Sequence record: PZ386973.1
Length of the DNA stretch: 64,000 nt
Reading direction: 5' to 3' (one strand)
Origin: a phage
Below are positions 1 to 64,000 of this stretch, one piece after another. The notes under the pieces were generated by a model, which was not told where the DNA came from, did not search any database, and was given only the letters and a program-made list of their open reading frames with translations. Each line of letters begins with the position of its first letter. Positions within the stretch are counted from its first letter, which is position 1. The translations under genes and the position numbers were made by a program.

Positions 1-1393
1 TAGTTGTGGACATACGGTCAATAGCACCACGCTTAAAATTAAGCATATCTACAGACTTATCATATTGTCCTGCACTAAATTTCTTAGCATTTGAAGATAC
101 CAGTGCTCGAGTATTGGTAATTGCTAAGAAATTACCATTAATAACTCCTGAATCTAACCAACGCACAACCGCCGTAGTTTTACCTGTACCTAGACTTGCT
201 TTTACAAAAGTCATATAACCTTCTGGTGGTACAGTATTTAATTTCAAGAAGTTATCAGTCTCTAAAGAGTTAGTTTCTAGCTTTTTAAGTGGAATACCTT
301 TTAAAACATCCGGTATATCACGTTTAGAATTATTAACAAACGCTTTCAGAGCCTGTTTACGACCATTATTAAAGTAGTCTTGAATATTACGACTATTATC
401 TTTAGTTGCAATATATTCTGATAAGGCTGGACGAATTTCTTTTTCTAGCCATGCAAAATCAACACCATCCTCTAAAGCCCTGTGATAGAGTTTAGGAATA
501 ATACGTAGATACACTCCATCCTCAGCTTCTTCTAGTTCGCTGATAGTTTCTTCTACTTTATCAGAGGCAGCTTTTTTACCCTTAATTTGGTCGAGTAAAG
601 AGTAGAACTCTTCTTTAAACTCACCTCTAGTTGTTTCATAGTCAACCAGATTATTGGGTAAATTTACTTTAGAACCCTTAACAAATACCAGACGTGAAGC
701 ACCCTCCGCTTTAAACGGATCTACTATACCATCAGTAAATAAAGGATCTGCAAAATAATGGAGCTGTACGGAAGAGTAATAAGCTAAGTCGGCAATATCA
801 AAGCCATACTTTTGTCTACTACTTTCGTTGATAGATGTAAATAAGAATTTGATTTGACCCTGAGTTACTTTAACATTAGATTCTAGTATTAAGTGCATTC
901 GGATACCTGGTTTTAGCCCAGCCGAAGACGATGCATGAGCGATAAACCCTGCATCAAGAGGAAACATATCCTCACTAATACTATTTAACATTCTAATAAT
1001 ATGTCGAGCCATGCCAACAAGATCAAACTTGTTACAACCACCTGTATCTACAATACCATCCACGTCCATTGCAATTATATGGCTTGGATTAGATACATTA
1101 AAGTTGCCCTTCTTACGTCGCACATTATTTTTAGGTGCAAGACATCGACCTCGTACCGCAACGATATGAGGGTCAGACGTTAAACGTCTCATAAGAGGAA
1201 GCATTTCTACTAGGGTTTGAGGATCAACTTCATCAATTACATCAAACTTGAAGGGCATTGAAGCTGGTTTACCTTCAGGATGCTTTGAGGAAAATCTTTT
1301 AGCAAAAAGATAATCTTCTGCTTTAACTTCTCGCCAATTGCCTGTGGCTAAATCGCGATGAAATCCTGCATGACCTTGTAGGATTGAGAACAC
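1..1393 (-). CDS. replication-associated P-loop NTPase (N-terminal part; C-terminus lies beyond position 1)
   Basis: Stop-free minus-strand frame from a GTG at 1393 (AGGAG 7 nt upstream) to the window edge; Walker-A-like SLGTGKTT; absent from the ORF track because it runs off the window. Confidence 0.55.
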   Translation of the reverse strand, partial: MFSILQGHAGFHRDLATGNWREVKAEDYLFAKRFSSKHPEGKPASMPFKFDVIDEVDPQTLVEMLPLMRRLTSDPHIVAVRGRCLAPKNNVRRKKGNFNVSNPSHIIAMDVDGIVDTGGCNKFDLVGMARHIIRMLNSISEDMFPLDAGFIAHASSSAGLKPGIRMHLILESNVKVTQGQIKFLFTSINESSRQKYGFDIADLAYYSSVQLHYFADPLFTDGIVDPFKAEGASRLVFVKGSKVNLPNNLVDYETTRGEFKEEFYSLLDQIKGKKAASDKVEETISELEEAEDGVYLRIIPKLYHRALEDGVDFAWLEKEIRPALSEYIATKDNSRNIQDYFNNGRKQALKAFVNNSKRDIPDVLKGIPLKKLETNSLETDNFLKLNTVPPEGYMTFVKASLGTGKTTAVVRWLDSGVINGNFLAITNTRALVSSNAKKFSAGQYDKSVDMLNFKRGAIDRMSTT

Positions 1394-2016
1394 AACAATA
1401 CTCCTGTGTTGGAAATGAAATAAGTTTTCTTTAGGACTATTCAGAAAGAATAGAACAACTGTTACTGTCAATTTCTCAACAAATTAATCGCAAATACTGA
1501 AGTGGGGTGGCAACTTCCACTTTCACGCTGCGCTGCTGCCTCATTATACCGCACAAATCCTTGAGGATGGCCGCTAAGCCAGATTTGCTCACCTAATGCT
1601 TCATATACTAGCTCATACTAGATGCAATATAACTTACAGAATCACGTCTCGGTAGTTTTTCACTCCTCCCATCTCACTTCACAACCACCTCATACTAGGT
1701 TGCTTCGAGGCCTTACCAGGGTTCCTATGGGACGCAGATCGCTAAGTATTCTATTAACTATTTGTTTAAAAACTAACACGTAACAGTTAAAACAACCCTT
1801 AATGGGGCAGCCTAACTGTTCCGTATCGCGGATTGTAAACAAGAAAAATTAGCAAAATCAATTTTTACTAATGTCTCTCAATTCAATATAAATATTATAT
1901 CAAGATTTTGGGCATCCTGCAAGTAAAATTTTCCGGATGGTGCTATCATTGGTCTTGAGTACGGATAAAACCGAGCCAAAATGACTCGGTAATCAGAGTT
2001 CAGCTAATAAAAATCA

Positions 2017-2406
2017 TTAGTCATTTAGGCCAGGAACATAGATCCCAACACGGTTTAATTGTTCTTTAGCTTCTTTAAGAATATCTGGAGTGTACTCCCA
2101 AACATCATCTTCCACCTGTAAAAGATGGGGCGAACAACCATCATCCGGCACACGACATATGGCCAGACCACGTGGATGGAACAAAGAGAAATTTAGGGCA
2201 ACAATCAAGCCCATAGCAGACAATTCATTCCAATCCAATTCCCATTCCCCGGCATATCCAGACAGGAAAACACCAATGCAGGGATCATCTATTTGCTGCT
2301 CCGGAAAAGTGAAGGAGGCTTGTCTTACCCCCAACCAACGTTGTAGTAGCTTCTCCGCACGTCTCACCAAACTAGGGTCAATCTGACGCCAATATACTTG
2401 TTCCAT
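2017..2406 (-). CDS. hypothetical protein, paralog of 2416-2844
   Basis: Track ORF; shares an MGL(I/V)xALN...(I/V)PGL pattern with the adjacent ORF. Confidence 0.45.
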   Translation of the reverse strand: MEQVYWRQIDPSLVRRAEKLLQRWLGVRQASFTFPEQQIDDPCIGVFLSGYAGEWELDWNELSAMGLIVALNFSLFHPRGLAICRVPDDGCSPHLLQVEDDVWEYTPDILKEAKEQLNRVGIYVPGLND

Positions 2407-2415
2407 TCTGCCCCC

Positions 2416-2844
2416 TTAAGCAGTTAAACCTGGGATCATATACCCGAAACGTCGAAGTTTCTGAATCCCCTCATTTACTTCTTCCGGTGAGTAAGACCAA
2501 CCATAACGTTCATTAACCTGAAAACCAGGGGATTCACTAGTCTTATAGTTAACAACGAGGCGATGCTTAGCAGGCATAAACAGCTTATAGTTTAACGCAA
2601 AAACTAAGCCCATTTCATCTAACTCTTTCCAGCCAACAATTTCTTCAAGACCCTCCTCTACCTGAACAATTAAACCAATACAGAGGGCCTCATCAATATC
2701 ATCTTTAAAAGCAAAGGAGATTTCGTTATTCTCACACCATATTTTCAAGGAATTAATAGCCTCATTATACAGGCTAGCCGGGAGAGTACGCCAAAAGTTA
2801 ACCAAAATTGGGTTAGCTTCTTTAGAGAATACATTATTGAACAT
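2416..2844 (-). CDS. hypothetical protein, paralog of 2017-2406
   Basis: Track ORF; tandem duplicate-like. Confidence 0.45.
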   Translation of the reverse strand: MFNNVFSKEANPILVNFWRTLPASLYNEAINSLKIWCENNEISFAFKDDIDEALCIGLIVQVEEGLEEIVGWKELDEMGLVFALNYKLFMPAKHRLVVNYKTSESPGFQVNERYGWSYSPEEVNEGIQKLRRFGYMIPGLTA

Positions 2845-2846
2845 AC

Positions 2847-3353
2847 TTACACCTTAAATTGTTGTAAGGATTTACACATTTCAAGATCCGGGCTAAATTC
2901 TAGCATATAGCTAACAGCTTTTAAATCTTGAAGATTTATCCCAGTCCTACCGTTGACTATAACTGTTGGATACTGATACATCATAGCACCAGCATCATCA
3001 AGCACACACCAATGTTTGAGCTTATGCTTTTCAACGAAGCGAAGAACAGAATTACCCCTAGATAATCCACCACCAGTAAAATCCGTTGTACCAAGAAAAC
3101 GATCGATAAGACCTAATCCGGTCATAATTCGAACGTTCTCCATTTCATTTTTAACAGAAAACCACGAAGATACCCCAACAATCATTATTGAAGAGGGACG
3201 AATAAAATCCTGAAAAGCCTTGAGAAGTGGCTTAAAAACCCAATCACTTCCGAAGAAGATCTTTTCATCATCCGGCGCATGGTGGTGCGAGATGCTCGAA
3301 TTGAGCACCCCATCAATATCTAGAAAAATAACTGGAGTATTACTTATTTCCAT
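2847..3353 (-). CDS. HAD-superfamily phosphatase-like protein
   Basis: N-terminal FLDIDGVL (DxDG motif I). Confidence 0.55.
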   Translation of the reverse strand: MEISNTPVIFLDIDGVLNSSISHHHAPDDEKIFFGSDWVFKPLLKAFQDFIRPSSIMIVGVSSWFSVKNEMENVRIMTGLGLIDRFLGTTDFTGGGLSRGNSVLRFVEKHKLKHWCVLDDAGAMMYQYPTVIVNGRTGINLQDLKAVSYMLEFSPDLEMCKSLQQFKV

Positions 3354-3522
3354 TTTTGTTCCTTTCTAAGAACGTATCATACTCAACCGTATCAACATAT
3401 ATGACACCATAGTCATCGGATTTATAGTCCATTTCCCACAGCTCACAGCGATAACACCAACTACCATCCGCCCATACAAATATATCATCGGGATGTGTAT
3501 ATACAGATTTAACTATAGACAT
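3340..3522 (-). CDS. hypothetical small protein
   Basis: Track ORF, overlaps its neighbours in operon fashion. Confidence 0.35.
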   Translation of the reverse strand: MSIVKSVYTHPDDIFVWADGSWCYRCELWEMDYKSDDYGVIYVDTVEYDTFLERNKNGNK

Positions 3523-4337
3523 ATTTGTTTCCCTGGCATATAAGGTCTACCCTCTAAATGAGCTTCCACACGAGCAATAAAATCAGGATCACTGAAAGCA
3601 TCTACCGCACCTTTACTCCAGTAAGGGACCCCACGTTCTTCCAGCTGGTACATCTCACTACGAGTCATACCTTGATAGCCGGGCTCCGCTGCTAGAGCAC
3701 TATCATAGTAGTTAACAACCATAAGTTTCGCAGCAGTCAAATTAAGAACAGGAAATAATTCCCAGTAGAAGTTAATTACTTGGTTAGAGCAACCAACTAC
3801 AATAATCATATCTTGACTGGTAATACTGTCAAAAACATTATACATTTCTGCGTATGCAGGAGCATGCTCTCCAAAGAAGATTACATTAGGTTTAGCCCAT
3901 TTATAATCATCCGGATCGATAGAACTGTATCCTACATCAATAATCCGTTTATTGCTACTATTGTATCTATCAGCTACAACAACCTCTTTTAAATATCCGT
4001 GAATGTGCAGAATGTCACTATGTGGAACGCCAGCACGCTCAATAAGGTCATCAACGTTGGTAGTCAAGTTTACTACTTGACCAGGGTATTGTTTATGCCA
4101 TTCACCAATACGCAAATGCGCAAGATTGGGTTCGACAGTTTTTAGCTCTTCACGACGCTTGTTATAAAACATATGGGTTTTATGGTAAAAATTACCACGA
4201 AAGGCATGAATATTACATACTTCTTCTAGATCATAATCATCCCACAATGCTTTACCACTAGCAGTATCAGTACGAAAAGCTCGTACACCACTTTCAACGC
4301 TCAAACCTGCACCGCTAATAATAATTACTCTACGCAT
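3513..4337 (-). CDS. Sir2-like NAD-binding protein
   Basis: GAGLSVESGVRAFR (sirtuin GAGIS..SG motif), TTNVDDL (TQNID-like), HIHG catalytic His; no Zn-ribbon cysteines seen. Confidence 0.6.
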   Translation of the reverse strand: MRRVIIISGAGLSVESGVRAFRTDTASGKALWDDYDLEEVCNIHAFRGNFYHKTHMFYNKRREELKTVEPNLAHLRIGEWHKQYPGQVVNLTTNVDDLIERAGVPHSDILHIHGYLKEVVVADRYNSSNKRIIDVGYSSIDPDDYKWAKPNVIFFGEHAPAYAEMYNVFDSITSQDMIIVVGCSNQVINFYWELFPVLNLTAAKLMVVNYYDSALAAEPGYQGMTRSEMYQLEERGVPYWSKGAVDAFSDPDFIARVEAHLEGRPYMPGKQICL

Positions 4338-4551
4338 TTTTCACCTGTTCTCTGAAGTTTTGCCCAATGCTGTCTAATAGCTCAGCTAATTCTTTATTGC
4401 CTTTCTCCATTAAGGTATTAGCAATAACTTCTAGCATAGTAGCACAGGATTCAACACCATCCTTATAGCCAGTTTCCCACTGCTGCATTAATGCATTTTC
4501 CAAAGCGGCATTTAAACCATTATCTGGTAGCATCGGCTTCGAGAATGCCAT
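4330..4551 (-). CDS. hypothetical protein
   Basis: Track ORF. Confidence 0.4.
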   Translation of the reverse strand: MAFSKPMLPDNGLNAALENALMQQWETGYKDGVESCATMLEVIANTLMEKGNKELAELLDSIGQNFREQVKNA

Positions 4552-4723
4552 AAAGTTTCTCCTCTAGTTCCATAACACGATTTTCATAAGAGGCACGCAA
4601 CTTTTCAATTGCCAGCGCACGCACTGTAACCTCATTAGAATTAATAGCTAATTGGGCCAGGTCTTCTGTTTCCATACGTCCATTGTAAATTAAGCGATAT
4701 TTAAGATGTTTTACGTTTTTCAT
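4520..4723 (-). CDS. hypothetical protein
   Basis: Track ORF. Confidence 0.4.
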   Translation of the reverse strand: MKNVKHLKYRLIYNGRMETEDLAQLAINSNEVTVRALAIEKLRASYENRVMELEEKLYGILEADATR

Positions 4724-4732
4724 TCTTGTTCC

Positions 4733-5014
4733 TTAGTTCTGTACTGTAAATTTATTCTTATCACAGTAAGCATAATAATACCCATACATACGATAAATTT
4801 TCACAGCCTTAGTAGACCCCTTCGATTCTTCATAATCAATCCAGAGCCACTTGTCTTTACCTACATAATGTACCCGAAACTTCTTAACTTTCTTATCATT
4901 CCATGTTGCAACAACACGACGATAATCAAATCCGCCCAACCAATCTAGAGCCTTACGTTCTTCACTAGGCTCTCCAAGATGGGAGACATCTACTTTAGGA
5001 AGCAATTCGCTCAT
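4733..5014 (-). CDS. hypothetical protein
   Basis: Track ORF. Confidence 0.4.
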   Translation of the reverse strand: MSELLPKVDVSHLGEPSEERKALDWLGGFDYRRVVATWNDKKVKKFRVHYVGKDKWLWIDYEESKGSTKAVKIYRMYGYYYAYCDKNKFTVQN

Positions 5015-5113
5015 AGCTTTCTCCTCTCAAATTTATAAATCTATTATATATAAATTTTTGGCTGAAAGCAAATAAAATAAAAGCCAGGTCGACTAGCAAC
5101 CCGGCTGATTAGC

Positions 5114-6991
5114 TTATTTAGCTCGAATATCCTGATGTTTCACTCTGCCCATCACCTCGTGCTGTTTGCCGGGGTTAAATGGACGAGCACCTGGATTTCC
5201 AAGATACCCACAAACTCGACGAGTTACTTCAAGAGTTTCGGGGTCATGATTACCACAGATAGGGCACTTAAATCCATCTTCGGATGCTATTGTTTCACCT
5301 AAGAATCCACATTTACCACAAGAATCCACTGGAGTATTAATACCGAAGTAATGAACCTTACTAGCAGCATAATTAATAACCCATTCCAGTGCATCTGGGA
5401 ATCGTTTCATATCCGGTAGTTCCACATAGGAAATGCATCCACCAGAAGCAATCGGCGTAAAATTAGATTCATAGTCGAACTTCACGTTTGGAGCAACCTT
5501 ACGCTCCACATCTAGGTGGTGCGAGTTAGTGTAGTAACCTTTACTAAGAATATCTTCATGCTCCGGGAAATATTCACGATCTAAACGGCAGAAACGATCA
5601 CATAAGGATTCAGATGGTGTAGCATACAGACTATAGCCTAACTGAGTCTCTTCCTTCTTCTGATCCACTCTATCCCGCATATATTGTAGAACACGTTGTA
5701 CAAACTTAATACAGGTCTCGGACATTGTATCTACATCTTTGCCAAACATAAATTGTAGCATCTCATGGCAACCAATATATCCCAGAGATACAGAAGCACG
5801 GTTATAGAAATGATCAAATACATATTCATCAGGCCCCAAGCGTAGTCCAAAGGCTCCTGACATATAGAGGATGGGTGCGGCTTTAGCTTGAATGTATTTT
5901 AAGCGATCAACTCTCCACTCCAGTGCTTTAAGCGCGGTATCCACACGTAGCTCAAGCAAATCAAAGAATAGATCAATGTTCCCTTCAGCTTCGATAGCAA
6001 TTCTAGGCAAGTTTACAGAAACAACACCTAAGTTATTACGACCGGCAGTTTCTCCATCTTCTGCAGCAGCTAGGAACGAACGGCAGCCCATAGAAACTTT
6101 ATAGTCACCAGTAACTTCCACAACCTTATCATAGCTGATGTAATCAGGATACATACGTTCAGCAGTACATTTCATAGCTAACTTCTTGATGTCATAATTA
6201 ACATCCCCTGGTTTCATATTTACGCCATCACGAAGTACAAATACCAGTTTCGGGAAGATAGCTGTACGTTTATTGATACCTAAACCATCCATGCGTACTT
6301 TCAGTATTGCTTTCTGTACTAGACGTGCTTCCCAAGAAGTTCCTAGACCAAAACCAAAGGTAATAAATGGACTCTGACCATTAGAGTTGAACATGGTATT
6401 GATTTCATATTCTAAACCCTGACAAGCGTCATAGACTTCTTTTTCAGTCATCTCCGTAGCCATTACGGATGCTTTAGCTTCATCCTTAGTCCAACGTTTT
6501 GCAAACGCATGATTTTTGTCATAGGATTTACGAACATAAGGGGCTAATACTTCATCAAGGCGATCTACAGAAGTACCACCATACTGATGGGAGCTAACCT
6601 GAGTAATAATTTGAGCAGTAATAGCCGCCGCAGTAGTGATAGAGTTTGGAGTGCTAATTTCAGCATTACCAACTTTCATACCATTCTTCAACATATCTTC
6701 CAGAGCTACCAGACAACAGTTAGTCATGCCTAATGCAGCATAATCAGCATCATGGAAATGAATATCCCCAATCATATGAGCATTTCGAATCTGAATTGGC
6801 ATTTCTTCTAGAATTAGATACTTACTCAATTCACCTGCAAGCATATCCCTTTGTGTAGGGAAACGTTCTGAGGGTTTATTGGCATTATTAAATAGCAGTT
6901 CTTCATCTGCTGACCCTTCGATAATCTCTTTGCAGTTTCTAATTAACGCCTGCATTTCTTTATATTTTAGTTCTTCATTACGATTCATCAC
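5114..6991 (-). CDS. nrdD: anaerobic ribonucleoside-triphosphate reductase (class III)
   Basis: 625 aa; C-terminal glycyl-radical motif RRVCGYLG preceded by CGKCGF...CPICG zinc ribbon. Confidence 0.88.
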   Translation of the reverse strand: MMNRNEELKYKEMQALIRNCKEIIEGSADEELLFNNANKPSERFPTQRDMLAGELSKYLILEEMPIQIRNAHMIGDIHFHDADYAALGMTNCCLVALEDMLKNGMKVGNAEISTPNSITTAAAITAQIITQVSSHQYGGTSVDRLDEVLAPYVRKSYDKNHAFAKRWTKDEAKASVMATEMTEKEVYDACQGLEYEINTMFNSNGQSPFITFGFGLGTSWEARLVQKAILKVRMDGLGINKRTAIFPKLVFVLRDGVNMKPGDVNYDIKKLAMKCTAERMYPDYISYDKVVEVTGDYKVSMGCRSFLAAAEDGETAGRNNLGVVSVNLPRIAIEAEGNIDLFFDLLELRVDTALKALEWRVDRLKYIQAKAAPILYMSGAFGLRLGPDEYVFDHFYNRASVSLGYIGCHEMLQFMFGKDVDTMSETCIKFVQRVLQYMRDRVDQKKEETQLGYSLYATPSESLCDRFCRLDREYFPEHEDILSKGYYTNSHHLDVERKVAPNVKFDYESNFTPIASGGCISYVELPDMKRFPDALEWVINYAASKVHYFGINTPVDSCGKCGFLGETIASEDGFKCPICGNHDPETLEVTRRVCGYLGNPGARPFNPGKQHEVMGRVKHQDIRAK

Positions 6992-7097
6992 ACCCTCCTT
7001 CTCTAACTAAGACTACTATTATAACTCATTCGAGGGCGGATGTCAACAATATTTTACTATAAAGTTCTGTAACATGATCTGAGTCAAAAAATTTTAT

Positions 7098-7126
7098 TTG
7101 CCAACCTCTATTAAAAATTGTATAAT
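7098..7126 (+). promoter_or_regulatory. sigma70-type promoter (TTGCCA-N17-TATAAT)
   Basis: Hexamers with 17-nt spacer upstream of the phoH-like gene. Confidence 0.5.
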
Positions 7127-7238
7127 CACGCACTCGTGTATGCGATATAAAATGATTGTCTAGTATCACACATCTACCATTAAAAGCAAGCAAATTTTTT
7201 ATTTAAATGCAATATCATAGGCTTATTTAAAATTGTAG

Positions 7239-7267
7239 TTGCTTTTTACTGTATATATTGGTATAAT
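7239..7267 (+). promoter_or_regulatory. sigma70-type promoter (TTGCTT-N17-TATAAT)
   Basis: Second tandem promoter upstream of the phoH-like gene. Confidence 0.5.
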
Positions 7268-7340
7268 ATATTTGTAAGTTGATAAACAAGATCTTTTTGT
7301 TGATCCTCTGTTAGCGAAGTACACTATAGGAGTGTTATTT

Positions 7341-8093
7341 ATGGGAAAAGCACGTCAAAAAAGAGAGAACCGCAATGGTTCAAGAAAGCGTGGCAACAAA
7401 TATGAGAATAACGTAATTCAGGCTGATTTTTCTAATGATTACGCTAACCCAGTTGCTAAATCCCTAGTAGGTAAAAACCGCGAGCAAAAATCATATATCA
7501 ATATGATCAAGAACAACACAGTGACTGTGGGTATCGGTGAGCCAGGTACTGGTAAAACCTTTATTCCGTCTGTTCTTGCAGCTCAGGAACTCGTAGACAT
7601 TCACTCAGATATTGAGCAAGTGATTCTCGTACGTCCTAATGAACCTCTAGGTAAGTCTCTTGGTATGCTTCCTGGTGATCTAGCGGAAAAGCTAGAGCCT
7701 TGGTTGGAGCCAATAGCTGATGGTATGAAATGGGCCATCGGCGACCATGCATATAAAGGATATGTCGAACGTCAGAAAATTAAATTTTTGGCTATCGAAC
7801 ATGCTCGTGGCAGAACTTTCAACAACTCCTATGTAATTGTCGATGAAGCTCAGAATATTTCCGTTGAGGCAATGATTTGTCTCCTAACTCGTGTAGGACA
7901 AGATTGCCGTTTAATTATCTGCGGAGATATAGCTCAGAAAGACATTAAAGGTGACTCAGGTCTAGCACTACTTATGGAAGTCTATGAGAAATACGAAAAT
8001 GCCCCATTCTCAATGATCGAATTGATTGATAACGTTCGTTCTGTTGAGTCTAAAGCATTCTATGATATTTTTAAAGACATGGGGAAGGTGTAA
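7341..8093 (+). CDS. phoH: PhoH-like ATPase
   Basis: Walker A GEPGTGKT and VDEAQN; ATG at 7341 with AGGAG upstream (track start 7332 is a GTG). Confidence 0.8.
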   Translation: MGKARQKRENRNGSRKRGNKYENNVIQADFSNDYANPVAKSLVGKNREQKSYINMIKNNTVTVGIGEPGTGKTFIPSVLAAQELVDIHSDIEQVILVRPNEPLGKSLGMLPGDLAEKLEPWLEPIADGMKWAIGDHAYKGYVERQKIKFLAIEHARGRTFNNSYVIVDEAQNISVEAMICLLTRVGQDCRLIICGDIAQKDIKGDSGLALLMEVYEKYENAPFSMIELIDNVRSVESKAFYDIFKDMGKV

Positions 8094-8094
8094 T

Positions 8095-8316
8095 ATGGGA
8101 AACGTCGTTCATCTGAGCCGTAAAACTAAAATACATCGTACTTCACTGAGTGCTGCTAATATGATTACACGTAGGGAAGGGGAAGAAAGTCCTAAGACAA
8201 CCCTAGCGTGGAAAATTGTAACCTCAAATCCAAATAAACCATTCAATTATAACGAGCTGAGCACCTCCATAGATATTCTATTAAAAGAAGTAGCTAGAGC
8301 TAAAGTAATTGAATAA
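8095..8316 (+). CDS. hypothetical small protein
   Basis: In-frame ATG at 8095 directly after the phoH stop; the longer track ORF overlaps phoH. Confidence 0.4.
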   Translation: MGNVVHLSRKTKIHRTSLSAANMITRREGEESPKTTLAWKIVTSNPNKPFNYNELSTSIDILLKEVARAKVIE

Positions 8317-8458
8317 GCTAAAAAGCTAGACTGACAACACAGAAGGCCTGGGTATGAAAATACTCGGGCCTTTTCTATCAGAAAATTTTATTTGCCTAAT
8401 GACCGATAATAAAGTAGAATATTTCCTAAATCCTGATAACTATAAAAAGGAAAACCAA

Positions 8459-10789
8459 ATGAGCCATCGTATTGAAAAAGTAATTAAACGTGACGGTACT
8501 GTAGAAGACTTTGCTCCTGAAAAAATCAATGGTTGGGCAGAGTATGGTTGCAAAACAGTTGATGTAAGTTGGTCAGCCATTACTATGGCTGCTCAAAAAA
8601 CTCTGCCTAAAGGGGTTGTAGATTCCGACACTCTGATGGACGCATTAATTAAAGCTGCTGAAAGTCTTATCAAAGATAACCCAGCATACGACGTGCCGGC
8701 AAAGGAATTACGTCTTGCGCAAATGCGTAAACGCCTCTATGATTCCTTCGAACCGCCTTCTCTGCGCTTCTTCCATGACCATATGGTTAGCGTAGGTGCA
8801 TGGGAAGACATGAGTGCATGGATTACCGATGAGCAATTTGAAGCTCTGAATCAGGTTATCGACCATGATCGTGATCGTCTTTTTACTAGTGGTGGACTGA
8901 AGCAGTTCTTTGATAAGTATTCCCGTCGTAATATAGCCACTGGTGAAATTTATGAAACCCCGCAATTTGCCTACATGGGTATGGCAATGGCGATGCTATC
9001 TCAACCTAACTGGACAATTCTAGATGCAATCGACCTCTACAACGCAATGTCGCTCCACAAAATCAACGTTCCTACGCCGCCACTGGTTGGTCTGCGCTCT
9101 AGTGACCGCGGATTTGCTAGTTGCTGCCTCGTGGATTCCACTGACACATTGGATTCAATCGACACCGCCGAGCACATCGTCTTCAAAATGGTCGCAGCCA
9201 GAGCGGGAATCGGGTATCATCTTGAAAGCCGATCAATTGCTGATCCGGTGCGAAATGGGGCATTCCCGCATTCCGGAAAACTGCCATATTATCGACACAT
9301 TGATCGATCAGTAAAAGCGAACACTCAGCAAACCCGTGGTGGTTCTGCTACTGTATCTTACCCGTACTTCGATCCTGAAATCATTCAGTTGATGCAGGTT
9401 AAGCAACAACGTGCTACAGACGAGAATAAAATCGACAAGATGGATTATTCTCTGAGCTTCAATAATCTTTTGTTAAAACGTTATCTGAAAAACGAAGATA
9501 TTACGCTAATGTCGTACTTCTATGCCCCAGAAGTTCATGAAGCGTTTTATAGTGATGACGAGGCTAAATTTGAAGAAATCTATGTGGCAGCGGAGAAACG
9601 TGTGGCATCTCTTACAAAGATCGACCACGAAGGAAAAACAGTTCCAGCAGCTCCTAAAGTCTCTGCAAAAGAAATCCTAGATACCTGGCTGCGTATCCGA
9701 ATGGAAACAGGACGTATGTATGCTCATCACATTGGGGAATCTAATCGTCATGGTAACTTCCTTGATCCGATCCGTATGACAAACCTTTGTGTTGAAATTA
9801 CTCAGCCTACACGCCCGTTCCACCATATCACAGAACTGTATAAGACAAAAGAGCAGCTTGATCAAATGAAGCCAGAGGATATTGGTGAAGTATCTCTGTG
9901 TAACTTAGGCGGTGTTGTACTTGGACGCATGGAATCTCTGGCTGAGTGGGAAAAGACTTGCTATATTCTTCTGAAATTCGTTGATACCATCATTGAAATT
10001 CAGGATTATCCATTCCCAACTATGGAATATACGGCTAAGAAACGTCGTAACGTTGGTATTGGTCTGATGAACGCAGCAGGTGCAATGGCAGCGGAAGGTT
10101 TGGCTTATGAAGGCGTTGAAGCGCGTAACTGGATTCATCGTGAAGCTGAAAAACTGTCCTACTTCCTGCATAAAGCCTCTGTACGCCTAGCCAAAGAGCA
10201 AGGTGCATGTGAATGGTTTGACCGTACTAAACCGTCTAAAGGAATACTGGTAATCGACACGTACAAGAAAACTGTTGATGAACTGGTATCAGTAGGTCTA
10301 GAAATGGATTGGGAATCTCTACGTGCAGATATTCTGAAATATGGTATGCGTAACTCTGTTCTGACTGCTCAGATGCCTGGAGAAAGTTCTTCTGTACTGT
10401 TGGGTGTTACTAACTCTATCGAACCGCCTCGTAAGATTGTATCTATCAAGGGTAGTGCGGTGAATAAAGTAATTGCAATTGCTCCAGGTGCAACCGATTG
10501 GGAAACGTTAATGAGCTATAAACTGGCTTATGATGTAGATCGTATCGAGTGGATCAAATGGGTAGCAACTATGCAGAAATTCTTCAGTCAGTCTATCAGT
10601 ACGAATATGTACTATGACTACACCAAGTTTGAGAATGAAATCATTCCTGGCCCAGTAGTAGTTCGTGATTTCATGACTGCTGTTAAGTATGGGTGGAAAA
10701 CTTGGTATTATGCTAACTTCAACACTGCAAATGGTGGAGGTGCTGGAGAAGAAGCAGCCGGTTGTGCATCCGGTGGTTGTACTATTTAA
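8459..10789 (+). CDS. nrdA: ribonucleotide reductase large subunit (class Ia)
   Basis: ATP-cone-like N-terminus (VIKRDGTVEDF), CNLG active-site region, C-terminal Cys pair; ATG 8459 with AAGGA upstream. Confidence 0.88.
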   Translation: MSHRIEKVIKRDGTVEDFAPEKINGWAEYGCKTVDVSWSAITMAAQKTLPKGVVDSDTLMDALIKAAESLIKDNPAYDVPAKELRLAQMRKRLYDSFEPPSLRFFHDHMVSVGAWEDMSAWITDEQFEALNQVIDHDRDRLFTSGGLKQFFDKYSRRNIATGEIYETPQFAYMGMAMAMLSQPNWTILDAIDLYNAMSLHKINVPTPPLVGLRSSDRGFASCCLVDSTDTLDSIDTAEHIVFKMVAARAGIGYHLESRSIADPVRNGAFPHSGKLPYYRHIDRSVKANTQQTRGGSATVSYPYFDPEIIQLMQVKQQRATDENKIDKMDYSLSFNNLLLKRYLKNEDITLMSYFYAPEVHEAFYSDDEAKFEEIYVAAEKRVASLTKIDHEGKTVPAAPKVSAKEILDTWLRIRMETGRMYAHHIGESNRHGNFLDPIRMTNLCVEITQPTRPFHHITELYKTKEQLDQMKPEDIGEVSLCNLGGVVLGRMESLAEWEKTCYILLKFVDTIIEIQDYPFPTMEYTAKKRRNVGIGLMNAAGAMAAEGLAYEGVEARNWIHREAEKLSYFLHKASVRLAKEQGACEWFDRTKPSKGILVIDTYKKTVDELVSVGLEMDWESLRADILKYGMRNSVLTAQMPGESSSVLLGVTNSIEPPRKIVSIKGSAVNKVIAIAPGATDWETLMSYKLAYDVDRIEWIKWVATMQKFFSQSISTNMYYDYTKFENEIIPGPVVVRDFMTAVKYGWKTWYYANFNTANGGGAGEEAAGCASGGCTI

Positions 10790-10796
10790 TAAAAAC

Positions 10797-10826
10797 AAGG
10801 AGATCTTCGGGTCTCCTTTTTCTTTG
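10797..10826 (+). terminator. rho-independent terminator
   Basis: Hairpin AGGAGATCTTCGGGTCTCCT followed by a T-run. Confidence 0.6.
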
Positions 10827-10835
10827 AAATTTTAC

Positions 10836-10864
10836 TTGCTAATCTCTACCAGATTTGCTATAAT
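10836..10864 (+). promoter_or_regulatory. early promoter module (TTGCTA-N17-TATAAT)
   Basis: Member of the repeated promoter family upstream of nrdB. Confidence 0.55.
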
Positions 10865-10895
10865 ATTCCTGAAATAGTGAGAAAGAGGAAAATCA

Positions 10896-12041
10896 ATGAC
10901 TACTTTACTAAACCTGAATTGGGACCATACTAACGCTGACCTTTTCCTGGGAGATTCTCTCGGTGTCGCAGATTATGTACGCGTAGCACATCCAGAACTA
11001 GAACGTCTGGCACTTCTGCAACGCTCTCAATTTTGGACTGAAACTGAAATCAGTCTGGAAGCAGATAAGAAACAATGGCCTAATCTCCCACGTGAAATTC
11101 AGGAAATTACACTCCTGAACTTAGCATGGCAGACTCAAACTGATTCCTTTATCAGTCGTGCCCCTGAAGCAGCTATTATGCCGCTTGTAAGTCGTCCAGA
11201 ATTGGAAGGAATGTTAAAGCAGTGGAGCTACTTCGAAGACCTGCATAGTCGTGCTTATAGTAATATTATTCGTAATGTGTTGACTGACCCAGCAGAATTT
11301 ATTGATTCTGTAACTAAAAACCAAGAAGCATTCGCACGAATCGCTGATTCTGTTGAACTATTCGATGAACTGTACCAGTTAGGTCAGTATTTCATTGCAG
11401 TACGCGATCATCGTGGCGACAATACTTATCCAGAAACTGAGTTCCCTGAAGTTAAACGTGAAACTCAGGCTAAACTATTAGACGCTTACTTTGCTATCTA
11501 TGGTCTGGAAGCAATGCAGTTTTACGCATCATTTGCATGTACCTTTGCATTAGCAGAGAACGATATTCTGCAAGGTATTGCTAAAAATCTGCAATTAATC
11601 GCTAAAGATGAAGCTCTGCACACTCAGATGTCCAAAGCAATCATCCAGATTATGTTCCAGCAGTTTGACAAAGACCTGGTGGATGAAGCAGTGGCTAAAG
11701 CACCAGCACAGCTCCTGAAAACTCTGAAAACTGAAATTGAATGGGGTCATTTCATTTTCAAAGGTCGTAGTCTGATTGGCTTGAATGCAGAACTTCTAGA
11801 AGAATATCTGTACTTTGTGGGGCGTAATGCATTTATGCACATCGGTGTAGAATGGCCTAGTCACTTACCAGTAATCACCAAAAACCCTATTCCGTGGATC
11901 ATGAACTGGTTGGATACTACTTCTCTACAGCCTGCTCCGCAAGAAATCCAGATTGGTGCAGCTTACCGTGTAGGTCAGGTAACTGAGACCTCTACGGATA
12001 CCCTGAAAGATCTGGGTAATGAATTTGGAGATTTCTTATGA
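10896..12041 (+). CDS. nrdB: ribonucleotide reductase small subunit
   Basis: Ferritin-like di-iron protein (EALH motifs); immediately follows nrdA. Confidence 0.85.
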   Translation: MTTLLNLNWDHTNADLFLGDSLGVADYVRVAHPELERLALLQRSQFWTETEISLEADKKQWPNLPREIQEITLLNLAWQTQTDSFISRAPEAAIMPLVSRPELEGMLKQWSYFEDLHSRAYSNIIRNVLTDPAEFIDSVTKNQEAFARIADSVELFDELYQLGQYFIAVRDHRGDNTYPETEFPEVKRETQAKLLDAYFAIYGLEAMQFYASFACTFALAENDILQGIAKNLQLIAKDEALHTQMSKAIIQIMFQQFDKDLVDEAVAKAPAQLLKTLKTEIEWGHFIFKGRSLIGLNAELLEEYLYFVGRNAFMHIGVEWPSHLPVITKNPIPWIMNWLDTTSLQPAPQEIQIGAAYRVGQVTETSTDTLKDLGNEFGDFL

Positions 12042-12571
12042 TTACAGCAATGTATGCAGTTGGGCCGAATGGGGAGTTCGGCCTCCGCGGTAAACTTCCA
12101 TGGGGTTCTTTCAAAGAAGAACTAGATGCTTTCTATTCTCAACTGGACGTGTTGAATCCAGATAACATCATTATTGGTGCGGGTACTTATTTAGCTCTTC
12201 CATACGCCGTTAGGGAACGTATGATTGGAGCCTCCGACCTATTTATTCGTGCAGATCGTCCACTGCCAGACGATATTACACATGATATTTACACCCCAAT
12301 TTCTAGGATTGGGGATACATTGCCCACGTTCTTAAAAGATCAGCAAACAGTAGTTCTAGGCGGAGCTAATCTTCTTTTGGAAATGTACCAGCACGGGCAC
12401 ATAGAAAGTGCTTTTGTATCTACAATCTTTAGCGAACAGAAGCTAGAGGCAGATATACACCTAGATAGCACAATCCTGGATTATAATTATGAATCCACTA
12501 GATTAGTTTATGCAGTTGGCGCTAACAGTGATAACAGCCTGCGATTTGTACAGGAATTGGTTACTTATTAA
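12038..12571 (+). CDS. folA: dihydrofolate reductase
   Basis: N-terminal AVGPNGEFG...LPW pattern; overlaps nrdB stop and thyA start (ATGA). Confidence 0.75.
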   Translation: MITAMYAVGPNGEFGLRGKLPWGSFKEELDAFYSQLDVLNPDNIIIGAGTYLALPYAVRERMIGASDLFIRADRPLPDDITHDIYTPISRIGDTLPTFLKDQQTVVLGGANLLLEMYQHGHIESAFVSTIFSEQKLEADIHLDSTILDYNYESTRLVYAVGANSDNSLRFVQELVTY

Positions 12572-13410
12572 TGCAACAATACTTAAAAATTCTAACAGAT
12601 GTAATTTTATTGGGTGAACCACGTAACGATCGTACGGGAACAGGCACAGTTTCAATTTTCGATTCCTATGCTAAGTTCGACCTACGTGAAGGATTCCCTG
12701 CCGTAACCACTAAACGTCTAGCTTGGAAATCGGTAGTTGGGGAACTCTTATGGTTTTTATCTGGATCTACAAATCTTCATGATCTACGTGTATTCACATT
12801 TGGTCGTGACGAAGGACAGTGGACCATCTGGACTCCAAATTATGAAGACCAAGCTATAAGTATGGGGTATGATAAGGGTAATCTAGGACCAGTATATGGT
12901 AAACAGTGGCGTAACTTTGGTGGACGAGATCAGATTCTAGAACTTATTGAGGGACTCAAGAATAATCCTCATGGCCGCAGACATCTAGTTTCTGCATGGA
13001 ATGTTGCTGAACTTGATAAAATGGCATTACCACCCTGTCACTACGGCTTCCAGTGCTATGTAAGTAACGATGGATACCTAGATCTTAAATGGACACAACG
13101 TTCTGTAGATTGTTTCCTCGGTTTACCTTTCAATATTGCTAGTTATGCTTTATTAACGCATATAATAGCAAAACTGACAGGATTAAAACCTCGTTATCTT
13201 ATCTTTAGTGGCGGTGATACTCATATCTATAATGACCACATGGAACAGGTAGAAGAACAGGTAAAACGTAAACCTCGTCCTTTACCGACTCTAGTAATGC
13301 CAGAATTTGTAGATCTTTACGACTTACTAGAAAATAATACGGCAGCTTGGTCATTCCATTTAGAGGGGTACGATCCTCACCCAGCTCTTAAAGCTAAGAT
13401 GTCTTCTTAA
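12571..13410 (+). CDS. thyA: thymidylate synthase
   Basis: RTGTGT, LPPCH active-site Cys, DxHIY motifs. Confidence 0.9.
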   Translation: MQQYLKILTDVILLGEPRNDRTGTGTVSIFDSYAKFDLREGFPAVTTKRLAWKSVVGELLWFLSGSTNLHDLRVFTFGRDEGQWTIWTPNYEDQAISMGYDKGNLGPVYGKQWRNFGGRDQILELIEGLKNNPHGRRHLVSAWNVAELDKMALPPCHYGFQCYVSNDGYLDLKWTQRSVDCFLGLPFNIASYALLTHIIAKLTGLKPRYLIFSGGDTHIYNDHMEQVEEQVKRKPRPLPTLVMPEFVDLYDLLENNTAAWSFHLEGYDPHPALKAKMSS

Positions 13411-13415
13411 CTCAA

Positions 13416-13440
13416 ATAGCCCTTCGGGGCTATTATATCT
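13416..13440 (+). terminator. terminator hairpin
   Basis: ATAGCCCTTCGGGGCTAT with TTCG tetraloop, then a U-rich stretch. Confidence 0.5.
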
Positions 13441-13449
13441 AAATTTCAT

Positions 13450-13478
13450 TTGCTTACTGAGTGAAATTTAGATATAAT
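13450..13478 (+). promoter_or_regulatory. early promoter module
   Basis: TTGCTT-N17-TATAAT followed by TTTATAAATCGGAGA. Confidence 0.5.
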
Positions 13479-13502
13479 ATATTTTATAAATCGGAGACAA
13501 CT

Positions 13503-13757
13503 ATGGGACTCTTTAAAAAGAAAGTTTATTTAACACAAAGTCAAGAACGTAGGTTCTTAGCTCTGTCTCAGTATTATCACTTACCTTTCGATCATTTTGT
13601 AGAACGGGCGTTAGAACAATTCCTAGAAAAGGAATTAAAGGCAATTAGACCTGAACCGCCAAGAGTACCAAATGATGCACAGAGAGGTCATCCATGTATT
13701 CCTCCTATGCCGCCAATTCCTCCAGCGACTAGGGTAATTATAGAAGGCGAAAACTAA
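13503..13757 (+). CDS. hypothetical protein (Pro-rich C-terminus)
   Basis: ATG 13503 after GGAGA; the track start 13461 lies inside the promoter. Confidence 0.45.
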   Translation: MGLFKKKVYLTQSQERRFLALSQYYHLPFDHFVERALEQFLEKELKAIRPEPPRVPNDAQRGHPCIPPMPPIPPATRVIIEGEN

Positions 13758-14026
13758 TGTCTATTCTTTTATCTGCTTTAGAAGCAAAACAAAATACTAT
13801 TGCTGTTATTAAACAGGAAGTACTTAATCTAGAGTCACTTATTGCCGTAGAGATTGATAAAGCAATCAAAGAAAAAGAATTTAACTGCCATATTCAGGGA
13901 TTAACTGAATATTCAGAAAACGCCAGAAACAGCGTTATGCAACGACTCACTAAACTAGGCTATGTCGTAGAAGCTAAGTATGAGCAGCGTGAAGGTTTTT
14001 GGCTTGAAATTGACTGGAGCAAATAA
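13757..14026 (+). CDS. hypothetical protein
   Basis: Track ORF, ATGA overlap. Confidence 0.45.
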   Translation: MSILLSALEAKQNTIAVIKQEVLNLESLIAVEIDKAIKEKEFNCHIQGLTEYSENARNSVMQRLTKLGYVVEAKYEQREGFWLEIDWSK

Positions 14027-14502
14027 TGTCGGTTTTCCACATTTACACAGATGGTGCTTGTAAGTCTAACCCAGGTCCAGGTGCTTGGGGTTTTATTGTC
14101 TATGATGATAACGACGATCGTTTAGGTTCTAAATCGGGTTATAGTCCTAAAACTACAAATAATGAGATGGAACTCACAGCTATTGTAGAAGCTCTACGTT
14201 GGTCTGTTAAAAAAGATAATAGACCAATTGCTATCTATACTGACTCTGCTTATTGCAAAAATGGCATGGAAAGTTGGATGTTTTCTTGGCAAAGGAAAGG
14301 CTGGAAGAAAGCAGATGGTGAAGTTCCTCTTAATCTAGAACTTTGGCAGGAAGCATTTAGATTAACACAGCAGTATATTAACTTTCATAATACTAACCCT
14401 ACCTTTATTAAGGTTAAAGGACATTCTGGTATTAGTGGTAATGAAGCTGTAGATGCCTTATGTAATACAGTTATTACTGAAGCTGAAATGGCTGAGATGT
14501 AA
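14026..14502 (+). CDS. rnhA: ribonuclease H
   Basis: YTDGAC...ELTA...TDS...GH..GNE...D pattern of RNase HI. Confidence 0.8.
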   Translation: MSVFHIYTDGACKSNPGPGAWGFIVYDDNDDRLGSKSGYSPKTTNNEMELTAIVEALRWSVKKDNRPIAIYTDSAYCKNGMESWMFSWQRKGWKKADGEVPLNLELWQEAFRLTQQYINFHNTNPTFIKVKGHSGISGNEAVDALCNTVITEAEMAEM

Positions 14503-14522
14503 TAAATAAATTAAAAATTCTC

Positions 14523-14551
14523 TTGCTTAAAGCTCTCTAATTTAGTATAAT
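14523..14551 (+). promoter_or_regulatory. early promoter module
   Basis: TTGCTT-N17-TATAAT. Confidence 0.55.
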
Positions 14552-14578
14552 ATTCGTATTGAAAGTGAGGAGGGCTTT

Positions 14579-14863
14579 ATGCGGATTTATAACTCAAATT
14601 CATTAGGATTTAAACCATTGAGAAAACGTGCACAATCACCTCGTCAAATAAGAAAGGCTAATATTGGTGAGCCAGAAACACGTCTTCCACCTCCTCCAGA
14701 ACAACGTTTAGTTTATCTGGACGAAGAATTAGCTGAACGCGAAAGAAAAGCTCAAGAAGAGATTGAGCGTAAGAAAATGTGTACTGCTCCAGCCTACTCC
14801 AAGGGGGCTTATCAGTATATCTATACAGCCGAGGAGGCTAAAGATGCGGGGCGTAAAAAATGA
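14579..14863 (+). CDS. hypothetical protein
   Basis: Track ORF downstream of promoter. Confidence 0.45.
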   Translation: MRIYNSNSLGFKPLRKRAQSPRQIRKANIGEPETRLPPPPEQRLVYLDEELAERERKAQEEIERKKMCTAPAYSKGAYQYIYTAEEAKDAGRKK

Positions 14864-15309
14864 AGATTACTGAATTTAAAGGTACTTATAGTTTCTTATC
14901 TAACTTTTATTTATCACCAATTACTTTCGAATATCTAAATGAGATATGGCATGCTGATACTGTAGAACATGCCTTTCAGGCTATGAAATCCGACCAAAAA
15001 GATGATGTAGCTCATGTACTGCGCTCCCTAAGTGCAGGAGTTGCCAAACGTAGGGGACGTAAATTAACTCTGCGCTCTGACTGGGATAAGGTAAAAGATG
15101 ATGTAATGCTAGAGCTTTTACGGTTAAAGTTTGCAATCCCTGATTTGAGAGACAAACTGTTAGCAACAAAAAATGCAACTTTGGTCGAAGGAAATACCTG
15201 GGGAGATACATATTGGGGTGTTTGCCGAGGCATCGGGGATAATACTTTAGGAGTTCTTTTGATGCAGGTAAGGTCTGAAATTAAAAGAAGCTTACAGTTA
15301 ATAAATTAA
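14860..15309 (+). CDS. NADAR-domain (YbiA-like) protein
   Basis: YSFLSNFY...HAEHAFQAMK...GNTWGDTYWG pattern. Confidence 0.6.
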   Translation: MKITEFKGTYSFLSNFYLSPITFEYLNEIWHADTVEHAFQAMKSDQKDDVAHVLRSLSAGVAKRRGRKLTLRSDWDKVKDDVMLELLRLKFAIPDLRDKLLATKNATLVEGNTWGDTYWGVCRGIGDNTLGVLLMQVRSEIKRSLQLIN

Positions 15310-15317
15310 AAATTCAT

Positions 15318-15346
15318 TTGCTAAACGCTTCAAATTCTCGTATAAT
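15318..15346 (+). promoter_or_regulatory. early promoter module
   Basis: AAAAATTCATTTGCTA...TATAAT...CATAAATTGAT. Confidence 0.6.
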
Positions 15347-15384
15347 ATACTTCATAAATTGATAAACAAAAAGGAAAATAAATA

Positions 15385-15900
15385 ATGGCTAAGCAGAAAA
15401 ACGCAAAAACTCAAGCAGCTCCGGCAGTTAAAACTTTCCCTCAGACTGAGGCTAATCGCAAAGCTCGTCTGGAACGCCACCTGCGCAAGCATCCTACCGA
15501 TGCTCAGGCTGCGCAAGCACTGAATAACCCGGCTCCGATTCGCCAGAAACCTAAGGCTAAGAATACTGCTCGTTCTGTAGCCCGCCTTGTAACCTATGTG
15601 CAGGGTTATGGTCACAAATCTGTTCCAGTAACACTGAGTTTCAATGCTGGGGCTGAATTGTTCCCTCGTAATGGCATGGCTATGAAAGACTATGAGAAGG
15701 CAGTTAACCAGAAGCGTAAACCAACGGCAGATGTACTTCGTGACACTCGTGGCCAGTTTGGTTCTGTTAAACCAAATATTTTTGGCGTAGAATATAGCAA
15801 AGATAACGTTCGTGCTCTGTGCTACGGTGTAGGAATTAAGTTCACCGGCGATTCTGCTCGTAAATCTGCTAAACCAGCTCGCAAGCGTAAAGCGAAGTAA
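15385..15900 (+). CDS. basic, Lys/Arg/Ala-rich protein
   Basis: Track ORF; highly basic termini. Confidence 0.5.
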   Translation: MAKQKNAKTQAAPAVKTFPQTEANRKARLERHLRKHPTDAQAAQALNNPAPIRQKPKAKNTARSVARLVTYVQGYGHKSVPVTLSFNAGAELFPRNGMAMKDYEKAVNQKRKPTADVLRDTRGQFGSVKPNIFGVEYSKDNVRALCYGVGIKFTGDSARKSAKPARKRKAK

Positions 15901-15963
15901 TAGATAAATAGGGGCAGAAGCCCCTACAATCTACTAATTCTCTAACTAATCAAGGATATTTTT

Positions 15964-16179
15964 ATGTTCTCTAAGAAACCACGTTCCGTTACTGAAATCG
16001 TTGCTTCCTTTACCACTATCACTGATGAGCTTCAAGCTCGTATTGAGGCTGATCAAAAAATTGCTGCGGATATTCAGAAACAGCAGGAAGAACTCGCTTT
16101 AAAGTTGGCTGAAACCAACAAGAGTGAAAAATCTGCCCAAACTATTATGGAAAATATCCTTAAACTGCTGGGCAAGTAA
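15964..16179 (+). CDS. hypothetical protein
   Basis: Track ORF. Confidence 0.45.
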   Translation: MFSKKPRSVTEIVASFTTITDELQARIEADQKIAADIQKQQEELALKLAETNKSEKSAQTIMENILKLLGK

Positions 16180-16187
16180 TTTAAATC

Positions 16188-16212
16188 AGGGGGCGAAAGC
16201 CCCTCTTATTTG
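16188..16212 (+). terminator. terminator hairpin
   Basis: AGGGGGCGAAAGCCCCCT then CTTATTT. Confidence 0.5.
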
Positions 16213-16220
16213 GAGAAACT

Positions 16221-16457
16221 ATGCGTAATTTTGTAGCAAAGAATGATTTTAACCGTGCTAGCACCCATAAGTCAGCTAGGGATTATACACGACTTTCTAG
16301 TCATGAGGTAATGGATACCTGTTATGAAGAGCTGGAAGGTAGCTGGAATGAATGGCCCGACTTCTCTATGGAAGAGAACTGGGATGTCAGTGAGGATATG
16401 CTTCCTGGTTTTAAAGACCCCAAGAAGTGGGAGTCTATTAAAGAGACAGCTCTTTAA
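16221..16457 (+). CDS. hypothetical acidic protein
   Basis: Track ORF. Confidence 0.45.
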   Translation: MRNFVAKNDFNRASTHKSARDYTRLSSHEVMDTCYEELEGSWNEWPDFSMEENWDVSEDMLPGFKDPKKWESIKETAL

Positions 16458-16485
16458 TAGTTTTCTACACAATAAAGGATAAGTT

Positions 16486-17187
16486 ATGAAAGTAAAACCA
16501 TTTGGTATGCTAGATATTGAATCTCTAGGAACCCCTGGAGATTGTGGTACTACCCATATCGCAATGCCTTCATTCGCTTTTGTGGCTATGCATGGAATTG
16601 ATAAAGACCCTGATCTAGTATTTGTTACTTTAGATGTACAAGATCAACTTAATTCTGGTGCCAAAGTTACAGCATCTACTCTAGCATTCTGGATGGATCA
16701 GGCTAAACATAGCCCGTCTGCTATTCACATTATGGAAGCTATGAAGGAACGTAATCCAAAACTGATTGCCTTCCAAAATGGTAAACATCATTGCACTAAT
16801 AAATTAGGCTCAAACTATGCTGCCTTCTCTATGGCTCAAAATATTATGGAGTTGGCTCTAGGCGAAAATGCTTTGTATTATGGCAATGGCCCAGAGTTTG
16901 ATATGACTATCTACTCTGCAAACACGTTCCATGCTGGAACCAATGAAGAGGTAGTTCCGTGGAAATTCTGGAATTTGGGTAATGTTCGATCTCTTCGTAA
17001 TCTCTGGATGCAAGCTGGATACAGTTATAAAGCTCTAGAGACAGAAGGTATTAGCTGGGCAATAGCTAAAATGGAGAAGATGGACACTATTCGTTATGGG
17101 ATCTATCCGGTTAAGCATGATCCTGCATTTGATGCCTTAGTTGAAAGCTATTGTGTTGCAGCTATGATCGAAAAAATGAAAATTTGA
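16486..17187 (+). CDS. DEDDh-type 3'-5' exonuclease-like protein
   Basis: MLDIESLG (DxE), internal EFD and C-terminal HDPAFDA. Confidence 0.55.
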   Translation: MKVKPFGMLDIESLGTPGDCGTTHIAMPSFAFVAMHGIDKDPDLVFVTLDVQDQLNSGAKVTASTLAFWMDQAKHSPSAIHIMEAMKERNPKLIAFQNGKHHCTNKLGSNYAAFSMAQNIMELALGENALYYGNGPEFDMTIYSANTFHAGTNEEVVPWKFWNLGNVRSLRNLWMQAGYSYKALETEGISWAIAKMEKMDTIRYGIYPVKHDPAFDALVESYCVAAMIEKMKI

Positions 17188-17188
17188 T

Positions 17189-17217
17189 TTGCCTCCGGCT
17201 CCAAAATTCTGTATAAT
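17189..17217 (+). promoter_or_regulatory. early promoter module
   Basis: TTGCCT-N17-TATAAT. Confidence 0.5.
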
Positions 17218-17257
17218 ATATTCATAAATTTGAGAAAACAATAAAAGGAAAACAAAT

Positions 17258-17440
17258 ATGCCAGTATCTAAAAATGTTCGTAAAAATGGTAAGAAAGCTA
17301 CTCGTAATCTGGGTATCCGTCGTATGGCTGAACGTCAATCAGGTGTCCAGAAAATCTTTGATCTGCTAAATCGTGCTAATCCTAAAATTGATAACAGTAA
17401 CGATACTGTTCTACGCACTCTGCTGGCAATTGGTCTGTAA
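17258..17440 (+). CDS. hypothetical small basic protein
   Basis: Track ORF. Confidence 0.4.
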   Translation: MPVSKNVRKNGKKATRNLGIRRMAERQSGVQKIFDLLNRANPKIDNSNDTVLRTLLAIGL

Positions 17441-17493
17441 TAGACCAAATTTAAACAAATTCAAATCTCAAACCTCATATAAGGAAGCAAATA

Positions 17494-18132
17494 ATGACTA
17501 CTCGTATTTCTAAAACTCGCGCTCTGGCAACTATCAAATCTCTGGAAGCTAAAATCCGTAAAGCTACTGAACAGCAGCTTCTGATCGCTGTTGGTGAAGG
17601 TAAGGATAAAAATAAGGTTGTAGTTGGCGCTGCAATCGAAGTAGACGATCTGTCTGCTCGTATTAAGGCAGATTTCCAATCTCTCCTGGATATGATGTCC
17701 CAGCGTGACCGTATCAAAGCTGCTCTGATTAAGAGCAATGCGGAAACAGTAGTTGAGATTGGTTCTCGTAAGATGACTGTTGCGGAAGCAATTGAAGCTA
17801 AACGTTCTATGGAGCTTAAAGCTCAGCTGCTGGCTAACATGCGTAAGCAGTTCCATGCCGCAACGGTTAAGTTTAATACCCAGAAAGCACAGTTTGATGC
17901 TAAATATGAGCGTTTGCAGGATAGCATGGCTACCCGCGATAAGAAAACTTCCGAAGATGAAGTTAAAATGCAGCTCAACCTGCTGGAACTCAAGAATACC
18001 CCATTCTTGATTGATCCGCTGGAACTGGAGAAGCTGATTAAGCAGCATGACGAGGAATATCAGGACTTTGCAACAAATGTTGACTTTGTTCTGTCCGAGT
18101 CTAACGCCTCTACTTTCATTGAAGTAGAGTAA
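17494..18132 (+). CDS. hypothetical helical protein
   Basis: Track ORF with AAGGA RBS; the antisense 237-aa ORF was rejected. Confidence 0.5.
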   Translation: MTTRISKTRALATIKSLEAKIRKATEQQLLIAVGEGKDKNKVVVGAAIEVDDLSARIKADFQSLLDMMSQRDRIKAALIKSNAETVVEIGSRKMTVAEAIEAKRSMELKAQLLANMRKQFHAATVKFNTQKAQFDAKYERLQDSMATRDKKTSEDEVKMQLNLLELKNTPFLIDPLELEKLIKQHDEEYQDFATNVDFVLSESNASTFIEVE

Positions 18133-18515
18133 TGATTTGAAAGCTAGTAAATCGGTAGACGAAAGCCCAAGCATCTTACCTCGCAGCAGCGGTTGAAATA
18201 CGAGGTTAAATAAGACCGCTGACCATACTATAAAGTATAATCTATTGGAGATTATGTTTATTACACCAGCCTTTTAAGCTGACACGTAAGAACAAAGCGT
18301 CGTTGATATTACCGACACAACTTCAAAGATCAACATTTAAGTATGAAAGCTGAAAAGTTTAAAGAACTCAAACTTCTAAACTTCTAAAGCTAAAAGATGC
18401 AAAGTATTCGTTGATGATTCAAACCCTAGATCAAAGGTACATGGCTCATAAGATATGGCCTGTGGCGCCTCTAGGCTGTTTATCGGTTTACTAGTTTCAC
18501 AATTTAAAAATGTAT

Positions 18516-18544
18516 TTGCTAATTTATTAAGTTATCTGTATAAT
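18516..18544 (+). promoter_or_regulatory. early promoter module
   Basis: TTGCTA-N17-TATAAT. Confidence 0.55.
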
Positions 18545-18574
18545 ATATTTTTAAATTGATGAAACGAGGCTATT

Positions 18575-19396
18575 ATGGGTAAATTACAAAAACAAATACT
18601 ACCATATATAGATTATATTCGAGAAATTATAGAGTATAATCCTTATACCGGTAAATTATTTTATAAGCCTAATAAATACAAGAATAAAACTTGGCACACC
18701 CTATATGCTGGGAGAGAAATATGTAGTAAGAACTCTGATGGGTACATCAGGGTTAGTTTGCTATTAGATAATAAACCCACAATTATTTATGGACACCGAA
18801 TAGCGTGGTTGCTCCATTATGGTGAAGAGCCGCCTTATATGATCGACCATATAAATACCATACCGTGGGATAACAGAATTATTAATCTAAGAGAGACAAA
18901 TTTTAAGTTAAATAGGATTAATACTAGTAAAACCGTAGGTGTAGAACTCCTCCCCGAGGGTTTTGTGTATAGCATTACATTAGGTGGAAAGTTTTTCGTA
19001 TCTCCTGGCTTCACCACTTTCGAACAAGCTAAAGTAGAAAGAGAAAAACTAGTAAATGGTTTATGTAATGCAGAAATTGGGAAGCAGACCAATATTCTAA
19101 TAGACGATGTTAGAGATTTACCTGAAATGTCCATTATTTGTCGTACAGTTATAGGTGCGCTGGAACTATCAGATGTGTTTAGTTTTACAGGATCCTATTT
19201 ATTTATGGACTCAGATTTAGGAGATCCAGAGGTACAAGGAAAAGATTTATTAGATCATATACTATCATTAGGTCAAAGACCCCTAAAAGTGATTCTAGTA
19301 ACATCTAATCCTGTTGACGCAGAGTACATGAGAGGTACTCTTACGTCTTATGGATACCGAGAAAATCCCAATAGATTAGAATATGATCTATTTTAA
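18575..19396 (+). CDS. HNH homing-endonuclease-like protein with C-terminal extension
   Basis: GHRIAWLLHYG...IDHIN...NLRETN HNH-type motif in the N-terminal half. Confidence 0.65.
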   Translation: MGKLQKQILPYIDYIREIIEYNPYTGKLFYKPNKYKNKTWHTLYAGREICSKNSDGYIRVSLLLDNKPTIIYGHRIAWLLHYGEEPPYMIDHINTIPWDNRIINLRETNFKLNRINTSKTVGVELLPEGFVYSITLGGKFFVSPGFTTFEQAKVEREKLVNGLCNAEIGKQTNILIDDVRDLPEMSIICRTVIGALELSDVFSFTGSYLFMDSDLGDPEVQGKDLLDHILSLGQRPLKVILVTSNPVDAEYMRGTLTSYGYRENPNRLEYDLF

Positions 19397-19408
19397 GGAG
19401 TAAAAAGA

Positions 19409-19858
19409 ATGAAGGCAGCTTTGCTTTTAGTAGCTGCCCTTACCTTTAGCTTTAGTAGTCAGGCATCGCACGATGCAAAAGAAATAGATTGCATTGCTAA
19501 AAATATCTATTTCGAAAGTCGTGGTGAGGGCATAAAGGGAATGACGGCGATTGCACACGTTACTAAAAACCGTGTAAACTCCGGTAAATTCCCAGATTCC
19601 TACTGTAAAGTAGTATATCAGTCTAACCAGTTCTCTTGGGTATCTAAGAGACCAAAAGTTGATAAAACTGATGAGGCTTGGCAAACCGCCAAGAATTTAG
19701 CTAGAGTGATATACTACGTTGATTTACCACAAGATCCTACACATGGAGCTTTATACTTCCATAGTGGTAAAGATAAACCGTACTGGACAAAGAAGTTTAA
19801 GAAAACAACTAAGATTAAGGGACATACATTCTATAAACCTGTTGCCACTAAAACTTAA
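19409..19858 (+). CDS. secreted SleB-like cell-wall hydrolase
   Basis: Signal peptide MKAALLLVAALTFSFSSQA; NIYFESRGEG...VTKNRV...QFSW hydrolase pattern. Confidence 0.65.
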   Translation: MKAALLLVAALTFSFSSQASHDAKEIDCIAKNIYFESRGEGIKGMTAIAHVTKNRVNSGKFPDSYCKVVYQSNQFSWVSKRPKVDKTDEAWQTAKNLARVIYYVDLPQDPTHGALYFHSGKDKPYWTKKFKKTTKIKGHTFYKPVATKT

Positions 19859-19866
19859 AAATTTAC

Positions 19867-19895
19867 TTGCTTAAATACTTAAATTTCCGTATAAT
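19867..19895 (+). promoter_or_regulatory. early promoter module
   Basis: TTGCTT-N17-TATAAT. Confidence 0.55.
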
Positions 19896-19926
19896 ACTTC
19901 CATAAATTAATGAGAGGAAGCGAAAT

Positions 19927-20097
19927 ATGAAATCAGTTGTAATTATTGGTGTTAACACTCGCGGTATTCGTACTACGAAAACTGTTAAAACTTCTAACAT
20001 TGCTGAAATCACTACGAACCCTAAAAAGTTTGATTTCGCCAAAGTCTCAGCAGTTATGACAGAACAATCTTTTAACCAAGCATTGGGGATGAAATAA
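19927..20097 (+). CDS. hypothetical small protein
   Basis: ATG after GAGGAAG; about 56 codons; below the track length threshold. Confidence 0.35.
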   Translation: MKSVVIIGVNTRGIRTTKTVKTSNIAEITTNPKKFDFAKVSAVMTEQSFNQALGMK

Positions 20098-20531
20098 TGG
20101 GTACGAACATGATTCGTGTACTACGAGAGTTGATTGAAGATGCTCGTAAACGTGGAGATACTGTATCGGTTAAGCACCTAAGTACGATTCTAGGTGACTT
20201 GCAACGTATTAACAAGGATTGCATAACTAAGCTGGAATTTACTAACTGGCTGAAATCCCAGTTCAAGGCAATTGAGAATACACAGACTGCTGCTGAAAAA
20301 GCAAATGTCGAATATATTCCTGATGATGAATATCTAGATCTTTTAGCAGGTTTAGAGTATGAATACGCTTTGCAACAGCTGACTGAAACCGAAATTCGTA
20401 AATACTTTGCAGAACTAGTTAAATTAAACCCAGGTATTACCAAAGCCCTACTAATGAAAACTATTAAGGCAGAGTTCCCAGGGCGTTATGATGGTAAAAC
20501 AACTGCTTTGATTGCTAGTGAATTTTTCTAA
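20097..20531 (+). CDS. hypothetical protein
   Basis: Track ORF. Confidence 0.5.
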   Translation: MGTNMIRVLRELIEDARKRGDTVSVKHLSTILGDLQRINKDCITKLEFTNWLKSQFKAIENTQTAAEKANVEYIPDDEYLDLLAGLEYEYALQQLTETEIRKYFAELVKLNPGITKALLMKTIKAEFPGRYDGKTTALIASEFF

Positions 20532-20539
20532 AAATTCAT

Positions 20540-20568
20540 TTGCTAAATGCTTATAAATTCTGTATAAT
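20540..20568 (+). promoter_or_regulatory. early promoter module
   Basis: Reads into the 900-nt non-coding RNA region. Confidence 0.55.
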
Positions 20569-20801
20569 ATATTCATAAATTAGAGAACAGCGAGCCGATT
20601 ACGCTGAGTGCAGAATCCCAACCGGAGCGCATTGAATAGAGTCGGTGGGTTAGTTGTAAAACTAGTACACAGGGGGCGGCAATCCCGGTTAGTGGCTAGA
20701 ACGTGTAAAATGGGGCGTCTGAAACCTCTCCCTTAAACTCTTCTCTAATCTATAAATAGTGGGGTGTGGAAATCACTTATGTAGTAACACTGCCGTCCTA
20801 A

Positions 20802-20888
20802 GTTAATTGGTAGACTTCTGCACGCGGAGATTATATCTCCAGATGCGGAAAGTGCAGGTTCGAATCCTGCGGTCGGTAAGAACTGGAT
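20802..20888 (+). tRNA. tRNA-like element (isotype unresolved)
   Basis: GGTTCGAATCC T-loop; acceptor GCCGTCC/GGTCGGT has one mismatch; anticodon arm not resolved. Confidence 0.35.
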
Positions 20889-21380
20889 AACTGGTGCTTT
20901 TAACGTAAAAGCTTCCGAGGTTAGTTGCGCACTGCCTAAACCACGCGGTAGTTGGTTCCAGGCTAACCAACCCGTCTGCTGAATAGTTTTATTACGATTT
21001 AGCTATGTCCAGGCTAAAGAAGAACTTTAGAAGGTATTCTAGGATAGTGAAGTTCTTTCTCCATATCGGAGTAGTTTTTCAGGCTATCCACAAAGTGGGA
21101 AATGCTGACATGAGAGATGTCACTAATGGTGCACAATAGCACAGGTAATTCGCGATAACTCCTGTTGAGTAGCAGCAAAAGGCGGGAAGTCATGACCCCA
21201 AGCCTAACCGAGTCCTCAATATACCGCAGGACATAACCACTAAGTCACCCTGACTTAAACTGGAAAATAATAGACGTTACTGTATTTTGTCTTGAAATAC
21301 TTAATGAGTGAGACTTATGACTCTCCCGGTATCGTCTGTATTTTTAAGAATTTTTACGAGAGTTCTTAAAAATACTTAAA

Positions 21381-21452
21381 CGGGGTGTAGTCTAAGGGAG
21401 AGGCAGGAGTCTTCTAAATTCCTTTATGCAGGTTCGAATCCTGTCACCTCGG
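21381..21452 (+). tRNA. tRNA-Arg (anticodon TCT)
   Basis: 7-bp acceptor, T-arm GCAGG-TTCGAAT-CCTGT, anticodon loop CTTCTAA, encoded CCA. Confidence 0.7.
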
Positions 21453-21489
21453 CCAATTTTATTAACTGTAACTAAAACAAAGGAAATAT

Positions 21490-22437
21490 ATGTTTGCTAC
21501 TAAAAATATGAAAGAACTGACTTCTGAGCAGAAAGTAATTCGTACTATTAAACGTTGGGGTATTGGTGCTGTAGTTGGTTTAGCAGGTTTAATCCTAGCT
21601 TTTAATTCATATACTATTGTTTCTGATGGTACGGTTAAAACCCAAACATTCCTGGGTAAAGTAGACCCTAATCCAGTATTGCCAGGTTTCCATCTTGTAA
21701 ACCCGTTTGCATCTTTCGATACTTTTAGTACAAAAGATATTGCTGTAAAATTAGATAAACTTCAGGTTCCTAGTCAGGATAAGTTTAAATCCACTGTTGA
21801 CCTGACTGTTATGTTGCAGTTTGATGGTTCTAAGGCACCTATTAACCGTATTAATGCGGGTACTCAGGATCAGGCACTAGACAAGTATGTAACTGAAAAA
21901 TTACTATCTACTATTCGTGAGTTTGGTAAGTCTGTACCTAAAGCACAAGATTTGTTTGATGCTAAAATTCAGGCTCAATTGCAAACTGCAATTCAACAGG
22001 AAGTTGAAGAGTATGCACGCCCATATGGTTACACAGTTAAGCAGGTGTTCCTTCAGGATATTACTTTGCCACCGGTAATCATGGAACAGGTACAGAATAC
22101 CAAAGTTCGTGAAGAGCAAGTTAATGCTGCGAAAGCTGAACTGGCTCGTGTTGAACAGGAAGCACAGCAAAAAGTTAAACAAGCAGAAGCAGATCGTGAA
22201 GCTCGCAACAACCAAGCTATTGCTAATGAACGTGACGCAGATGCTAAACTGTACGCAGCTAAGAAAGAAGCTGAAGCTAACGCCGCATTGCAACGTACCA
22301 TTACTCCTGAGATGATTCGCTGGAAGCAACTGGAAGTTGAAATGATTCGTGCTCAGAAATACCAAGGTGGTGTACCACAGACGGTAGTTGGTACTGGTTA
22401 TGATGGCCAGATGATTATGGATATGCGTAACAAGTAA
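21490..22437 (+). CDS. SPFH/band-7 (prohibitin-like) membrane protein
   Basis: N-terminal TM helix, central SPFH-like region, Ala/Glu/Gln-rich coiled coil. Confidence 0.65.
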   Translation: MFATKNMKELTSEQKVIRTIKRWGIGAVVGLAGLILAFNSYTIVSDGTVKTQTFLGKVDPNPVLPGFHLVNPFASFDTFSTKDIAVKLDKLQVPSQDKFKSTVDLTVMLQFDGSKAPINRINAGTQDQALDKYVTEKLLSTIREFGKSVPKAQDLFDAKIQAQLQTAIQQEVEEYARPYGYTVKQVFLQDITLPPVIMEQVQNTKVREEQVNAAKAELARVEQEAQQKVKQAEADREARNNQAIANERDADAKLYAAKKEAEANAALQRTITPEMIRWKQLEVEMIRAQKYQGGVPQTVVGTGYDGQMIMDMRNK

Positions 22438-22514
22438 TAGTTACACGTAATCTTCGAACCAAGCCTGCGTTTCCCTCGAGAGCGCGGGCTTTTCTGTATT
22501 TAAGGCAAAAGAAA

Positions 22515-22549
22515 AAGCCCCTTACCTTTCGGCAGGGGCTTTTGTTTTT
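22515..22549. terminator. bidirectional terminator
   Basis: GCCCCTTACCTTTCGGCAGGGGC flanked by A-run and T-run between convergent genes. Confidence 0.6.
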
Positions 22550-22756
22550 GGTTTAGAACCACACTCTCGGTATACAGCAACCACCCATACGGGAGGCCAA
22601 TCTTGACTGAAAATCTACTCTAGGGGGCAGGATAAGAGTAGGCTTAAAGGCAAACGGATTGAACGCCGGTATTTGCGTAAACATTGCTGGAGAGCAACAA
22701 CGTGCTACAGGCATTGGGCAGCACGAAACAGATTTTCTGCAACACATAATTCCTCC

Positions 22757-23173
22757 TTAGGAGTTATTACCGCTATTTTGAGCTTTTGCAATTTGGCTTT
22801 GGCAGAAGCTATTAAACTTACCCATAAGTGATACAAGCTGCCTCCCATCCTCTGTCTTTGCGAAGTCTTCGAAAAGGGCTAGTACTGCCTGTCCTTCCGC
22901 AGAAACCTGCGGTTGTTGGGTTTGCTGCTGAACTTGCTGCTGAGGCACCTGTTGCTGCATTTGTTGAGGCATTTGCGACTGCCCGCTCATTTGCTGCATC
23001 ATTTGCATAGGACTTACACTTCCAGGGTTTTGCTGGAGTTGTTGCTGCATCTGTTGCGCTTCTGCTAAACGCTGTTGCAATTGTTGTAAGTAGGGGTTAT
23101 CCAGACCCGGAATGGGCTGCTGGGAGCCCATACTTTGATTAAGTCCGTTATTTACAAAACCATATTTACTCAT
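22757..23173 (-). CDS. Gln-rich low-complexity protein
   Basis: Track ORF; GGGGAGGAG RBS; QQLQQ repeats. Confidence 0.5.
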   Translation of the reverse strand: MSKYGFVNNGLNQSMGSQQPIPGLDNPYLQQLQQRLAEAQQMQQQLQQNPGSVSPMQMMQQMSGQSQMPQQMQQQVPQQQVQQQTQQPQVSAEGQAVLALFEDFAKTEDGRQLVSLMGKFNSFCQSQIAKAQNSGNNS

Positions 23174-23194
23174 AATGGGCTCCTCCCCTTAATA

Positions 23195-24181
23195 TTAAGC
23201 CGGCAGTTTAGCCTGCAGACCAGCCAGAGTCTGAGTGATCGCACCAAGACTTACAGCGATTTGATTAATTACCTGACCATTAGCACCGTTACCCGCAGCG
23301 ATTGCCTCACGTAGGCGACATGCATCTAACTCATCCTGAATACGCGCAGTAGTTACACCAGCGATCGCAGTCTGAAGTTCACAGCAACATTCAGAGATCT
23401 GACGTTCCAGAGAATTCTGGTTAGCACACATCTGAGCCTGAACAGCGGCAAACTGGTTATTAGTTTGTAAAGTCTGCTGGAAAGCGATCTGTGCAGAATC
23501 AAACTTATCTTGTGCACGAGCTATCTGGTTAGCTGCGAAAGATTGATCAATCTGGCGAGAAAGATCGAACTGACCCTGAATAACGTTGCGAGTTTCCTGG
23601 CAGATCTGATTAGACAGATTAGCACCTGTACCATAGATCGTAGTTAGTACAGACTGAGTATCACGGCTCTGGTTTTGGGATGTCTGGCTAAAACCATTGT
23701 TAACTGCGCTTAAAACAGCTCCAGTACCCTGGTTAGCTTCTGTACGAGTAGTGTTAATAGCTGCTAGAATACTAGCGGTATCTTGGTTCTGAAGTACTGC
23801 ATCAACTGCGGTACCATCACCAACTACACCACGTCCACCGAATCCACCGAAACCACCGAATCCGCCTGTTAATAGAGCACCGATTAGGATAGCTCCGAAT
23901 AGTCCCATACCTTCACCACCGAAAGCACCTGCGTTTGCTGGGTAACCACCCAGTAGGCCAGGGAGGCCACTAGTAAATACGTTTACTGGTTCTTGCATTT
24001 TATGTTTTCCATATTTATGACAATGTTCATCATCGTCATCTTCTTCATCATCGTGTTCACGATGCTTTTCTTCGTAGGCTCTGACCTTCTCCCACTTTTT
24101 CTTATCTGATTCCTCGTGACGGTGCAGTTCTGCTGCAACGCTAGCGACGGTCTCAGGACTCTTAGCTACTTCTTCTGTCAT
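23195..24181 (-). CDS. acidic, Gly-zipper membrane protein, Q/N/S/T-rich
   Basis: ATG at 24181 after AGGAGG; DDEEDDDDEH stretch; GLFGAILIGALLTGGFGGFGGFGG segment. Confidence 0.5.
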   Translation of the reverse strand: MTEEVAKSPETVASVAAELHRHEESDKKKWEKVRAYEEKHREHDDEEDDDDEHCHKYGKHKMQEPVNVFTSGLPGLLGGYPANAGAFGGEGMGLFGAILIGALLTGGFGGFGGFGGRGVVGDGTAVDAVLQNQDTASILAAINTTRTEANQGTGAVLSAVNNGFSQTSQNQSRDTQSVLTTIYGTGANLSNQICQETRNVIQGQFDLSRQIDQSFAANQIARAQDKFDSAQIAFQQTLQTNNQFAAVQAQMCANQNSLERQISECCCELQTAIAGVTTARIQDELDACRLREAIAAGNGANGQVINQIAVSLGAITQTLAGLQAKLPA

Positions 24182-24243
24182 TTTTTGACACCTCCTAGTA
24201 TATAGAAAATGTGTGTCTCTTTGATCACTCATCCATAACATAT

Positions 24244-24272
24244 ACTTTACACTACCCCAGCGAAAATGTCAA
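24244..24272 (-). promoter_or_regulatory. minus-strand promoter (TTGACA-N17-TAAAGT)
   Basis: Different hexamer type from the plus-strand early promoter family. Confidence 0.4.
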
Positions 24273-24388
24273 GGGGTCTTTAAAAATTGCCCCCGGATTT
24301 TTAGTGGGGTCACAAATTTTGGTCCTCACCACTTATATGCTACCCTTAAGTGCCCTATGATTTTCCTCTAAAAAGTTAAAAAATTTGA

Positions 24389-24417
24389 TTGCTTGAATGC
24401 TAAATTCTCTGTATAAT
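24389..24417 (+). promoter_or_regulatory. early promoter module
   Basis: TTGCTT-N17-TATAAT. Confidence 0.55.
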
Positions 24418-24447
24418 GTATCTATAAATTTGAGAGAGGAACCAAAT

Positions 24448-24966
24448 ATGAATGTTGACGAGCTAACACAGCACCTCTTATCTAGAGGATTTGATACAGA
24501 TAAATATCATTGCTGGTTAAGTCCGGAAGGATGGCTAACAGTCCCGTTGTATGATTTCTCTGGGATGTTGAGGGGCTATCAGACGTATAATCCTTCTGCT
24601 CCAAAAGGTCATGGTAAGTGCCCCTTTGAGGCTAAATATTTTACCTGCTCTACTACACAGTGTGTATGGGGGCTAGAAACTCTCAATGGAGATGAAAAAG
24701 TAGTATTGATCGCTGAATCTGTATTTAAGGCAGTTGCGTTACACAACGCTGGTTATCCAGCCCTGGCAATGTTGGGTTCTTCTCCAGGAAAAGCGTTATT
24801 AAAGCAACTGAAATTATTACCTTTTAAATTGGTAGCTGTCGGAGATAATGATCCTGCGGGTGAAAAATTTGCTAGAAAATTAAACGGCTTTGTTTCTCCC
24901 GTAGATGTGGATGAGATGTCTACCGAAAACTTGAAAAATTTTCTTGCTATGAAGCTAAATTTCTAA
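24448..24966 (+). CDS. Toprim-domain protein
   Basis: LIAESVFKAVAL...VAVGDNDPAGEKFA (E plus DxD Toprim signature); ATG 24448 after the promoter module. Confidence 0.5.
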   Translation: MNVDELTQHLLSRGFDTDKYHCWLSPEGWLTVPLYDFSGMLRGYQTYNPSAPKGHGKCPFEAKYFTCSTTQCVWGLETLNGDEKVVLIAESVFKAVALHNAGYPALAMLGSSPGKALLKQLKLLPFKLVAVGDNDPAGEKFARKLNGFVSPVDVDEMSTENLKNFLAMKLNF

Positions 24967-24972
24967 TATAAT
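24944..24972 (+). promoter_or_regulatory. early promoter overlapping the 3' end of the Toprim gene
   Basis: TTGCTA-N17-TATAAT; -35 lies inside the coding sequence; drives the tRNAs at 24988. Confidence 0.45.
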
Positions 24973-24987
24973 ATATCTTATAAATTC

Positions 24988-25078
24988 GGAAGATTAACCC
25001 TAAAGGTAAGGGAGCTGTTTGCTAAACAGCCAGTAACTGTGGAAACATGGTGTGCCAGTTCGAGTCTGGCATCTTCCT
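24988..25078 (+). tRNA. tRNA-Ser (anticodon GCT)
   Basis: Acceptor GGAAGAT/ATCTTCC, anticodon loop TTGCTAA, long variable arm, T-arm GCCAG-TTCGAGT-CTGGC. Confidence 0.7.
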
Positions 25079-25087
25079 CCAGATTTT

Positions 25088-25162
25088 GGTTCTCAAGCTC
25101 ATATGGTATGAGCACCCGGCTCATAACCGGAAGGTACGTAGGTTCGAATCCTCGGGGAGCCA
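25088..25162 (+). tRNA. tRNA with CAT anticodon (Met or Ile2)
   Basis: Acceptor GGTTCTC/GGGAGCC with G-U pairs, D-stem GCTC/GAGC, loop CTCATAA; T-stem pairing weak. Confidence 0.55.
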
Positions 25163-25383
25163 CCAACTTAATTAGGGGATTACAAGTGGAATTATACATA
25201 GTTTATGTTGTGTTTATTCAAGATAGAGAATACCCGGATGAATATAAAAAAGGATATAGGTTAGCCAGAGCTACCTCTGAGGCCCAAGCTATGGATAAAG
25301 TGGCAGATTATATGATTATGGTAGAAAACGTATACTATATCGACTCCCTTGAAGCCTCAAAAGTAATTGACTAAGGAGACTAT

Positions 25384-25569
25384 ATGTCTAAGTTTCAAGA
25401 ACTCAAGCAAGAGCTAGAAGAATGTGCCTGCCCTGAATGTAGGGGGATTGGTGAAAGTTCTGATGCAGAAGCAGGAGATACTTTTTGCAATATCTGGATT
25501 TGTTCAAATTGCAACGGTACAGGTATTAATCCTAACTGCGGTATTTCCCTAGATATTGAACGAGGATAA
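25384..25569 (+). CDS. small Cys-rich (zinc-ribbon-like) protein
   Basis: CACPEC...CSNCNG. Confidence 0.4.
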   Translation: MSKFQELKQELEECACPECRGIGESSDAEAGDTFCNIWICSNCNGTGINPNCGISLDIERG

Positions 25570-25671
25570 TACCTGTGAAACTAAAAGATTATTATATTGG
25601 TTGGTTTGTGGGACTAGTAGTAGGATTTTCACTAGGCTATAATATGTATCAACTAATAAACTGATTACATG

Positions 25672-25745
25672 GGGGGTGTAATCGAATTGGCATAGGTACT
25701 GGACTTAAAATTCAGGTTTTGTGGGTTCGAATCCCACCACCCCTA
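25672..25745 (+). tRNA. tRNA, anticodon read as TAA (Leu-type) on a class I body
   Basis: Acceptor GGGGGTG/CACCCCT, T-arm GTGGG-TTCGAAT-CCCAC, loop CTTAAAA, A73, short variable loop. Confidence 0.55.
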
Positions 25746-25763
25746 CCAAATTAAGGAATTAAG

Positions 25764-25931
25764 ATGTATAGACCTCCTCCGCCACCAACACGTCGTTCTA
25801 GGGAAGTCATCCTTATGGAATTGACGAAAAACTTCAAGGCGACTCTTGAGGATAGAGACTTAGGCACAGATGAAGACGTTGATTTCATTTGTAAACTATT
25901 AAAAATGAAACTGGAGAAACAACATGGCTAA
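25764..25931 (+). CDS. hypothetical small protein
   Basis: ATG after AAGGA; 55 codons. Confidence 0.4.
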   Translation: MYRPPPPPTRRSREVILMELTKNFKATLEDRDLGTDEDVDFICKLLKMKLEKQHG

Positions 25932-26130
25932 TCCTGAAATTACCATGCAACGACTCATGACTAAAGGCATGATAGCCGAGGCAGGTATTGAACAAGAAGT
26001 AAAAGGCTATTACGAACAGATTAAGACTATTATAGACTCTGCTAAAAACACCGGAGAAAAAGAACACGGTGCAGCAATTATGGCTATAACTCTTATTAGT
26101 CTAGACTTGGCCGAAGAATCTGGAGTTTAG
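25924..26130 (+). CDS. hypothetical protein
   Basis: Track ORF. Confidence 0.45.
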   Translation: MANPEITMQRLMTKGMIAEAGIEQEVKGYYEQIKTIIDSAKNTGEKEHGAAIMAITLISLDLAEESGV

Positions 26131-26160
26131 CTCCTCCAAACAGAATTTTTAAAAATGTAC

Positions 26161-26190
26161 TTGCTTTTTGTCTTAAATTTCTGATATAAT
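26161..26190 (+). promoter_or_regulatory. early promoter module
   Basis: TTGCTT-N18-TATAAT. Confidence 0.5.
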
Positions 26191-26220
26191 AGTCATATAA
26201 ATTGATGAAGGAGTTAACTA

Positions 26221-26496
26221 ATGCAAAATCGTGTTGTAGCAACTGGTATTGAAAGTGCAATCTGTAAATCCTGGGAAGGCTGGGAAGGTGAGATTGAATG
26301 GCTTTATTTCTACGATGTAGAACTCCTGCCGGAAGTTAAAGCTAAATGCGTTGAAGCTGGTATGGCTCCAGATGCAAAAGCTGATATTGATATTTCAATG
26401 TCTGAACTTAAAGGTCGTGTAGTTACCGTTAGTAATGAGGGGGAAGAAGTTTTTGAACTTCCGTTCTCCTTAGCTGTCACTCCTAAGTTCGACTAA
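26221..26496 (+). CDS. hypothetical protein
   Basis: Track ORF. Confidence 0.45.
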   Translation: MQNRVVATGIESAICKSWEGWEGEIEWLYFYDVELLPEVKAKCVEAGMAPDAKADIDISMSELKGRVVTVSNEGEEVFELPFSLAVTPKFD

Positions 26497-26532
26497 CTAA
26501 TACAGCACTGAGCAAGTTCTTCAAAATCTGAC

Positions 26533-26561
26533 TTGCTCAGTGCCCTAAAACTTGATATAAT
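26533..26561 (+). promoter_or_regulatory. early promoter module
   Basis: TTGCTC-N17-TATAAT inside a hairpin-forming region. Confidence 0.5.
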
Positions 26562-26624
26562 AGTTATCTAATTTGGAAACATATTTAAAAGTGTTTAAAC
26601 AAGTATTTGAATGCTTCTAAATAT

Positions 26625-26709
26625 GGGCGTTTATTCCGTAAGTGGTAGCGGAGGGGATTGTAAATCCCTGGTCATTGCGACTCGAGTGGTTCGACTCCAT
26701 TAACGCCCA
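26625..26709 (+). tRNA. tRNA-Tyr (anticodon GTA)
   Basis: Acceptor GGGCGTT/AACGCCC, loop TTGTAAA, long variable arm, encoded CCA. Confidence 0.75.
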
Positions 26710-26720
26710 CCAAATTTAAT

Positions 26721-26792
26721 GCACCTATCGTCTAATGGCTAGGACATCAGGATTTCAATCTGAGAATCGGAGTTCAATTCTCCGTGGGTGTA
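26721..26792 (+). tRNA. tRNA-Glu (anticodon TTC)
   Basis: Full cloverleaf traced (72 nt); loop ATTTCAA; T-arm CGGAG-TTCAATT-CTCCG. Confidence 0.7.
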
Positions 26793-26802
26793 CCAATTTC
26801 TG

Positions 26803-26877
26803 CATTCCTAGAGTGTTACTGGACAGCATGTCGGTCTCCAAAACCGTACGGTCTAGGTTCGAGTCCTAGTGGGTTTG
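26803..26877 (+). tRNA. tRNA-like element (possible Trp, CCA anticodon)
   Basis: T-arm CTAGG-TTCGAGT-CCTAG and loop CTCCAAA present; acceptor pairing not confirmed. Confidence 0.35.
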
Positions 26878-26886
26878 CCAAAATTT

Positions 26887-26958
26887 GCACCTTTAGCTGA
26901 GATGGATTAGCGCTTGCCTGAAGAGCTTGAGAGGTTCGTTCGATTCGAACAGGGTGCA
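26887..26958 (+). tRNA. tRNA-Phe (anticodon GAA)
   Basis: Acceptor GCACCTT/AGGGTGC, D-stem GCTG/TAGC, loop CTGAAGA; two anticodon-stem mismatches. Confidence 0.55.
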
Positions 26959-26978
26959 CCAATTTGAAGGAGATGCTG

Positions 26979-27251
26979 ATGCATCCTGAAAACTTCTTTA
27001 TTTACTGCGCGGATAAGTCGCTGAAACGTAGAATTAACAAAGTCTATCATTATCGTGCTAGTCAACAGCCTTATATATACGCTTTTGACGGTGATCACAT
27101 TCCACTAGAACAATTATCCTGTGATTACATGATATTGAAGAACTTTGACGAGACAAAGATCTCAAGCGTTCATAATCGACAGAATCCATTAACGTGGAAA
27201 TATAAGAAGAAAAAGAAAGGCATCAAATTCTTAAAAAATGTAGTTGCTTAG
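26979..27251 (+). CDS. hypothetical protein
   Basis: ATG with AAGGAG 6 nt upstream. Confidence 0.4.
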   Translation: MHPENFFIYCADKSLKRRINKVYHYRASQQPYIYAFDGDHIPLEQLSCDYMILKNFDETKISSVHNRQNPLTWKYKKKKKGIKFLKNVVA

Positions 27252-27272
27252 TTTCCAAAAGTTCTGTATAAT
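27244..27272 (+). promoter_or_regulatory. early promoter module
   Basis: TTGCTT-N17-TATAAT. Confidence 0.55.
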
Positions 27273-27320
27273 AATTACATAAATTGAACTGGAGAAGCAA
27301 CATGACAGAACAAGATAAAT

Positions 27321-27393
27321 CGACCGTTGGCTGAATGGCTTAGGCGAAGGATTGCAAATCCTTTTTATGTGAGTTCAAATCTCATGCGGTCGT
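27321..27393 (+). tRNA. tRNA-Cys (anticodon GCA)
   Basis: Acceptor CGACCGT/GCGGTCG, anticodon stem AAGGA/TCCTT, loop TTGCAAA. Confidence 0.7.
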
Positions 27394-27548
27394 CCAATTT
27401 GCTGAAAGAATTGTTAAATCAATTCAGGCACGCGTAGGAACACTGTCTCCGTAATTGAAAGATGAGACACGGTTTGGAGAGGTATGCCGCTACACGCTAC
27501 GGTGCTAACTCCGTCTAGGTGAAAATCCTAGTCAGCAATATAAATTTA

Positions 27549-27628
27549 GGGTCGTTAGCCAAGCGGTTTGGCGGTGGACTGTTAATCCATGTCGAAAGAC
27601 AACGTAGGTTCGAATCCTACACGGCCCG
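27549..27628 (+). tRNA. tRNA with GTT anticodon and 13-nt variable arm
   Basis: Acceptor GGGTCGT/ACGGCCC, D-stem GCCA/TGGC, anticodon stem GTGGA/TCCAT, loop CTGTTAA. Confidence 0.55.
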
Positions 27629-27733
27629 CCAAATTCTGTGTAGAGTTAAGTAAACCGGTAGCCAACCAGCTATCATTGCTGACATCGAATTCAGCCACAG
27701 ATACCATTTTCATTAATAACTGAGGAAACAAGC

Positions 27734-27919
27734 ATGTCCAAGAATGTAATTGCGCAGCTAGAAGTTCATCGTGATAGCACTATCAATAATATTGAAGTTG
27801 AGAAGAAATACATCGAAGAACTTAAACATGATATACTAGTAAGTCTCAACCGTCTTAATGTACGAAAAGAGTTTCTTAAAGAACTTAATGCAGCTATTGA
27901 AAAACTCAAAGCTGAGTAA
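27734..27919 (+). CDS. hypothetical small protein
   Basis: Track ORF. Confidence 0.4.
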   Translation: MSKNVIAQLEVHRDSTINNIEVEKKYIEELKHDILVSLNRLNVRKEFLKELNAAIEKLKAE

Positions 27920-27927
27920 ATAAATTA

Positions 27928-28001
27928 TGCGACCGGGGCTGGCTTGGTAATGGTACTCCCCTGTCACGGGAGAGAATGTGGGTTCAAATCCCATCGGTCG
28001 C
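27928..28001 (+). tRNA. tRNA-Asp (anticodon GTC)
   Basis: Acceptor GCGACCG/CGGTCGC, anticodon stem CTCCC/GGGAG, loop CTGTCAC. Confidence 0.75.
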
Positions 28002-28022
28002 GCCAAATAAGGTAGGTTAGCT

Positions 28023-28181
28023 ATGGAACGTAGGGAGTTTACTCCAGAAGAGATAGAGCAGATAAAAGAATCTGCTATGAAAAATGCTAGAATATCTCTG
28101 TCACTGGAAGGTATCATTATTAGTGACGTAAACTTTGAAAAAATCAAAGCCATAGCTGATGAACTGGAAAAAGTAATTTAA
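28023..28181 (+). CDS. hypothetical small protein
   Basis: ATG 28023; 52 codons. Confidence 0.4.
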   Translation: MERREFTPEEIEQIKESAMKNARISLSLEGIIISDVNFEKIKAIADELEKVI

Positions 28182-28182
28182 T

Positions 28183-28255
28183 ACATCCATAGCTCAATGG
28201 TTAGAGCTACCGCCTCTTAAGCGGAGGGTTCTAGGTTCAAGTCCTAGTGGGTGTA
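28183..28255 (+). tRNA. tRNA-Lys (anticodon CTT)
   Basis: Acceptor ACATCCA/TGGGTGT, D-stem GCTC/GAGC, loop CTCTTAA. Confidence 0.65.
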
Positions 28256-28284
28256 CCAAATTAAACTAGCACGAGAAATATGCT

Positions 28285-28632
28285 ATGATTAATGCTAAAG
28301 AAGAGTTGTTACTTGCCCTAAAGAATACTAAGTCTGAAGTTAAGTGTATTAAGATAGAATTCGGTTATTATGGGGATAAAGAAGTTTGGGTATTACCCGT
28401 AGGTTATACAGAAAAAGATATTGAAGATTTTCTAGATAATCTAGACTTTAAATATGATTCTGGTTTCGGCGGACAACTGCTTTATGGTAACGTATGGTTT
28501 ACTGATGGAACTTGGTTAGAACGTGGTGAATATGATGGTTCTGAATGGTGGGAATATAAGACTACACCAGCAATCCCAGAAGAATGCCGAACAATTAATG
28601 GTGAAGTAGATCGTACTTTACTATTAAATTAA
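28285..28632 (+). CDS. hypothetical protein
   Basis: Track ORF. Confidence 0.45.
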   Translation: MINAKEELLLALKNTKSEVKCIKIEFGYYGDKEVWVLPVGYTEKDIEDFLDNLDFKYDSGFGGQLLYGNVWFTDGTWLERGEYDGSEWWEYKTTPAIPEECRTINGEVDRTLLLN

Positions 28633-28640
28633 CAAAATTT

Positions 28641-28741
28641 CAGTGCAGAACACGGAGCTAGCAATTCGGAAGTGCTGACTCATGATAAGCTGCCTATGTA
28701 CTTGCGAAGCGGTCGTGTCCAAGACTCGGACTCTTGCACTG
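28641..28741 (+). ncRNA. candidate structured RNA closed by a long-range stem
   Basis: 5' CAGTGCA (28641-28647) pairs with 3' TGCACTG (28735-28741); no ORF. Confidence 0.3.
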
Positions 28742-28754
28742 AAAACAATCAAAC

Positions 28755-28875
28755 ATTCTAGCGTGGTTGATGGGGAAACCAGCTTGGCTAGGGCAGAAGC
28801 TCGTTCGATTCGAGTGGAAGAATGGTTCTCGTAAGTCCGCACAAGTGATAACAGGTTCGAGTCCTGTCTAGAATG
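28755..28875 (+). tRNA. tRNA-like element with two tandem T-arm hairpins
   Basis: ATTCTAG...CTAGAAT outer pairing; GCTCG-TTCGATT-CGAGT and ACAGG-TTCGAGT-CCTGT; too long for a canonical tRNA. Confidence 0.3.
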
Positions 28876-28884
28876 ACACTATAA

Positions 28885-29010
28885 AGTTTACTTATTGAGT
28901 AGGTTCCGATAGATCGGCGGGTCTATTCTGGCATTTAAGAGAGGTCTCGCAAACTTCTTTGTCAGCCGTGGGGTTCATAGCCTCCAGGTGGCCTACACAA
29001 TAAGTAAATT
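28885..29010 (+). ncRNA. candidate structured RNA closed by a 12-13 bp long-range stem
   Basis: AGTTTACTTATTG (28885-28897) pairs with CAATAAGTAAATT (28998-29010). Confidence 0.3.
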
Positions 29011-29024
29011 TATTAAAAATTCAT

Positions 29025-29053
29025 TTGCTATTCTGCTTAATTATCTGTATAAT
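29025..29053 (+). promoter_or_regulatory. early promoter module
   Basis: AAAAATTCATTTGCTA...TATAAT. Confidence 0.55.
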
Positions 29054-29085
29054 ATATTTTATAAAGTGAAGAGAAGGAAAGCAAA

Positions 29086-29244
29086 ATGAAACACAAGATA
29101 GCTCAAGTTTTTATGGCATTATGGTGTATGCCAATAGCTATAACAGCATTTAATCTAGATACTCTTACTATAGAAGAAAAATGTATCGGATTAGTTAGCG
29201 GCTTTAGTATGCTGGGCTTATCTTTGCTGTGGTTAAAGAAATAA
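29086..29244 (+). CDS. small hydrophobic membrane protein
   Basis: ATG after AGGAAAG; 52 codons with two hydrophobic segments; the overlapping minus-strand track ORF was rejected. Confidence 0.45.
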   Translation: MKHKIAQVFMALWCMPIAITAFNLDTLTIEEKCIGLVSGFSMLGLSLLWLKK

Positions 29245-29248
29245 TATT

Positions 29249-29323
29249 CTCCGTGTAGCTCAGTTTGGCCAGAGCGTTTCGTTTGGGGCGATAGGGTCGG
29301 GGGTTCAAATCCTCCCACGGAGA
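29249..29323 (+). tRNA. tRNA-Pro (anticodon TGG)
   Basis: Acceptor CTCCGTG/CACGGAG, D-arm GCTC...GAGC, loop TTTGGGG. Confidence 0.65.
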
Positions 29324-29333
29324 CCAAACAATT

Positions 29334-29407
29334 GCGGGTTAGATCTCTGGTAGAGATCGCTAGTCTCATAAGCTAGAAAGAGGTAGGTTCGATTCCTGCA
29401 CCCGCTT
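29334..29407 (+). tRNA. tRNA with CAT anticodon (Met, fMet or Ile2)
   Basis: T-arm GTAGG-TTCGATT-CCTGC, loop CTCATAA; acceptor end pairing ambiguous at position 1. Confidence 0.5.
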
Positions 29408-29430
29408 CCATTTTAATAGAGGATTTCGAA

Positions 29431-29598
29431 ATGAAAGTATTTCGATTAGTAGTAAGTGATAAACGTTTAGGTAAGAATACATCAAAATCCTTACTCGCTC
29501 ATTACGGTAAAAATTGGGATGAAGTAATGGTAGAGTTTAGTACTAATCACCCTTACCTGAAAGTTCACTCTATTAAAGAAGTATACAATGGTTACTAA
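29431..29598 (+). CDS. hypothetical small protein
   Basis: ATG 29431; 55 codons. Confidence 0.4.
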   Translation: MKVFRLVVSDKRLGKNTSKSLLAHYGKNWDEVMVEFSTNHPYLKVHSIKEVYNGY

Positions 29599-29599
29599 T

Positions 29600-29675
29600 A
29601 GATCGCTAGCTCAATAGGTTTAGTAGCATCCGACTTTTAATCGGAAGGTTCTGGGTTCAAGTCCCAGGCGATCTA
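29600..29675 (+). tRNA. tRNA-Lys (anticodon TTT)
   Basis: Acceptor AGATCGC/GCGATCT, anticodon stem TCCGA/TCGGA, loop CTTTTAA. Confidence 0.75.
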
Positions 29676-29696
29676 CCAATTTCAAGAAAAACGCAG

Positions 29697-29725
29697 TTGC
29701 TTGATGCTTAATTTCTTGTTATAAT
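29697..29725 (+). promoter_or_regulatory. early promoter module
   Basis: TTGCTT-N17-TATAAT followed by a GATGAGGATTTCTCCTCATC hairpin. Confidence 0.55.
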
Positions 29726-29963
29726 ATTTATATAAATTGATGAGGATTTCTCCTCATCATAGTTCACTAAGGTATTAGCTCGACCTAGGACTGGCTGCCA
29801 AAAAGCACGATCCCTACGATTCGGGAGAAGTTCTAGATTAGTCCACTAGATTCAGCGGCAACTGAATAGTGTATCGGGTTTGCGAGATGACGTAGTTCCT
29901 TCCGCTCGAAGCGAAGGTGCTGTAGTTACGCCGAGCTAATAGCCTTAGTAAATTAAAGAATTT

Positions 29964-30039
29964 GGGGGATGGGTCTGCTAGGAGTGGACACCTCGCTTGC
30001 ACCGAGGACATCAGAACGATTCGAATTCGTTATCCTCCA
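29964..30039 (+). tRNA. tRNA-Ala (anticodon TGC)
   Basis: Acceptor GGGGGAT/ATCCTCC, anticodon stem CCTCG/CGAGG, loop CTTGCAC. Confidence 0.65.
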
Positions 30040-30047
30040 CCAAATAC

Positions 30048-30121
30048 GCGTGATTGATGGAATGGGCATACATACCGTCCTTAGAAGTCGGGTTTTGAGG
30101 GTTCGAATCCCTTGTCACGCA
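30048..30121 (+). tRNA. tRNA, anticodon read as TAG (Leu-type) on a class I body
   Basis: Acceptor GCGTGAT/GTCACGC, T-arm GAGGG-TTCGAAT-CCCTT, loop CTTAGAA, A73; D-arm pairing unclear. Confidence 0.5.
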
Positions 30122-30236
30122 CCAAATTTGATGGTCAGAGTAAATTAAACCTACTATCTCGGTTGAGCTGTTTTAATGGGTTCGAATCCCAGCGAGGCGT
30201 AACTGCCTGGCGTGATAGAGGCATCATCTTATTATT

Positions 30237-30324
30237 GGAAGAGCAAATCGAATTGGCGACGAAAACCGCTTGGAAAGTGGCTGACTGGTAAAACGGCTTG
30301 AGAGTTCAAATCTCTTCTCTTCCG
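30237..30324 (+). tRNA. tRNA-Ser (anticodon GGA)
   Basis: Acceptor GGAAGAG/CTCTTCC, loop TTGGAAA, long variable arm. Confidence 0.6.
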
Positions 30325-30339
30325 CCAAACAATTTATAT

Positions 30340-30431
30340 GGTAGGTCAATCCAAAGGCTGGCGCTGGACTCCGACTTGAAATCGGTTGATCGTAGTGATA
30401 CGGTGTAAGGGTTCGATCCCCTTACCTACCT
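30340..30431 (+). tRNA. tRNA-Ser (anticodon TGA)
   Basis: Acceptor GGTAGGT/ACCTACC, anticodon stem CCGA/TCGG, loop CTTGAAA, long variable arm. Confidence 0.65.
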
Positions 30432-30439
30432 CCAAATCT

Positions 30440-30570
30440 TGGAATATGCCGGAATTAGTAGACGGGACTGCCGAATAGGTTTACTAGGAACATCCACTCC
30501 TAGAAATATACCTTAAAGGCGGTTGAGATAAATGGTCTATCTCGTGAAGGTTCAAGTCCTTCTATTCCTT
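30440..30570 (+). tRNA. tRNA-like element (Leu-type D-arm, over-length)
   Basis: GCCGGAATTAGTAGACGGG resembles a Leu D-arm; T-arm GAAGG-TTCAAGT-CCTTC; 131 nt, no clean cloverleaf. Confidence 0.3.
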
Positions 30571-30684
30571 GATACATCAATGGCTCAAAGTGTAACGGTG
30601 CTATTTGATGCTCTTGGAAAGACTTTCCCGACAGGCGTTCGGGGGTAAGCTTCTGAGGCTAGAATAGAAGAGTTTCTGAGAGCC

Positions 30685-30804
30685 GCCACAATTGAAAATT
30701 CGTACTCGTCTTGAGCTGCGTGCAATAGGAGATAACTTGATTAGTATTCTAGAACATGCTAATTGAGGATGGTTTCGCTAACCCTGCGAGTTTTCAATTG
30801 TGGC
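30685..30804 (+). ncRNA. candidate structured RNA closed by a perfect 14-bp long-range stem
   Basis: GCCACAATTGAAAA (30685-30698) is the exact reverse complement of TTTTCAATTGTGGC (30791-30804). Confidence 0.35.
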
Positions 30805-30873
30805 TATATCATAATTGGTTAATGATCCTGATTGTGAATCAGGCCTATGTGGATTCGAATTCCACTAGCCACC
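30800..30873 (+). tRNA. tRNA-His (anticodon GTG)
   Basis: Acceptor GTGGCTA/TAGCCAC, anticodon stem CCTGA/TCAGG, loop TTGTGAA, C73. Confidence 0.7.
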
Positions 30874-30901
30874 CCAAATTAACTTAAATAGGAAATAAAA
30901 T

Positions 30902-31099
30902 ATGGCTGATTTCTGCAAACAATGCTCTATTGATATGTGGGGCAGAGATACTGGTGATCTTTCTGGTTTGATTACAGAAGCCGAAGTTAAAGAAGGTTAT
31001 GGTGCAGTTGTGATTTGCGAAGGATGCGGAGTTATTCGAGTGGATCATGAAGGCAAACGTTTAGAAGAGCAGGAAAATTTAGGAGAAACAAATGAGTAA
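30902..31099 (+). CDS. small Cys-rich protein
   Basis: CKQC...CEGCG. Confidence 0.45.
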   Translation: MADFCKQCSIDMWGRDTGDLSGLITEAEVKEGYGAVVICEGCGVIRVDHEGKRLEEQENLGETNE

Positions 31100-31328
31100 T
31101 GCCTTAATTAGTGAAATTATGTTAACACGTCTTGCAGAATTACAAACTCTTCGAGATGAATCTCAGAATAACTTAGCCTACCATAAACAGATGGTAGATA
31201 CTCTTACTACTCGTATTGAAACTTACGAGCGCGATATTGCAGCATTACAAGCCCTTTTCTCTGTGTCAGCACCCGATACGTTAGAACAGCCTCCTGTGTC
31301 TCAGCCGGTAGAAACAGCATCTAGTTAA
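31092..31328 (+). CDS. hypothetical protein
   Basis: Track ORF. Confidence 0.45.
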   Translation: MSNALISEIMLTRLAELQTLRDESQNNLAYHKQMVDTLTTRIETYERDIAALQALFSVSAPDTLEQPPVSQPVETASS

Positions 31329-31337
31329 TAGCATTCT

Positions 31338-31410
31338 TGGAGTGTAGATCAATTGGCAGATCGTCGGCCTCTGACTCCGAAGGTTCCTGGTTCGATCCCA
31401 GGCACTCCAG
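31338..31410 (+). tRNA. tRNA-Gln (anticodon CTG, tentative)
   Basis: Acceptor TGGAGTG/CACTCCA, T-arm CCTGG-TTCGATC-CCAGG, loop CTCTGAC. Confidence 0.6.
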
Positions 31411-31419
31411 CCAAACAAT

Positions 31420-31492
31420 TGGAGAGTAGTGTAACGGTTAGCACAACGGCCTTTGACTCCGTTAATGGTAGGTTCGATTCCTCCTTCTCCAG
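31420..31492 (+). tRNA. tRNA-Gln (anticodon TTG)
   Basis: Acceptor TGGAGAG/TTCTCCA, D-stem GTGT/GCAC, loop CTTTGAC. Confidence 0.6.
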
Positions 31493-31503
31493 CCAAATAA
31501 TAG

Positions 31504-31576
31504 GCGGTTAAGCACACGGGTTGTGTCGCAGGCCTTCCAAGCCTCGCTGAGTAGGGTTCGATTCCCTCTAGCCGCT
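31504..31576 (+). tRNA. tRNA-Gly (anticodon TCC)
   Basis: Acceptor GCGGTTA/TAGCCGC, loop CTTCCAA. Confidence 0.6.
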
Positions 31577-31595
31577 CCAACTTTAAGGAAACGTT

Positions 31596-31847
31596 ATGCA
31601 CGTTTTTGAGTTTCGTAATAAAAGTACCGATAAACGAGTTATTGTTATTGGAGAAACATACCGAGCATACGAACAAACTGACGGCTCTGTTATCCTGAAT
31701 GATGAGAAAGGAGGTTTTAGCTTTTATCCAGAAGAACCTTATGAAGAGTTTCGAAAACAATTTAACCTAGACTGGAGAAAGCATTTAAACACTGTTGCTT
31801 CATCTGTAGTATTGCCAACTACCAGTACTGTACCCCCTAATGGCTGA
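31596..31847 (+). CDS. hypothetical protein
   Basis: Track ORF; the minus-strand track ORF 31281-31760 across the tRNAs was rejected. Confidence 0.45.
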   Translation: MHVFEFRNKSTDKRVIVIGETYRAYEQTDGSVILNDEKGGFSFYPEEPYEEFRKQFNLDWRKHLNTVASSVVLPTTSTVPPNG

Positions 31848-32004
31848 CAACCTAAAAGTAAAGATCGATAAACAAAAGAAACGTGTAGAAGTAGAGATTG
31901 GTGAAGAACGTGTAGCCTTCACCTTTGAATTTCTTCAGCAGTTGGCAATGACAGTTATGACTGATAAGTCTCCTGTTATTGAAAAAGAAATCCCGTTGAA
32001 ATAA
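31840..32004 (+). CDS. hypothetical small protein
   Basis: ATG 31840 overlapping the upstream stop; 54 codons. Confidence 0.4.
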   Translation: MADNLKVKIDKQKKRVEVEIGEERVAFTFEFLQQLAMTVMTDKSPVIEKEIPLK

Positions 32005-32012
32005 CGGGTTTT

Positions 32013-32084
32013 GCTCCTAAAGCATTGCTGGCGATGCAGTTGCCTTGTAAGCATCTGAACCGGGTTCGATTCCTGGTGGGAGCA
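32013..32084 (+). tRNA. tRNA-Thr (anticodon TGT)
   Basis: Acceptor GCTCCTA/TGGGAGC, D-stem GCAT/ATGC, loop CTTGTAA. Confidence 0.65.
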
Positions 32085-32102
32085 CCAAATTTAAAAATTC
32101 AT

Positions 32103-32131
32103 TTGCCTTCTCTCTTATTTATTGTTATAAT
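32103..32131 (+). promoter_or_regulatory. early promoter module
   Basis: TTGCCT-N17-TATAAT. Confidence 0.55.
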
Positions 32132-32161
32132 ATTTATATAAATTAATGAGAGGGAAACCAA

Positions 32162-32455
32162 ATGAAACGTTATCTTTCTGTATTATTCCAAGCTGGTGGT
32201 CAACGCTATACTTACGAATTTCCTAGCTCTTGGAAAATAAAAGAAGGTGATCAAGTAGTAGTGTTAACACCACGTGAAGGGTATAAAGTAGTAACGGTTA
32301 AACAAGTATTTCCAAAAGATCATGAACCGGCTAAAGGCATTCGCTATAAGATGATTCATGGTGTGGTTCGTCAAGTACCACGAGCGGAAGTAGAAATCAG
32401 AGTAGATAAAGATGGTAAACTTAAGTATACTTCTTGCTTAGATGAGTTACTATAA
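32162..32455 (+). CDS. hypothetical protein
   Basis: Track ORF. Confidence 0.45.
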   Translation: MKRYLSVLFQAGGQRYTYEFPSSWKIKEGDQVVVLTPREGYKVVTVKQVFPKDHEPAKGIRYKMIHGVVRQVPRAEVEIRVDKDGKLKYTSCLDELL

Positions 32456-32661
32456 TGAGGATTACTTTCACAGAAAAGATCATGAGTAATGGTGTTATGA
32501 TCATTACCGCATGGGATGGTAATCAGTGGTGTAGTGTTTCAGGTATTAAGCCCGAAGAACAAACACTAGAAAATATCTCAAAGATTAAGCGAAGAATGGC
32601 AGAACGTGCACGACTTCCAGGTGCGCCTAGAAATGGTAAACGTTCTGCAATTAAATGTTAA
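32455..32661 (+). CDS. hypothetical protein
   Basis: Track ORF, ATGA overlap. Confidence 0.4.
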   Translation: MRITFTEKIMSNGVMIITAWDGNQWCSVSGIKPEEQTLENISKIKRRMAERARLPGAPRNGKRSAIKC

Positions 32662-32662
32662 T

Positions 32663-32736
32663 GCTTCGGTAGCTTAGCGATCTAAAGCACTCGGCTGATA
32701 ACCGAGAGATCGGGGGTTTAAATCCCTCCCGGAGTA
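32663..32736 (+). tRNA. tRNA-Ile (anticodon GAT)
   Basis: Acceptor GCTTCGG/CCGGAGT, anticodon stem CTCGG/CCGAG, loop CTGATAA; unusual T-loop TTTAAAT. Confidence 0.6.
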
Positions 32737-32835
32737 CCAAATTTAGGAATTAAGACTATGCGTCCAGGAAAGTTTAAAAAAGCTAATTGGTCTAAAGAGT
32801 ATAAAGAATACTTACTTAGTCTAATAAAACATAAT

Positions 32836-32908
32836 AGTTAGTTGGCAGAGTGGTTATGCACCTCCTTCATACGGAGCGACTACAGTGGTTCAAATCCACT
32901 ACTAACTA
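32836..32908 (+). tRNA. tRNA with CAT anticodon (Met or Ile2)
   Basis: Acceptor AGTTAGT/ACTAACT, loop TTCATAC. Confidence 0.6.
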
Positions 32909-32934
32909 CCAAATTCTAACATCGGGGAGATCTA

Positions 32935-33303
32935 ATGAAAGCATATCAAAATCTTAAATCTGGCGTAATTAACCTTGTTCATGAAAATCAGATTATTCAG
33001 CTATACTCCGACAACGGTGAACTTAAACAGAAAGTTCTAGTTGAAGATCTAGAAGGTATCACCCCACAATTCGATCCTGAAGCCTTCCGTGAAGTCAAAG
33101 TGGAAGTCGCCCCTCAAATCGAAGGTGGTCAGCACCTAAATGTCAATGTGTTAAGCCGTGATCAGCTTTTGGATGCGCAGAAACATCCTGAAAAATATCC
33201 TCAGTTGACCATCCGTGTCTCTGGCTACGCTGTTCGATTTAACGCACTGACTCGTGAACAACAGAACGACGTTATTAGTCGTACATTTACTCAGGCGATG
33301 TAA
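32935..33303 (+). CDS. grcA: autonomous glycyl-radical cofactor (GrcA/YfiD-like)
   Basis: C-terminal [27 protein letters not shown] matches the glycyl-radical signature RVSGYAV. Confidence 0.7.
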
Positions 33304-33384
33304 TGGGGTTTGGATACGATTTCTCCGAGCTACATGAGGTAGTCGAGCAAACTCCATTTATCTCCCAAGTTTTAGGAGAAATGT

Positions 33385-33690
33385 GTGGATCGAGCATTAA
33401 GACGCCATCACCGGCAACGTGTGAAGAACAACCGTAAGAAGTATTGGACAGTCTTTCCACATGAAGAAAGCCCTAAGCGGTTAGGTATTATCACTACTAC
33501 TCCTTGCATCTGTTCTTGTTGGATGTGTGGGAACCCTCGCAAATATTATAAGAATAGTAAAGCAGGTATGAAAACCTCGGAGATCAGGAAAATGGAAGCG
33601 ATGATTGCGGACATCACCTATACTGGTGGTATTTCAAATGATGAATTTGATGGCTTCGTAGCGTTCGAAGATGAACGCCCCGATCTGTAA
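33385..33690 (+). CDS. hypothetical basic, Cys-containing protein
   Basis: Track ORF. Confidence 0.45.
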   Translation: MDRALRRHHRQRVKNNRKKYWTVFPHEESPKRLGIITTTPCICSCWMCGNPRKYYKNSKAGMKTSEIRKMEAMIADITYTGGISNDEFDGFVAFEDERPDL

Positions 33691-33699
33691 TTAATAACA

Positions 33700-33736
33700 A
33701 ACCCCAGCTATTGAATAAGTAGTCTGGGGTTTTTCT
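33700..33736 (+). terminator. rho-independent terminator
   Basis: CCCCAG...CTGGGG stem followed by TTTTT. Confidence 0.6.
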
Positions 33737-33811
33737 GTATAAAGGTACATAATATATGTATAATAAAATTCATCCACATTAGGTTAATTTAAAAGACTTA
33801 ATGGAGGTAAT

Positions 33812-34159
33812 ATGAGCCGTACTTATCGTAAACAATCTGGTGATCAGTGGTGGAAGTCTAAAGAACAATTCTCTCAAGAATATTCTTTCCTCAAAGAAAA
33901 TGGCTACTGGATTCGTGTTATTTATGCCAAATCCTGGGACGACATCAAAAAAGAAATGAAGGAAGCAACCATTCGTAATGAGAAAAAGGATGGTTATAAC
34001 TGGAATTCTATTAGTAAGAATGTTAAGTGGCATTCTAATAAAATGGTTCGTCAAGGGAATCGTCAAGAACTCCACCGCGTGATGAAAGATCCAGAAAATT
34101 ATGATTATAATCGCGATCATGACATGCGTAAACGTGGGTTATGGTGGTGCTATGACTAA
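33812..34159 (+). CDS. hypothetical protein
   Basis: Track ORF after GGAGG. Confidence 0.45.
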   Translation: MSRTYRKQSGDQWWKSKEQFSQEYSFLKENGYWIRVIYAKSWDDIKKEMKEATIRNEKKDGYNWNSISKNVKWHSNKMVRQGNRQELHRVMKDPENYDYNRDHDMRKRGLWWCYD

Positions 34160-34176
34160 ATTCTGAAATAATTCAT

Positions 34177-34205
34177 TTGCTAAACCTCTCTTTTCTTGTT
34201 ATAAT
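34177..34205 (+). promoter_or_regulatory. early promoter module
   Basis: TTGCTA-N17-TATAAT. Confidence 0.55.
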
Positions 34206-34235
34206 ATGTTTATAAATTGATGAGAGAGGTTTGAA

Positions 34236-34517
34236 ATGAAAACTCGTCTAGACTGTGCTGTTCATGTTCTTGAACATGATGTTGCGGGAACCTGTATGTC
34301 TTACCACGAAGCAGGTCGTTTAATTAAAGAACGTGTGGCAGATGTGTGCGGATTGAAGATTACTGCTGAGGAAGCTGATGATCTTTTAGGTCAAGCACTG
34401 GAGAAAACCGAAATGTTTCTCTGTGATTCTTGTTCTTGGTGGTGTGAAGCCCACGAACGTTCTTTCAACGATTATGATGTATGTCGTGATTGTAGTGGGG
34501 AGGATGAAGATGAATAA
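34236..34517 (+). CDS. Cys-rich hypothetical protein
   Basis: Track ORF; CDSCSWWC...CRDC. Confidence 0.45.
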   Translation: MKTRLDCAVHVLEHDVAGTCMSYHEAGRLIKERVADVCGLKITAEEADDLLGQALEKTEMFLCDSCSWWCEAHERSFNDYDVCRDCSGEDEDE

Positions 34518-34809
34518 GTTTATTATTGCACTGATGATCTCCGCAGTTAGTTTCGGTTCTCTGGCGTCTACCAAAGTTTCTATGAAAAATGGTAATGTTA
34601 AAGTCCAACAGAACGGCATTATTACCGAGTATGGTAAAGTTCGTGATGTTAAGGAACGTAATGGTAAAGTAGAAATATATACTAATAAAAACTTCTCTAC
34701 TCCAGCCGTTACTATTAGCAAACGCGGTGAAATAACCACTCAACGTACTAATAGCTCCAGTTCTTTTACTTGTCGTTATGATTGCGACTTTGAAGGTGAA
34801 GATGAATAA
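34510..34809 (+). CDS. secreted small protein
   Basis: ATG 34510; signal-peptide-like MNKFIIALMISAVSFGSLAS. Confidence 0.45.
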   Translation: MNKFIIALMISAVSFGSLASTKVSMKNGNVKVQQNGIITEYGKVRDVKERNGKVEIYTNKNFSTPAVTISKRGEITTQRTNSSSSFTCRYDCDFEGEDE

Positions 34810-35221
34810 TTTAGACCCTAGAATTAAATTTGCAATTACAGAAATCCAAGATCAAATTGATGAGGACTTCACCGTTTGGTCAAGGTCTGGTAATGGAGAA
34901 TATTGCCAGCTTTATAGCCTGAAAATGGGTATCTCAATTGAGCTTAATATCAACTCTGAAGGTAGAGTAGAGGCCCAACCCATGTTCAGTGTTCCAGGCT
35001 TCTCTGGATTTGTTGCAGGTATAAAATTGTGTCTACCAAATAACCATCTTCATCGAGTTATTTGTCAGTTAGAGACTATTAAGCATTTCTTGCCAGAAGG
35101 TAATATTAATGACTACTACCATGAAGTTGTAGCAGCTCATATGATGAAAGAAAGTAAACGTCGGAGAGAAGAACGTGAAAAGACTAAACATCAACAGCAC
35201 AGTGCAGATTCCAGCAACTAA
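34802..35221 (+). CDS. hypothetical protein
   Basis: In-frame ATG 34802. Confidence 0.45.
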   Translation: MNNLDPRIKFAITEIQDQIDEDFTVWSRSGNGEYCQLYSLKMGISIELNINSEGRVEAQPMFSVPGFSGFVAGIKLCLPNNHLHRVICQLETIKHFLPEGNINDYYHEVVAAHMMKESKRRREEREKTKHQQHSADSSN

Positions 35222-35471
35222 GGATGTTCTAACATTCCTACGTAGTGAGAATACCCAGTTTTGGCATGACTATATTCAGGAAAATAAAAATAATCCAGAT
35301 GTAGTTGCTTTTGCCAAAAAACGTATTGGTGAATATAAAGATCCAGAGATTAAAGATGGGATGATTACCATGCAATTATGGATAGCTATGAAAACCTTTG
35401 GACCCACTATGAGTCTAGGATTTACTCCACTGTTTACTAATATTCTAGTTAATGAAAAGGATCTGAAATGA
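35175..35471 (+). CDS. hypothetical protein
   Basis: Track ORF. Confidence 0.4.
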   Translation: MKRLNINSTVQIPATKDVLTFLRSENTQFWHDYIQENKNNPDVVAFAKKRIGEYKDPEIKDGMITMQLWIAMKTFGPTMSLGFTPLFTNILVNEKDLK

Positions 35472-35752
35472 TTATCTCTCCATTTGCTCTTTGGTTCGTC
35501 ATTGGATCTGTGGTTGCTATTTACAGCTTGATTGATGATCTGTATATTTCTAAGAATAAAGATGTAATATTATACGTTATACATAAAACTCGACCGTTAG
35601 ATCTGCCACCTCTTGATGATAAAACATTACTCAGATGTGCTAGATCTATGATATTTATTGTGGATATTCTTCTAGGCCCAACATCTGTGTTTTTCTTTTA
35701 TAGAAAAACTCGTAATATGAAAAAATTTAAAGCTGAAATGCAGAATACCTAA
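35468..35752 (+). CDS. hypothetical membrane protein
   Basis: Track ORF with hydrophobic N-terminus. Confidence 0.45.
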   Translation: MIISPFALWFVIGSVVAIYSLIDDLYISKNKDVILYVIHKTRPLDLPPLDDKTLLRCARSMIFIVDILLGPTSVFFFYRKTRNMKKFKAEMQNT

Positions 35753-35862
35753 AGAACTCGCGTAGGACCGAGTTGCGTCACCTGCAACTGTTACGGATAA
35801 GGGAGTCGTGCCCCTTAGTGCGGTAAGTGGTGAGGTGGCTGCTAGCCCTAACTGGAGATAAT

Positions 35863-36207
35863 ATGACTATATTACTAATTCTTGTTACAACTTGGTTTTT
35901 AATTGGTGCTGGATATGCGATAGCTATTATTAGACATTTGGACGAATACTCTGCTGAATGGTTTGTTAAGTATCTACGTATTGATGATCAAGAGCAGAAG
36001 TTTAAAGATGAAAAGCAGAAAAAAGCAGTAAATAATATGACAGCCAAAGAATGCTTGTTCTACATGCGTATTGTAGGGTTCTTTGGACTATTAGTTGCTG
36101 GCCCAATTGGTTCTACCATTGCCCCATATAAAGAAACAGTTGCTGACATCAAATTGTGGAGAAATGCAGGGGTACTACGCAAAGCTAGAGAAACTAATAT
36201 TACATAA
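35863..36207 (+). CDS. hypothetical membrane protein
   Basis: ATG 35863 after GGAGA; two predicted TM helices. Confidence 0.45.
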   Translation: MTILLILVTTWFLIGAGYAIAIIRHLDEYSAEWFVKYLRIDDQEQKFKDEKQKKAVNNMTAKECLFYMRIVGFFGLLVAGPIGSTIAPYKETVADIKLWRNAGVLRKARETNIT

Positions 36208-36250
36208 GATTGATGCTAAATCAACTTACTAGCAAAAGCAAATAATGACA

Positions 36251-36288
36251 AAGCCCAGCCTGCACTTTTGCGACTGGGCTATTTTTAT
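36251..36288 (+). terminator. rho-independent terminator
   Basis: AGCCCAG...CTGGGCT stem followed by ATTTTT. Confidence 0.55.
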
Positions 36289-36301
36289 AATAAAATTTTA
36301 G

Positions 36302-36330
36302 TTGCTTAGATGCCCAAACTTTTGTATAAT
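36302..36330 (+). promoter_or_regulatory. early promoter module
   Basis: TTGCTT-N17-TATAAT. Confidence 0.55.
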
Positions 36331-36361
36331 ATGTTTATAGATTGAGGCAAGAGGATTAAAT

Positions 36362-37060
36362 ATGAGGATTATTTCTAAGTTCGCCGATGTGTATGATTTG
36401 CAGAACAGTTTGTTCGACCCAGATCGTGTGTGGGAACGTAAAACTGAGGAGTTGCTGGTTAAAGTAACCGATGACGCAGAAAAGAACATTGTGCATACTC
36501 GCCAGGTATTTCGTGATGGTTCGCTATCTTTCCGTGGTGATTTCGAATATTTTGTAAACCCACTATTTGTTGCAGGTGAGGTTTACTGGTTACACGAGCT
36601 GTACTGCTGGCATCCAGCATTTAGCTTCAAAACGTTTAATCTCGACACTATGTTTGATAAAATGGAAGAGATGGGATTACATGCTCGCTCTTACTTAATG
36701 GATAAGAGTCGCGGAGATGTTCGTGAAACAATGCGTGATTTGCTCGCTGAAGCAAAACCTAAAGCAGAACGTATCTTATCCGAACTGCGTGTACCGATTG
36801 CATATGTGAAAGGTATTAAAAAGAACGATAACGATGATGTTCGTAACTTCGTAATTCAGACTAACATTCGTTTCCATCAGTCCGGTATTCCGTGGCAGGA
36901 AATTGAAAGTAACTTATACCGTTTACACCAAGTTCTCGAACAGTATATCTTCGGTGTACTAGGAACTGGTGAGCCTGATATGATTAAAGTATCAGATAAA
37001 GACAGGTTAGCAGCGCATGGATTTGATACAAAAACTTCTTTCAGGAATATGGCACGGTAA
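36362..37060 (+). CDS. hypothetical protein
   Basis: Track ORF. Confidence 0.5.
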   Translation: MRIISKFADVYDLQNSLFDPDRVWERKTEELLVKVTDDAEKNIVHTRQVFRDGSLSFRGDFEYFVNPLFVAGEVYWLHELYCWHPAFSFKTFNLDTMFDKMEEMGLHARSYLMDKSRGDVRETMRDLLAEAKPKAERILSELRVPIAYVKGIKKNDNDDVRNFVIQTNIRFHQSGIPWQEIESNLYRLHQVLEQYIFGVLGTGEPDMIKVSDKDRLAAHGFDTKTSFRNMAR

Positions 37061-37466
37061 GTGGTATATCCTGGGAGCAGGTCTAGCGATAGGCATCGGA
37101 TTCGGTGCTTATCACTTAGTAGATAAAGTGGAGACTTTAGCCGGAGATCTTGCGGTAGCTACTAAAAAGATCTCTTCTCTAGAAACTTCCCTTAATAAGG
37201 TGAAAGCTGAGAGCGAACTTCGTGAGACTAGAATGAATCAGTATTTCACAATGAATAATATTTCGCAAGCAGATCTAGACAAAAAGATTAAGCAGTTAGA
37301 TAAAGCGCTTAGTCGCCAAGATATTATAGCTGCAAAGCCTGGATTGGTAACATTAATTGCTAAAAAGCAGAGTAAAGAGTTCGAGGAAAGATTAGCGTGT
37401 TTAACTGGAAACTTGGAATACTGCTCGCAGCCGCAATCACAATCACAGGCTGTGCAGAAGAAATAA
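37017..37466 (+). CDS. hypothetical membrane-anchored coiled-coil protein
   Basis: Track ORF; start uncertain. Confidence 0.4.
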   Translation: MDLIQKLLSGIWHGKWYILGAGLAIGIGFGAYHLVDKVETLAGDLAVATKKISSLETSLNKVKAESELRETRMNQYFTMNNISQADLDKKIKQLDKALSRQDIIAAKPGLVTLIAKKQSKEFEERLACLTGNLEYCSQPQSQSQAVQKK

Positions 37467-37750
37467 AACCAGAGCCATCTCATGAGTTAAAGCAAGCTCA
37501 TGTAGACTGGCCTAAAGGACTTCAACCTTGTAGCTTTAACTTTAGGTTTGAAAAGAAATTAGCTACAAATGGAGAAGATGGCGTAGTAGTTGTTATACCA
37601 TACAAAGATTGGAATGCAAAAGCAAAATGTGAGGAAGCAGTTTACTCTTACATTTCACGACTGACTGGTATGGTCTGCTTCTATCGTCAAGATTTACAAG
37701 AAAAACGTTGCTTAGTTTACTATCCACCCATTACAAATAGGAAAGATTAA
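37397..37750 (+). CDS. putative lipoprotein
   Basis: Lipobox-like LAAAITITGC near the N-terminus. Confidence 0.45.
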   Translation: MFNWKLGILLAAAITITGCAEEIKPEPSHELKQAHVDWPKGLQPCSFNFRFEKKLATNGEDGVVVVIPYKDWNAKAKCEEAVYSYISRLTGMVCFYRQDLQEKRCLVYYPPITNRKD

Positions 37751-38502
37751 TGTCAGTATTAGTCGGTTTACATGGTGAAGCTGGTTCGGGAAAAGATACC
37801 GTTGCAAAATTAATTATCGATTGGTGTAGTGACACGTATCCAACGTGTTTATCCCGTCGTTACAGTTTTGCTAAGCCCGTTTATGAACTTGCATCCGTAA
37901 TCCTCGGTGTAACTCCAGAGTTTCTAGGAGAGCGCAGGGGAAAAGAGATTGATCAATGGTTTACGGTCACACAATCTCAATTGGAGCGAGCCAGAGATGT
38001 GTGGTTTAAGTACGGTATCGATAAGTTTGAAGACTTCTCGTACGTTTGGCCTATTTTTGAGGAAAAATATCTTAATCCTCAACAACTTATCTCAGAGAGT
38101 AAAGAAGACGGACTTTATAGTTTATTTATTTCTCCGAGAAAAATGTTACAGCTCGTAGGAACAGAGCTAGGAAGGCAGCTGGTGCATGAACGCATTTGGC
38201 TCATAATTCTGGAGCAATCCATCGCTAAAGACGACCCAGACGTCGCCATAATAACAGATGTTAGATTCCCCAATGAAGGAGAGCTACTCAGAGAAACAAA
38301 CCATTTAGATATGGATTCTTTGATAGTAAATGTAGTACCCGCTGAGCAGAAGTTCACTATTAAATCAGATCATCCATCTGAAAGTGGTATTCCTGCAAAA
38401 TATATTACTCACGAATTAGTTAATAAATTCGATGGTATCAATAACCTTAAACTAGAAGTTTATAACTTCTGTGACTTAGAGCTAGAACCACTAGTTGGAT
38501 AA
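37750..38502 (+). CDS. deoxynucleoside monophosphate kinase-like P-loop kinase
   Basis: N-terminal GLHGEAGSGKDT P-loop; about 250 aa. Confidence 0.6.
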   Translation: MSVLVGLHGEAGSGKDTVAKLIIDWCSDTYPTCLSRRYSFAKPVYELASVILGVTPEFLGERRGKEIDQWFTVTQSQLERARDVWFKYGIDKFEDFSYVWPIFEEKYLNPQQLISESKEDGLYSLFISPRKMLQLVGTELGRQLVHERIWLIILEQSIAKDDPDVAIITDVRFPNEGELLRETNHLDMDSLIVNVVPAEQKFTIKSDHPSESGIPAKYITHELVNKFDGINNLKLEVYNFCDLELEPLVG

Positions 38503-38514
38503 TCAAGGATCGCT

Positions 38515-39114
38515 ATGACTAATAAAAAAGAAGAAAAGACTAACCTGTTTCACTCCATTCGCCAATCTAACGAGTATACCTTTTTCTTTGATGAAGAGTT
38601 AGGCCCGCCGGATGAATACCGTGATTTATCAATGGTACTTATGCAGGCACATGAGGACGACGAAATTAATCTGATGATTAATGGCCCGGGTGGTTATGTT
38701 GATACTGCTGCACAGTTATCTAACTTAATTGCTAATTGCCGTGGAACAGTTATAGGACACCTGATTGGTCCTAGTGCTTCTGCTTACTGCACAATTTTCC
38801 TATCCTGTCATGGATGGGTAGTACATCCACATGCTACGCTAATGGGACACACGTTCTCTGGCGGATTCTGTGAGAAGGGTCAAGAAATCAAGAAAGCCTA
38901 TGAATCTTACAACAAGTTCGTAGAAGATATGATGCTAGATGTCTACTATCCGTTCTTCTCAATAGACGAAATCGACGAGATGGTAAAAGACAACAAAAAT
39001 ATCTATCTAGATAGCAAAGAAATCCATAAGCGTATTGAAATCTTGGCAAAATATCGATCTGAGCAATATAATAAAGCCCAGTTACCTCAATCAGAGGAGC
39101 ATAACGAAGAGTAA
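38515..39114 (+). CDS. ClpP/S49-like serine peptidase-like protein
   Basis: INGPGG and GPSASAY motifs. Confidence 0.45.
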   Translation: MTNKKEEKTNLFHSIRQSNEYTFFFDEELGPPDEYRDLSMVLMQAHEDDEINLMINGPGGYVDTAAQLSNLIANCRGTVIGHLIGPSASAYCTIFLSCHGWVVHPHATLMGHTFSGGFCEKGQEIKKAYESYNKFVEDMMLDVYYPFFSIDEIDEMVKDNKNIYLDSKEIHKRIEILAKYRSEQYNKAQLPQSEEHNEE

Positions 39115-39123
39115 GTAATTTTA

Positions 39124-39156
39124 AGCCAGGGTTTAACGACCCTGGCTTTTCTTTTA
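39124..39156 (+). terminator. rho-independent terminator
   Basis: GCCAGGGT...ACCCTGGC stem followed by TTTTCTTTT. Confidence 0.6.
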
Positions 39157-39217
39157 TCTAAAATTCTTCTTGACAACGACAAAATTTTATGCTCCAGAAG
39201 TGATCTTTAAAAACACA

Positions 39218-39246
39218 TTGTAATTTTCCTCCAAAATTAGTATAAT
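39218..39246 (+). promoter_or_regulatory. sigma70-type promoter (TTGTAA-N17-TATAAT)
   Basis: Upstream of the holin and endolysin pair; an additional TTGACA lies at 39170. Confidence 0.45.
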
Positions 39247-39270
39247 GGTACTGGTTAGAGGAGGTTACAA

Positions 39271-39927
39271 TTGGAAAAGTTCTTACAATTATTAACGGTA
39301 CTGCTCCAAGAAGCGAAAGATCCAGCATCGCTTCTTAAACGTCTGCTAACTATCTTAGTTGCTGTCATTATTTTCTTATTTGTTAGTAATACTAGCGAGG
39401 TGATGTCATTCTTAAAGACTTTCTCCACGTCTGCGGTTCTACAGGATGTTCAAACTCAAAGGATAGATAACTTTCCTAATGTAGCTAGAGAAAAGAGCAT
39501 GGTACTTTTTTCTCAAACGGGTGCGGATGCTGTTTTTGTCGTCAAGTATAAACCAGATGCTATTAATGATTATTCTAACATTATTGCATGGGAAAGCAAT
39601 GCGCAATTAGATAGGGCTGACTTGGCCGATAAAGCGGTAAATAAAACGTCTGAGCTATATAGACGTCACTTGGAGGGCTTTAACTACGCATCGGATTTAA
39701 GTGTAAAAGTAAATAAATACATGGGGTTAAATATACCTGCGTTTAAGAACGTTACTTTTAATTACATATACACTTGTCCGTATTTCAATCTAAACAATAT
39801 CTATGCTGGATATATTGGTATTGCTTGGAAAGATAACCCTGTAGATGCAGCCGATTCTGAGAAATTTAAGGAATATTTAACAAAGCTCTGTTCACCACAA
39901 CAGAGATCTTTAGGTAGATCAATATGA
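39271..39927 (+). CDS. holin-like membrane protein
   Basis: TTG start after GAGGAGG; 218 aa with a TM segment; directly precedes the endolysin. Confidence 0.55.
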   Translation: MEKFLQLLTVLLQEAKDPASLLKRLLTILVAVIIFLFVSNTSEVMSFLKTFSTSAVLQDVQTQRIDNFPNVAREKSMVLFSQTGADAVFVVKYKPDAINDYSNIIAWESNAQLDRADLADKAVNKTSELYRRHLEGFNYASDLSVKVNKYMGLNIPAFKNVTFNYIYTCPYFNLNNIYAGYIGIAWKDNPVDAADSEKFKEYLTKLCSPQQRSLGRSI

Positions 39928-40337
39928 GTTTTAAATTTGGTAAAAATAGCGAAAAACAATTAGCTACCGTTAAGCCAGAGCTACAAAAAGTAGCTCGTAG
40001 AGCTTTAGAATTATCTCCATATGATTTCACGATCGTACAGGGTATTCGTACAGTAGCACAAAGTGCCCAGAATATTGCTAATGGTACTTCATTTTTAAAA
40101 GATCCTAGTAAAAGCAAGCATATTACTGGGGATGCCCTTGATTTTGCTCCATACATTAATGGCAAAATTGATTGGAATGATTTAGAAGCATTTTGGGCAG
40201 TTAAAAAGGCTTTTGAACAAGCTGGTAAAGAACTGGGCATTAAACTTCGCTTTGGTGCTGATTGGAATGCTTCGGGGGATTATCACGATGAAATAAAACG
40301 TGGTACCTATGATGGCGGTCATGTCGAACTAGTTTAA
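39924..40337 (+). CDS. endolysin (L-alanyl-D-glutamate peptidase-like)
   Basis: 137 aa; size and position match the T5-type endolysin as recalled; HITGDALD and GGHVE suggest metallopeptidase ligands. Confidence 0.6.
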   Translation: MSFKFGKNSEKQLATVKPELQKVARRALELSPYDFTIVQGIRTVAQSAQNIANGTSFLKDPSKSKHITGDALDFAPYINGKIDWNDLEAFWAVKKAFEQAGKELGIKLRFGADWNASGDYHDEIKRGTYDGGHVELV

Positions 40338-40348
40338 TTAATAACTTA

Positions 40349-40371
40349 GGCGGGAATATTCCCGCCTTTTT
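40349..40371 (+). terminator. rho-independent terminator
   Basis: GGCGGGAATATTCCCGCC followed by TTTTT. Confidence 0.65.
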
Positions 40372-40414
40372 AGGCAAAGGGGGCTTTAATAATTTTTGAA
40401 GATAGGAGAAAGCC

Positions 40415-40831
40415 ATGTTTGCAGAACTATTCACTATGATGCTGCTAGGTATCTGGAAAATAAGTCTAGTAGTATTCATTTTAATGATAGTCTTTACTAT
40501 CATTGCATTAACTACCCGAAATAGCTTATTAATAAAGGTTATTCACGGACTAGAGTATATAATTATGGGTTCATTCGGCGTTTGTAAATGCAATTGCCAT
40601 AGAGATACGAAATATTGTTGGTTATGGATGGAACTAGAGAATCCTATATCCATAGCTTTGGCTGTTTCATTCGGCATGATTCTTATGGCCCTTACTCTAG
40701 CATTAATACCTTTGATGTTAGCTGGGGGAGTTACAGCGTATTTCACCCTTTTCTCCCCGATACTTATGTACTCAATTTACCCAATAACTATGTATCTAGT
40801 TAGGAAAAGATTTATACATGCAGTAGATTAA
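40415..40831 (+). CDS. polytopic membrane protein
   Basis: Track ORF; several hydrophobic helices. Confidence 0.45.
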   Translation: MFAELFTMMLLGIWKISLVVFILMIVFTIIALTTRNSLLIKVIHGLEYIIMGSFGVCKCNCHRDTKYCWLWMELENPISIALAVSFGMILMALTLALIPLMLAGGVTAYFTLFSPILMYSIYPITMYLVRKRFIHAVD

Positions 40832-40844
40832 GATAAAAAAGTAG

Positions 40845-40873
40845 TTGACTTTTAGCCCTAGTTATTATATAAT
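40845..40873 (+). promoter_or_regulatory. early promoter module (TTGACT-N17-TATAAT)
   Basis: Followed by CATAAATTAGTTAAGAGAGG. Confidence 0.5.
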
Positions 40874-40906
40874 ATATACATAAATTAGTTAAGAGAGGTA
40901 TATATT

Positions 40907-41338
40907 ATGTCTGATCGTTTCTATACTCAAATGGCGGAACATTTTCGTATACCACATTACGAGCTAAACATTGCACTCCGTGATCATGACTCTCCTGAGT
41001 ACAAAAAGCTCGAAAAGAAAGCGGAAAAATCTATTGATACAAAGGTAGGTGCATCTATGTCTAAGGGCAAAAAGTTAACTCGTCTTGATCTTAATAAAAT
41101 TTTAACTGAACTTTTGGGTACTGATATTGAAGGTGCTAAATTACCGCTTCTTGTACTAGAGACTATGATTAAAAAGGTCAAAAATAAAGAATATAAGAAA
41201 GTAGAAGTCCCAGAAGGCAGATTAAAGGCTCCTTATCAGGAAGCATTAACCGAGTGTTTGGGTGTAAATCTTGATCTGAGCACCGCAACCGTAAAAACTA
41301 TGAAAAACTTCTTAGAGGCCATTAATAACTATGAGTAA
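40907..41338 (+). CDS. hypothetical protein
   Basis: Track ORF. Confidence 0.45.
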   Translation: MSDRFYTQMAEHFRIPHYELNIALRDHDSPEYKKLEKKAEKSIDTKVGASMSKGKKLTRLDLNKILTELLGTDIEGAKLPLLVLETMIKKVKNKEYKKVEVPEGRLKAPYQEALTECLGVNLDLSTATVKTMKNFLEAINNYE

Positions 41339-41621
41339 ACTAGTATATCTATTGAAAGGTTCCACTTGCAACCCTTGCAAAATGTTTGAGCCAGTATTTG
41401 ATAAAGTAGTCAGTGACTATAATTTGGAAATCCATAAAGAGACTGATAATACAGAATTAATGCAGAAATTTGGTGTACGCCAAGTTCCTGTAGTAGTTCT
41501 GGCGGATCGCTTACCTAATGGTCGAGTAGAAGCTAATCATATTCTGATTGGACGTCAGCTTCGTAAAGAAACTATGCACGAAGCTATTAAAAATTTCCTG
41601 GATGATAATCCAGAGGATTAA
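41331..41621 (+). CDS. thioredoxin/glutaredoxin-like protein
   Basis: CNPC redox motif near the N-terminus; about 96 aa. Confidence 0.5.
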   Translation: MSKLVYLLKGSTCNPCKMFEPVFDKVVSDYNLEIHKETDNTELMQKFGVRQVPVVVLADRLPNGRVEANHILIGRQLRKETMHEAIKNFLDDNPED

Positions 41622-41627
41622 TAAACC

Positions 41628-41660
41628 AAGCCTGATCTTAGCTGATCAGGCTTTTATTTT
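41628..41660 (+). terminator. rho-independent terminator
   Basis: AAGCCTGATC...GATCAGGCTT stem followed by a T-run. Confidence 0.6.
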
Positions 41661-41662
41661 AC

Positions 41663-41691
41663 TTGCTTTTTGCTAAAAATTTTGGTATAAT
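41663..41691 (+). promoter_or_regulatory. early promoter module
   Basis: TTGCTT-N17-TATAAT. Confidence 0.55.
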
Positions 41692-41718
41692 ATTTATATA
41701 AATTGATTGGAGGATTAA

Positions 41719-41964
41719 ATGTTAGCGGAACAAGCAAAACGTTTAGCTAGGATAAATAGAGCTGCTCTTCTCAAGAGCAGAAAGAAGCCGTATAGATACG
41801 TTAAAAGGCGGATTCTAGCTTCTGTAGAGGCTGGGGGTTCTTTTATACAATTTAATCGTGATGAAATTAGTTATGAAGCTATAAAAGCTCTTAATAAAGA
41901 GGGTTATACTCTAAAACTATCAAATAATTATGGTACAACTATTTTAAATGTTATTTGGGAATAA
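41719..41964 (+). CDS. hypothetical protein
   Basis: Track ORF. Confidence 0.4.
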   Translation: MLAEQAKRLARINRAALLKSRKKPYRYVKRRILASVEAGGSFIQFNRDEISYEAIKALNKEGYTLKLSNNYGTTILNVIWE

Positions 41965-41966
41965 TT

Positions 41967-42830
41967 ATGAAAAAAGAATTTAATGTACATAAAACACTAG
42001 TAGTACCTGATGATGTTAACCTATTCTTTGTTGGTGATATTCATGGATGCAACGATTTACTAGAAGATGCACTACAATTAGCTGCTTATAACGGCAAGAA
42101 AGATTGTGTTGTATGTGTGGGGGACTTAATTGACCGAGGCACACAAAACTTACAAGTTTTAGCCAAATTCTTATATAACCCACGCTTTATCAGTGTCCGT
42201 GGAAACCATGACCAGTTTATGATTGTAGGGGATTGGGCTAACTGGATGTATAACGGTGGTATGTGGGCTATGAATGAGCTAGATTCTGATACCATTACTA
42301 ATATAGCTAAGGATATGGCTGAAAAACTTCCAGTATTCCTGACCGTACTACATCGTGGTAAGAAATATGGTGTTGTTCATGGTGGTGTACCTTTTACATA
42401 CAAAGAATGTGGTAATGAAGTAGAAACCCCAGTATGGGATAATCTTATTGCACAAGTAGAAGCAGCCAAGGAAGACCCACGTGACCATCCTGGATACCAT
42501 ATTGAACCTTATTTATGGGATCGAGATGTAATCCAAGAAATAGGCTTCTACTTATCCAAAAATGGCGAGGAACATCCGTATTTCCAGCGTTATGCAGGAT
42601 TTAAGGAAAAATATATGGTAGAAGTGCCAGAAGTTAAAGGGGTAGATTATGTGTTTCATGGGCATACTGGAGTACCTTACCCGATTTTATACCAGAACCG
42701 TGTTTATCTTGATACTGGCGGTGTTTTCAACGGGCAGTTGACGGTTGCGCAAGTTAATGATGAAACTGGCAAAATCACCACATTTACCACGCTTCGAGAA
42801 GATAGCTGTGGTGTACAGAGGATTCTTTAA
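41967..42830 (+). CDS. Ser/Thr protein phosphatase (PPP-family metallophosphatase)
   Basis: GDIHG, GDLIDRG and GNHD motifs. Confidence 0.8.
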   Translation: MKKEFNVHKTLVVPDDVNLFFVGDIHGCNDLLEDALQLAAYNGKKDCVVCVGDLIDRGTQNLQVLAKFLYNPRFISVRGNHDQFMIVGDWANWMYNGGMWAMNELDSDTITNIAKDMAEKLPVFLTVLHRGKKYGVVHGGVPFTYKECGNEVETPVWDNLIAQVEAAKEDPRDHPGYHIEPYLWDRDVIQEIGFYLSKNGEEHPYFQRYAGFKEKYMVEVPEVKGVDYVFHGHTGVPYPILYQNRVYLDTGGVFNGQLTVAQVNDETGKITTFTTLREDSCGVQRIL

Positions 42831-43117
42831 TGAATGATAGAATGAAAGAAGTACAAGAAGAATTACGAGCAATGCGTATTGATGCCCTTCGTTGGAGGGC
42901 ATTAGTTAATGCTTTCGTCAAAGGAGATACCGGAGTAATATATTCTGGAATAGCAGTCAATTTTTGTTTTAATTCTCCTGCTGAAATAGAGATAGAAACA
43001 AGGCTTACTACCTACCTTAGTGAGGTAGACCTTAAGGAAGGAGAGACTTCCGAGGAGTTTAAAACTAGAGTATTAACTACCTGGGTTGATAATTTAATAC
43101 AAAAAAGGAGTAAGTGA
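42830..43117 (+). CDS. hypothetical protein
   Basis: Track ORF. Confidence 0.45.
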   Translation: MNDRMKEVQEELRAMRIDALRWRALVNAFVKGDTGVIYSGIAVNFCFNSPAEIEIETRLTTYLSEVDLKEGETSEEFKTRVLTTWVDNLIQKRSK

Positions 43118-43707
43118 TGAAGGTTAAATTCTGGTCAGACTTGCACTTAGACCACCCTGGAGCACTACGTTTCCGTCCGTGGTTTAAGAACATGAAAGAG
43201 CACGATGAGTATATTCTAGATACTTTATCCAAGCATATTGGTAAACGAACAAAACTTATTTTGCTAGGAGATATTGCAGTAGGTCGTGAAGGTCTGGCCA
43301 AATTAAAGTCGGTTATCCACAATGTCCCTAATCAACTCATTATGGGTAATCATGATGCGGAGCGTCAAGGACTGAGTATCAGGGACTTAGCGGAAGTTTA
43401 TGACGATATTCAAGCTCTAGGCAAACAGACTGGAGGTGGCAAAAAGTTTTGGCTATCTCACTGCCCTTTGCACCCTAATGAACTTCGTGGCAAACTAAAT
43501 ATTCACGGACATGTACATACTACTTCTTTACGTGATCCACGTTATATTAATGTCTCATTTGAAATGAGTAGAACTCCAATTCCACTAGAGGATATTGTGT
43601 CTGGTAAGTTTACTAGTTACGATAGAGTGGTTAATTGTACTACCGGCGAGGTATTACAAATAGGAGAAGACGTAGCTGCTGTATTGCGTGGCGATATAAA
43701 TGTCTAA
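43114..43707 (+). CDS. calcineurin-like metallophosphoesterase
   Basis: SDLHLDHP, LLGDIAVG, GNHD and HGHVH motifs. Confidence 0.6.
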   Translation: MMKVKFWSDLHLDHPGALRFRPWFKNMKEHDEYILDTLSKHIGKRTKLILLGDIAVGREGLAKLKSVIHNVPNQLIMGNHDAERQGLSIRDLAEVYDDIQALGKQTGGGKKFWLSHCPLHPNELRGKLNIHGHVHTTSLRDPRYINVSFEMSRTPIPLEDIVSGKFTSYDRVVNCTTGEVLQIGEDVAAVLRGDINV

Positions 43708-43815
43708 GTATATAGCTGAGGTTATTATTAAACGAATCATACAGGCGATAGCAATACTTATAATCATTTGTATTGCTATTGGCACAGGATTAGGCATTTT
43801 AATTGAAAGTTTTAT

Positions 43816-43844
43816 TTGCTAAAATGCTTAAGTTTCTGTATAAT
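43816..43844 (+). promoter_or_regulatory. early promoter module
   Basis: TTGCTA-N17-TATAAT. Confidence 0.55.
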
Positions 43845-43874
43845 TACTTTATAAATTGATGAGAAGGAATCAAA

Positions 43875-44306
43875 ATGAACAAAGTTGATAAAGCTCTAGT
43901 TTTCGCAGCAGCAGATAAGTTTGAACAAGTTAAGGCAACTTTCCAAACCTTGTTCCAGTCTTACGTTCAAGATAAGTCTAATCCTATTTCTGAACGCTTA
44001 ATGGTTTGGGAATGTCATGCTTGCAATGCCCTGCTAATTGCGGATTATCGTAGTGATATAGATAAAGATCTCTGTGAAATCCTCATCCCTGAGGAAGCAG
44101 AACGTTATCAGCTAATCTCTTTTCAAGATTTGGCAGAGCATATTATTCCTGATGATCTTTGGGACAAGTATTACGGAGACCCTGAGGATGAGGGGATGAC
44201 TCCAGAAGCATGTATTGAGTTAATCTGTAAGGATCATCCTGAAATTGCAGAAAAATTTGAAAAAGTTTTTGCTTCTGAGTTCTCTGGTGTTGTTAACGAT
44301 TGGTAA
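43875..44306 (+). CDS. hypothetical acidic protein
   Basis: Track ORF. Confidence 0.45.
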   Translation: MNKVDKALVFAAADKFEQVKATFQTLFQSYVQDKSNPISERLMVWECHACNALLIADYRSDIDKDLCEILIPEEAERYQLISFQDLAEHIIPDDLWDKYYGDPEDEGMTPEACIELICKDHPEIAEKFEKVFASEFSGVVNDW

Positions 44307-44324
44307 GTAATTAAAAAAATTCAG

Positions 44325-44353
44325 TTGCTTTAAGCCTTAAAATTCTGTATAAT
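44325..44353 (+). promoter_or_regulatory. early promoter module
   Basis: TTGCTT-N17-TATAAT. Confidence 0.55.
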
Positions 44354-44385
44354 AAGTTCATAAATTAATGAGAGAGGAAATTCTA

Positions 44386-44637
44386 ATGGAAAACATGACT
44401 AAAAATGAAATGGCTAACGTTCTGGCAATTCTCCTCGACATGCAGGGTTTTGAGGGTCAGCTCATGAAGATGTCTATTCCGGCAATGAAAAAGATGTATG
44501 ATTCTCTGAATAAGAATGCTATGGCATTCAACCTTGCAAAACAGGAAGCACGTTTTGCTAAAGAGCATCAAGCGACTGCCGAGCGTCGTGCAGCATCTTT
44601 TGAGCGTGAAGTTAAGCAACTGAAAGGTAAGAAATAA
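44386..44637 (+). CDS. hypothetical protein
   Basis: ATG 44386 after GAGAGAGG; the track ATG 44368 lies inside the promoter module. Confidence 0.45.
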   Translation: MENMTKNEMANVLAILLDMQGFEGQLMKMSIPAMKKMYDSLNKNAMAFNLAKQEARFAKEHQATAERRAASFEREVKQLKGKK

Positions 44638-44659
44638 GGACTAAGGGAGTATATAATTA

Positions 44660-44941
44660 ATGTTAATTGAAATTCTCATTGGGTTGCTAGTGCTTATGAC
44701 ACTAGTAGCGATTGGTGGGGTTATTGGTATTGTAAGCATGCGAAAAAATATAGAGAGTATGCTTACTACTAATAGTGGACTTCACTGCCGATTAATAGAA
44801 CAAGAACAAGATATTGAACTAGCACAGAGACGCTCAGATATTCTAAAAGAAAAACTAAACAATATTGAAGCAATAGTTGGGAATAATAAATTACCTGCTA
44901 AAGTAATGCGTACACAGATAATCACGGAGATTAAAAAATGA
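44660..44941 (+). CDS. membrane protein
   Basis: Track ORF with N-terminal TM helix. Confidence 0.45.
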   Translation: MLIEILIGLLVLMTLVAIGGVIGIVSMRKNIESMLTTNSGLHCRLIEQEQDIELAQRRSDILKEKLNNIEAIVGNNKLPAKVMRTQIITEIKK

Positions 44942-45183
44942 TGATGTTTATTCTAGCGTTTTATCTAATTGTGGTTGGTGTACTGGTTACTAAGTATCAC
45001 ACATGGGCACCAAAGAATGTAGGTAAGGTAGCACTGTTTGTTATCCCAGTTCCGCTTATTATCTTTTCTATGTTACTGGTGATGTTAATTGGTAAAGTAA
45101 CAAAAACTGATATTAAACGTATTGCTGATGAATTGCAACAGTCTTGTGATATGGTAGAGGATATTATTAAAGATGAAGCTTAA
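44938..45183 (+). CDS. membrane protein
   Basis: Track ORF with two TM helices. Confidence 0.45.
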   Translation: MMMFILAFYLIVVGVLVTKYHTWAPKNVGKVALFVIPVPLIIFSMLLVMLIGKVTKTDIKRIADELQQSCDMVEDIIKDEA

Positions 45184-45499
45184 TTTTAATGAATTAAATA
45201 CCTTACATGAGATATTACAATTTGTGAATAATAATATTAGTATTCCAGATGATACTCTAGAAGTTCTCATGTTAATCGAGAAAAAGGTAGGAATTGAAAT
45301 TGAGGACTCTTGGAAACCACTTTCTGTATTAACACCTCTTAATATGAAAGTGATTGTTAAAAATATTGATACTGGTGAAGAGTGTGAAATGATTCGTAAA
45401 GAACTAGCTAATAGCTATTCACCAAAGTCTGTAGTAATGTACCATGATGATACCGCTAAGACTCTACAGACAGCTAATTACGTATGGCGTCTTCCATGA
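45173..45499 (+). CDS. hypothetical protein
   Basis: Track ORF. Confidence 0.45.
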   Translation: MKLNFNELNTLHEILQFVNNNISIPDDTLEVLMLIEKKVGIEIEDSWKPLSVLTPLNMKVIVKNIDTGEECEMIRKELANSYSPKSVVMYHDDTAKTLQTANYVWRLP

Positions 45500-45598
45500 T
45501 TGATTTAGTACCAATTACTGCGGGGCTAATAGCACTATTAGTGCTTGCAGTTTTTATTATTGTGGAGCAGGCCAAAGTAATAAGGAGACTTAAAAACA

Positions 45599-45799
45599 AT
45601 GATAAAACGTCTTGTTTATCAAGCACCAAAGATTGTAACTGAGTATTTTGTATTACTGCCTCAGATTGTATTTCTAACAGCATTATTTAATATACTTTTC
45701 CGACATCTAGGAGTAACAGAAAACGTATTTTACACTTCTGAATTACTTCCTTTTATGTACGAAGGCATTATCACGGCGTTTAATGGGGTTCGTAAATGA
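45599..45799 (+). CDS. hypothetical small membrane protein
   Basis: Track ORF. Confidence 0.4.
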   Translation: MIKRLVYQAPKIVTEYFVLLPQIVFLTALFNILFRHLGVTENVFYTSELLPFMYEGIITAFNGVRK

Positions 45800-46257
45800 C
45801 AGCACTACAACAACTACAGAATTACTGGTTTGATAACCAATTTAATGATCTCTTCATCCAGTTGTTTGTCGAAACGAACGGGCGTTTTAACTACCGATTC
45901 TTTAATAAGTTTCATGAAACAAAATTCTCGCATACAGAAATTAACGCTGCAATTCAGGACTTAACAGGTTCTAAGGTAGTTCAGTATCGTGAAGTAGACT
46001 TTACACCAGATTGTTTTGGATTTGAATTGTTTAAGAAAGCGTATAAATTTGGCAAGTTTGAGGATGCTCGTCAATGGGTTCATGATTTCTGGTATAATAC
46101 TGATATTGTTCCTAGTCGTGTGCTGATTCTTAACTGGATTGCTAAACAACACCCACCTAAAGCTCAATCGTCCTTCTTACCAACTGACACAGGAAACCTT
46201 TACCATGACAGAAAAGAAAAATCCATTGCTGGAGCAGATGAAGGAATGGGAGAGTAA
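45796..46257 (+). CDS. hypothetical protein
   Basis: Track ORF. Confidence 0.45.
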   Translation: MTALQQLQNYWFDNQFNDLFIQLFVETNGRFNYRFFNKFHETKFSHTEINAAIQDLTGSKVVQYREVDFTPDCFGFELFKKAYKFGKFEDARQWVHDFWYNTDIVPSRVLILNWIAKQHPPKAQSSFLPTDTGNLYHDRKEKSIAGADEGMGE

Positions 46258-46576
46258 TATTGAATCTGGTCTAGTAGACGGAGAAGATATTGTTAACTCT
46301 ATGCTAGAAGTAACAGTGGATAATATTAACCCTATTTTGGCCGGAGAAACTTCAGATCTTATAGGACTTTCTAGTACCTTCGATTCTTTGGCTAAATTAG
46401 CTTTAGACGATGAAGAGATAACCAAAGAAGATCTCGCTACAGCTATGAATATGGCTATTAACGCTTACATTGGCAAACGTACCGATGAACTCGACAAACA
46501 AATCAAAAAGCGGGATACAACGTTAAATCTTATGGAAATGGCCACTATGTTAAGAAGTGGTAAACAACTTCATTAA
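46205..46576 (+). CDS. hypothetical protein
   Basis: Internal ATG of track ORF 46139-46576. Confidence 0.4.
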   Translation: MTEKKNPLLEQMKEWESNIESGLVDGEDIVNSMLEVTVDNINPILAGETSDLIGLSSTFDSLAKLALDDEEITKEDLATAMNMAINAYIGKRTDELDKQIKKRDTTLNLMEMATMLRSGKQLH

Positions 46577-46583
46577 TTTTAGA

Positions 46584-46612
46584 GGCCAGGACTTAATTGT
46601 TCTGGCCTTTTG
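46584..46612 (+). terminator. rho-independent terminator
   Basis: GGCCAG...CTGGCC stem followed by TTTTG. Confidence 0.55.
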
Positions 46613-46620
46613 TGTATATT

Positions 46621-47067
46621 ATGAGAGAAAAAGTAAATGAATTATTAATCGAGGAAGCTAACAACTTCCCAGTAAATAGATTCATCAAATCAGATGGATC
46701 TATTAATAGAACTAAGATTAAGCAGCTACATCCCGACTTTCAACAAGAAGCGCTAAACCTTATATTTATCAAGAAAGCTGTTGCAGCTCATGGGGCTTTC
46801 TTTGGGTATGAGCGTGTAAATTATAAAACAATGCAACAGCAGGTTGAGATCTATTGTCCAGACCACGATGGTTATTACTGGCAAACTGCTAGATCTCATT
46901 TAGAAGGGCATGGTTGTCGACTGTGCGCACACAAGGTTGTGCAGCGTGTCACGGATTATGGAACTTATACCGTACCAGCATGTTATCATAAATTTGTAAT
47001 TGACGATAATCATATAATTTGGTATAATAAGTTTTCAAAGTTAAGAATGGAGATAAATAGTGAGTAG
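46621..47067 (+). CDS. hypothetical Cys/His-containing protein
   Basis: ATG 46621 after the terminator; the track start 46597 lies inside the hairpin. Confidence 0.45.
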   Translation: MREKVNELLIEEANNFPVNRFIKSDGSINRTKIKQLHPDFQQEALNLIFIKKAVAAHGAFFGYERVNYKTMQQQVEIYCPDHDGYYWQTARSHLEGHGCRLCAHKVVQRVTDYGTYTVPACYHKFVIDDNHIIWYNKFSKLRMEINSE

Positions 47068-47353
47068 CTATATTGTATGGTCAAATCCATTAGCCGCACT
47101 TAGTAATAAACTATTTAAAACAGAATGGGGTAAAAACGAAATAGACTTAAGTAGTCGTCCAATACCAAACAAGCACCCATTAGTCCCTGAGCTATATAGG
47201 GTGGTTATAAATGACACAGAGTATTTGGTCGATAAATTTGATAGAAAACGTTTACTAGAGGGTATCTATGATAATTCTACATCAATGGATGAATTAATAG
47301 AGCATGCCCAAATATATGATAAAAGCTGGATGTTAATATGGAGATCATACTAA
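47060..47353 (+). CDS. hypothetical protein
   Basis: Track ORF. Confidence 0.45.
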   Translation: MSSYIVWSNPLAALSNKLFKTEWGKNEIDLSSRPIPNKHPLVPELYRVVINDTEYLVDKFDRKRLLEGIYDNSTSMDELIEHAQIYDKSWMLIWRSY

Positions 47354-47571
47354 TTATTTTAGGAGTTATGCTATTTATTGTAGCATTTGTATATTTTGCT
47401 ATTATGAGTAGAGCCAGAGAGTTAGAAAAAGATCTAACAAAATTACGAGGTGAGTTGGCAGCCCTTAAATTACAGCGTGAGGCTTTAAAGTTGTTTGTGG
47501 TTCAAGGTAGTGTAGAACATACACCAGAAGACTTCATTGCGTGTCTCAAACGTTATATGGGAATTAAATAA
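47338..47571 (+). CDS. membrane-anchored small protein
   Basis: Track ORF. Confidence 0.4.
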   Translation: MEIILIILGVMLFIVAFVYFAIMSRARELEKDLTKLRGELAALKLQREALKLFVVQGSVEHTPEDFIACLKRYMGIK

Positions 47572-47756
47572 TGGAAACACTTTTTCTTTTAATGCTCGTA
47601 GGTTCGTTAGTAGTTATATTAGCACTCCTATTAATCTGTAATATTCTTAATAATAAGAATTTAGGACTAAAGTGTGAAAACCAAATCCTCAACCGTGAAC
47701 TTAAACAATATAATCTAGCAGCACATAAGCTGCTAGACAAACTGGAGAATAAGTAA
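47571..47756 (+). CDS. membrane-anchored small protein
   Basis: Track ORF. Confidence 0.4.
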   Translation: METLFLLMLVGSLVVILALLLICNILNNKNLGLKCENQILNRELKQYNLAAHKLLDKLENK

Positions 47757-48361
47757 TGACTTTATATGCACAACAACCTGTTCAAGTAGTACCAGACCAT
47801 GAGTTAAATACTTGGGATTATAGCTTCAAAGATTTAACTGCTACTGTACAGTTCAAATCTATGAAATTAACCTTTGCACATACTGATATTAAAGCATGTA
47901 AAGATTTTGAAGGTAAACTAAAAGAAGCTCGTAAGATTTTTGGCAGGGCTCGCATCCCAGCTGATAATCTAATTAATACACTAATCGATGCTGGCTATAA
48001 ACTCGTGAAGACCGAGGTGAACCGTCCTGATACTCCTATAACTGTTGGAGGTTACTGGGCTAAAAGTGGTATAGCATTTAATCCTAAAATAACGTCGGAA
48101 ATGCACAATGTTCCATGCGGTGGCAATATAGAAAATAGTTCCTCATATCGAGTTGGTGAAGATTACGGCCCATCTGTACAGTTGAAACATACTCAAGAGG
48201 CTTTTGAATCTGACATGAAAAGCGTAGCACCTGCGGATACTAAAGGTTTTAGAAGTCCCATCTATGTTACTCACTTTAATAATCTTAGGCCTGGGAGTAT
48301 AAATGATACTATCCTTGAAGCGTTGGGAGCTGCTCTTAATGAAGATAAGAGAGGTAGTTAA
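47756..48361 (+). CDS. hypothetical protein
   Basis: Track ORF. Confidence 0.45.
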   Translation: MTLYAQQPVQVVPDHELNTWDYSFKDLTATVQFKSMKLTFAHTDIKACKDFEGKLKEARKIFGRARIPADNLINTLIDAGYKLVKTEVNRPDTPITVGGYWAKSGIAFNPKITSEMHNVPCGGNIENSSSYRVGEDYGPSVQLKHTQEAFESDMKSVAPADTKGFRSPIYVTHFNNLRPGSINDTILEALGAALNEDKRGS

Positions 48362-49092
48362 TGAAAGATTTGGCTGTAAAGTTTAAGAATATTCTAGCCC
48401 TCGCTAAGGGGGCTGATCATCGCTGTTTCTCTGATTTAACCACTGAAGAGAAACATGCAGTAATGTTTGTTTGCGAAATGTTCCCAGCTAGATGGGAGGG
48501 TGGTAAGATTAAGTATGATAACAAAGCAGCAAAAGCTGACCTTGCTTATTCTTACGTTGATATGAATAAACTCCTAAAGTCTTTAGACCCCACTGCTAAA
48601 GGTCACATGGGAAACTATATTCATGTTATCATTGATGAACCTCTCCCGGCTTATAGAGAAACATCCGCTAGAGAAGCATTAGAAGCATATCCAGAACAAT
48701 TATACATTCCGCCTAAGAAATGTAAGTTCGATCATCTTCCAGCGTTAGCATTTGAAACTAGTATCACGTTTGAAGATATTTATAGAACGATTGGAGCTGT
48801 AGTAGCACGGATTGCAGTGGCACATCATCGTGGCATAGAACTTACTACAGCGGAAGATTATATTCTATACGCTATCCATGATGAAAAGGACTCCTTCAAA
48901 CGTCTAATGGATGCTCTAGGATTAGGCAGTCTCACAGCGCTTGTGCTTAACCAGGCTCCTAGAACCAAGCGTTATGCAAAAGGATCTATTACTCTTGAAG
49001 AAACAGGGTCTACATCTTCATTCCTTGCTACATATATTTATTTAGCATCTAAAGGAATCTATCTAAAGGCTAGAAAGAATGTCACTATATAA
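48361..49092 (+). CDS. hypothetical protein
   Basis: Track ORF. Confidence 0.45.
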   Translation: MKDLAVKFKNILALAKGADHRCFSDLTTEEKHAVMFVCEMFPARWEGGKIKYDNKAAKADLAYSYVDMNKLLKSLDPTAKGHMGNYIHVIIDEPLPAYRETSAREALEAYPEQLYIPPKKCKFDHLPALAFETSITFEDIYRTIGAVVARIAVAHHRGIELTTAEDYILYAIHDEKDSFKRLMDALGLGSLTALVLNQAPRTKRYAKGSITLEETGSTSSFLATYIYLASKGIYLKARKNVTI

Positions 49093-49435
49093 AGTATATA
49101 TTCTTGCAAACAGGGATCTGACAAAGATCCCTAAGAGAACAAAGATCGGTATTAGCATGAATCCACATAATAGGATTCAAACACTAAACTTAGATAAGAT
49201 AGTCTATCGAGGTTTTGACGATTTATACGTGTATGGGGTCTATGAAACCCATAATCCTAGAGATCTAGAAGCCGCTGCTCATATCTACTTTAAGAAATAC
49301 CGTTGTAATTTAAAGGGATTCGAAGGATGTACAGAGTTCTTTGATATTCACCCACAACTTGCAGAACGATTCCTATTAAATACAGGAGCCAAGAAGATTT
49401 ACGATCCCAATACCAATCTCGAAGGAGATGTATAA
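49079..49435 (+). CDS. T5orf172/GIY-YIG-like domain protein
   Basis: YKVYILANRD...KIGISMNPHNRIQTL resembles the T5orf172 pattern as recalled. Confidence 0.45.
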   Translation: MSLYKVYILANRDLTKIPKRTKIGISMNPHNRIQTLNLDKIVYRGFDDLYVYGVYETHNPRDLEAAAHIYFKKYRCNLKGFEGCTEFFDIHPQLAERFLLNTGAKKIYDPNTNLEGDV

Positions 49436-49452
49436 ACATTAACAAAATCTTC

Positions 49453-49482
49453 TTGACAACTCATTGCGGCACATGTTATAAT
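49453..49482 (+). promoter_or_regulatory. consensus sigma70 promoter (TTGACA-N18-TATAAT) reading into the repeat field
   Basis: Canonical hexamers; no ORF downstream for about 1.4 kb. Confidence 0.5.
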
Positions 49483-49835
49483 AATCTCATAGATTAAAAA
49501 CAACTCTTGTTTTGAACTCTAGGGGCGATGATTATTACACTTAGTATTACGTCTATACGTTGCGACAGCACGAGTATAGATCTAATTACTAAGTCTTCCG
49601 TAATACTCACGCGCCCCACGAGTAAGCTCTCATGAAATGGGGGGACTATTTACTTTTAAAATATATGAAAATATTTAAAGGCAATATCTGTGTTCAAGAT
49701 GGTACACCTGTTGCCGCTCTTCTGCTAGGATGGCACAACACTTTCTTCTAGACTCCTAAGTTTATCACGAAATACCACACTTCTAGTGGGCGGTTCTCCT
49801 AAGTTTCTAGGAACATATACTAGGCGGTTAATACA

Positions 49836-49880
49836 GGGCGGTTATAGGGAGGGCGGTTATAGGGAGGGCGGTTATTTCTA
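49836..49880. repeat. tandem repeat, 3 copies of GGGCGGTTAT(A)GGGA
   Basis: Three adjacent copies read directly. Confidence 0.8.
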
Positions 49881-49917
49881 GAAGACATTTTTTGAAAACA
49901 CATTTCCAGAAATTACT

Positions 49918-50517
49918 GTCGGATTTGCACACTGCATTTCTAGAAATTTATGGTCGGATTTGCACAAACGCCTAAGTTTTTAGGAACATATAATCTCTTG
50001 AAAATAGCAGCATTATTTCGGGCCGAAGGCCCATGATTGCCTGAGTTTTTAGAGCCACAGAAATTTTCCCTTGTCAAGCTATTTTGCCACATTTAGCTAA
50101 TAAAATTTTACTTTTTCTGCACCTATCTCAAATCTTCTCCAATTATCTCAACTCTTCCCCAAAATCCCGGCAAATCTGGTGCTCCGCACCAACCATGCGC
50201 CCACATCCCTCTAGTCCCCAAAATTTCTTCGTTCTCTCAACTTCTCTCCAAACCTATACAATCACACACCCTCTAATCGAAGTCATAAAAATCTTGTCGG
50301 ATTCGCACATCTTAATCCTAGAAAAACCGTGTCGGATTTGCACATACCCCACAGGATTCGAACGCAGTTCGTGATTGCTGGAGTTTTTGGGAAAATTCAT
50401 TGTCGGATTCGCACACTATAAAAATTTTTAGGGTCGGATTTGCACACTACCAAAAATTGTCGGATTCGCACATACACGCCAGCACGTAACCCGTGGAGCA
50501 AATGTCGGATTTGCACA
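49918..50517. repeat. iteron array: 8 direct copies of GTCGGATT(T/C)GCACA
   Basis: Copies at 49918, 49963, 50296, 50331, 50402, 50433, 50459, 50504, all same orientation. Confidence 0.85.
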
Positions 50518-50522
50518 AAAGC

Positions 50523-50700
50523 GCAGGGCAATTGCCCTGCTAGTTTGAATGCGAATAAAAATGAGAATCATTATCATTTAAAAAGCGGAATGCGAATGAG
50601 AATCATTATCATTTACGAAAGGGAATGAGAACTATTCAGGAAGTGAAACGATTCTCATTTAGATAGTGAAATGCGAATGATAATGATTCGCATTTAAAAA
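50523..50700. repeat. 18-bp palindrome GCAGGGCAATTGCCCTGC plus direct and inverted copies of a GAATGCGAATGAGAATCATTATCATTTA unit
   Basis: Palindrome 50523-50540; repeat copies around 50547-50615 and inverted or palindromic copies 50646-50696. Confidence 0.75.
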
Positions 50701-50727
50701 CGGAAGTGAGAAACACTGTTATTTAAG

Positions 50728-50819
50728 TTATCCACAGACTTATCAACAGCACGATTTGACTTGACAAAATCCTAGCCATTTTGAGGCGTTATTAACAGAC
50801 TTATCCACAGCTTATCCTA
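50728..50819. promoter_or_regulatory. cluster of DnaA-box-like 9-mers (TTATCCACA and variants)
   Basis: TTATCCACA at 50728 and 50801; variants TTATCAACA, TTATTAACA, TTATCCTAC. Confidence 0.6.
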
Positions 50820-50835
50820 CTGTATAAATATACAG
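50796..50835. repeat. left arm of a 40-bp inverted repeat (partner 54682-54721)
   Basis: CAGACTTATCCACAGCTTATCCTACTGTATAAATATACAG; reverse complement matches the right arm at 39 of 40. Confidence 0.8.
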
Positions 50836-50986
50836 TATTCCTACGCAGTGAATAGTTCTAATATAGCGTTAAAACGTCCTAGATCGCATTCTAACGCGTT
50901 TAATTTTGGTGGGGATACTAAAACAAGGGGGTATTTATCTGGAGGGAGAAAAACGGGGATCAGATCCCCGTCGATTATTAGAAAAG

Positions 50987-51100
50987 AGGGCAATTATCCC
51001 GCTTTGCCATTTCGCGCCACTCATCCTGATGCCTAGACTTGCGACGGCGTACTAAAAACCGTTTATACCAGTGATTAAACCATCGTTTCATAAATCCTCC
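50987..51100 (-). CDS. small basic protein
   Basis: ATG after GAGGAGG; 37 codons; below track threshold. Confidence 0.3.
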
Positions 51101-51291
51101 TCAGGTAGTCGATGCGTGATCTTCTCCTCTTCCCCATAGGAATCGACCAAATGTTGATAATAACCATCGGCATCATAAATCACTTTATCATATTCGCCAC
51201 GCTCGACCGCTTGCCGATTCTCAGGTGTATCCGGCACATAGAAAACATCAACCATTGTGGTAGTTTTGGTCACAATAATTTTATTGCTCAT
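51088..51291 (-). CDS. hypothetical acidic protein
   Basis: Track ORF. Confidence 0.4.
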   Translation of the reverse strand: MSNKIIVTKTTTMVDVFYVPDTPENRQAVERGEYDKVIYDADGYYQHLVDSYGEEEKITHRLPEEDL

Positions 51292-51514
51292 AATAACGCT
51301 CCGTTATTAAAAATCCCCATATATTCCCGGCCAAATTTTACTAGTAACATAAGTTACTATCCCGGCAACAATTACGCTATAAACTATTAATAAGGTAAAC
51401 ATTAAACCAGACATAATAACTCCTAGTAAATATATTTTTGCCAATAGTGGCGAACGTTATCGCCACCAGCGGAATCATTAGCTGCCTCAGCATTACCAAC
51501 GAAAATATATAATC

Positions 51515-51874
51515 TCATTGTGCCACCTTTCGGAATGCTGTTTCAATACTATCCGCAGTGGATTGAATATATGCGCCTTTCATTATCAGGCGCTCAGTGC
51601 ACACCTTACGGAAGATATTAATAAAATCATCTTCATTTTCTGCGATTAATGCCTCCCCCATGACCTGAATATCACAAGATGCGAAAGTCAAAAATTGAAA
51701 CGCTAGTTCACGGGCAACGACCGCATTGATTTTATAATGCGCCTTGCCCTCATAAATATTAATAACGCCCTTGTAAGCCGGGGAAAGCTGATTTAAGTAG
51801 TTTGCTAACACTGCCGGACGGCAATTAGTAACAAAGCGATTGCCTTCATAAATTATCATTTGCATAGCTCCCAA
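51515..51874 (-). CDS. hypothetical protein
   Basis: Track ORF. Confidence 0.45.
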   Translation of the reverse strand: MGAMQMIIYEGNRFVTNCRPAVLANYLNQLSPAYKGVINIYEGKAHYKINAVVARELAFQFLTFASCDIQVMGEALIAENEDDFINIFRKVCTERLIMKGAYIQSTADSIETAFRKVAQ

Positions 51875-52101
51875 ATAGTTCCGCCGATAATCATTAGCTG
51901 ACTAATGATTATCAGAATAAAACCGATTGAAGGCAGGACGCCCCAATATTGGAACGCCCTTTTAATTTGTTGAATCATTTGTTAGCCTCCCAATTAGATA
52001 GCCAGATAATAACATAAAGATCCCCAGTAAAAGGGGATCATTTTTAAATAAGGTGGCGGTAAAACCGCCAACCATTGCAAGGGTAATAATAATAACGCTT
52101 T

Positions 52102-52314
52102 TCATAGTACCCCACGAAAGGCCGCGTAAAAGGTGGCAAAGTGTTTAACCGTTTCAGCGATCACGTTGCCGCGCTTATCAAATTTCTTTTCGGTAACACG
52201 AAAGGCATTTTTGTTACGTGCTACATATTCGATTTTACAATCAGGACGCTCAAACGTGTTTACATCCACCAGCTTAAAGCCTTTCGAACGTGCAAGAGAA
52301 ACGTTGCGAATCAT
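52102..52314 (-). CDS. hypothetical basic protein
   Basis: Track ORF. Confidence 0.4.
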   Translation of the reverse strand: MIRNVSLARSKGFKLVDVNTFERPDCKIEYVARNKNAFRVTEKKFDKRGNVIAETVKHFATFYAAFRGVL

Positions 52315-52317
52315 TTT

Positions 52318-52470
52318 TTATTCTCCTTTACTAGTCATGCAGCCCAGCAGATAAGAAAATGCAGCGATACCCGCGCCAATAATAACCGCGTGGACACCGA
52401 AAGCTATTGCAAAAAGGGATAAAATAGCGCCCAAGATACCTGCTAGAATAGCTCGAAAAATAACCATTTT
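52318..52470 (-). CDS. small hydrophobic membrane peptide
   Basis: 50 codons, two hydrophobic segments; one of several sub-threshold TM mini-ORFs between 51303 and 52470. Confidence 0.35.
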   Translation of the reverse strand, partial: KMVIFRAILAGILGAILSLFAIAFGVHAVIIGAGIAAFSYLLGCMTSKGE

Positions 52471-52513
52471 CATTCTCCTAGTTAGTGGGGCGAAAGTAAC
52501 GCCCCATTATTAA

Positions 52514-52746
52514 TTACATTAAAACAATTTTAGCGGCTTGTTTTTTGGTGCAATGTTCCGCTTTCAGGGTATCCAGCAAAAAGCCAGCCGTTTGCTGATC
52601 GATTTTATCGGCATTATATAGTTCCTGAATGGTGTTATAGGTTTTAGCAATGCCGAACTCCTGCACCATTTCATGAATGATGACGCGATTAGATACCCAA
52701 CCTTGCGCGGTGAACAGATGACTAGCAGAAGAATATGCAACCATTT
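52514..52746 (-). CDS. hypothetical protein
   Basis: Internal ATG with GGAGG RBS. Confidence 0.4.
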
Positions 52747-52811
52747 TAAGCCTCCAAATTTTTGGGAAAATTTTCAACCGTCCTCAAACGGTGTAAAGGC
52801 ATTATAACAAA

Positions 52812-52838
52812 AAAGGCCGCCATAATAGGCGGCCTTTA
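52812..52838 (-). terminator. intra-operon terminator/attenuator hairpin
   Basis: AAAGGCCGCCATAATAGGCGGCCTTT with a T-run on the minus strand. Confidence 0.45.
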
Positions 52839-52850
52839 CAAAACTTTACA

Positions 52851-53345
52851 TTAAACTACTTGTAAGGATTCAACATTGAAACATCGTTTTAATTCGTCAT
52901 GCAAAACAGCGTATTCCTCCCATCGGGTACTATCAGGAATATAAACAAGCTGTTTTAATCGGTTTGCATATATTACCGCTTTGTTATCAATTATCTCGAC
53001 GCCACCATATTTAATAACTAATTTCATGACGGAATTAATAGGATCGCCGCCGTTTACATATGTGCCGGACTTACTCAATTGATAATGATAAAGGCTTGCA
53101 TACACGTTGTCATTTTCAACCCATTCGCCAGTATCCTCATCTTCATACCCATCGCTACCAAAACGAGAAGCATTATCAATAGCCATTTCCTGAGCGAAAG
53201 CGTCGAGATCTGTACCAGCAGGAACAAAATATTCTTCGGTGTTCCCTTCCCCGCAGTACCCAGTATGGCAATCGACCAAAATGATCATATCGTGTTTTGC
53301 CGTGCTCACTTCTCCCAGTGAGAAGCCATATTTTTCCTCAGCCAT
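52851..53345 (-). CDS. hypothetical acidic protein
   Basis: Track ORF. Confidence 0.5.
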   Translation of the reverse strand: MAEEKYGFSLGEVSTAKHDMIILVDCHTGYCGEGNTEEYFVPAGTDLDAFAQEMAIDNASRFGSDGYEDEDTGEWVENDNVYASLYHYQLSKSGTYVNGGDPINSVMKLVIKYGGVEIIDNKAVIYANRLKQLVYIPDSTRWEEYAVLHDELKRCFNVESLQVV

Positions 53346-53410
53346 TTATTATCCTCCTATTAATTAATCAGGGAATAGTAAAGCGGGGAAACAATCCCCG
53401 CTAGATATTA

Positions 53411-54415
53411 TTATTCGCTTTCGGTGCTAGTGGTGAAGGTAGAAATATCGATACCTTTTACCATTTCATCAATCATTTCAGCGATGTTAAAACTTTGCAC
53501 CATTTCCAACATTGCCGCTTCCATAGCTGCCCCTGCTACCGCTTTCGCTTTCTGATTGCTTGGGGCATACTGGTCAACCGCTACGCTCAGCAGGTTGGCA
53601 ATTACTACTCGACCAATCGGCGTATCAATATAACCTTTAATCATGAACGGTGCTTTTTTAGCCGCTACTTTCGTAATTTGAGTCAGTGCAATTTTACCCG
53701 CTTCCAGTTTTGCAGCGTTTACAACAGCGGATTTATTAGCGGCAACAATATTAGCGATCTTGGTCATAGTATTTTTTCCTTTGTTTTCAGTAGTTTGAGT
53801 ATTAACGCTTTGAGTGTTAGAATTTACAACATGGTTTTCTGTATTGTCAACTGGTTTTAGCGTAAATCCAGCATTTGCAACATTTGATTCATTCCCATAC
53901 TCTAAATAATCGCTAGGGATCAACATGTTACCCGTTGACTTTTCAAAACACAAAACACCAGTTGTTTCTATTGCGTAACTATCCGCACCTTTATAGTTTG
54001 ATGATAGTTCACGCCAGATACTATTTAGTAACGATTCGACACTATCAAGCCTGATATTATTTATTTTTGTTGCTATTACCTGCTCTTTTTCTTGCACGTT
54101 ATATAATCGCGCAATGTAACCATTATTCGGCTCACTGTAACCAACAATGATAAAATCAATATCAGTTCCCCGACTGTTACGGAAAACGTGATAATCACGG
54201 TTGAAAATTACTAGTACCCTTGTCTGGTCTAGTAGTAATATGAAATCATTGACTGAATAATGAGTATCATTACTGTCTAAAATTTCATCATGAATCTTTT
54301 CAACCATGCTAGCGGTATGTTGTACACTTGCCGCGCTACTACCATCTAGCAGGTTGCGCAAACTACCCTTTACAATAGTTGCGTTTGCTGGTACTGCAAT
54401 TCTAGTAAAAGACAT
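53411..54415 (-). CDS. hypothetical two-domain protein with low-complexity linker
   Basis: Track ORF; first gene of the minus-strand cassette. Confidence 0.5.
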   Translation of the reverse strand: MSFTRIAVPANATIVKGSLRNLLDGSSAASVQHTASMVEKIHDEILDSNDTHYSVNDFILLLDQTRVLVIFNRDYHVFRNSRGTDIDFIIVGYSEPNNGYIARLYNVQEKEQVIATKINNIRLDSVESLLNSIWRELSSNYKGADSYAIETTGVLCFEKSTGNMLIPSDYLEYGNESNVANAGFTLKPVDNTENHVVNSNTQSVNTQTTENKGKNTMTKIANIVAANKSAVVNAAKLEAGKIALTQITKVAAKKAPFMIKGYIDTPIGRVVIANLLSVAVDQYAPSNQKAKAVAGAAMEAAMLEMVQSFNIAEMIDEMVKGIDISTFTTSTESE

Positions 54416-54681
54416 TCTCTTGTCTCCCTCGTTAATCGGTGAGTGAATGATAAAGGTATTTTCTTTCTAGGGGCAAATATTATTTTACCTTTTTATTTTC
54501 CTTGCCTAACGCCTAGTTTTATGCTAACCGCGCAGCGGTGCAATAAAGAGCAAACCACGGCGAAGCCACCAGGCCGACGCATCGAGGCTTTACTTTAATA
54601 TTACCCCACCGCATTTAGCTCGTTAGAAAGCGTTTTAGGCGGCCTAAAATTGATTGCAGTTGTTAACACTACCTTTTTACC

Positions 54682-54721
54682 CTGTATATTTATACAGTAG
54701 GATAACCTGTGGATAAGTCTG
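54682..54721. repeat. right arm of the 40-bp inverted repeat (partner 50796-50835)
   Basis: CTGTATATTTATACAGTAGGATAACCTGTGGATAAGTCTG. Confidence 0.8.
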
Positions 54722-54789
54722 TGTAAAACTCCTTATATCGCCGCCTATCGTGTCAAATTATTTTGTGCTGTGGATAACGTTGTGGATAA
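54699..54789. promoter_or_regulatory. cluster of DnaA-box-like 9-mers (TGTGGATAA orientation)
   Basis: TGTGGATAA at 54708, 54769, 54781; TAGGATAAC at 54699. Confidence 0.6.
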
Positions 54790-55150
54790 CTTAAATGATA
54801 GTGGTTCTCACTTAGGCCGATAGTTTCTTATAGTTATTATTTCTATCGGTTACGATTTCTTATAATTATTATTTCTCACTAATTTATATGTATATTATAT
54901 ATTATAGAATAGTTAGTTGGCTAATGAGATTTTCCGTGATTAATAGTCTGCTAATAGTTTAAGCCGTTACAATCCACCAGCATGATTATCATCCTAGCAA
55001 TTATTAGTCTGCTATCTTTCCGATGCATACTAACAAATAAAAGTCAATTAATTTAGTTCATAAAATAAGTAGTTATCCACTGGAAAATAAAAGTCAAGTG
55101 GATAACTAGGAAAATTTCATTTTTGCTTTTGGGGATAAGTTATCAACAAG
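54790..55150. promoter_or_regulatory. AT-rich region with an inverted DnaA-box pair (origin-like)
   Basis: Long A/T-rich tracts; TTATCCACT at 55073 and AGTGGATAA at 55097; no ORF. Confidence 0.4.
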
Positions 55151-55493
55151 GCTAGAATGCGCCTAAAACGCCCTAGAATGCGATGAAAGTTTTAGTCATG
55201 CCATTGCATTGCCTACCCTCGTTTATCTCTACCACGAGCTTTTTAGGTTTTGTCAAGTAGGGCAAAGCAAATATAAATGAAAAAATTACTTGCCTATCTG
55301 CTATGTTTTGTGGTATTCGCGCGCCCGTTTCTTTTAATTTTAGTGCGCCGCGCCCAGGTCGCCGCACGCCGTCCGGTGAATCGTGTCTTTACATTTCTTT
55401 ACAAAAATAAGGTTGCGCCATTTTCGGGAATCCCCTATTATTTATCACGTAGGGCGGCAATGACGAACTACACGGCGGGAAGTTTACCGCCAC

Positions 55494-55532
55494 GCTCTTT
55501 AAAAATTGGGTACATCTTAAAGCCTATCGGCG
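55494..55532. repeat. left arm of an imperfect inverted repeat flanking ORF 55564-55767
   Basis: TGGGTACATCTTAAAGCCTATCGGC core; partner 55773-55813. Confidence 0.65.
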
Positions 55533-55563
55533 GTAAACTTATACATTATAAGGAATCGACGAT

Positions 55564-55767
55564 ATGAAACAAACTTTATTGATCACTGGCAAGCCTAGCA
55601 AGGCACTAGATAGCAAAACAAAAAATTTGTTGACAGTAGCGCAAAGATCGGTAAAATACCGATTCAAGCAATACAAGAAAGGCCGCCAGCAAGGTCTAGA
55701 AATGATCTGGCGAAATATTATGATTGACTTGAAAGAAAATCATAAAAAATCTCAAAAAATTGTTTGA
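55564..55767 (+). CDS. small basic protein flanked by inverted repeats
   Basis: Track ORF; AAGGA RBS; Lys/Arg-rich. Confidence 0.4.
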   Translation: MKQTLLITGKPSKALDSKTKNLLTVAQRSVKYRFKQYKKGRQQGLEMIWRNIMIDLKENHKKSQKIV

Positions 55768-55772
55768 CAACC

Positions 55773-55813
55773 TAGCCGATAGGTTTTAAGATGTACCCAG
55801 TTCGATAAGAGCG
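55773..55813. repeat. right arm of the inverted repeat flanking ORF 55564-55767
   Basis: GCCGATAGGTTTTAAGATGTACCCAG core. Confidence 0.65.
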
Positions 55814-55997
55814 ATAACTTGATAAAATTTGACGGTCGGTGCTTACCATAATGCATCCCGCCCCCTAACTGGGATATAGCGGCCTACGTGGAGTTCTTTA
55901 AATTGATTTAACTGGCGAGCGGATTGTTACTTATTACCTGCTACTGTTTTCTAGCAGGTAATGCGGAACAATCCTCAAATAACTAGGAGTTTATATT

Positions 55998-56249
55998 ATG
56001 CAAAACGTTATCACCGCGCCGAAAGTTGGTCAGTCTGTTTTTATTCCTTTCGTTACCAAAACGGATGAATTAACCGGAAAGGCCGAACGTATTAAAGGTG
56101 CGGCGCTTATGCCGTTTGATACAATCGACGCGGTATATGCTGAAAATGAACGCAGTAACAACGGCAAACCCGTTTTTAACGTTCGTGTTAAATCCGGCGA
56201 CGTTGTAAAGGTTGTTCAACGCAACGAAAAATGGGAAGCTGTATTATAA
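55998..56249 (+). CDS. hypothetical protein
   Basis: Track ORF after AGGAG. Confidence 0.45.
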   Translation: MQNVITAPKVGQSVFIPFVTKTDELTGKAERIKGAALMPFDTIDAVYAENERSNNGKPVFNVRVKSGDVVKVVQRNEKWEAVL

Positions 56250-56350
56250 TCTAGTGTTAACTTTATATTCCCCTGAAATATGGGGAATATAACGATTAAC
56301 ATTAAGTTAATCATTAAATCCCTTAAATTAAACAAATAGGAGTTTTTACC

Positions 56351-56758
56351 ATGACTAACGTTAAAACCGCAAAATTCGCTTGGAATGAAGAAAACACTCA
56401 GAAAGCTGTTTCTATGTACCAGCAGTTAATCAATGAAAACGGTTTAGATTTCGCAAATAGTGACGGCCTGAAAGAAATTGCAAAAGCAGTTGGCGCGGCT
56501 TCTCCCGTATCCGTTCGGTCAAAATTGACCAGCGCGAAAGCGTATCAGAAAAGCGATAAGCCGCGCAAAGTTGGCGGTGGTAGCTCAATCCGCAAAGCGC
56601 ATTATGTACGCGTTATTGCTAAACATGCTATTGATTCCGGCATTATCAAAGACGCCGATGATCTGGCAAGCCTTGAAAGTGCTAAACTTGAAACGCTGGA
56701 CGCCGTGGCGCAACTGTTAGGCGTTGCCGATGAAGTGAAACAAGCCGCAGGAGAATAA
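56351..56758 (+). CDS. pre-early-region protein, possible A2 counterpart
   Basis: Track ORF after AGGAG; sits immediately upstream of the A1-like gene; assignment by position and size only. Confidence 0.4.
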   Translation: MTNVKTAKFAWNEENTQKAVSMYQQLINENGLDFANSDGLKEIAKAVGAASPVSVRSKLTSAKAYQKSDKPRKVGGGSSIRKAHYVRVIAKHAIDSGIIKDADDLASLESAKLETLDAVAQLLGVADEVKQAAGE

Positions 56759-56846
56759 TTATATACATTGCCCTTCCTAGTGGGAGGGCAATAATATAAC
56801 TGTTTAGCGATAGTTATTTTCTTCCCTTAAATCAGGAGTTTTAAAA

Positions 56847-57044
56847 ATGATTTTCTTTCCTACTGAGTCATTAATTTTAGGCTTGTTTATTATGGCGGCC
56901 TCGTTATTACTCGCTTATTTTCAAAATGATTTAGATTCATATTATTTTAAACGTAAATCTAAGTTAGCAAAGCGTTTAGGTCTGATTTGTTTTATTGCCG
57001 CCGTTGCTTGTGGTGTTAGTTCTAGCCTTATGCCTTTAAATTAA
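56847..57044 (+). CDS. small membrane protein
   Basis: Track ORF with hydrophobic helices. Confidence 0.3.
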   Translation: MIFFPTESLILGLFIMAASLLLAYFQNDLDSYYFKRKSKLAKRLGLICFIAAVACGVSSSLMPLN

Positions 57045-57118
57045 TGTTGCAAATTATAACGCCTATTATTCAAGGCGTTATATTTGGCAATATTGCCGTT
57101 ATTAACTTAATCCCTTTA

Positions 57119-58798
57119 ATGGAGTTTATTACTATGATTATTTCCGCAGAAAAACAAACCGTTATCCTGAAAATGGCCGCTGACTTTAATTTCTATGGTA
57201 AACGTCTGCGCGCCACTAAACTGGAGGTCTGCGACGATATATCAAAAGCGGTCTACGATACAACAAAACACTCGACCGCTATCTGCGACTGGCTGGAAGC
57301 AAATAAACCAGTTAAACCGAAAGCGGCGAAAGTAGCAAAAGCCATTAAAAACGATGAGCGTCCAGAAGCGGCGGGGATTGTTTCTAGCACGGTTGAACAG
57401 TGGGAAGTAAAACAAGGCAAACGCTTTATTATTACGTCGATTCAGAATAATACTTTCCCGCATAAAAACTTTTTAGCCTCATTGGAAAAATTCGCTGAAT
57501 ATATCGGTGCTGATTTGCTTGTTTCTAAGTATATTTATAATAAAAACGGCTTCCAAAATGGCGAGGGTGCGGATGGAATCAAATATGATTCCGCGTTCGA
57601 TAAATATATTTGCAGCAAAAACGTGTTTTTAAATAACCGCCGTTTTGCTTTCATGGCTGAAATTAATGTTTTGCCAACAGCAGACTATCCGCTTTCTGGA
57701 TTCGCTGAAACTGCAACGGCGCTTAATCTGGAAGGTCTGGCAATCGGTCATGCTAAAATCACCGCTGAAAGCGTGCCAGCTCTCAAAGGTGAAGTAGTAC
57801 GCCGCATGTATTCAACCGGAACGGCAACGCTCAAAAACTACATTCAGCAGAAAGCAGGGCAAAAAGCGGAAGCGCTTCATAACTTTGGTGCGCTGATTGT
57901 CGAGTTCGACGAGGACGGGGAGTTTTTTGTTCGCCAGCTTGAAACTATGGATGAAAGCGGGGTGTTTTATGATCTGAATGTTTGCGCTACTCCCGCCGGA
58001 TGCTATGAAACAACGGGGCATGTTTTAGGCTTGCAATATGGTGACATACACGCCGAAAAATTGGATGATGATTGTGCCGTTGCGTCATGGGCTGGCGAAA
58101 ATAGCTTGCTTGATATTCTTAAACCAAAATATCAGTTTGTGCATGATGTGCATGATTTTACATCGCGCAACCATCACAACCGCGCTTCGGGTGTATTCCT
58201 AGCAAAACAATATGCCGCCGGACGTGATAAAGTTCTGGATGATCTTATCGATACGGGGCGCGTGCTGGAATCGATGGAACGAGATTTTAGCCAAACAATC
58301 ATTGTTGAATCTAATCACGATCTGGCGCTATCCCGCTGGCTTGATGATCGTAATGCTAACATTAAAGACGATCCAGCAAACGCGGAACTATATCACCGCC
58401 TGAATGCCGAGATTTATGGAGCTATTGCAGAAAAAGACGATACTTTCAACGTGCTAGATTATGCATTGCGCAAGGTTGCAGGTTGTGAGTTTAACGCCAT
58501 TTTCCTAACAACTGACCAATCATTTAAAATTGCAGGCATCGAGTGTGGCGTACACGGTCACAACGGCATTAACGGCAGCCGTGGCAATCCTAAACAATTT
58601 AAGAAATTGGGCAAATTGAACACCGGACACACTCACACCGCCAGCATTTACGGCGGGGTATATACCGCTGGCGTTGCTGGTAGTCTCGATATGGGTTACA
58701 ACGTTGGCGCGTCAAGCTGGACGCAAACGCATTTAATTACCTATGCAAACGGGCAGCGCACTTTGATCGATTTTAAGAATGGTAAATTCTTTGCGTAA
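57119..58798 (+). CDS. A1: A1-like pre-early protein with metallophosphoesterase domain
   Basis: GDIHA, GHNG and GHTHT metallophosphatase motifs; about 555 aa from the internal ATG; matches T5 A1 as recalled. Confidence 0.6.
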   Translation: MEFITMIISAEKQTVILKMAADFNFYGKRLRATKLEVCDDISKAVYDTTKHSTAICDWLEANKPVKPKAAKVAKAIKNDERPEAAGIVSSTVEQWEVKQGKRFIITSIQNNTFPHKNFLASLEKFAEYIGADLLVSKYIYNKNGFQNGEGADGIKYDSAFDKYICSKNVFLNNRRFAFMAEINVLPTADYPLSGFAETATALNLEGLAIGHAKITAESVPALKGEVVRRMYSTGTATLKNYIQQKAGQKAEALHNFGALIVEFDEDGEFFVRQLETMDESGVFYDLNVCATPAGCYETTGHVLGLQYGDIHAEKLDDDCAVASWAGENSLLDILKPKYQFVHDVHDFTSRNHHNRASGVFLAKQYAAGRDKVLDDLIDTGRVLESMERDFSQTIIVESNHDLALSRWLDDRNANIKDDPANAELYHRLNAEIYGAIAEKDDTFNVLDYALRKVAGCEFNAIFLTTDQSFKIAGIECGVHGHNGINGSRGNPKQFKKLGKLNTGHTHTASIYGGVYTAGVAGSLDMGYNVGASSWTQTHLITYANGQRTLIDFKNGKFFA

Positions 58799-58851
58799 TT
58801 AAATTATTCCCTAGCGGCTTGAAATATAGCCGCTATTACAGGAGTCAAAAA

Positions 58852-59109
58852 ATGAAAGTTACATTACCCAAAACATTGGACGAAAAAGTATTCATTTCAC
58901 CGGATGAAATGGAATCTGATAAAGTTTACAGCTTCGGGCCTATCCTAGCCGCCAAAACTAATACGGATGGAATTATTACAGTCGATTATCGTGATAATGA
59001 TGTTGTCCCCTTTGACGATGATGACGCTTTTTATGAATGGTTGAGCGATAATAATTTACCCGTAAATGGTGAATTAACGCCGTATCAAATGCAAATTATT
59101 ATTAAATAA
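58852..59109 (+). CDS. hypothetical acidic protein
   Basis: ATG 58852 after CAGGAG. Confidence 0.4.
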   Translation: MKVTLPKTLDEKVFISPDEMESDKVYSFGPILAAKTNTDGIITVDYRDNDVVPFDDDDAFYEWLSDNNLPVNGELTPYQMQIIIK

Positions 59110-59147
59110 ATTAAATCCCCTATTAAACTAATTGGAGTTTTATAAAT

Positions 59148-59540
59148 ATGAAAAAGCAAAATATCCCATTCGATCGCGCTCAGTCCTCAATTGTTCTGGT
59201 TTATTCTAATGGCGAACGTTACCACGTCGAGGCGGGGCATGTTATTGATGACCTATTAGATTTCAATGACGCTGTGCAGGTTACTACCTTTGCCTATACA
59301 CAAGGCAAACTAACCAGCCATATTAAGGCAAAAGGCGTTTATGTTGACACGGTGAAACAAGAAACGATTATCATCGATGCCGTAAAATCCGGCCTAGCCT
59401 TTGCAGTTGTCGCGCCTTGCCTCGCTTGCCTTGATGATCAATTGATTAGTGCAAAGGTCTACACATGTGCGGGGATTCGTTCTAGCGTATCCGGTGAGGA
59501 TGTTAGTTTTATCGCTGATGCGTTGGCTTATGGTCTTTAA
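59148..59540 (+). CDS. hypothetical protein
   Basis: Track ORF. Confidence 0.45.
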   Translation: MKKQNIPFDRAQSSIVLVYSNGERYHVEAGHVIDDLLDFNDAVQVTTFAYTQGKLTSHIKAKGVYVDTVKQETIIIDAVKSGLAFAVVAPCLACLDDQLISAKVYTCAGIRSSVSGEDVSFIADALAYGL

Positions 59541-59627
59541 TAGTTGATTGAACACAGCCCGCTGATAAAGTATCATTAGTGGGCTGGATTGAATTAACTT
59601 AATCCCTTAAATGGAGAATGCAACAAA

Positions 59628-60362
59628 ATGAATCAAGTTAAAACGAATATTACCCGTAATTTCCCGCATATTTCCCGCGTTATGATTTGGGATCTGGACG
59701 GCACTATCATTAATTCTTTCCATCGTGTAGCGCCTTGTTTTGATAGCGAGGGCAATTTAGATTTAAATAAGTATAAAAATGAAGCCTGCAAACATCATTT
59801 AATAATGCAGGATTCATTATTGCCATTAGTTGAATATATGCGCCAGTGCATGAATGACGCTAACACGCTAAACATTATTTGCACCGCTCGACTAATGAGC
59901 AAATCAGATTATTATTTCTTGCGTAAACAAGGATTGCGAGGGCGTGGAAATAGTAATATCCGCGTGTTTTCCCGCGATACCCTGCACAAATACTTTAAAG
60001 CTGATAAGGTTAGCGAAATATACCACAGCAAGGACGCAGTATATAAAAGCCATTATTTTGAATTATTTAAACAATTATATCCGAACGCTGATTTTACAAT
60101 GATTGATGATCATAAAGGCGTGTTAGCGGCGGCGGCATCATACGGATTTAAAACGCTAGACGCGCAAGCCGTTAATGATATTCTATCAATCGGTGTTACA
60201 TTGATTGGTGAAACCTTTATTGATGAATCGCTCGACGATGATAATGATTATCAGTTCCTGGCCGACCGCCTGCAATTATGTTGGGAAGGTATGACCGAGG
60301 AAGAACGCGCAGAATATAGTTGCAGCCCGCAACAATATATTGAGAAATTAAAAGTTGCGTAA
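59628..60362 (+). CDS. dmp: HAD-family 5'-deoxyribonucleotidase-like protein
   Basis: MIWDLDGTIINS (DxDGT motif I); 244 aa; matches T5 dmp as recalled. Confidence 0.6.
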   Translation: MNQVKTNITRNFPHISRVMIWDLDGTIINSFHRVAPCFDSEGNLDLNKYKNEACKHHLIMQDSLLPLVEYMRQCMNDANTLNIICTARLMSKSDYYFLRKQGLRGRGNSNIRVFSRDTLHKYFKADKVSEIYHSKDAVYKSHYFELFKQLYPNADFTMIDDHKGVLAAAASYGFKTLDAQAVNDILSIGVTLIGETFIDESLDDDNDYQFLADRLQLCWEGMTEEERAEYSCSPQQYIEKLKVA

Positions 60363-60380
60363 TAATTAAAGTTGAAATAG

Positions 60381-60417
60381 TTTCATCCTGCAATTAAAAT
60401 GGTTGCAGGATGAAACA
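60381..60417. terminator. bidirectional terminator hairpin
   Basis: GTTTCATCCTGCAA...TTGCAGGATGAAAC 14-bp stem between convergent genes. Confidence 0.55.
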
Positions 60418-60527
60418 ATTACCCTGCTAATAGTAACGGGGTGTGGCGGTTAGCAGACTAAGTATTTTCCCCCAACCCACTGGACACACCTCCATGTGTA
60501 ATCTTATGAAATTTGGCAAAAGGTTAA

Positions 60528-60773
60528 TTAGCGCATAGAAGGGTCATCAAACCGATGTTCGGGTCTAAACTCACGAAATCTCTTCCGCGACGCCCGAGAA
60601 CCGTCCGCCCACTCCCGTTCAAACTCCGCACGTTTTTCATCAAACCTCTGCTCCCTTTCCGCAATCTCCCGCGATACTTCCGCAATATATTTGCGATGCT
60701 TGTTAATGGCCGCAGTCATTCCGAAAACTCCCGCGATTATTCCGATAATAAAAGCAATTACAATACTAAACAT
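60528..60773 (-). CDS. small membrane protein
   Basis: Track ORF with N-terminal TM helix. Confidence 0.4.
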   Translation of the reverse strand: MFSIVIAFIIGIIAGVFGMTAAINKHRKYIAEVSREIAEREQRFDEKRAEFEREWADGSRASRKRFREFRPEHRFDDPSMR

Positions 60774-60960
60774 CTAGTTCTCTCTCAATTTGCAGAATAC
60801 GAGTGCTATCACAACGTTGCAGTTTTACTGATTTTTCTATAGCTAATTGTTGTTGTTTTACTCTGGCTTCTAGAGTTTTTAGGCGAACATACTCGGTATA
60901 AGAAACAAGGAAAATTGCCCGGACTAATATTACTATTAGTGTAGCTGCCAATTCCATCAT
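60766..60960 (-). CDS. small membrane protein
   Basis: Track ORF; followed by two more sub-threshold TM mini-ORFs around 60960-61207. Confidence 0.4.
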   Translation of the reverse strand: MMELAATLIVILVRAIFLVSYTEYVRLKTLEARVKQQQLAIEKSVKLQRCDSTRILQIERELDV

Positions 60961-61368
60961 TTACGTTTCTCCGTTAATAACGTTTCAATTCTAGCCAGGT
61001 GGTTATCTAAAATACATTGCCCAATAATCACAATCCCTAGTAGTGCAATAATTACCCATTCCATTAAATCCACCCCGCCATAGCTGCTAACCAAAAACCT
61101 ACGAAAATAAAGAATAGGATAGTCCCAAGTCCAAAACTATTAATCCAGCTATCATACACCTCTCCGCGTCTGCTCTTTCTTTTGTTTGACATATCTTTCA
61201 TGCTCCTATAAGTGTGGTATTTAAAATAGTCTATAATTTGTACACAACCAACCGTGCTTATAGACTCCTAGAAGGACTTCTACTTTTCCTACCTAGTGGT
61301 TTCTGCCAGTACACCATCCAAGAAATAAAAAATTTAGTTTACTTGGATGTCTTTTTGTTTTATACTAA

Positions 61369-61635
61369 TTACAAGTAATTAGATTGTTCTAGTTTAAATT
61401 TACAGTCACCATATTTAAGGTCAAACTGACTGAGATCCCACCACCCAAACTTAGTACGGAGCTGTACTACTGGAAAGCGATCTCCCTTAATACGAACTTT
61501 TTGAACCTTGAGGCCGTAATGTTCTTCTCCCGCACCCCCAAAAGATTTTACAAATCCCGTACAAAATGGTTTAGGAGCAGGTGCACAACCAGATAACATA
61601 ACTGCGGCAACTAGTGCAATCACAAACTTTTTCAT
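61369..61635 (-). CDS. llp: small lipoprotein, Llp-like (candidate receptor-blocking protein)
   Basis: Lipobox MKKFVIALVAAVMLSGC; divergent from and adjacent to the receptor-binding-like gene. Confidence 0.55.
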   Translation of the reverse strand: MKKFVIALVAAVMLSGCAPAPKPFCTGFVKSFGGAGEEHYGLKVQKVRIKGDRFPVVQLRTKFGWWDLSQFDLKYGDCKFKLEQSNYL

Positions 61636-61720
61636 ATTTATCTCTCCATTTCTAATTTATGAATCTATTATAGCAAAATAGAGAGATAAAAGCAAATACA
61701 TTTTTATAATAGGAGATTAT

Positions 61721-63508
61721 ATGGGTTTTTTCGCTGGAAAATATAGTGATGGTAAAACTGTATTATCACTAAACAAAGTGAATGGTGGGGATATTAATGC
61801 CCACAAAACTCCTAATGCCAATACTATATTTCACTCTGATATGCCATTTGTTCTAGTTGAGAGTACTTATGAAAGTGCACTTTCTAATGCTGGAAATGGC
61901 TTTTTTGTATGTCAGATGCCTTCTGTGATAGCTAACCTAAAAAGTAATGATCCTGGTAGGGTTATACTAACCGCTGTTGAGATAAATGGTACACATAGAG
62001 CTTTTCTTAACGGTACTCAATCCCAGGTTGGGCAATTTCTTGCATTTTTTGAAGATCCCCCTATTGGTAGGGCTGGTGCTGAACTAGGCCTTACGTCAGC
62101 TTTTGCATCTGGTAATAGTTTGGCACATGGTACTTACACTTATAACTCCAGTCTAGGCCATGAAGAGTCAATAGCTAGACAAGGTACTGGTGGTACTATA
62201 TCACAGGCTTCTGGATTTAACTTATACAGACCTGGAGGGGCATATGCCGGTGAAGCTATCGGTAGAGCATGGACTTTAGCAGGATTTCCAGCTGGAGCAT
62301 CTAAAGTATCGATAAATAGTGGTAATGTTGACTTCTGGCACCCTAATTGGCAAGCTCCTATAGGGGCTGGGAAAAGGGGTCATAATTGGTTTTATGTTTG
62401 TAATTCCAATATACGTGGGTATGCAGGTAAAAAAGGTACTACGCCAAGTAATGTTAGTGTCCTATATAATTCTTCAACCTATCCAAATAAGGTTTATGTA
62501 TGCAGAGGCTCGACATCTAACTTAGCATCACAAGCAGCAAAGAAGATGTATGTGCAGGATAGTTATAATGTTACTCCTACCAAAGTTATTTGGTATGTGC
62601 TGAATCTTAGATACTCTAATGGTAGTATGAGCGTTGCTAGTAATCCCTTTACTGGATCCGATATTCTTATAAGCCCCTCTAATTTTACTATAAAAGGTGT
62701 TAGTCTTCCAAATACTAGTTACAAATTCATTAATCAGAATGCTTTTGGTAACTTATCGTCTAGACCTGATATGGAGTACATTGGTAATAACGTTGCTTAT
62801 ACCGGAGTCTTTGGAGACACTACAGCAAGATGCGAGATTGTAGGTTCTAACAAAGGCTCTTTATGGTCTCCGGTAAATTATGGGGGCTCTAAATCTCAGA
62901 TAAGTATTTACAAATTTTCTGCTGGTAAACAATGGTATGTTAATTCCAATAATAATACTATAGGTAATGAGCATGGGGTTGTTTGGGGACCTTCTTCAGT
63001 ACCTTTACGATTACTGCCAAATAACGTAGCTAGTACTTACATAGGTGATGATATAAACCCCTCTTATCCAGGTACAGGAAATAAGTACGTAGGGCTATCT
63101 ACCGTAGGCCTTGGATTACCTAATGCAAACTCTACAGTAATCCTAACTACTGAGGTAGTTGCCGGAAATCTTAATACAGCAGGAGGTCCTATACGAACAT
63201 ATGGTGGCACTGCGTGGCAGGTGCAAGGTAGAAGACAACAAAGTTATACAGGTGGTGATGGGGTATTCCATCAAATATTAACTTTACCACCTAATCAGTT
63301 GGTGCCCTTCCATACTACAGCTTCTTATAGCTATACACAGCAGTGGGCTAGTCGACCTGATGATTTAACATTTACTAGAAGTGGATTTATTTATACTATT
63401 AAAAATTTGGGTAACGGTAACGCTGAGTTAGGTGTAGTTATACATGCAAATGAATCCGCCGCAGTTTTCTTACCGAGATTACGAGTAACAGTTCAACGCC
63501 TTACCTAA
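61721..63508 (+). CDS. receptor-binding tail protein-like (pb5/oad-like)
   Basis: 595 aa, Gly/Asn/Ser/Thr-rich; position next to the lipoprotein gene. Confidence 0.5.
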
Positions 63509-63528
63509 AGGAGGAAATATGGCAAATG

Positions 63529-64000
63529 ATGTATTAGTACCAGATCTTATGTCCCCTGAAGGGATGGATGTGATTGAAGCTTATTTACAGTGTGGCAGTG
63601 ATGTGCCTTCTGCCGCACGTAGCCTTGGAATGTCCGAAATTGCTTTCCGAGATATTATGAATCGTAGTGAAGTTAAGAACTACTTAAACGATATTTTTAT
63701 GGAGAGTGGATTCCGTAATAGGGATCGTTTGTTCGGTGTTCTAGATGAAGTTATTAAACGTAAACTAGAGGAGCTAGAAGAAACTGGCATGGGTTCTGAC
63801 CAGGATATTATGGATATTCTATGGAAGGCACACAAAATGAAGATGGAAGAAATGAAAATGATGGTAGAGTTAGAAAAAGCTAAAGCTGCTGTCCGTGCTC
63901 CTGCTAATCAGACCAATATCCAGAATAACATTATTGCTGGAGCTGGGGATCAAAACTACATGGACTTAATTACTTCCCTAGCTACTGGAGGTAAGAAGTA
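63529..64000 (+). CDS. hypothetical DNA-binding-like protein (possibly terminase small subunit; 3' end beyond window)
   Basis: ATG after AGGAGG; helical protein; no stop before the window edge. Confidence 0.4.

What the first reader, a model, noticed from the sequence alone, without database searches (positions are those of the whole stretch)
49440..61300. Terminal-repeat-like block placed between early and late genes suggests a collapsed or permuted assembly
The repeat field, the pre-early cassette, the A1-like and dmp-like genes and then, after a bidirectional terminator and membrane mini-ORFs, the lipoprotein and receptor-binding genes follow each other directly. If this genome has T5-like terminal direct repeats, the physical end would lie near 60400-61300 and the repeat would span roughly 49.4-61.3 kb.
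Basis: inference. Interest (0 to 1): 0.45.

Follow-up and report, generated by a model that had tools for sequence, protein, structure and literature searches.

The report
Collapsed T5-type terminal repeat in assembly
The window comes from a T5-like phage whose roughly 10.4 kb terminal repeat appears once, joined to both the early and the late genes, which is the well-known way assemblers collapse such repeats, so the finding is correct but ordinary.

Summary
The window is a Tequintavirus-type (T5-like) genome, read as the reverse complement of the T5 map. It runs: early genes, iss repeat field, pre-early block (A2, A1, dmp), hairpin, four membrane mini-ORFs, llp, pb5.

Only one copy of the terminal repeat (TR) is present. 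It is collinear with the LTR/early junction on one side and the late/RTR junction on the other. That topology cannot exist in virion DNA, so the sequence is a collapsed, permuted assembly (formally also a replicative junction).

The proposed span of 49440-61300 is too wide. The right termini of seven relatives (T5, MM-1, MM-2, BF23, Sw2, Sepoy, HdH2) all project onto window base 50052. The left termini of T5, HdH2, MM-1 and MM-2 project onto 60485/60486. The predicted repeat is therefore 50052-60486, about 10,435 bp. The mini-ORFs (60528-61201) and 612 bp of the repeat field lie outside it.

Two copies in the virion are inferred from homology, because no reads are available. At least 82% of A1-matching phage records also hold a single copy, so this is already known and of low interest.

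One side observation: an unannotated, promoter-driven, roughly 170-nt long-hairpin element at 49453-49660 keeps its shape across T5-like phages.

The parts
50052..60486 (.). Projected single (collapsed) copy of the T5-type long terminal repeat (LTR = RTR; first-step-transfer DNA), about 10,435 bp.
   Evidence: T5 base 1 aligns to 60486, and the T5 and MM-1 record ends align to 50052.
60486..60486 (-). Predicted left physical terminus. The genome starts here and reads towards lower coordinates: TGTCCAGTGG...
   Evidence: T5 and HdH2 records begin TGTCCA(C/G)TG, which is the window reverse complement from 60486. MM-1 and MM-2 begin one base further in, at 60485. The late-side flank matches the T5 late/RTR junction at 28 of 30 bases.
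50052..50052 (-). Predicted right physical terminus, the last base of the RTR: ...TTCTGTGGCTC | TAAAAACTCAGG.
   Evidence: TR ends of T5, MM-1, MM-2, BF23, Sw2 and Sepoy, plus the record end of HdH2, all map to this base. The window matches T5 at 59 of 60 bases around it.
50003..50122 (.). Non-coding block of about 120 nt around the right cut site, conserved across two genera. It includes the GGGCCGAAGGCCC hairpin just outside the repeat.
   Evidence: Mean column conservation is 0.92-0.98 in 9 genomes plus the window, against 0.5-0.85 in the flanks.
50122..51105 (.). Equivalent of the T5 injection stop signal (iss) region, T5 9140-10149.
   Evidence: Coordinate mapping from the annotated T5 record.
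49918..50517 (+). Eight GTCGGATTYGCACA repeats, probably the 'DRD' repeats of T5 Repeat Region 3. Two copies (49918, 49953) lie outside the repeat.
   Evidence: 8 found against 0.03 expected. Davison (bioRxiv 10.1101/866236) reports that Repeat Region 3 overruns the LTR by 270 bp in T5.
50704..50835 (+). Inverted-repeat arm (IRD'-spacer-IRC' type) carrying two pairs of DnaA boxes at 50728/50740 and 50789/50801, each pair separated by 3 nt.
   Evidence: It matches T5 9411-9542.
54682..54813 (-). Partner inverted-repeat arm (IRC-spacer-IRD type) carrying two pairs of DnaA boxes at 54708/54720 and 54769/54781.
   Evidence: It is 79% complementary to the other arm and matches T5 6098-6228.
50520..50521 (+). 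Equivalent of the T5 'major DNA single-chain interruption' (T5 9748/9749). The local sequence is identical.
51088..54415 (-). Pre-early block homologous to T5.011-T5.017. It includes a 334-aa protein (53411-54415), a 164-aa protein (52851-53345) and a 70-aa T5.014-type protein (52102-52314).
55277..60362 (+). Pre-early operon: small ORFs, A2 (56351-56758), a 65-aa membrane protein (56847-57044), A1 (57044-58798), two small ORFs, and dmp (59628-60362).
60380..60416 (.). 17-pair hairpin between the dmp stop codon and the left terminus, inside the repeat and 70-106 nt from the end.
   Evidence: -27.9 and -25.6 kcal/mol, z about -6.5 on both strands.
60528..61201 (-). Four membrane mini-ORFs homologous to T5.159-T5.162. 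They are unique late-end DNA, outside the repeat.
   Evidence: In T5, T5.162 ends 42 nt before the RTR; here it ends 42 nt beyond 60486.
61369..63508 (.). llp (61369-61635, minus strand) and the receptor-binding protein pb5 (61721-63508, plus strand). Both are unique late-end DNA.
49440..50051 (.). Unique non-coding DNA between the last early ORF and the repeat end. It holds a promoter-driven hairpin element (49453-49660), GGGCGGTTATAGGGA repeats (49836-49880) and two DRD repeats.
   Evidence: The LTR-side alignments of T5 and MM-1 continue through it. Sequence.

Best explanation
The window is a T5-like (Tequintavirus-type) phage genome in which the two identical direct terminal repeats of about 10.4 kb have been merged into one copy during assembly. 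The contig therefore runs early genes, then TR, then late-end genes, and its start is arbitrary.

In the virion (inferred), the DNA would start at window base 60486 and read downwards through dmp, A1, A2 and the iss region to 50052. It would continue through the early and then the late genes, re-enter from the pb5/llp/mini-ORF side, and end with a second copy of 60486 to 50052.

The repeat is the first-step-transfer DNA. Its pre-early genes act first, and the repeat-rich iss region with four pairs of DnaA boxes lies near its inner end. That functional description comes from established T5 biology and was not tested here.
For: Shown here:
- 86-91% nucleotide identity and full synteny with T5 and MM-1 across the block.
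- One TR copy is collinear with both the LTR/early and the late/RTR junctions. There is no second copy in the window.
- Seven right termini converge on 50052 and four left termini on 60485/60486. These come from annotated repeat features (BF23, Sw2 and Sepoy state PhageTerm) and record ends.
- The cut-site sequence is conserved.
- Pre-early genes are identified. DnaA-box pairs and iss repeats are present.

From the literature:
- DTR phages show twofold coverage between the termini, and assemblers pick an arbitrary first base (PMC5557969).

Database context: the A1 query gave 529 places in 450 records, so at least 371 records (82%) hold one copy.
Against: - No reads, depth or end information exist for this sequence, so the presence of two copies and the exact cut positions are inferred from homology.
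- Two relatives have annotated repeat ends that differ: K38 by 28 nt at the right end and about 33 nt at the left, and chee158 by 209 nt and about 116 nt. The conserved cut-site motif is nevertheless present in both.
- The source contig was not found in IMG/VR or the metagenome collection, so its length and topology are unknown.
Confidence: 0.88

Rival explanations
1. The sequence is a genuine biological junction. It would come from intracellular circular or concatemeric replicative DNA, in which neighbouring genome units share one repeat copy, rather than from an assembly collapse of virion DNA.
For: [quoted passage not shown] The topology in the window is identical to that.
Against: Sequence alone cannot separate this from the collapse explanation. 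Most phage genome data come from virions, and collapse is the routine outcome (PMC10783031). It does not change the repeat boundaries or the biology.
Confidence: 0.08
2. The repeat of this phage really spans about 49.4-61.3 kb, so it would include the mini-ORFs and the whole repeat field.
For: Repeat lengths vary among relatives (8.7-10.4 kb annotated). Non-coding repeats do extend to 49.84 kb.
Against: - In T5 and MM-1 the mini-ORFs exist once, upstream of the RTR only.
- Seven right termini and four left termini agree on 50052 and 60485/6.
- The window carries nearly identical cut-site sequences.
- Davison notes that the repeat field overruns the LTR into unique DNA.
Confidence: 0.03
3. This phage has no fixed terminal repeat and is instead circularly permuted with headful packaging, so the contig is a correct circular representation.
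For: None specific. It simply cannot be excluded formally without reads.
Against: Every characterised relative at this identity level has long fixed DTRs (PMC10644984; PMC10783031). Both cut sites are conserved in the window.
Confidence: 0.01

Closest known systems
Escherichia phage T5 left and right terminal repeats (NC_005859, 1-10219 and 111532-121750)
   Same: - The gene order matches: dmp, A1, A2, a divergent block and the iss region.
- The same 132-nt inverted repeats with paired DnaA boxes are present.
- The nick-site sequence is identical.
- The sequence around the right cut site matches at 59 of 60 bases, and the first six bases at the left end (TGTCCA) are the same.
- The flanks match: T5.162 lies 42 nt from the repeat, and the T5.019-T5.022 early genes lie on the other side.
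   Different: - The window has one copy instead of two.
- Overall identity is about 86-88%.
- The HNH endonuclease gene hegG (T5.010) is absent.
- An extra 164-aa ORF is present.
- llp and pb5 are of a different type (pb5 is 31% identical to that of T5).
- The 250 bp next to the last early gene differ.
Escherichia phages vB_EcoS_MM-1 and MM-2 (PV577657, PV577658), with annotated LTR/RTR of 10,407 and 10,299 bp
   Same: These are the closest relatives with annotated repeats at both ends. They show about 90% identity over nearly the whole repeat. The right end maps to 50052 and the left end to 60485.
   Different: Their records carry both copies. Part of the T5.011-like gene region differs: there is no MM-1 match for window 53840-54339.
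BF23, Sw2 and Sepoy, whose terminal repeats were determined or predicted with PhageTerm
   Same: All three have the same right cut site, mapping to window 50052. Their left ends begin (G)(C/T)(T/C)CA (PMC10644984).
   Different: Repeat lengths are 9,743, 9,816 and 10,295 bp. Sw2 and Sepoy belong to another genus (Epseptimavirus). Their left-end sequences diverge from the window after about 10 nt.
Collapsed direct-terminal-repeat assemblies in general (T7-type short and T5/SPO1-type long DTRs, as handled by PhageTerm)
   Same: A single repeat copy is flanked by both unique ends, and the contig start is arbitrary (PMC5557969).
   Different: Nothing differs in kind. Only the twofold coverage signature could not be examined here.

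Membership tests
T5-type long direct terminal repeat (Demerecviridae LTR/RTR, first-step-transfer DNA) | Two identical direct copies sit at the two physical ends of the linear virion DNA. | not testable with these tools
   Only one copy is present in the 64-kb window. No reads or virion data are available, so the second copy is inferred from homology.
T5-type long direct terminal repeat (Demerecviridae LTR/RTR, first-step-transfer DNA) | It carries the pre-early genes dmp, A1 and A2 in T5 order and orientation. | tested here: met
   A2 at 56351-56758, A1 at 57044-58798 and dmp at 59628-60362, all transcribed towards the left terminus.
T5-type long direct terminal repeat (Demerecviridae LTR/RTR, first-step-transfer DNA) | An untranslated iss repeat region near the inner end, with inverted repeats carrying eight DnaA boxes in pairs separated by 3 nt. 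| tested here: met
   Searches show four pairs at 50728/50740, 50789/50801, 54708/54720 and 54769/54781. The criterion is taken from Davison, bioRxiv 10.1101/866236.
T5-type long direct terminal repeat (Demerecviridae LTR/RTR, first-step-transfer DNA) | The terminus sequences match those of relatives whose ends were determined. | tested here: met
   seven genomes map to 50052, and T5, HdH2, MM-1 and MM-2 map to 60485/6.
T5-type long direct terminal repeat (Demerecviridae LTR/RTR, first-step-transfer DNA) | The flanks are T5.159-162, llp and pb5 outside the left boundary, and the first early genes outside the right boundary. | tested here: met
Collapsed or permuted assembly of a DTR genome | One repeat copy is contiguous with both unique flanks, in the interior of the contig. 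| tested here: met
   One search shows alignments running through both boundaries. One search shows a single copy.
Collapsed or permuted assembly of a DTR genome | Twofold read depth over the repeat, with opposed read-start peaks at its two edges. | not testable with these tools
   No read data are available. The criterion is from PMC5557969.

The most novel reading that the evidence does not exclude
The finder's interval holds something not annotated in any record inspected, in the 612 bp that turn out to lie outside the repeat. It is a roughly 170-nt structured RNA gene at 49453-49660.

It has a perfect sigma-70 promoter, then a small hairpin with compensatory changes, then a 95-147-nt hairpin, then a terminator. 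The basal stem of the long hairpin is conserved in six of the nine versions compared; the T5, Sw2 and L022 versions differ throughout. All nine versions still fold as a single long hairpin.

It could be an undescribed phage non-coding RNA. Less likely, it is a cis-acting DNA hairpin linked to formation of the nearby terminus.
Probability: 0.45. Interest if true: 0.45.

Novelty: already known. Interest (0 to 1): 0.12.

Why it matters
The value is practical rather than conceptual. It tells an annotator three things about this contig:
- It is not a true circular or end-to-end representation.
- The virion genome is about 10.4 kb longer than the assembly.
- The record should be re-opened at 60486, in reverse-complement orientation, with 50052-60486 duplicated at the far end.

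It also shows that the T5-type cut sites can be transferred by homology to the base, because seven relatives agree on the right end. Many deposited T5-like genomes could be corrected this way without reads.

The biology of the block itself (first-step transfer, pre-early genes, iss) is textbook T5.

Tried and rejected
- **Source contig.** I looked for it with exact 40-mers spanning both junctions in IMG/VR and in the metagenome collection and found nothing. Contig length and topology could therefore not be used.
- **Rfam.** A scan of 49000-62000 at E up to 1 gave only sub-threshold, evidently chance matches, such as plant miRNA and leader families, and none at 49453-49660.
- **Discordant annotated ends.** The K38 and chee158 repeat annotations end 28 and 209 nt from the common site. 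I treated them as imprecise rather than as evidence for variable termini, because both genomes contain the conserved cut-site motif at the expected place.
- **T5 repeat length.** The figure of 10,139 bp quoted in the literature conflicts with 10,219 bp in NC_005859. I checked the deposited sequence directly and found 10,219 bp identical with no mismatches, so I used that.
- **Terminator scan.** The simple scan did not call the dmp-distal hairpin, so 'bidirectional terminator' is kept as a hairpin with inferred function.
- **Literature.** Searches for a described T5 small RNA at this position found nothing relevant.
Full report
**What the window is.** The interval 49440-61300 matches 557 phage records by megablast. 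Nearly all are T5-like Demerecviridae from Escherichia, Salmonella and Klebsiella, at 86-93% identity and up to 95% coverage. The window reads as the reverse complement of the standard T5 map. T5 bases 1-1376 align to window 60486-59104, and the rest of the T5 left terminal repeat follows down to about 50 kb. The window also carries 22 tRNA genes at 21.4-32.9 kb, as expected of the T5 early region.

| Gene | Coordinates | E-value |
|---|---|---|
| A2 | 56351-56758 | 4e-52 |
| A1 | 57044-58798 | 5e-244 |
| dmp | 59628-60362 | 1e-57 |
| T5.162-type membrane protein | 60528-60773 | 1e-45 |
| llp/Cor | 61369-61635 | 2e-26 |
| pb5 receptor-binding protein | 61721-63508 | 5e-268 |

The repeat field is far beyond chance:
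- GTCGGATTYGCACA occurs eight times between 49918 and 50517, with 0.03 expected.
- There are 62-nt direct repeats at 50535-50712.
- A 132-nt inverted repeat lies at 50704-50835 and 54682-54813.
- The two arms carry eight DnaA-type boxes in four pairs, each pair separated by 3 nt. This is the arrangement Davison describes for the T5 iss region (bioRxiv 10.1101/866236).

The 'bidirectional terminator' is a 17-pair hairpin at 60380-60416 with z about -6.5 on both strands. The consensus terminator scan did not call it, so its function is inferred. The described order of features is therefore real.

**Topology.** The T5 and MM-1 left repeats align through their inner boundary into the window's early side: T5 8936-10608 matches 51309-49693, and MM-1 9507-11009 matches 50929-49434. 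The T5 late/RTR junction aligns through the outer boundary: T5 record 110785-112907 matches window 61233-59104. A self-comparison finds no second copy of the block in the window.

One repeat copy contiguous with both unique flanks cannot exist in a linear virion genome of the form LTR, early, late, RTR. It is what assemblers produce when two identical repeats are merged and the contig is opened at an arbitrary point (PMC5557969; PMC10783031). Formally it is also what replicative circles or concatemers contain. The outcome is common: the A1 gene query gave 529 places in 450 records, so at least 371 records (82%) hold a single copy.

**Boundaries.** I projected the ends of relatives with annotated or deposited termini onto the window.

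Right end:
- T5 (10,219), MM-1 (10,407), MM-2 (10,299), BF23 (9,743, PhageTerm), Sw2 (9,816, PhageTerm), Sepoy (10,295, PhageTerm) and the record end of HdH2 all map to the same base, window 50052.
- The junction reads ...TTCTGTGGCTC | TAAAAACTCAGG....
- The window matches T5 at 59 of 60 bases around this site.
- The site sits in a 120-nt non-coding block with 0.92-0.98 column conservation across two genera.

Left end:
- T5 and HdH2 begin TGTCCA(C/G)TG, which is the window reverse complement from 60486.
- MM-1 and MM-2 begin one base further in.
- The T5.162 homologue ends 42 nt beyond 60486, the same spacing as in T5.

Two annotations disagree: K38 by 28 nt and chee158 by 209 nt at the right end. 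Both genomes still contain the conserved cut-site motif at the common position, so I regard those annotations as imprecise.

The predicted repeat is therefore 50052-60486, about 10,435 bp, not 49440-61300. The four mini-ORFs (60528-61201) are unique late-end DNA. The outer 612 bp of the non-coding field (49440-50051) are unique early-side DNA. This agrees with Davison's remark that T5 Repeat Region 3 overruns the LTR by 270 bp. The literature figure of 10,139 bp for T5 does not match the RefSeq record, whose two copies are identical over 10,219 bp.

**Mechanism.** The repeat is the first-step-transfer DNA. From established T5 biology, not tested here:
- It enters the cell first.
- Its pre-early genes (dmp, A1, A2 and others) shut down the host and allow second-step transfer.
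- The iss region near the inner end halts injection.

The equivalent of the T5 iss annotation maps to 50122-51105. The T5 major nick site maps to 50520/50521 with identical local sequence. How terminase generates a 10-kb repeat is not settled. PhageTerm's authors describe it generically as extension synthesis from staggered nicks. The conserved sequence blocks at both cut sites fit site-specific cutting, but this remains inference.

**Verdict.** The repeat span needs trimming by 612 bp on one side and 814 bp on the other. Nothing here departs from known T5 biology. It is a routine assembly feature of T5-like genomes, so novelty is 'already known' and interest is low. The twofold depth and read-end peaks that would prove it could not be examined.

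**Side observation: a hairpin element outside the repeat.** In the 612 bp that fall outside the repeat there is a perfect TTGACA-18-TATAAT promoter with a TG extension at 49453-49482 on the plus strand. It is followed by:
- a small hairpin,
- a 96-nt hairpin at 49522-49617,
- a hairpin plus T-run at about 49621-49660.

The MFE z-score is -6.1. In total 289 phage records match this stretch, and none of the records inspected annotates an RNA there.

Across relatives:
- The -10 element and the 5' and 3' parts are nearly invariant, and the -35 hexamer is mostly TTGACA.
- The small hairpin shows compensatory changes.
- The long hairpin occurs in at least seven versions with unrelated apical sequence, plus different sequences at the same position in T5 and Sw2. 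All nine versions fold into one long hairpin, with z from -3.9 to -8.8 for the eight relatives and no shuffle of 200 folding as well.

Rfam has no match, and two literature searches found no description. I did not establish that it is transcribed or what it does.

Noticed in passing
window 49453-49660 (+): A candidate unannotated non-coding RNA lies just outside the repeat. It has a perfect extended -10 sigma-70 promoter, a small hairpin with compensatory changes, a 96-nt hairpin and a terminator-like hairpin with a T-run. The long hairpin occurs in nine sequence versions across relatives (T5 and Sw2 included), and each still folds as one long hairpin (eight relatives z -3.9 to -8.8; whole element in the window z -6.1). 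There is no Rfam match, no annotation in the records inspected, and nothing in two literature searches.
   Followed up: partly
window 61369-63508: The receptor-binding protein pb5 is 99% identical to that of Escherichia phage phiP4 (PP993145) but only 31% identical to T5 pb5. The llp and pb5 region also has no DNA-level match to T5. The receptor is therefore probably not FhuA, but it was not determined here.
   Followed up: partly
window 50520-50521: The position equivalent to the T5 'major DNA single-chain interruption' has the same local sequence (CCCTGCGC|TTTTGTGC on the T5 top strand). It lies next to a GCAGGGCAATTGCCCTGC palindrome.
   Followed up: partly
window 49836-49880: A tandem GGGCGGTTATAGGGA unit (two full copies plus a variant) lies in unique DNA just outside the repeat end. 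T5 has a shorter version at 10393-10425.
   Followed up: no
window about 54955-55043: The T5 HNH endonuclease gene hegG (T5.010, T5 5411-5929) has no counterpart, and the flanking sequences are joined directly. Davison notes that most T5-like phages lack this insert.
   Followed up: no
L007 (Kenya-K38) and L008 (chee158), annotated repeat ends: The deposited DTR and LTR annotations end 28 nt and 209 nt short of the cut site shared by seven other genomes, although both genomes carry the conserved cut-site motif. These are probably imprecise database annotations.
   Followed up: partly
L003/L004 (T5 NC_005859): The T5 terminal repeat is quoted as 10,139 bp in the literature. The two copies in the RefSeq record are identical over 10,219 bp.
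   Followed up: yes
window 21381-32911: A cluster of 22 tRNA genes lies on the plus strand, typical of the T5 early region.
   Followed up: no

What the first reader, a model, noticed from the sequence alone, without database searches (positions are those of the whole stretch)
50796..54721. 40-bp inverted repeat carrying DnaA boxes brackets a 3.85-kb minus-strand gene cassette
CAGACTTATCCACAGCTTATCCTACTGTATAAATATACAG (50796-50835) and its partner (54682-54721) are reverse complements at 39 of 40 positions. Each arm contains TTATCCACA-type DnaA boxes. Between them lies a tightly packed minus-strand operon of about 12 genes of unknown function, visibly GC-richer than the early region. This could be an invertible segment, a relic of a mobile element, or a protein-bound boundary that organises the pre-early DNA.
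Basis: seen in the sequence. Interest (0 to 1): 0.78.

Follow-up and report, generated by a model that had tools for sequence, protein, structure and literature searches.

The report
T5 terminal-repeat inverted repeats IRC/IRD
The repeat is real, but it is the already published IRC/IRD inverted-repeat pair in the first-injected DNA of T5-like phages. New here: each arm ends in a near-perfect host LexA (SOS) operator next to its DnaA boxes, and the gene block between the arms has flipped in some phage genera.

Summary
The 40-bp repeat (39/40) is the inner end of a 132-nt inverted repeat, 50704-50835 / 54682-54813, 79% complementary. The window is a T5-like phage.

The repeat is the published IRC-spacer-IRD / IRD'-spacer-IRC' pair of the T5 terminal repeat. 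It is annotated in GenBank AY587007, and Davison (2020) discussed it as part of the putative injection stop signal with eight DnaA boxes. The finding as stated is therefore already known.

Three results go beyond the searchable literature:
- **LexA-like operator.** The cassette-side tip of each arm ("palindrome D") scores like a strong LexA operator, 26.4 and 22.6 bits against at most 24.4 for 25 E. coli SOS boxes. It is conserved from T5 to Vibrio and Aeromonas phages.
- **Inversion.** The cassette is inverted, with gene order preserved, in Sugarlandvirus and Myunavirus.
- **Independent arms.** The arms show no gene conversion or covariation.

No assembly that matched the junction query carries the flipped state (0 of 546 records). 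There is no recombinase, transposase or target-site duplication. A published viable T5 mutant deletes one whole arm plus the cassette.

Best reading: mirror-image docking modules for host proteins, not a switch or a transposon relic.

The parts
50704..50835 (.). Left arm. Equivalent to T5 IRD'-spacer-IRC' (AY587007 9332-9462) in Repeat Region 3, next to the putative injection stop signal.
   Evidence: 132-nt inverted repeat. 93.9% identical to the T5 arm (L004). T5 annotation.
54682..54813 (.). Right arm. Equivalent to T5 IRC-spacer-IRD (AY587007 6022-6152) in Repeat Region 2, between the cassette and the A2/A1 operon.
   Evidence: The T5 equivalent lies within the stretch removed in the viable T5 hegG-to-017 deletion mutant.
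50818..50837 (.). LexA-like SOS box TACTGTATAAATATACAGTA, 19 of 20 matches to the consensus. Equivalent to T5 'palindrome D'.
   Evidence: 26.4 bits, above all 25 reference E. coli boxes. T5 palindrome D at 9330-9349.
54680..54699 (.). LexA-like SOS box CCCTGTATATTTATACAGTA.
   Evidence: 22.6 bits, equal to the recA box on the same matrix.
50728..50748 (+). DnaA box pair TTATCCACA-gac-TTATCAACA (the IRC' part).
50789..50820 (+). DnaA box array TTATTAACA-gac-TTATCCACA-gc-TTATCCTAC. The last 9-mer overlaps the LexA-like box by 3 nt.
54708..54728 (-). DnaA box pair TTATCCACA / TTTTACACA (the IRD part).
54769..54789 (-). DnaA box pair TTATCCACA / TTATCCACA (the IRC part).
50838..54679 (-). Variable accessory pre-early cassette, equivalent to T5 ORF011-017. 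It holds DUF7566 (53411-54415), a 164-aa gene (52851-53345), a T5.015-like nickase (52102-52314) and small genes of unknown function.
   Evidence: Length varies from 1.6 to 4.1 kb among relatives.
50535..50712 (.). DRE/DRC direct repeats abutting the left arm. The outer end of both arms resembles this repeat unit.
   Evidence: D2, I7, I20. T5 annotation.
49910..50519 (.). Eight DRD repeats, TGTCGGATT(T/C)GCACA. This is the remainder of Repeat Region 3 (the putative iss region) and spans the inner end of the terminal repeat.
   Evidence: D1. T5 annotation.
56351..56758 (+). A2 gene, encoding a dimeric DNA-binding protein required for second-step transfer.
57044..58798 (+). A1 gene, encoding the DNA transfer / host-DNA degradation protein.

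Best explanation
The two arms are mirror-image copies of one composite protein-docking module, in the DNA that a T5-like phage injects first.

**Module layout.** Reading outward from the cassette, each arm holds:
- a near-consensus LexA operator;
- about 8 bp further on, a DnaA-box pair, with a third weaker box overlapping the operator;
- a spacer of about 50 bp;
- a second DnaA-box pair;
- a GAGAA...TTTAA element related to the neighbouring DRC/DRE repeats.

**Shown.**
- The anatomy above.
- Its conservation across the family, independent of cassette content and orientation.
- The independent evolution of the two arms.
- The dispensability of the A2-side arm.

**Inferred.**
- Host DnaA and LexA occupy both modules as soon as the first-step-transfer DNA enters the cell.
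- The copy next to the DRE/DRD repeats is the last DNA to enter before the pause. It is the functionally important copy and helps hold or organise the DNA end at the injection stop.
- The A2-side copy is an accessory boundary between the divergent pre-early transcription units.

The inverted-repeat geometry is a consequence of placing two directional modules back to back around the cassette. It is not used for base-pairing or programmed switching. It has served at least once as the frame for an evolutionary inversion of the cassette.
For: **Identity with the T5 feature.**

**Motif strength.**
- Six of ten consensus DnaA boxes in the window lie in the arms.
- The only two exact CTGTAT-N4-ATACAG sites in 64 kb are at the arm tips, against 0.16 expected.
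- PWM scores are 26.4 and 22.6 bits. The 25 E. coli SOS boxes score 13.0 to 24.4, and the next-best site in the window scores 15.8.

**Conservation.**
- The same module occurs at both cassette edges in T5, Epseptimavirus-like loci, Sugarlandvirus, Pantoea AAS21 and My1.
- Proteus Stubb has the full module on the left and, on the A2 side, the palindrome only, with no DnaA-like 9-mer within 120 nt.
- Weaker versions occur in Aeromonas AhSzq-1, Vibrio 70E37-2 and BBMuffin.
- In all, 23 palindromes were observed against 0.56 expected in ten loci.
- The module is absent from Shewanella phage 1/4, which has an A1 homolog but no T5-like layout.
- The composite motif occurs only in T5-like contigs among 2.9 million IMG/VR contigs.

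**Independent arms.** Ortholog identity is 0.92 (left) and 0.86 (right). Left-versus-right identity is 0.764 within a genome and 0.760 between genomes. Variable columns do not covary.

**Arm orientation is independent of cassette orientation.**

**One arm is dispensable.** The viable T5 mutant deletes about 5393-9081 of AY587007.
Against: - No binding data exist for DnaA or LexA on this DNA. The literature says functional studies are lacking.
- The LexA matrix was built from SOS boxes recalled from memory.
- T5-like phages are propagated on recA1 hosts such as DH5alpha (host field of ESCO30). RecA-dependent LexA cleavage therefore cannot be an obligatory step.
- Proteins binding in the cytoplasm do not obviously explain why DNA still in the tail stops moving.
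- The LexA-like box does not overlap the experimentally characterised promoter upstream of gene 011. Promoter-like matches inside the arms are weak and not above the shuffled expectation.
- The palindrome could instead be the operator of a phage protein such as A2.
Confidence: 0.5

Rival explanations
1. The palindrome at the arm tips is the operator of a phage-encoded protein, not of LexA. The best candidate is the dimeric DNA-binding protein A2, alone or with A1. A2 would bind next to DnaA-occupied DNA at the stop site and recruit A1 to release the block for second-step transfer. The resemblance to the SOS box would be coincidence or mimicry.
For: - A2 is a DNA-binding dimer essential for second-step transfer, and its target site is unknown.
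- The A2 model is all-helical with a possible small helix-turn-helix-like N-terminal part.
- A palindrome suits a dimer.
- One copy of the palindrome remains in the viable deletion mutant.
Against: - The site matches the LexA consensus at 19 of 20 positions, including the flanking TA dinucleotides.
- The site stays the same while A2 diverges. A2 is only 66% identical in Sugarlandvirus. In the Vibrio and Aeromonas phages, whose A1 is only about 34% identical, the half-sites are still kept. The host LexA consensus, by contrast, is shared across Gammaproteobacteria (own knowledge).
- A2 has no significant structural match to LexA or to any solved DNA-binding protein: best E=0.61, LexA at E=4.2.
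Confidence: 0.2
2. The arms are transcription boundary elements. DnaA-box complexes and LexA would act as roadblocks or operators. They would insulate the toxic accessory cassette from the divergent A2/A1 operon and stop RNA polymerase from running into the DNA end held in the envelope. They would play no role in the injection stop itself.
For: - The modules sit exactly at both edges of the cassette, with the same polarity relative to it whichever way the cassette points.
- Cassette genes 011, 013 and 015 are toxic.
- The A2-side arm lies between divergent promoters T5P3 and T5P4.
- Deleting the arm together with the cassette is tolerated.
- DnaA-box complexes are known to block transcribing RNA polymerase in an orientation-dependent way (own knowledge: the asnC/dnaA-box work of Schaefer and Messer).
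Against: - Terminator-like hairpins already precede the left arm.
- No promoter overlapping the boxes is supported.
- It does not explain why conservation of the iss-side arm (0.92) exceeds that of the A2-side arm (0.86).
Confidence: 0.2
3. The segment is a programmed invertible switch, like the G segment of Mu or the C segment of P1, flipping cassette expression within phage populations.
For: - A long inverted repeat brackets a gene block.
- The block is found in both orientations across genera.
- On the A1 tree the two inverted lineages are not sisters: T5-like plus Sugarlandvirus 98% bootstrap, Sugarlandvirus plus My1 0%. This could mean recurrent inversion.
Against: - No recombinase in or near the cassette.
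- 0 of 546 records contain the post-inversion junction, against 262 of 536 for the native one.
- No homogenisation of the arms.
- The cassette carries its own promoter, so flipping would not switch expression on or off.
- The cassette-protein tree cannot exclude one inversion followed by lateral exchange.
Confidence: 0.03
4. The arms are the terminal inverted repeats of an ancient transposon or other mobile element that delivered the cassette.
For: Inverted repeats flank a block of accessory genes whose content is highly variable between relatives.
Against: - No transposase or integrase.
- No target-site duplication at either the 40-bp or the 132-bp edges.
- The arms are more conserved than the cassette and are found in every lineage of the family, always at the same place relative to A2 and the stop-signal repeats.
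- The composite motif is found nowhere outside T5-like contigs.
Confidence: 0.03

Closest known systems
T5 inverted repeats IRC/IRD (Repeat Region 2) and IRD'/IRC' (Repeat Region 3) of the left terminal repeat (Heusterspreute 1987; Wang 2005, GenBank AY587007; Davison 2015 and bioRxiv 10.1101/866236)
   Same: It is the same feature in an orthologous position. The left arm is 93.9% identical to T5's. It has the same two conserved ends plus spacer, the same paired DnaA boxes 3 bp apart, and the same position between A2 and the DRE/DRD repeats. It brackets the oppositely transcribed variable gene block.
   Different: Nothing structural differs. New here are the reading of 'palindrome D' as a LexA operator, the demonstration that Type 2/3 cassettes are inverted homologs rather than unrelated replacements, the lack of arm co-evolution, and the mapping of a published deletion onto one arm.
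DnaA-box clusters of oriC, datA and DARS in E. coli
   Same: Several high-affinity TTATCCACA boxes in a fixed orientation and close spacing, with weaker boxes adjoining. The two arrays face each other, as the two halves of oriC do.
   Different: The arrays are 1.6 to 4.1 kb apart. No unwinding element was identified. T5 replication origins map elsewhere. DnaA binding is untested.
LexA operators (SOS boxes) of host genes, colicin operons and temperate phages
   Same: A 20-mer matching TACTGTATATATATACAGTA at 17 to 19 positions, scoring in or above the range of genuine E. coli operators.
   Different: It lies in a strictly virulent phage. It does not overlap a demonstrated promoter. It is present as a mirrored pair flanking a gene block, and each copy is fused to DnaA boxes.
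Site-specific invertible segments (Mu G/Gin, P1 C/Cin, Salmonella hin)
   Same: Inverted repeats bracket a gene block of a few kb that exists in two orientations in nature.
   Different: There is no invertase gene. The arms are 132 nt and only 79% alike, not short crossover sites. Orientation is fixed within each genus. The cassette has its own promoter.
Conserved regulatory cassettes flanking hyperplastic regions in T4-type phages (PeSL elements; own knowledge, Arbiol et al. 2010)
   Same: Conserved non-coding sequences flank highly variable accessory early genes and could guide modular exchange by homologous recombination.
   Different: PeSLs are direct repeats of a promoter plus stem-loop. 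Here the repeats are inverted and built from host-factor sites.

Membership tests
T5-type IRC-spacer-IRD / IRD'-spacer-IRC' repeats | Two copies of about 131 bp in inverted orientation, each with conserved ends of 39-41 bp and a spacer of about 52 bp | tested here: met
   Arms of 132 nt. The conserved ends match between arms while the spacer differs between arms.
T5-type IRC-spacer-IRD / IRD'-spacer-IRC' repeats | Located in the terminal repeat. One copy lies beside the DRE/DRD repeats and the other towards A2, bracketing a variable gene block on the strand opposite to A1/A2. | tested here: met
T5-type IRC-spacer-IRD / IRD'-spacer-IRC' repeats | Eight DnaA or DnaA-like boxes in pairs separated by 3 bp | tested here: met
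   Six consensus plus two one-mismatch boxes, with pair spacing of 12 nt start to start.
T5-type IRC-spacer-IRD / IRD'-spacer-IRC' repeats | Sequence orthology to the T5 arms | tested here: met
   93.9% (left) and 75.9% (cross-arm) identity to T5 locus L004.
Programmed invertible segment (Gin/Hin/Cin type) | A recombinase (invertase) gene in or next to the segment | tested here: not met
   PHROGs and Pfam scans of ten cassette proteins found none. The annotated neighbours are A2, A1 and hypothetical proteins.
Programmed invertible segment (Gin/Hin/Cin type) | Both orientations present among close relatives or within one stock | tested here: not met
   Synthetic flipped junction: 0 of 546 records. 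Native junction: 262 of 536. Heterogeneity within a stock cannot be tested without reads.
Transposon or insertion-sequence relic | Transposase gene or remnant between the terminal inverted repeats | tested here: not met
Transposon or insertion-sequence relic | Target-site duplication flanking the inverted repeats | tested here: not met
   No direct repeat of 3-12 bp at either set of edges.
LexA operator (SOS box) | Palindrome CTGT-N8-ACAG within the 20-mer consensus TACTGTATATATATACAGTA | tested here: met
   19/20 and 17/20 matches. 26.4 and 22.6 bits, against 13.0-24.4 for 25 E. coli boxes.
LexA operator (SOS box) | Binding by LexA and SOS-dependent regulation | not testable with these tools
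   No experimental data were found.
LexA operator (SOS box) | Overlap with a promoter that it represses | tested here: inconclusive
   Only weak promoter-like matches overlap the boxes, and the total count is not above shuffles. The characterised gene-011 promoter lies about 180 bp away in T5.
DnaA-box cluster (oriC / datA / DARS-like) | Clustered 9-mers matching TTWTNCACA | tested here: met
   Six of ten window sites lie in 264 nt. The same clustering occurs in distant lineages.
DnaA-box cluster (oriC / datA / DARS-like) | DnaA binding, plus for an origin an adjacent unwinding element | not tested
   DnaA binding cannot be tested with these tools. An unwinding element was not looked for. T5 origins map near the genome centre.

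The most novel reading that the evidence does not exclude
Palindrome D at the tip of each arm is a genuine, high-affinity LexA operator fused to a DnaA-box array. Strictly virulent T5-like phages would then recruit two host master regulators, LexA and DnaA, onto the first-injected DNA. The copy next to the injection stop signal would take part in holding or releasing the genome during two-step DNA transfer, or would couple pre-early functions to the host's SOS and replication state. This would give the 60-year-old injection-stop problem its first defined host protein-DNA contacts.
Probability: 0.3. Interest if true: 0.75.

Novelty: already known. Interest (0 to 1): 0.42.

Why it matters
The mechanism that stops T5 DNA entry at 8% and restarts it remains unknown. 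Papers from 2023 and 2026 still say so.

The inverted repeats and their DnaA boxes are the main published candidates, so re-finding them adds nothing by itself. Three points here sharpen the problem:
- The unexplained 'palindrome D' scores better than any E. coli SOS box in the reference set used here. It is conserved from Escherichia phages to Vibrio phages. This names a second testable host factor.
- The two arms do not co-evolve, and one of them is deleted in a viable mutant. Models that need the arms to pair or knot together are therefore weakened.
- The cassette has been inverted between the arms during the evolution of the family. This shows that arm function does not depend on cassette orientation.

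All three points can be tested with existing T5 genome-engineering tools.

Tried and rejected
**Arm pairing or gene conversion: rejected.** Left-versus-right identity is the same within and between genomes, and variable columns do not covary.

**Polymorphic inversion among close relatives: rejected.** A synthetic junction search found none.

**Exact inversion crossover points: unresolved.**
- The 200-nt inner flanks are too diverged in Sugarlandvirus and My1. L039 favours an endpoint at the arm (z 14.1 against 6.6), but KpGranit is ambiguous.
- State-B genomes carry 0.6-1.3 kb of small minus-strand genes between the left arm and the inverted block. These genes are lineage-specific and uninformative. 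One marginal 36-aa match (E=8e-4) hints that a gene next to the left arm may not have been inverted.

**Number of inversion events: unresolved.**
- A1 groups T5-like phages with Sugarlandvirus at 98% bootstrap.
- The DUF7566 tree gives Sugarlandvirus plus My1 at 49%.
- The first support values, taken after re-rooting, were unreliable and were replaced by direct split counts.

**A2 as a LexA-like protein: inconclusive.** There was no Pfam hit in the local copy, no PDB sequence hit and no significant fold match.

**Promoters inside the arms: not supported.** Matches are weak and not enriched.

**Rfam:** nothing in 49000-56500.

**RecA-dependent LexA cleavage as the trigger for second-step transfer: rejected.** T5-like phages are propagated on recA1 DH5alpha.

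**Davison 2015 review:** could not be retrieved. I cannot exclude that it or the 1987 and 2005 subscription-journal papers mention LexA.

Full report
**1. Observation.**

The two 40-mers are at 50796-50835 and 54682-54721 and are reverse complements at 39 of 40 positions. The repeat finder extends them to 132-nt arms, 50704-50835 and 54682-54813, 79% complementary and 3846 nt apart.

The consensus DnaA box TTWTNCACA occurs ten times in the 64-kb window, which is not more than the shuffled expectation. Six of those ten sites lie in the 264 nt of the two arms. One-mismatch variants complete four pairs spaced 3 bp apart.

Ten minus-strand ORFs of at least 40 aa fill 80% of the interval. The claim that the cassette is visibly GC-richer is not remarkable: 0.402 against 0.393 for the window, and 29% of equal-sized windows are at least as GC-rich.

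**2. Identity.**

The region matches 541 phage records, all T5-like Demerecviridae. In records that start at the left genome end, it lies inside the annotated terminal repeat, between A2/A1/dmp and the non-coding repeat region.

The T5 reference record AY587007 annotates:
- inverted repeat C (6022-6060);
- inverted repeat D (6112-6152);
- inverted repeat D' (9332-9372);
- inverted repeat C' (9424-9462);
- palindrome D (9330-9349);
- promoter T5P4 in front of ORF011-017.

Davison's preprint (10.1101/866236) describes the 131-bp IRC-spacer-IRD and IRD'-spacer-IRC' units and their eight DnaA boxes in pairs 3 bp apart. It also describes the 52-bp spacer and the hypervariable, oppositely transcribed block between the units. 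It proposes that membrane-bound DnaA stops DNA injection there.

Papers from 2023 and 2026 say that experimental tests are lacking and that the mechanism is still poorly understood. The finding as written is therefore already known.

The window itself comes from a permuted assembly with the terminal repeat collapsed to one copy. Early genes lie to the left of the repeats, and terS and receptor-binding genes lie to the right of dmp.

**3. Comparative anatomy.**

I collected 40 loci around A2 homologs from IMG/VR. I also fetched annotated regions from:
- T5 and Klebsiella KpGranit (Sugarlandvirus);
- Pantoea AAS21 and Proteus Stubb (Novosibvirus);
- Aeromonas AhSzq-1 and Vibrio 70E37-2;
- Pectobacterium My1 and Vibrio BBMuffin;
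- Shewanella phage 1/4.

Both arms are present, in the same relative orientation, in every T5-like locus that reaches far enough. The gap between them ranges from 1590 to 4060 nt.

Among 30 distinct arm pairs:
- orthologous arms are 0.92 (left) and 0.86 (right) identical;
- left-versus-right identity is 0.764 within a genome and 0.760 between genomes;
- columns that vary in both arms do not covary.

The arms are thus two independently conserved copies. Nothing selects for their complementarity, and they are not being homogenised by recombination.

**4. A LexA-like operator.**

The cassette-side tip of each arm is TACTGTATAAATATACAGTA (50818-50837) or CCCTGTATATTTATACAGTA (54680-54699). These are the only exact CTGTAT-N4-ATACAG sites in the window, against 0.16 expected.

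I built a matrix from 25 classical E. coli SOS boxes. The boxes were recalled from the literature and may contain small errors. On that matrix:
- the two sites score 26.4 and 22.6 bits;
- the reference boxes score 13.0 to 24.4;
- the consensus scores 27.6;
- the next-best site in the window scores 15.8.

Comparable palindromes sit at both cassette edges in T5, Epseptimavirus-like loci, Sugarlandvirus, AAS21, My1 and Stubb. In Stubb the A2-side copy has no DnaA-like box within 120 nt. Weaker but recognisable versions, next to TTATCCACA boxes, occur in the Aeromonas and Vibrio phages. In ten loci there are 23 sites against 0.56 expected.

Shewanella phage 1/4 has an A1 homolog in a different genome layout and has neither motif. 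The composite motif CTGTATAWWTATACAGTAGGATAA occurs only in T5-like contigs of IMG/VR.

Davison's text never mentions LexA or SOS. Three full-text searches found no paper linking LexA to T5-like phages. The 1987, 2005 and 2015 papers could not be read.

**5. Inversion.**

In all 35 close relatives the cassette has the window's orientation. In Sugarlandvirus (L039, L040, L043) and in My1, the homologs lie in reverse order on the opposite strand, while the arms keep their orientation:
- DUF7566, 334 against 321 aa, E=1.5e-36;
- the 164-aa protein, E=6e-20;
- the 119-aa protein, E=1e-4;
- in My1, also the 67-aa protein.

AAS21 and Stubb share the window's orientation by homology. The Vibrio and Aeromonas phages share it by strand. 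Davison had read the Type 2/3 blocks as unrelated replacement sequence.

On A1, T5-like phages group with Sugarlandvirus at 98% bootstrap, and the two inverted lineages never group. This requires either two inversions or one inversion plus lateral exchange. The cassette-protein tree cannot decide between these. The crossover points cannot be placed inside the arms at the present divergence.

A synthetic post-inversion junction is covered at 80% or more in 0 of 546 records. The native junction is covered in 262 of 536. The cassette encodes no recombinase or transposase, and there is no target-site duplication.

**6. Experimental constraint from the literature.**

A 2026 preprint (10.64898/2026.04.02.716235) reports a viable T5 mutant deleted from hegG to gene 017, with smaller plaques.

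I mapped its primers onto AY587007, which places the deletion at about 5393-9081. It removes the whole IRC-spacer-IRD arm, its palindrome, promoter T5P4 and the cassette. It keeps palindrome D and IRD'-spacer-IRC'.

The pair of arms is therefore not essential. The arm next to the stop signal has not been tested.

The same paper reports that genes 011, 013 and 015 are toxic, and it cites earlier work that experimentally characterised a promoter upstream of gene 011.

**7. Interpretation.**

The evidence fits two mirror-image docking modules for host DnaA and LexA at the edges of an accessory pre-early cassette. The copy beside the DRE/DRD repeats is the one that matters.

It does not fit a programmed switch, a transposon relic, or a structure that needs the arms to pair.

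Obligatory RecA-dependent removal of LexA is excluded, because T5-like phages are propagated on recA1 hosts.

A rival that cannot be excluded is that the palindrome is bound by the phage protein A2. The A2 model is confident (pLDDT 84.7) but has no informative structural neighbour.

What the modules do is inference and needs the experiments listed. The candidates are holding the DNA end, insulating transcription, or sensing host state.

Noticed in passing
window 49453-49482 (+): A perfect sigma-70 consensus promoter, TTGACA-18 nt (with TG)-TATAAT. By analogy with T5 and MM-1 it lies just outside the inner end of the terminal repeat. It points into the DRD/DRE repeats and the left arm, and no gene follows for more than 1 kb. 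An exact consensus sits at the same distance (about 1.37-1.47 kb from the left palindrome) in 8 of 35 loci, including Sugarlandvirus.
   Followed up: partly
window 49910-50519 and 50535-50712: Eight copies of TGTCGGATT(T/C)GCACA (the DRD repeats of T5) and three DRE/DRC units of about 62 nt fill the non-coding region beside the left arm. The outer end of both arms (GTGAGAAACACTGTTATTTAAG) resembles the DRC unit GAGAATCATTATCATTTAA. What binds these repeats is unknown.
   Followed up: partly
window 55493-55531 and 55775-55813: A second inverted repeat (39 nt, 85% complementary), probably the IRA/IRA' pair of T5 Repeat Region 1. It flanks two strong promoter-like sites on the plus strand (55630 and 55764) that face A2/A1.
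   Followed up: no
window 59800-64000: dmp is followed directly by terS and receptor-blocking / receptor-binding genes, while early genes lie left of the repeat region. The source record is therefore a permuted assembly with the two terminal repeats collapsed into one.
   Followed up: yes
window 50812-50820 and 54697-54705: A third, weaker DnaA-like 9-mer (TTATCCTAC) lies 2 bp after the consensus box and overlaps the LexA-like 20-mer by 3 nt. DnaA oligomerisation and LexA binding could therefore compete or cooperate.
   Followed up: no
L039 4379-4793, L043 3800-4316, L048 (My1) genes 020-022: In the lineages with an inverted cassette, 0.6-1.3 kb of small lineage-specific genes sit between the left arm and the inverted block. 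They are on the strand opposite to the inverted block. One has a marginal 36-aa match (E=8e-4) to the window ORF 51307-51444.
   Followed up: partly
window 53411-54415 (-): The promoter-proximal cassette gene (DUF7566, the T5 gene 011 family) is the only cassette gene recognisable by homology in every lineage checked, from T5 to Proteus phage Stubb. In T5 AY587007 the ORF is shorter (ORF011, 245 aa). It is reported to be toxic and resists functional prediction.
   Followed up: partly
L087 (Shewanella phage 1/4) 10833-12443: An A1 homolog (41% identity) sits among nucleotide-metabolism genes in a phage without the T5-type terminal-repeat layout, A2 neighbour or DnaA/LexA modules. It is useful as a natural control for which features travel with A1.
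   Followed up: partly

Follow-up and report, generated by a model that had tools for sequence, protein, structure and literature searches.

Gene content and variable slots of a putative T5-type pre-early operon in a Tequintavirus genome

In phage T5, the genes T5.011 to T5.017 (NC_005859, positions 6495 to 9157) lie inside the left terminal repeat, the first-step-transfer (FST) DNA, and extend up to the injection stop signal. The pre-early region was dissected experimentally in 2021 (PMC8201957) and in 2026 (bioRxiv 10.64898/2026.04.02.716235), and the literature on T5 and Bas33 describes genes that are expressed within the first minutes and then shut off in an A1-dependent manner. T5.015 binds host Ung, nicks the abasic sites that Ung makes, and arrests replication and division (Mahata et al. 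2021, PMC8201957). T5.011 is toxic in E. coli and leaves the nucleoid disorganized (PMC8201957; bioRxiv 10.64898/2026.04.02.716235). T5.013 expressed alone in E. coli was toxic and caused lysis-like damage (Annor et al. 2026, bioRxiv 10.64898/2026.04.02.716235), a toxicity seen in one study and not in the other (PMC8201957; bioRxiv 10.64898/2026.04.02.716235). The block from hegG to T5.017 can be deleted from T5, giving smaller plaques (bioRxiv 10.64898/2026.04.02.716235). In T5-like phages, fewer genes have been identified in the pre-early DNA than functions have been assigned to it; among these functions are host shut-off, control of two-step injection, and protection against restriction, CRISPR, and RecBCD.

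We analyzed a 64,000-nucleotide stretch of phage DNA (PZ386973.1; here, the window), which belongs to Tequintavirus and has Salmonella phage phB7 as its nearest relative. Judged by sequence comparison, positions 50952 to 54476 on the minus strand, where all operon features described below lie, are the orthologue of the T5 pre-early operon T5.011 to T5.017. In tblastn searches of T5 proteins against the window, six T5 proteins mapped in order at 61 to 99% identity (011, 61%; 012, 84%; 013, 67%; 014, 99%; 015, 92%; 017, 96%), and PHROG matches agree with the T5.011-to-T5.017 gene order. Strand logic, promoter, terminators, and neighbors are shared with T5 as well. All T5 pre-early proteins were found in the window in T5 order except T5.003, hegG, and most of T5.016, of which the body is missing; conversely, the window has p164, p47, p40a, and p35, which T5 lacks. 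Two further small genes, p31 and p37, occur in T5 too but are unannotated there. A total of 531 phage records match the region.

The genes hdi, 007, A2, 005, A1, 002, and dmp lie on the plus strand (55460 to 60359), divergent from the operon, with A1, A2, and dmp at 95 to 99% identity to T5. On the other side, iss-type repeats and DnaA boxes adjoin the operon (49500 to 50850). The injection stop signal marks one boundary of the operon and the divergent hdi-A2-A1-dmp operon marks the other, and the homologous region falls inside the annotated LTR/DTR of T5, MM-1, pork29, and Kenya-K37. The window operon would belong to the ~10 kb of phage DNA that is first to enter the cell. An earlier sequence-only reading had taken the position beside A1-like and dmp-like genes as that of the first-injected region; this was borne out, and comparison with the T5 pre-early region gave an orthologous operon with conserved order. 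The same reading overrated the novelty of the region, which has been known for decades and is annotated in hundreds of genomes. The window offers a refined parts list rather than a new kind of system, and most of it will be ordinary to T5 specialists. The gains are a set of ORFs under selection, a p164 family that is conserved yet missing from the model phage, the two-module build of 011, the turnover of gene slots, and a misplaced gene label; the parts list may be useful for picking targets in anti-defense or toxicity screens.

We read the locus as the right-hand pre-early operon of a T5-like phage, composed of coupled ORFs in two transcription units and encoding host-sabotage effectors (rough probability of 0.88, which also covers its placement in the first-entering DNA). 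A role in host takeover, proposed from the sequence, finds support in experiments with the T5 orthologues of 011, 013, and 015 (PMC8201957; bioRxiv 10.64898/2026.04.02.716235), known activities being limited to the T5 orthologues of 3 of the 12 ORFs. We counted against an effector reading that T5 without hegG to 017 is still viable (bioRxiv 10.64898/2026.04.02.716235).

Transcription signals divide the operon in two. A promoter scan found a sigma-70 promoter at 54447 to 54476 (-35 TTGCCC, 18-nt spacer, -10 TATCAT, with an A-rich block before it). This promoter region has 91% mean identity over 160 nt among the window, T5, phiLLS, and MM-1, with conserved hexamers, and it coincides with the annotated T5 promoter (6411 to 6489) upstream of T5.011. 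Right after the stop codon of the 334-aa gene, a hairpin at 53382 to 53402 (dG of -15.7 kcal/mol, z of -3.7) with a poor T tail forms a weak terminator-like element. A strong rho-independent terminator follows at 52812 to 52837 (dG of -19.7 kcal/mol, z of -4.4, then a T run); this element is also annotated in T5, immediately downstream of T5.011. Directly after it lies a candidate extended -10 promoter, TGTTATAAT (52801 to 52809), which does not vary among the window, T5, Eps7, and phB7 and which, we infer, drives the downstream sub-operon. The closing hairpin at 50952 to 50972, ACGGGGATC-TGA-GATCCCCGT followed by TTTTT (dG of -13.5 kcal/mol), probably corresponds, judged by position, to the annotated T5 terminator at 9275 to 9296, which begins ~10 nt past the end of the T5 copy of p37.

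In the mechanism that we propose, host RNA polymerase would transcribe the operon as two units during the first minutes. The first would start at the 011 promoter, cover the 334-aa and 164-aa genes, and stop at the strong terminator; the second would start at the invariant extended -10 promoter, span the genes from 012 to p37, and stop at the closing terminator. The encoded proteins would be small, mostly dispensable effectors, each acting on a different host process (DNA, nucleoid, or membrane) ahead of the entry of the remaining genome, and A1 would later shut off pre-early expression. Slots in the operon would accept swappable cassettes of ~100 to 500 nt encoding mini membrane or acidic proteins, thereby tuning the operon to hosts.

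Support for 12 ORFs, of 334, 164, 76, 49, 70, 47, 40, 114, 31, 35, 67, and 37 aa, comes from ribosome-binding sites, ATGA start/stop coupling, and, in most cases, purifying selection. The tightly packed minus-strand operon described from the sequence at 50987 to 54415 was confirmed, as were its overlapping starts and stops: ATGA at the 70/47, 40/114, 114/31, and 67/37 junctions and a 17-nt overlap at 47/40. Sizes of 334, 164, 70, and 67 aa stood, while the proposed 77-aa protein is 76 aa and the proposed 119-aa protein is 114 aa: the latter starts at an ATG (51859) that forms an ATGA overlap with the stop codon upstream, which is also where its alignments to PHROG and T5.015 begin. Two nonhydrophobic ORFs, of 31 aa (51423 to 51518) and 37 aa (basic; 50978 to 51091), had been missed. 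The claim that none of the proteins has a recognizable family motif was wrong: the 334-aa protein is a DUF7566 protein, the 114-aa protein is the orthologue of a biochemically characterized enzyme, and 8 of the 12 supported ORFs match PHROG families.

The 334-aa gp011-like protein (53411 to 54415; phrog_4263) matches Pfam DUF7566 over model positions 3 to 336 of 336 (E value of 1.4e-132; 442.8 bits versus a gathering cutoff of 27). An N-terminal alpha/beta domain, which is variable, is joined through a Q/N/S/T-rich linker to a helical C-terminal domain that hardly varies; in an AF2 model, the N-domain (residues 1 to 189) had pLDDT values of 76 to 94 and the C terminus was modeled as low-confidence helices. 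Overall identity is 61% to T5.011 and 87 to 88% to the Epseptimavirus allele. Against T5.011, the N-domain has 39% identity and the C-domain (119 residues; pN/pS of 0.04) has 97%. These values show a two-module protein whose N-domain has been swapped, here for an Epseptimavirus-type allele, and because this N-domain differs from that of T5.011, the phenotype may differ as well. No fold relative of the protein was found among solved structures. Many 011 homologues carry the name "DNA N-6-adenine methyltransferase," for which we found no recognizable methyltransferase domain.

The other core genes belong to the proposed second unit. The 76-aa gp012-like protein (52514 to 52744; phrog_5145) has 84% identity to T5.012 and a pN/pS of 0.16. 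The 49-aa gp013-like membrane mini-protein (52318 to 52467; phrog_5607; 67% to T5.013) is strongly hydrophobic over residues 1 to 45, with hydropathy above threshold, and its 16 variants are all intact; compared with two-TM T5.013, it is a shorter allele without the 10-residue loop insert. Most conserved in the operon is the basic (+8) 70-aa gp014-like protein (52102 to 52314; phrog_4227; 99% to T5.014), with a pN/pS of 0.07 and 7/7/39 variable sites by codon position. The 114-aa gp015-like protein (51515 to 51859; phrog_4379, E value of 1e-63; pN/pS of 0.09) has 92% identity to T5.015 (AAS77062.1) over residues 1 to 114 at equal length and is the orthologue of the T5.015 Ung-dependent AP-site endonuclease; no solved homologue of the T5.015 family was found. 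The acidic (-8) 67-aa gp017-like protein (51088 to 51291; phrog_6973) has 96% identity to T5.017 and a pN/pS of 0.12.

Between these core genes lie hypervariable slots that are filled by interchangeable mini-membrane genes. The slot between 011 and 012 holds zero, one, or two extra genes; that between 014 and 015 holds zero, one, or two mini-TM genes from three families; and that between 015 and 017 draws on at least seven small ORF families, four of them hydrophobic. At least eight mini-TM families occur across relatives, and p47, p40a, and p35 belong to families unrelated to T5.013. In the 014-015 slot, the accessory cassettes are p47 (51962 to 52105; 47 aa; phrog_19184), which has two hydrophobic segments and an ATGA overlap with the upstream stop, and p40a (51856 to 51978; 40 aa; ribosome-binding site GGGAGG), which has a single TM segment. 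About half of the related loci have p47, with this frame alone always open, and diverged intact copies of p40a (65 to 87% identity) occur in three of them. In the 015-017 slot are nonhydrophobic p31 (51423 to 51518; 31 aa; ATGA coupling; ribosome-binding site AAGGTGG; phrog_22819) and p35 (51307 to 51414; 35 aa; ribosome-binding site TAGGAG), a rare accessory gene with a single TM segment that is the only open frame there. All nine variants of p31 have exactly 31 codons, one copy being at 71% identity, and its codon-position signal is weak (10/7/13); it is probably coding. Among the fetched loci, p35 is common only to MM-1, where it is annotated as a gene, and its support is weaker because only two variants are known; confidence in p31 and p35 as genes is modest. 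The last gene, strongly basic (+8) p37 (50978 to 51091; 37 aa; ATGA overlap; ribosome-binding site GAGGAGG), occurs at full length in 63 phage records, among them that of T5 (9154 to 9264), in which it is unannotated.

The slot after 011 holds p164 (52851 to 53345; phrog_6741), an acidic protein with a net charge of -17 over 164 aa. Widespread in Demerecviridae and absent from T5, p164 keeps this position across genera; conservation in its family centers on glycine-rich motifs, and a zinc ribbon is usually present. Like the DNA mimics T7 Ocr and ArdA, p164 is early (by operon position), small, and strongly acidic, but it has no sequence or fold similarity to them; a confident structure model gave no match among solved structures, known DNA mimics included. 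Tentatively, the gaps might be dedicated exchange slots for coupled mini-genes—at least eight families of 30- to 55-aa membrane peptides plus several acidic proteins—that act as host-specific modules for counter-defense, exclusion, or envelope control, with p164 a Demerecviridae-wide pre-early effector, usually with a zinc ribbon, that has neither a solved-fold match nor relatives outside T5-like phages. We hold this extension to be rather doubtful; if it is true, p164 would have escaped study because T5 itself lost it.

An anti-defense role of the operon is only a possibility. In its strong form, the cassette or some of its members (acidic p164 and gp017-like or basic gp014-like) would chiefly provide the long-sought pre-early function behind the insensitivity of T5-like phages to restriction, CRISPR, or RecBCD after completed first-step transfer, which we consider unlikely. 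[quoted passage not shown] The DNA mimic-like charge of p164 and the retention of its slot across genera fit such a role, as does the dispensability of the genes in a laboratory strain, which is usual for accessory counter-defense genes. However, searches of PHROGs, PADLOC, Pfam, and PDB sequences returned no matches to anti-restriction or defense-related families, and three orthologues damage the host rather than block defense. The occurrence of p164 also speaks against it as a restriction-resistance factor: it is absent from R-M-resistant T5 and present in Eps7, which carries all core genes of the operon and belongs to Epseptimavirus, a genus reported to be R-M sensitive (PMC10644984).

Also unlikely is that the mini membrane peptides, instead of harming the host, serve the phage at the envelope, either resealing or modulating the injection channel in the transfer pause or excluding superinfecting phages. 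The four conserved TM mini-proteins here and the eight or more families in relatives are all encoded in first-injected DNA. Their swap-in, swap-out accessory pattern is also like that of other phage exclusion genes. Membrane association has been reported for both A1 and FST DNA (bioRxiv 10.1101/866236). Yet T5.013, the sole member tested, gave lysis-like damage when expressed alone; T5 carries out two-step transfer normally without p47, p40a, and p35; and the peptides matched no known exclusion or immunity proteins in Pfam or PHROGs.

Coding evidence for the ORFs comes from selection, initiation signals, and shuffled sequence. The 334-, 164-, 87/76-, 51/49-, 70-, 119/114-, and 67-aa ORFs are clearly under purifying selection in their own frames (pN/pS of 0.07 to 0.26 versus 1 to 7 in other frames). 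Variable sites by codon position also support coding for the 40-aa (0/3/9), 37-aa (2/1/9), and 49-aa (12/5/24) ORFs, and an SD-like motif precedes every supported ORF. The mini membrane ORFs exceed chance: three ATG ORFs with a TM segment and SD motif lie in 1.2 kb, versus a mean of 0.06 in 500 dinucleotide shuffles. Of the five or more hydrophobic mini-peptides proposed from the sequence, four (49, 47, 40, and 35 aa) are well supported. The fifth, a TTG-started 40-aa ORF at 51377 to 51499, lies in another frame across the 31-aa ORF, which has better support, and the 35-aa ORF, has its most variable codon position at position 2, and is most likely an out-of-frame artifact. That the small ORFs (31 to 47 aa) are in general such chance open frames in T-rich spacers, rather than genes, is highly improbable: although they are short, p40a, p35, and p37 matched no PHROG family, p35 has two known variants, the codon-position signal of p31 is weak, and the TTG ORF does look like such an artifact, an SD motif precedes each small ORF, ATGA coupling is seen for most, the proposed frame alone is open across variants (except in the p31 module, which also has an open T5.016 frame), third-position bias is present in p40a, p37, and gp013, diverged yet intact copies exist, the excess over shuffles stands, and independent annotators of phB7 and MM-1 call small ORFs genes.

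Finally, the "Ung nickase" label in PHROGs and RefSeq sits on the wrong gene, that of the 70-aa gp014-like protein, whose family, phrog_4227, carries the nickase name. In UniProt, the 114-aa T5.015 (AAS77062.1) is the AP endonuclease, and the 70-aa protein is "ORF015" from another T5 record. Mahata et al. list T5.002 through T5.017, skipping 001, 004, 006, and 010, a pattern that matches the NC_005859 locus tags (PMC8201957), and Annor et al. follow the NC_005859 numbering, in which the two-TM protein is 013 (bioRxiv 10.64898/2026.04.02.716235). The locus-tag numbering and the UniProt names rule out the 70-aa protein as the enzyme characterized by Mahata et al., and the mislabel now gives the "Ung nickase" name to the wrong gene in hundreds of phage records.

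The minus-strand operon at 50952-54476 is the known pre-early operon of T5-type phages (T5.011 to T5.017 in T5), here in a variant with several unstudied accessory genes. A megablast search with positions 50500-55000 matched 531 phage records, nearly all from T5-like phages of Escherichia, Salmonella, and Klebsiella; the closest relative was Salmonella phage phB7 (Tequintavirus), at 95% identity. Mapping of every T5 pre-early protein onto the window placed T5.009, hdi, 007, A2, 005, A1, 002, and dmp on the plus strand at 55460-60359 (87 to 99% identity to T5) and 011, 012, 013, 014, 015, and 017 on the minus strand at 54403-51091 (61 to 99% identity); hegG, 003, and 016 beyond its first 19 residues had no counterpart in the window in this mapping. 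T5.011 to T5.017 are annotated inside the left terminal repeat of T5, in the first-step-transfer (FST) DNA that "enters host cell first," and an injection stop signal closes this FST stretch. In the window, the operon adjoins a noncoding repeat field (49500-50850) with eight copies of TGTCGGATT(T/C)GCACA, three tandem copies of the 15-nt AGGGCGGTTATAGGG (49835-49879), several long inverted repeats, and two paired DnaA-box motifs (50727-50750 and 50788-50811). These repeats and DnaA boxes agree with what has been published on the T5 injection stop signal. Because of the T5 gene mapping and the stop-signal-like repeats, the positional argument of the sequence-only reading, which put a cassette beside A1 and dmp in the T5-type first-injected region, is correct. 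Its observations at 50987-54415 were largely right, and its interpretation of a pre-early-type cassette with candidate host-takeover or anti-defense genes was right.

All six of the larger ORFs claimed there are present, with two changes in size: the "119-aa" ORF begins at an ATG sharing bases with the stop before it (ATGA), which gives 114 aa, like T5.015, and the "87/77-aa" ORF is 76 aa, like T5.012. Start refinement by sequence reading also shortened a 51-aa ORF to 49 aa. An SD-like motif lies ahead of every ORF, and the proposed overlap of starts and stops holds, with ATGA overlaps coupling the 70/47-, 40/114-, 114/31-, and 67/37-aa pairs. In a comparison of the window with 36 related loci from IMG/VR, the 334-, 164-, 76-, 49-, 70-, 114-, and 67-aa ORFs (011, p164, 012, 013, 014, 015, and 017, respectively) had pN/pS of 0.07 to 0.26 in their own frame and about 1 to 7 in the other two frames. 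Variable sites at codon positions 1, 2, and 3 numbered 7/7/39 in the 70-aa ORF, 12/5/24 in the 49-aa ORF, 0/3/9 in the 40-aa ORF, and 2/1/9 in the 37-aa ORF. When ATG-started ORFs of 30 to 60 codons with both a transmembrane (TM)-grade hydrophobic stretch and an SD motif were counted, three were observed in 1.2 kb compared to a mean of 0.06 expected from 500 dinucleotide shuffles.

Not every mini-ORF qualified as a gene. A 33-aa ORF (51075-51176; pN/pS 1.8) and a 50-aa ORF (50841-50993; pN/pS 1.2, never intact) were rejected. Among the hydrophobic peptides, at least five of which had been claimed, the fifth, a 40-aa TTG-started ORF at 51377-51499, did not stand: it overlies two better candidates, p31 and p35, in another frame, and codon position 2 is the most variable in its own. 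The 31-aa p31 (51423-51518, minus strand) matches phrog_22819, has the RBS AAGGTGG and a start coupled to the 015 stop, and keeps 31 codons in 9 of 9 variants, one of them at 71% identity; the 35-aa p35 (51307-51414, minus strand) has the RBS TAGGAG. In T5, where the corresponding stretch is at 8681-8938, the annotated start of T5.016 uses the same frame as the rejected TTG ORF, as an alternative to the conserved 31-codon ORF. By inspection, the true T5.016 start may be a Met 8 nt past the p31 stop. The basic, 37-aa p37 (50978-51091, minus strand) is ATGA-coupled to the 017 stop. It is full length in 63 phage records, including T5 (9154-9264), where it is without annotation in the reference and the stretch is counted within the injection stop signal.

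Core genes were constant across related loci, while three junctions varied. Between 014 and 015, there is nothing in T5, and other loci have p47 alone, p40a alone (mini-ORFs of 47 and 40 aa), both (as in the window), or a third TM peptide of 35 aa. The junction between 015 and 017 holds nothing, p31 alone, p31 and p35 (the window and phage MM-1), a two-TM peptide of 52 or 53 aa, a 45-aa tail-anchored peptide, T5.016, or soluble proteins of 66 to 71 aa. The short inserts at these two junctions each have their own RBS, several with an ATGA junction to a neighbor. Between 011 and 012 there is nothing, p164, or p164 with a 102- to 113-aa protein.

Transcription signals are also shared with T5. The stretch of 160 nt leading into the 334-aa gene coincides with the annotated T5 promoter and shows 91% identity across the window, T5, phiLLS, and MM-1. 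Two elements follow stop codons: a hairpin just past that of the 334-aa gene and a strong terminator (dG, -19.7 kcal/mol; z, -4.4) past that of the 164-aa gene. Alignment identified this terminator as T5's own, which in T5 is directly behind T5.011; in the window, p164 lies between 011 and this terminator. Directly after the terminator T run is TGTTATAAT, a perfect extended -10 with no variation across four phages, and we infer that this second, candidate promoter drives 012 to p37. A hairpin and T run immediately past p37 close the operon. Rfam had no match inside the operon; its sole result in the window was a cluster of 22 plus-strand tRNA genes (20792-32908), usual for T5-like phages.

Several T5 orthologues of these genes have been studied experimentally. 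Mahata et al. cloned T5.002 to T5.017 and found 008, 011, and 015 to be toxic; in their work, 015 bound Ung and nicked the abasic sites that Ung generates, leading to arrest of replication and division (PMC8201957). Annor et al. reported toxicity for dmp, A1, hdi, hegG, 011, 013, and 015, a disorganized nucleoid upon expression of 011, and lysed-looking cells upon expression of 013, the sole toxic protein with two TM segments; a T5 mutant lacking hegG to 017 was viable with smaller plaques (bioRxiv 10.64898/2026.04.02.716235). Rather than housekeeping homology or a lack of conservation or expression, which the sequence-only reading had listed as evidence against itself, we found ORFs that are conserved and under selection, some of which have T5 orthologues with published phenotypes.

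The nickase name is most likely shifted by one gene in current annotation. phrog_4227 and, via it, RefSeq and many submitted genomes name the 70-aa T5.014 [quoted passage not shown] The gene list of Mahata et al. omits exactly 001, 004, 006, and 010, the numbers that NC_005859 gives to dmp, A1, A2, and hegG; the numbering of Annor et al. is identical, and their 013 is the two-TM protein. In UniProt, it is the 114-aa T5.015 (AAS77062.1) that has the AP-endonuclease name; the 70-aa protein is entered as "ORF015" from a different T5 record, and the shift likely arose there. The gene list, the shared numbering, and the UniProt name together assign the nickase function to the 114-aa T5.015 (8300-8644 in T5), and its orthologue at 51515-51859 is the predicted nickase gene of the window. 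The 70-aa protein (52102-52314 in the window, 8086-8298 in T5) is basic, is better conserved than any other protein in the operon, and was nontoxic in both toxicity screens.

When all ORFs were scanned against Pfam, NCBIfam, and PADLOC, the single result was DUF7566 (Pfam; E = 1e-132) for the 334-aa protein, 011, which has homologues only in T5-like phages. Annor et al. state that 011 "resists functional predictions" (bioRxiv 10.64898/2026.04.02.716235). The remaining ORFs fell into PHROG families without assigned function or had no match, and PDB chains, searched by sequence and by profile, gave no credible match for 011, p164, 015, 014, or 012. The window allele of 011 is of Epseptimavirus type (87 to 88% identity, versus 61% to that of T5). 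Identity to T5 is 39% over the first 189 residues (pS, 0.69; pN, 0.42) and 97% over the last 119, where synonymous divergence is at an ordinary level (pS, 0.36; pN, 0.015); a variable domain is therefore fused to a very strongly constrained one. Members of the family are two-module proteins whose N-domain is swapped and whose C-domain is nearly invariant, and in MM-1 and locus L013 a separate ORF encodes the final 77 residues. AlphaFold modeled the N-domain confidently (pLDDT, 76 to 94) and the C-terminal helices poorly. A PD-(D/E)XK nuclease reading of the N-domain, suggested by strand order and an invariant D87, was dropped upon inspection since no conserved (D/E)xK follows. The name "DNA N-6-adenine methyltransferase," carried by many 011 members, is without support.

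The acidic p164 (net charge, -17) occurs in 345 phage records, including Eps7 and Klebsiella T5-like phages, and is absent from T5. Relatives by fold are found in phages of Pectobacterium, Pantoea, and Vibrio. A whole-library profile search recovered only 32 family members among 1.8 billion cluster representatives and no informative one; a CxxC...CxxC insert is present in most of the 32 and missing from the window p164. In Klebsiella phage Roth37, a distant T5-like phage, a p164 homologue again follows the 011 homologue. Between the two, Roth37 encodes another acidic protein of 164 aa (net charge, -16), unrelated to the first, and its 011-, p164-, and 015-like genes (2861-10351) are codirectional with and upstream of hdi-A2-A1, not divergent.

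The literature infers an FST-encoded function that would protect second-step DNA from restriction and CRISPR, and reports that Epseptimaviruses are more sensitive to restriction-modification (RM) than Tequintaviruses (PMC10644984). That p164 is a Tequintavirus anti-restriction factor was rejected on phyletic pattern: Eps7 has it and T5 does not. Eps7 in fact carries 011, p164, 012, 013, 014, 015, p31, and 017, so gene presence or absence alone fails to explain the RM difference. Allelic differences may play a part, and the genes may have roles against other defenses. The first-injected part of the window (50850-60400) has no EcoRI, EcoRV, HindIII, BamHI, PstI, SalI, or EcoKI sites. Its eight EcoP1 sites (AGACC) are all in the same orientation (0 versus 8), compared with 33 versus 29 in 1-49400, an arrangement that would evade type III restriction.

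Three records labeled "Listeria phage" or "Campylobacter phage" (OR846838.1, OR848837.1, and MG065692.1) contain near-identical T5-like pre-early sequence and are probably contaminant or misassigned contigs. The mechanical call for A1 (57044-58798) gave 584 aa, and the match to T5 A1 (556 aa, 95%) begins at 57134; the true start probably lies 30 codons beyond the first ATG.
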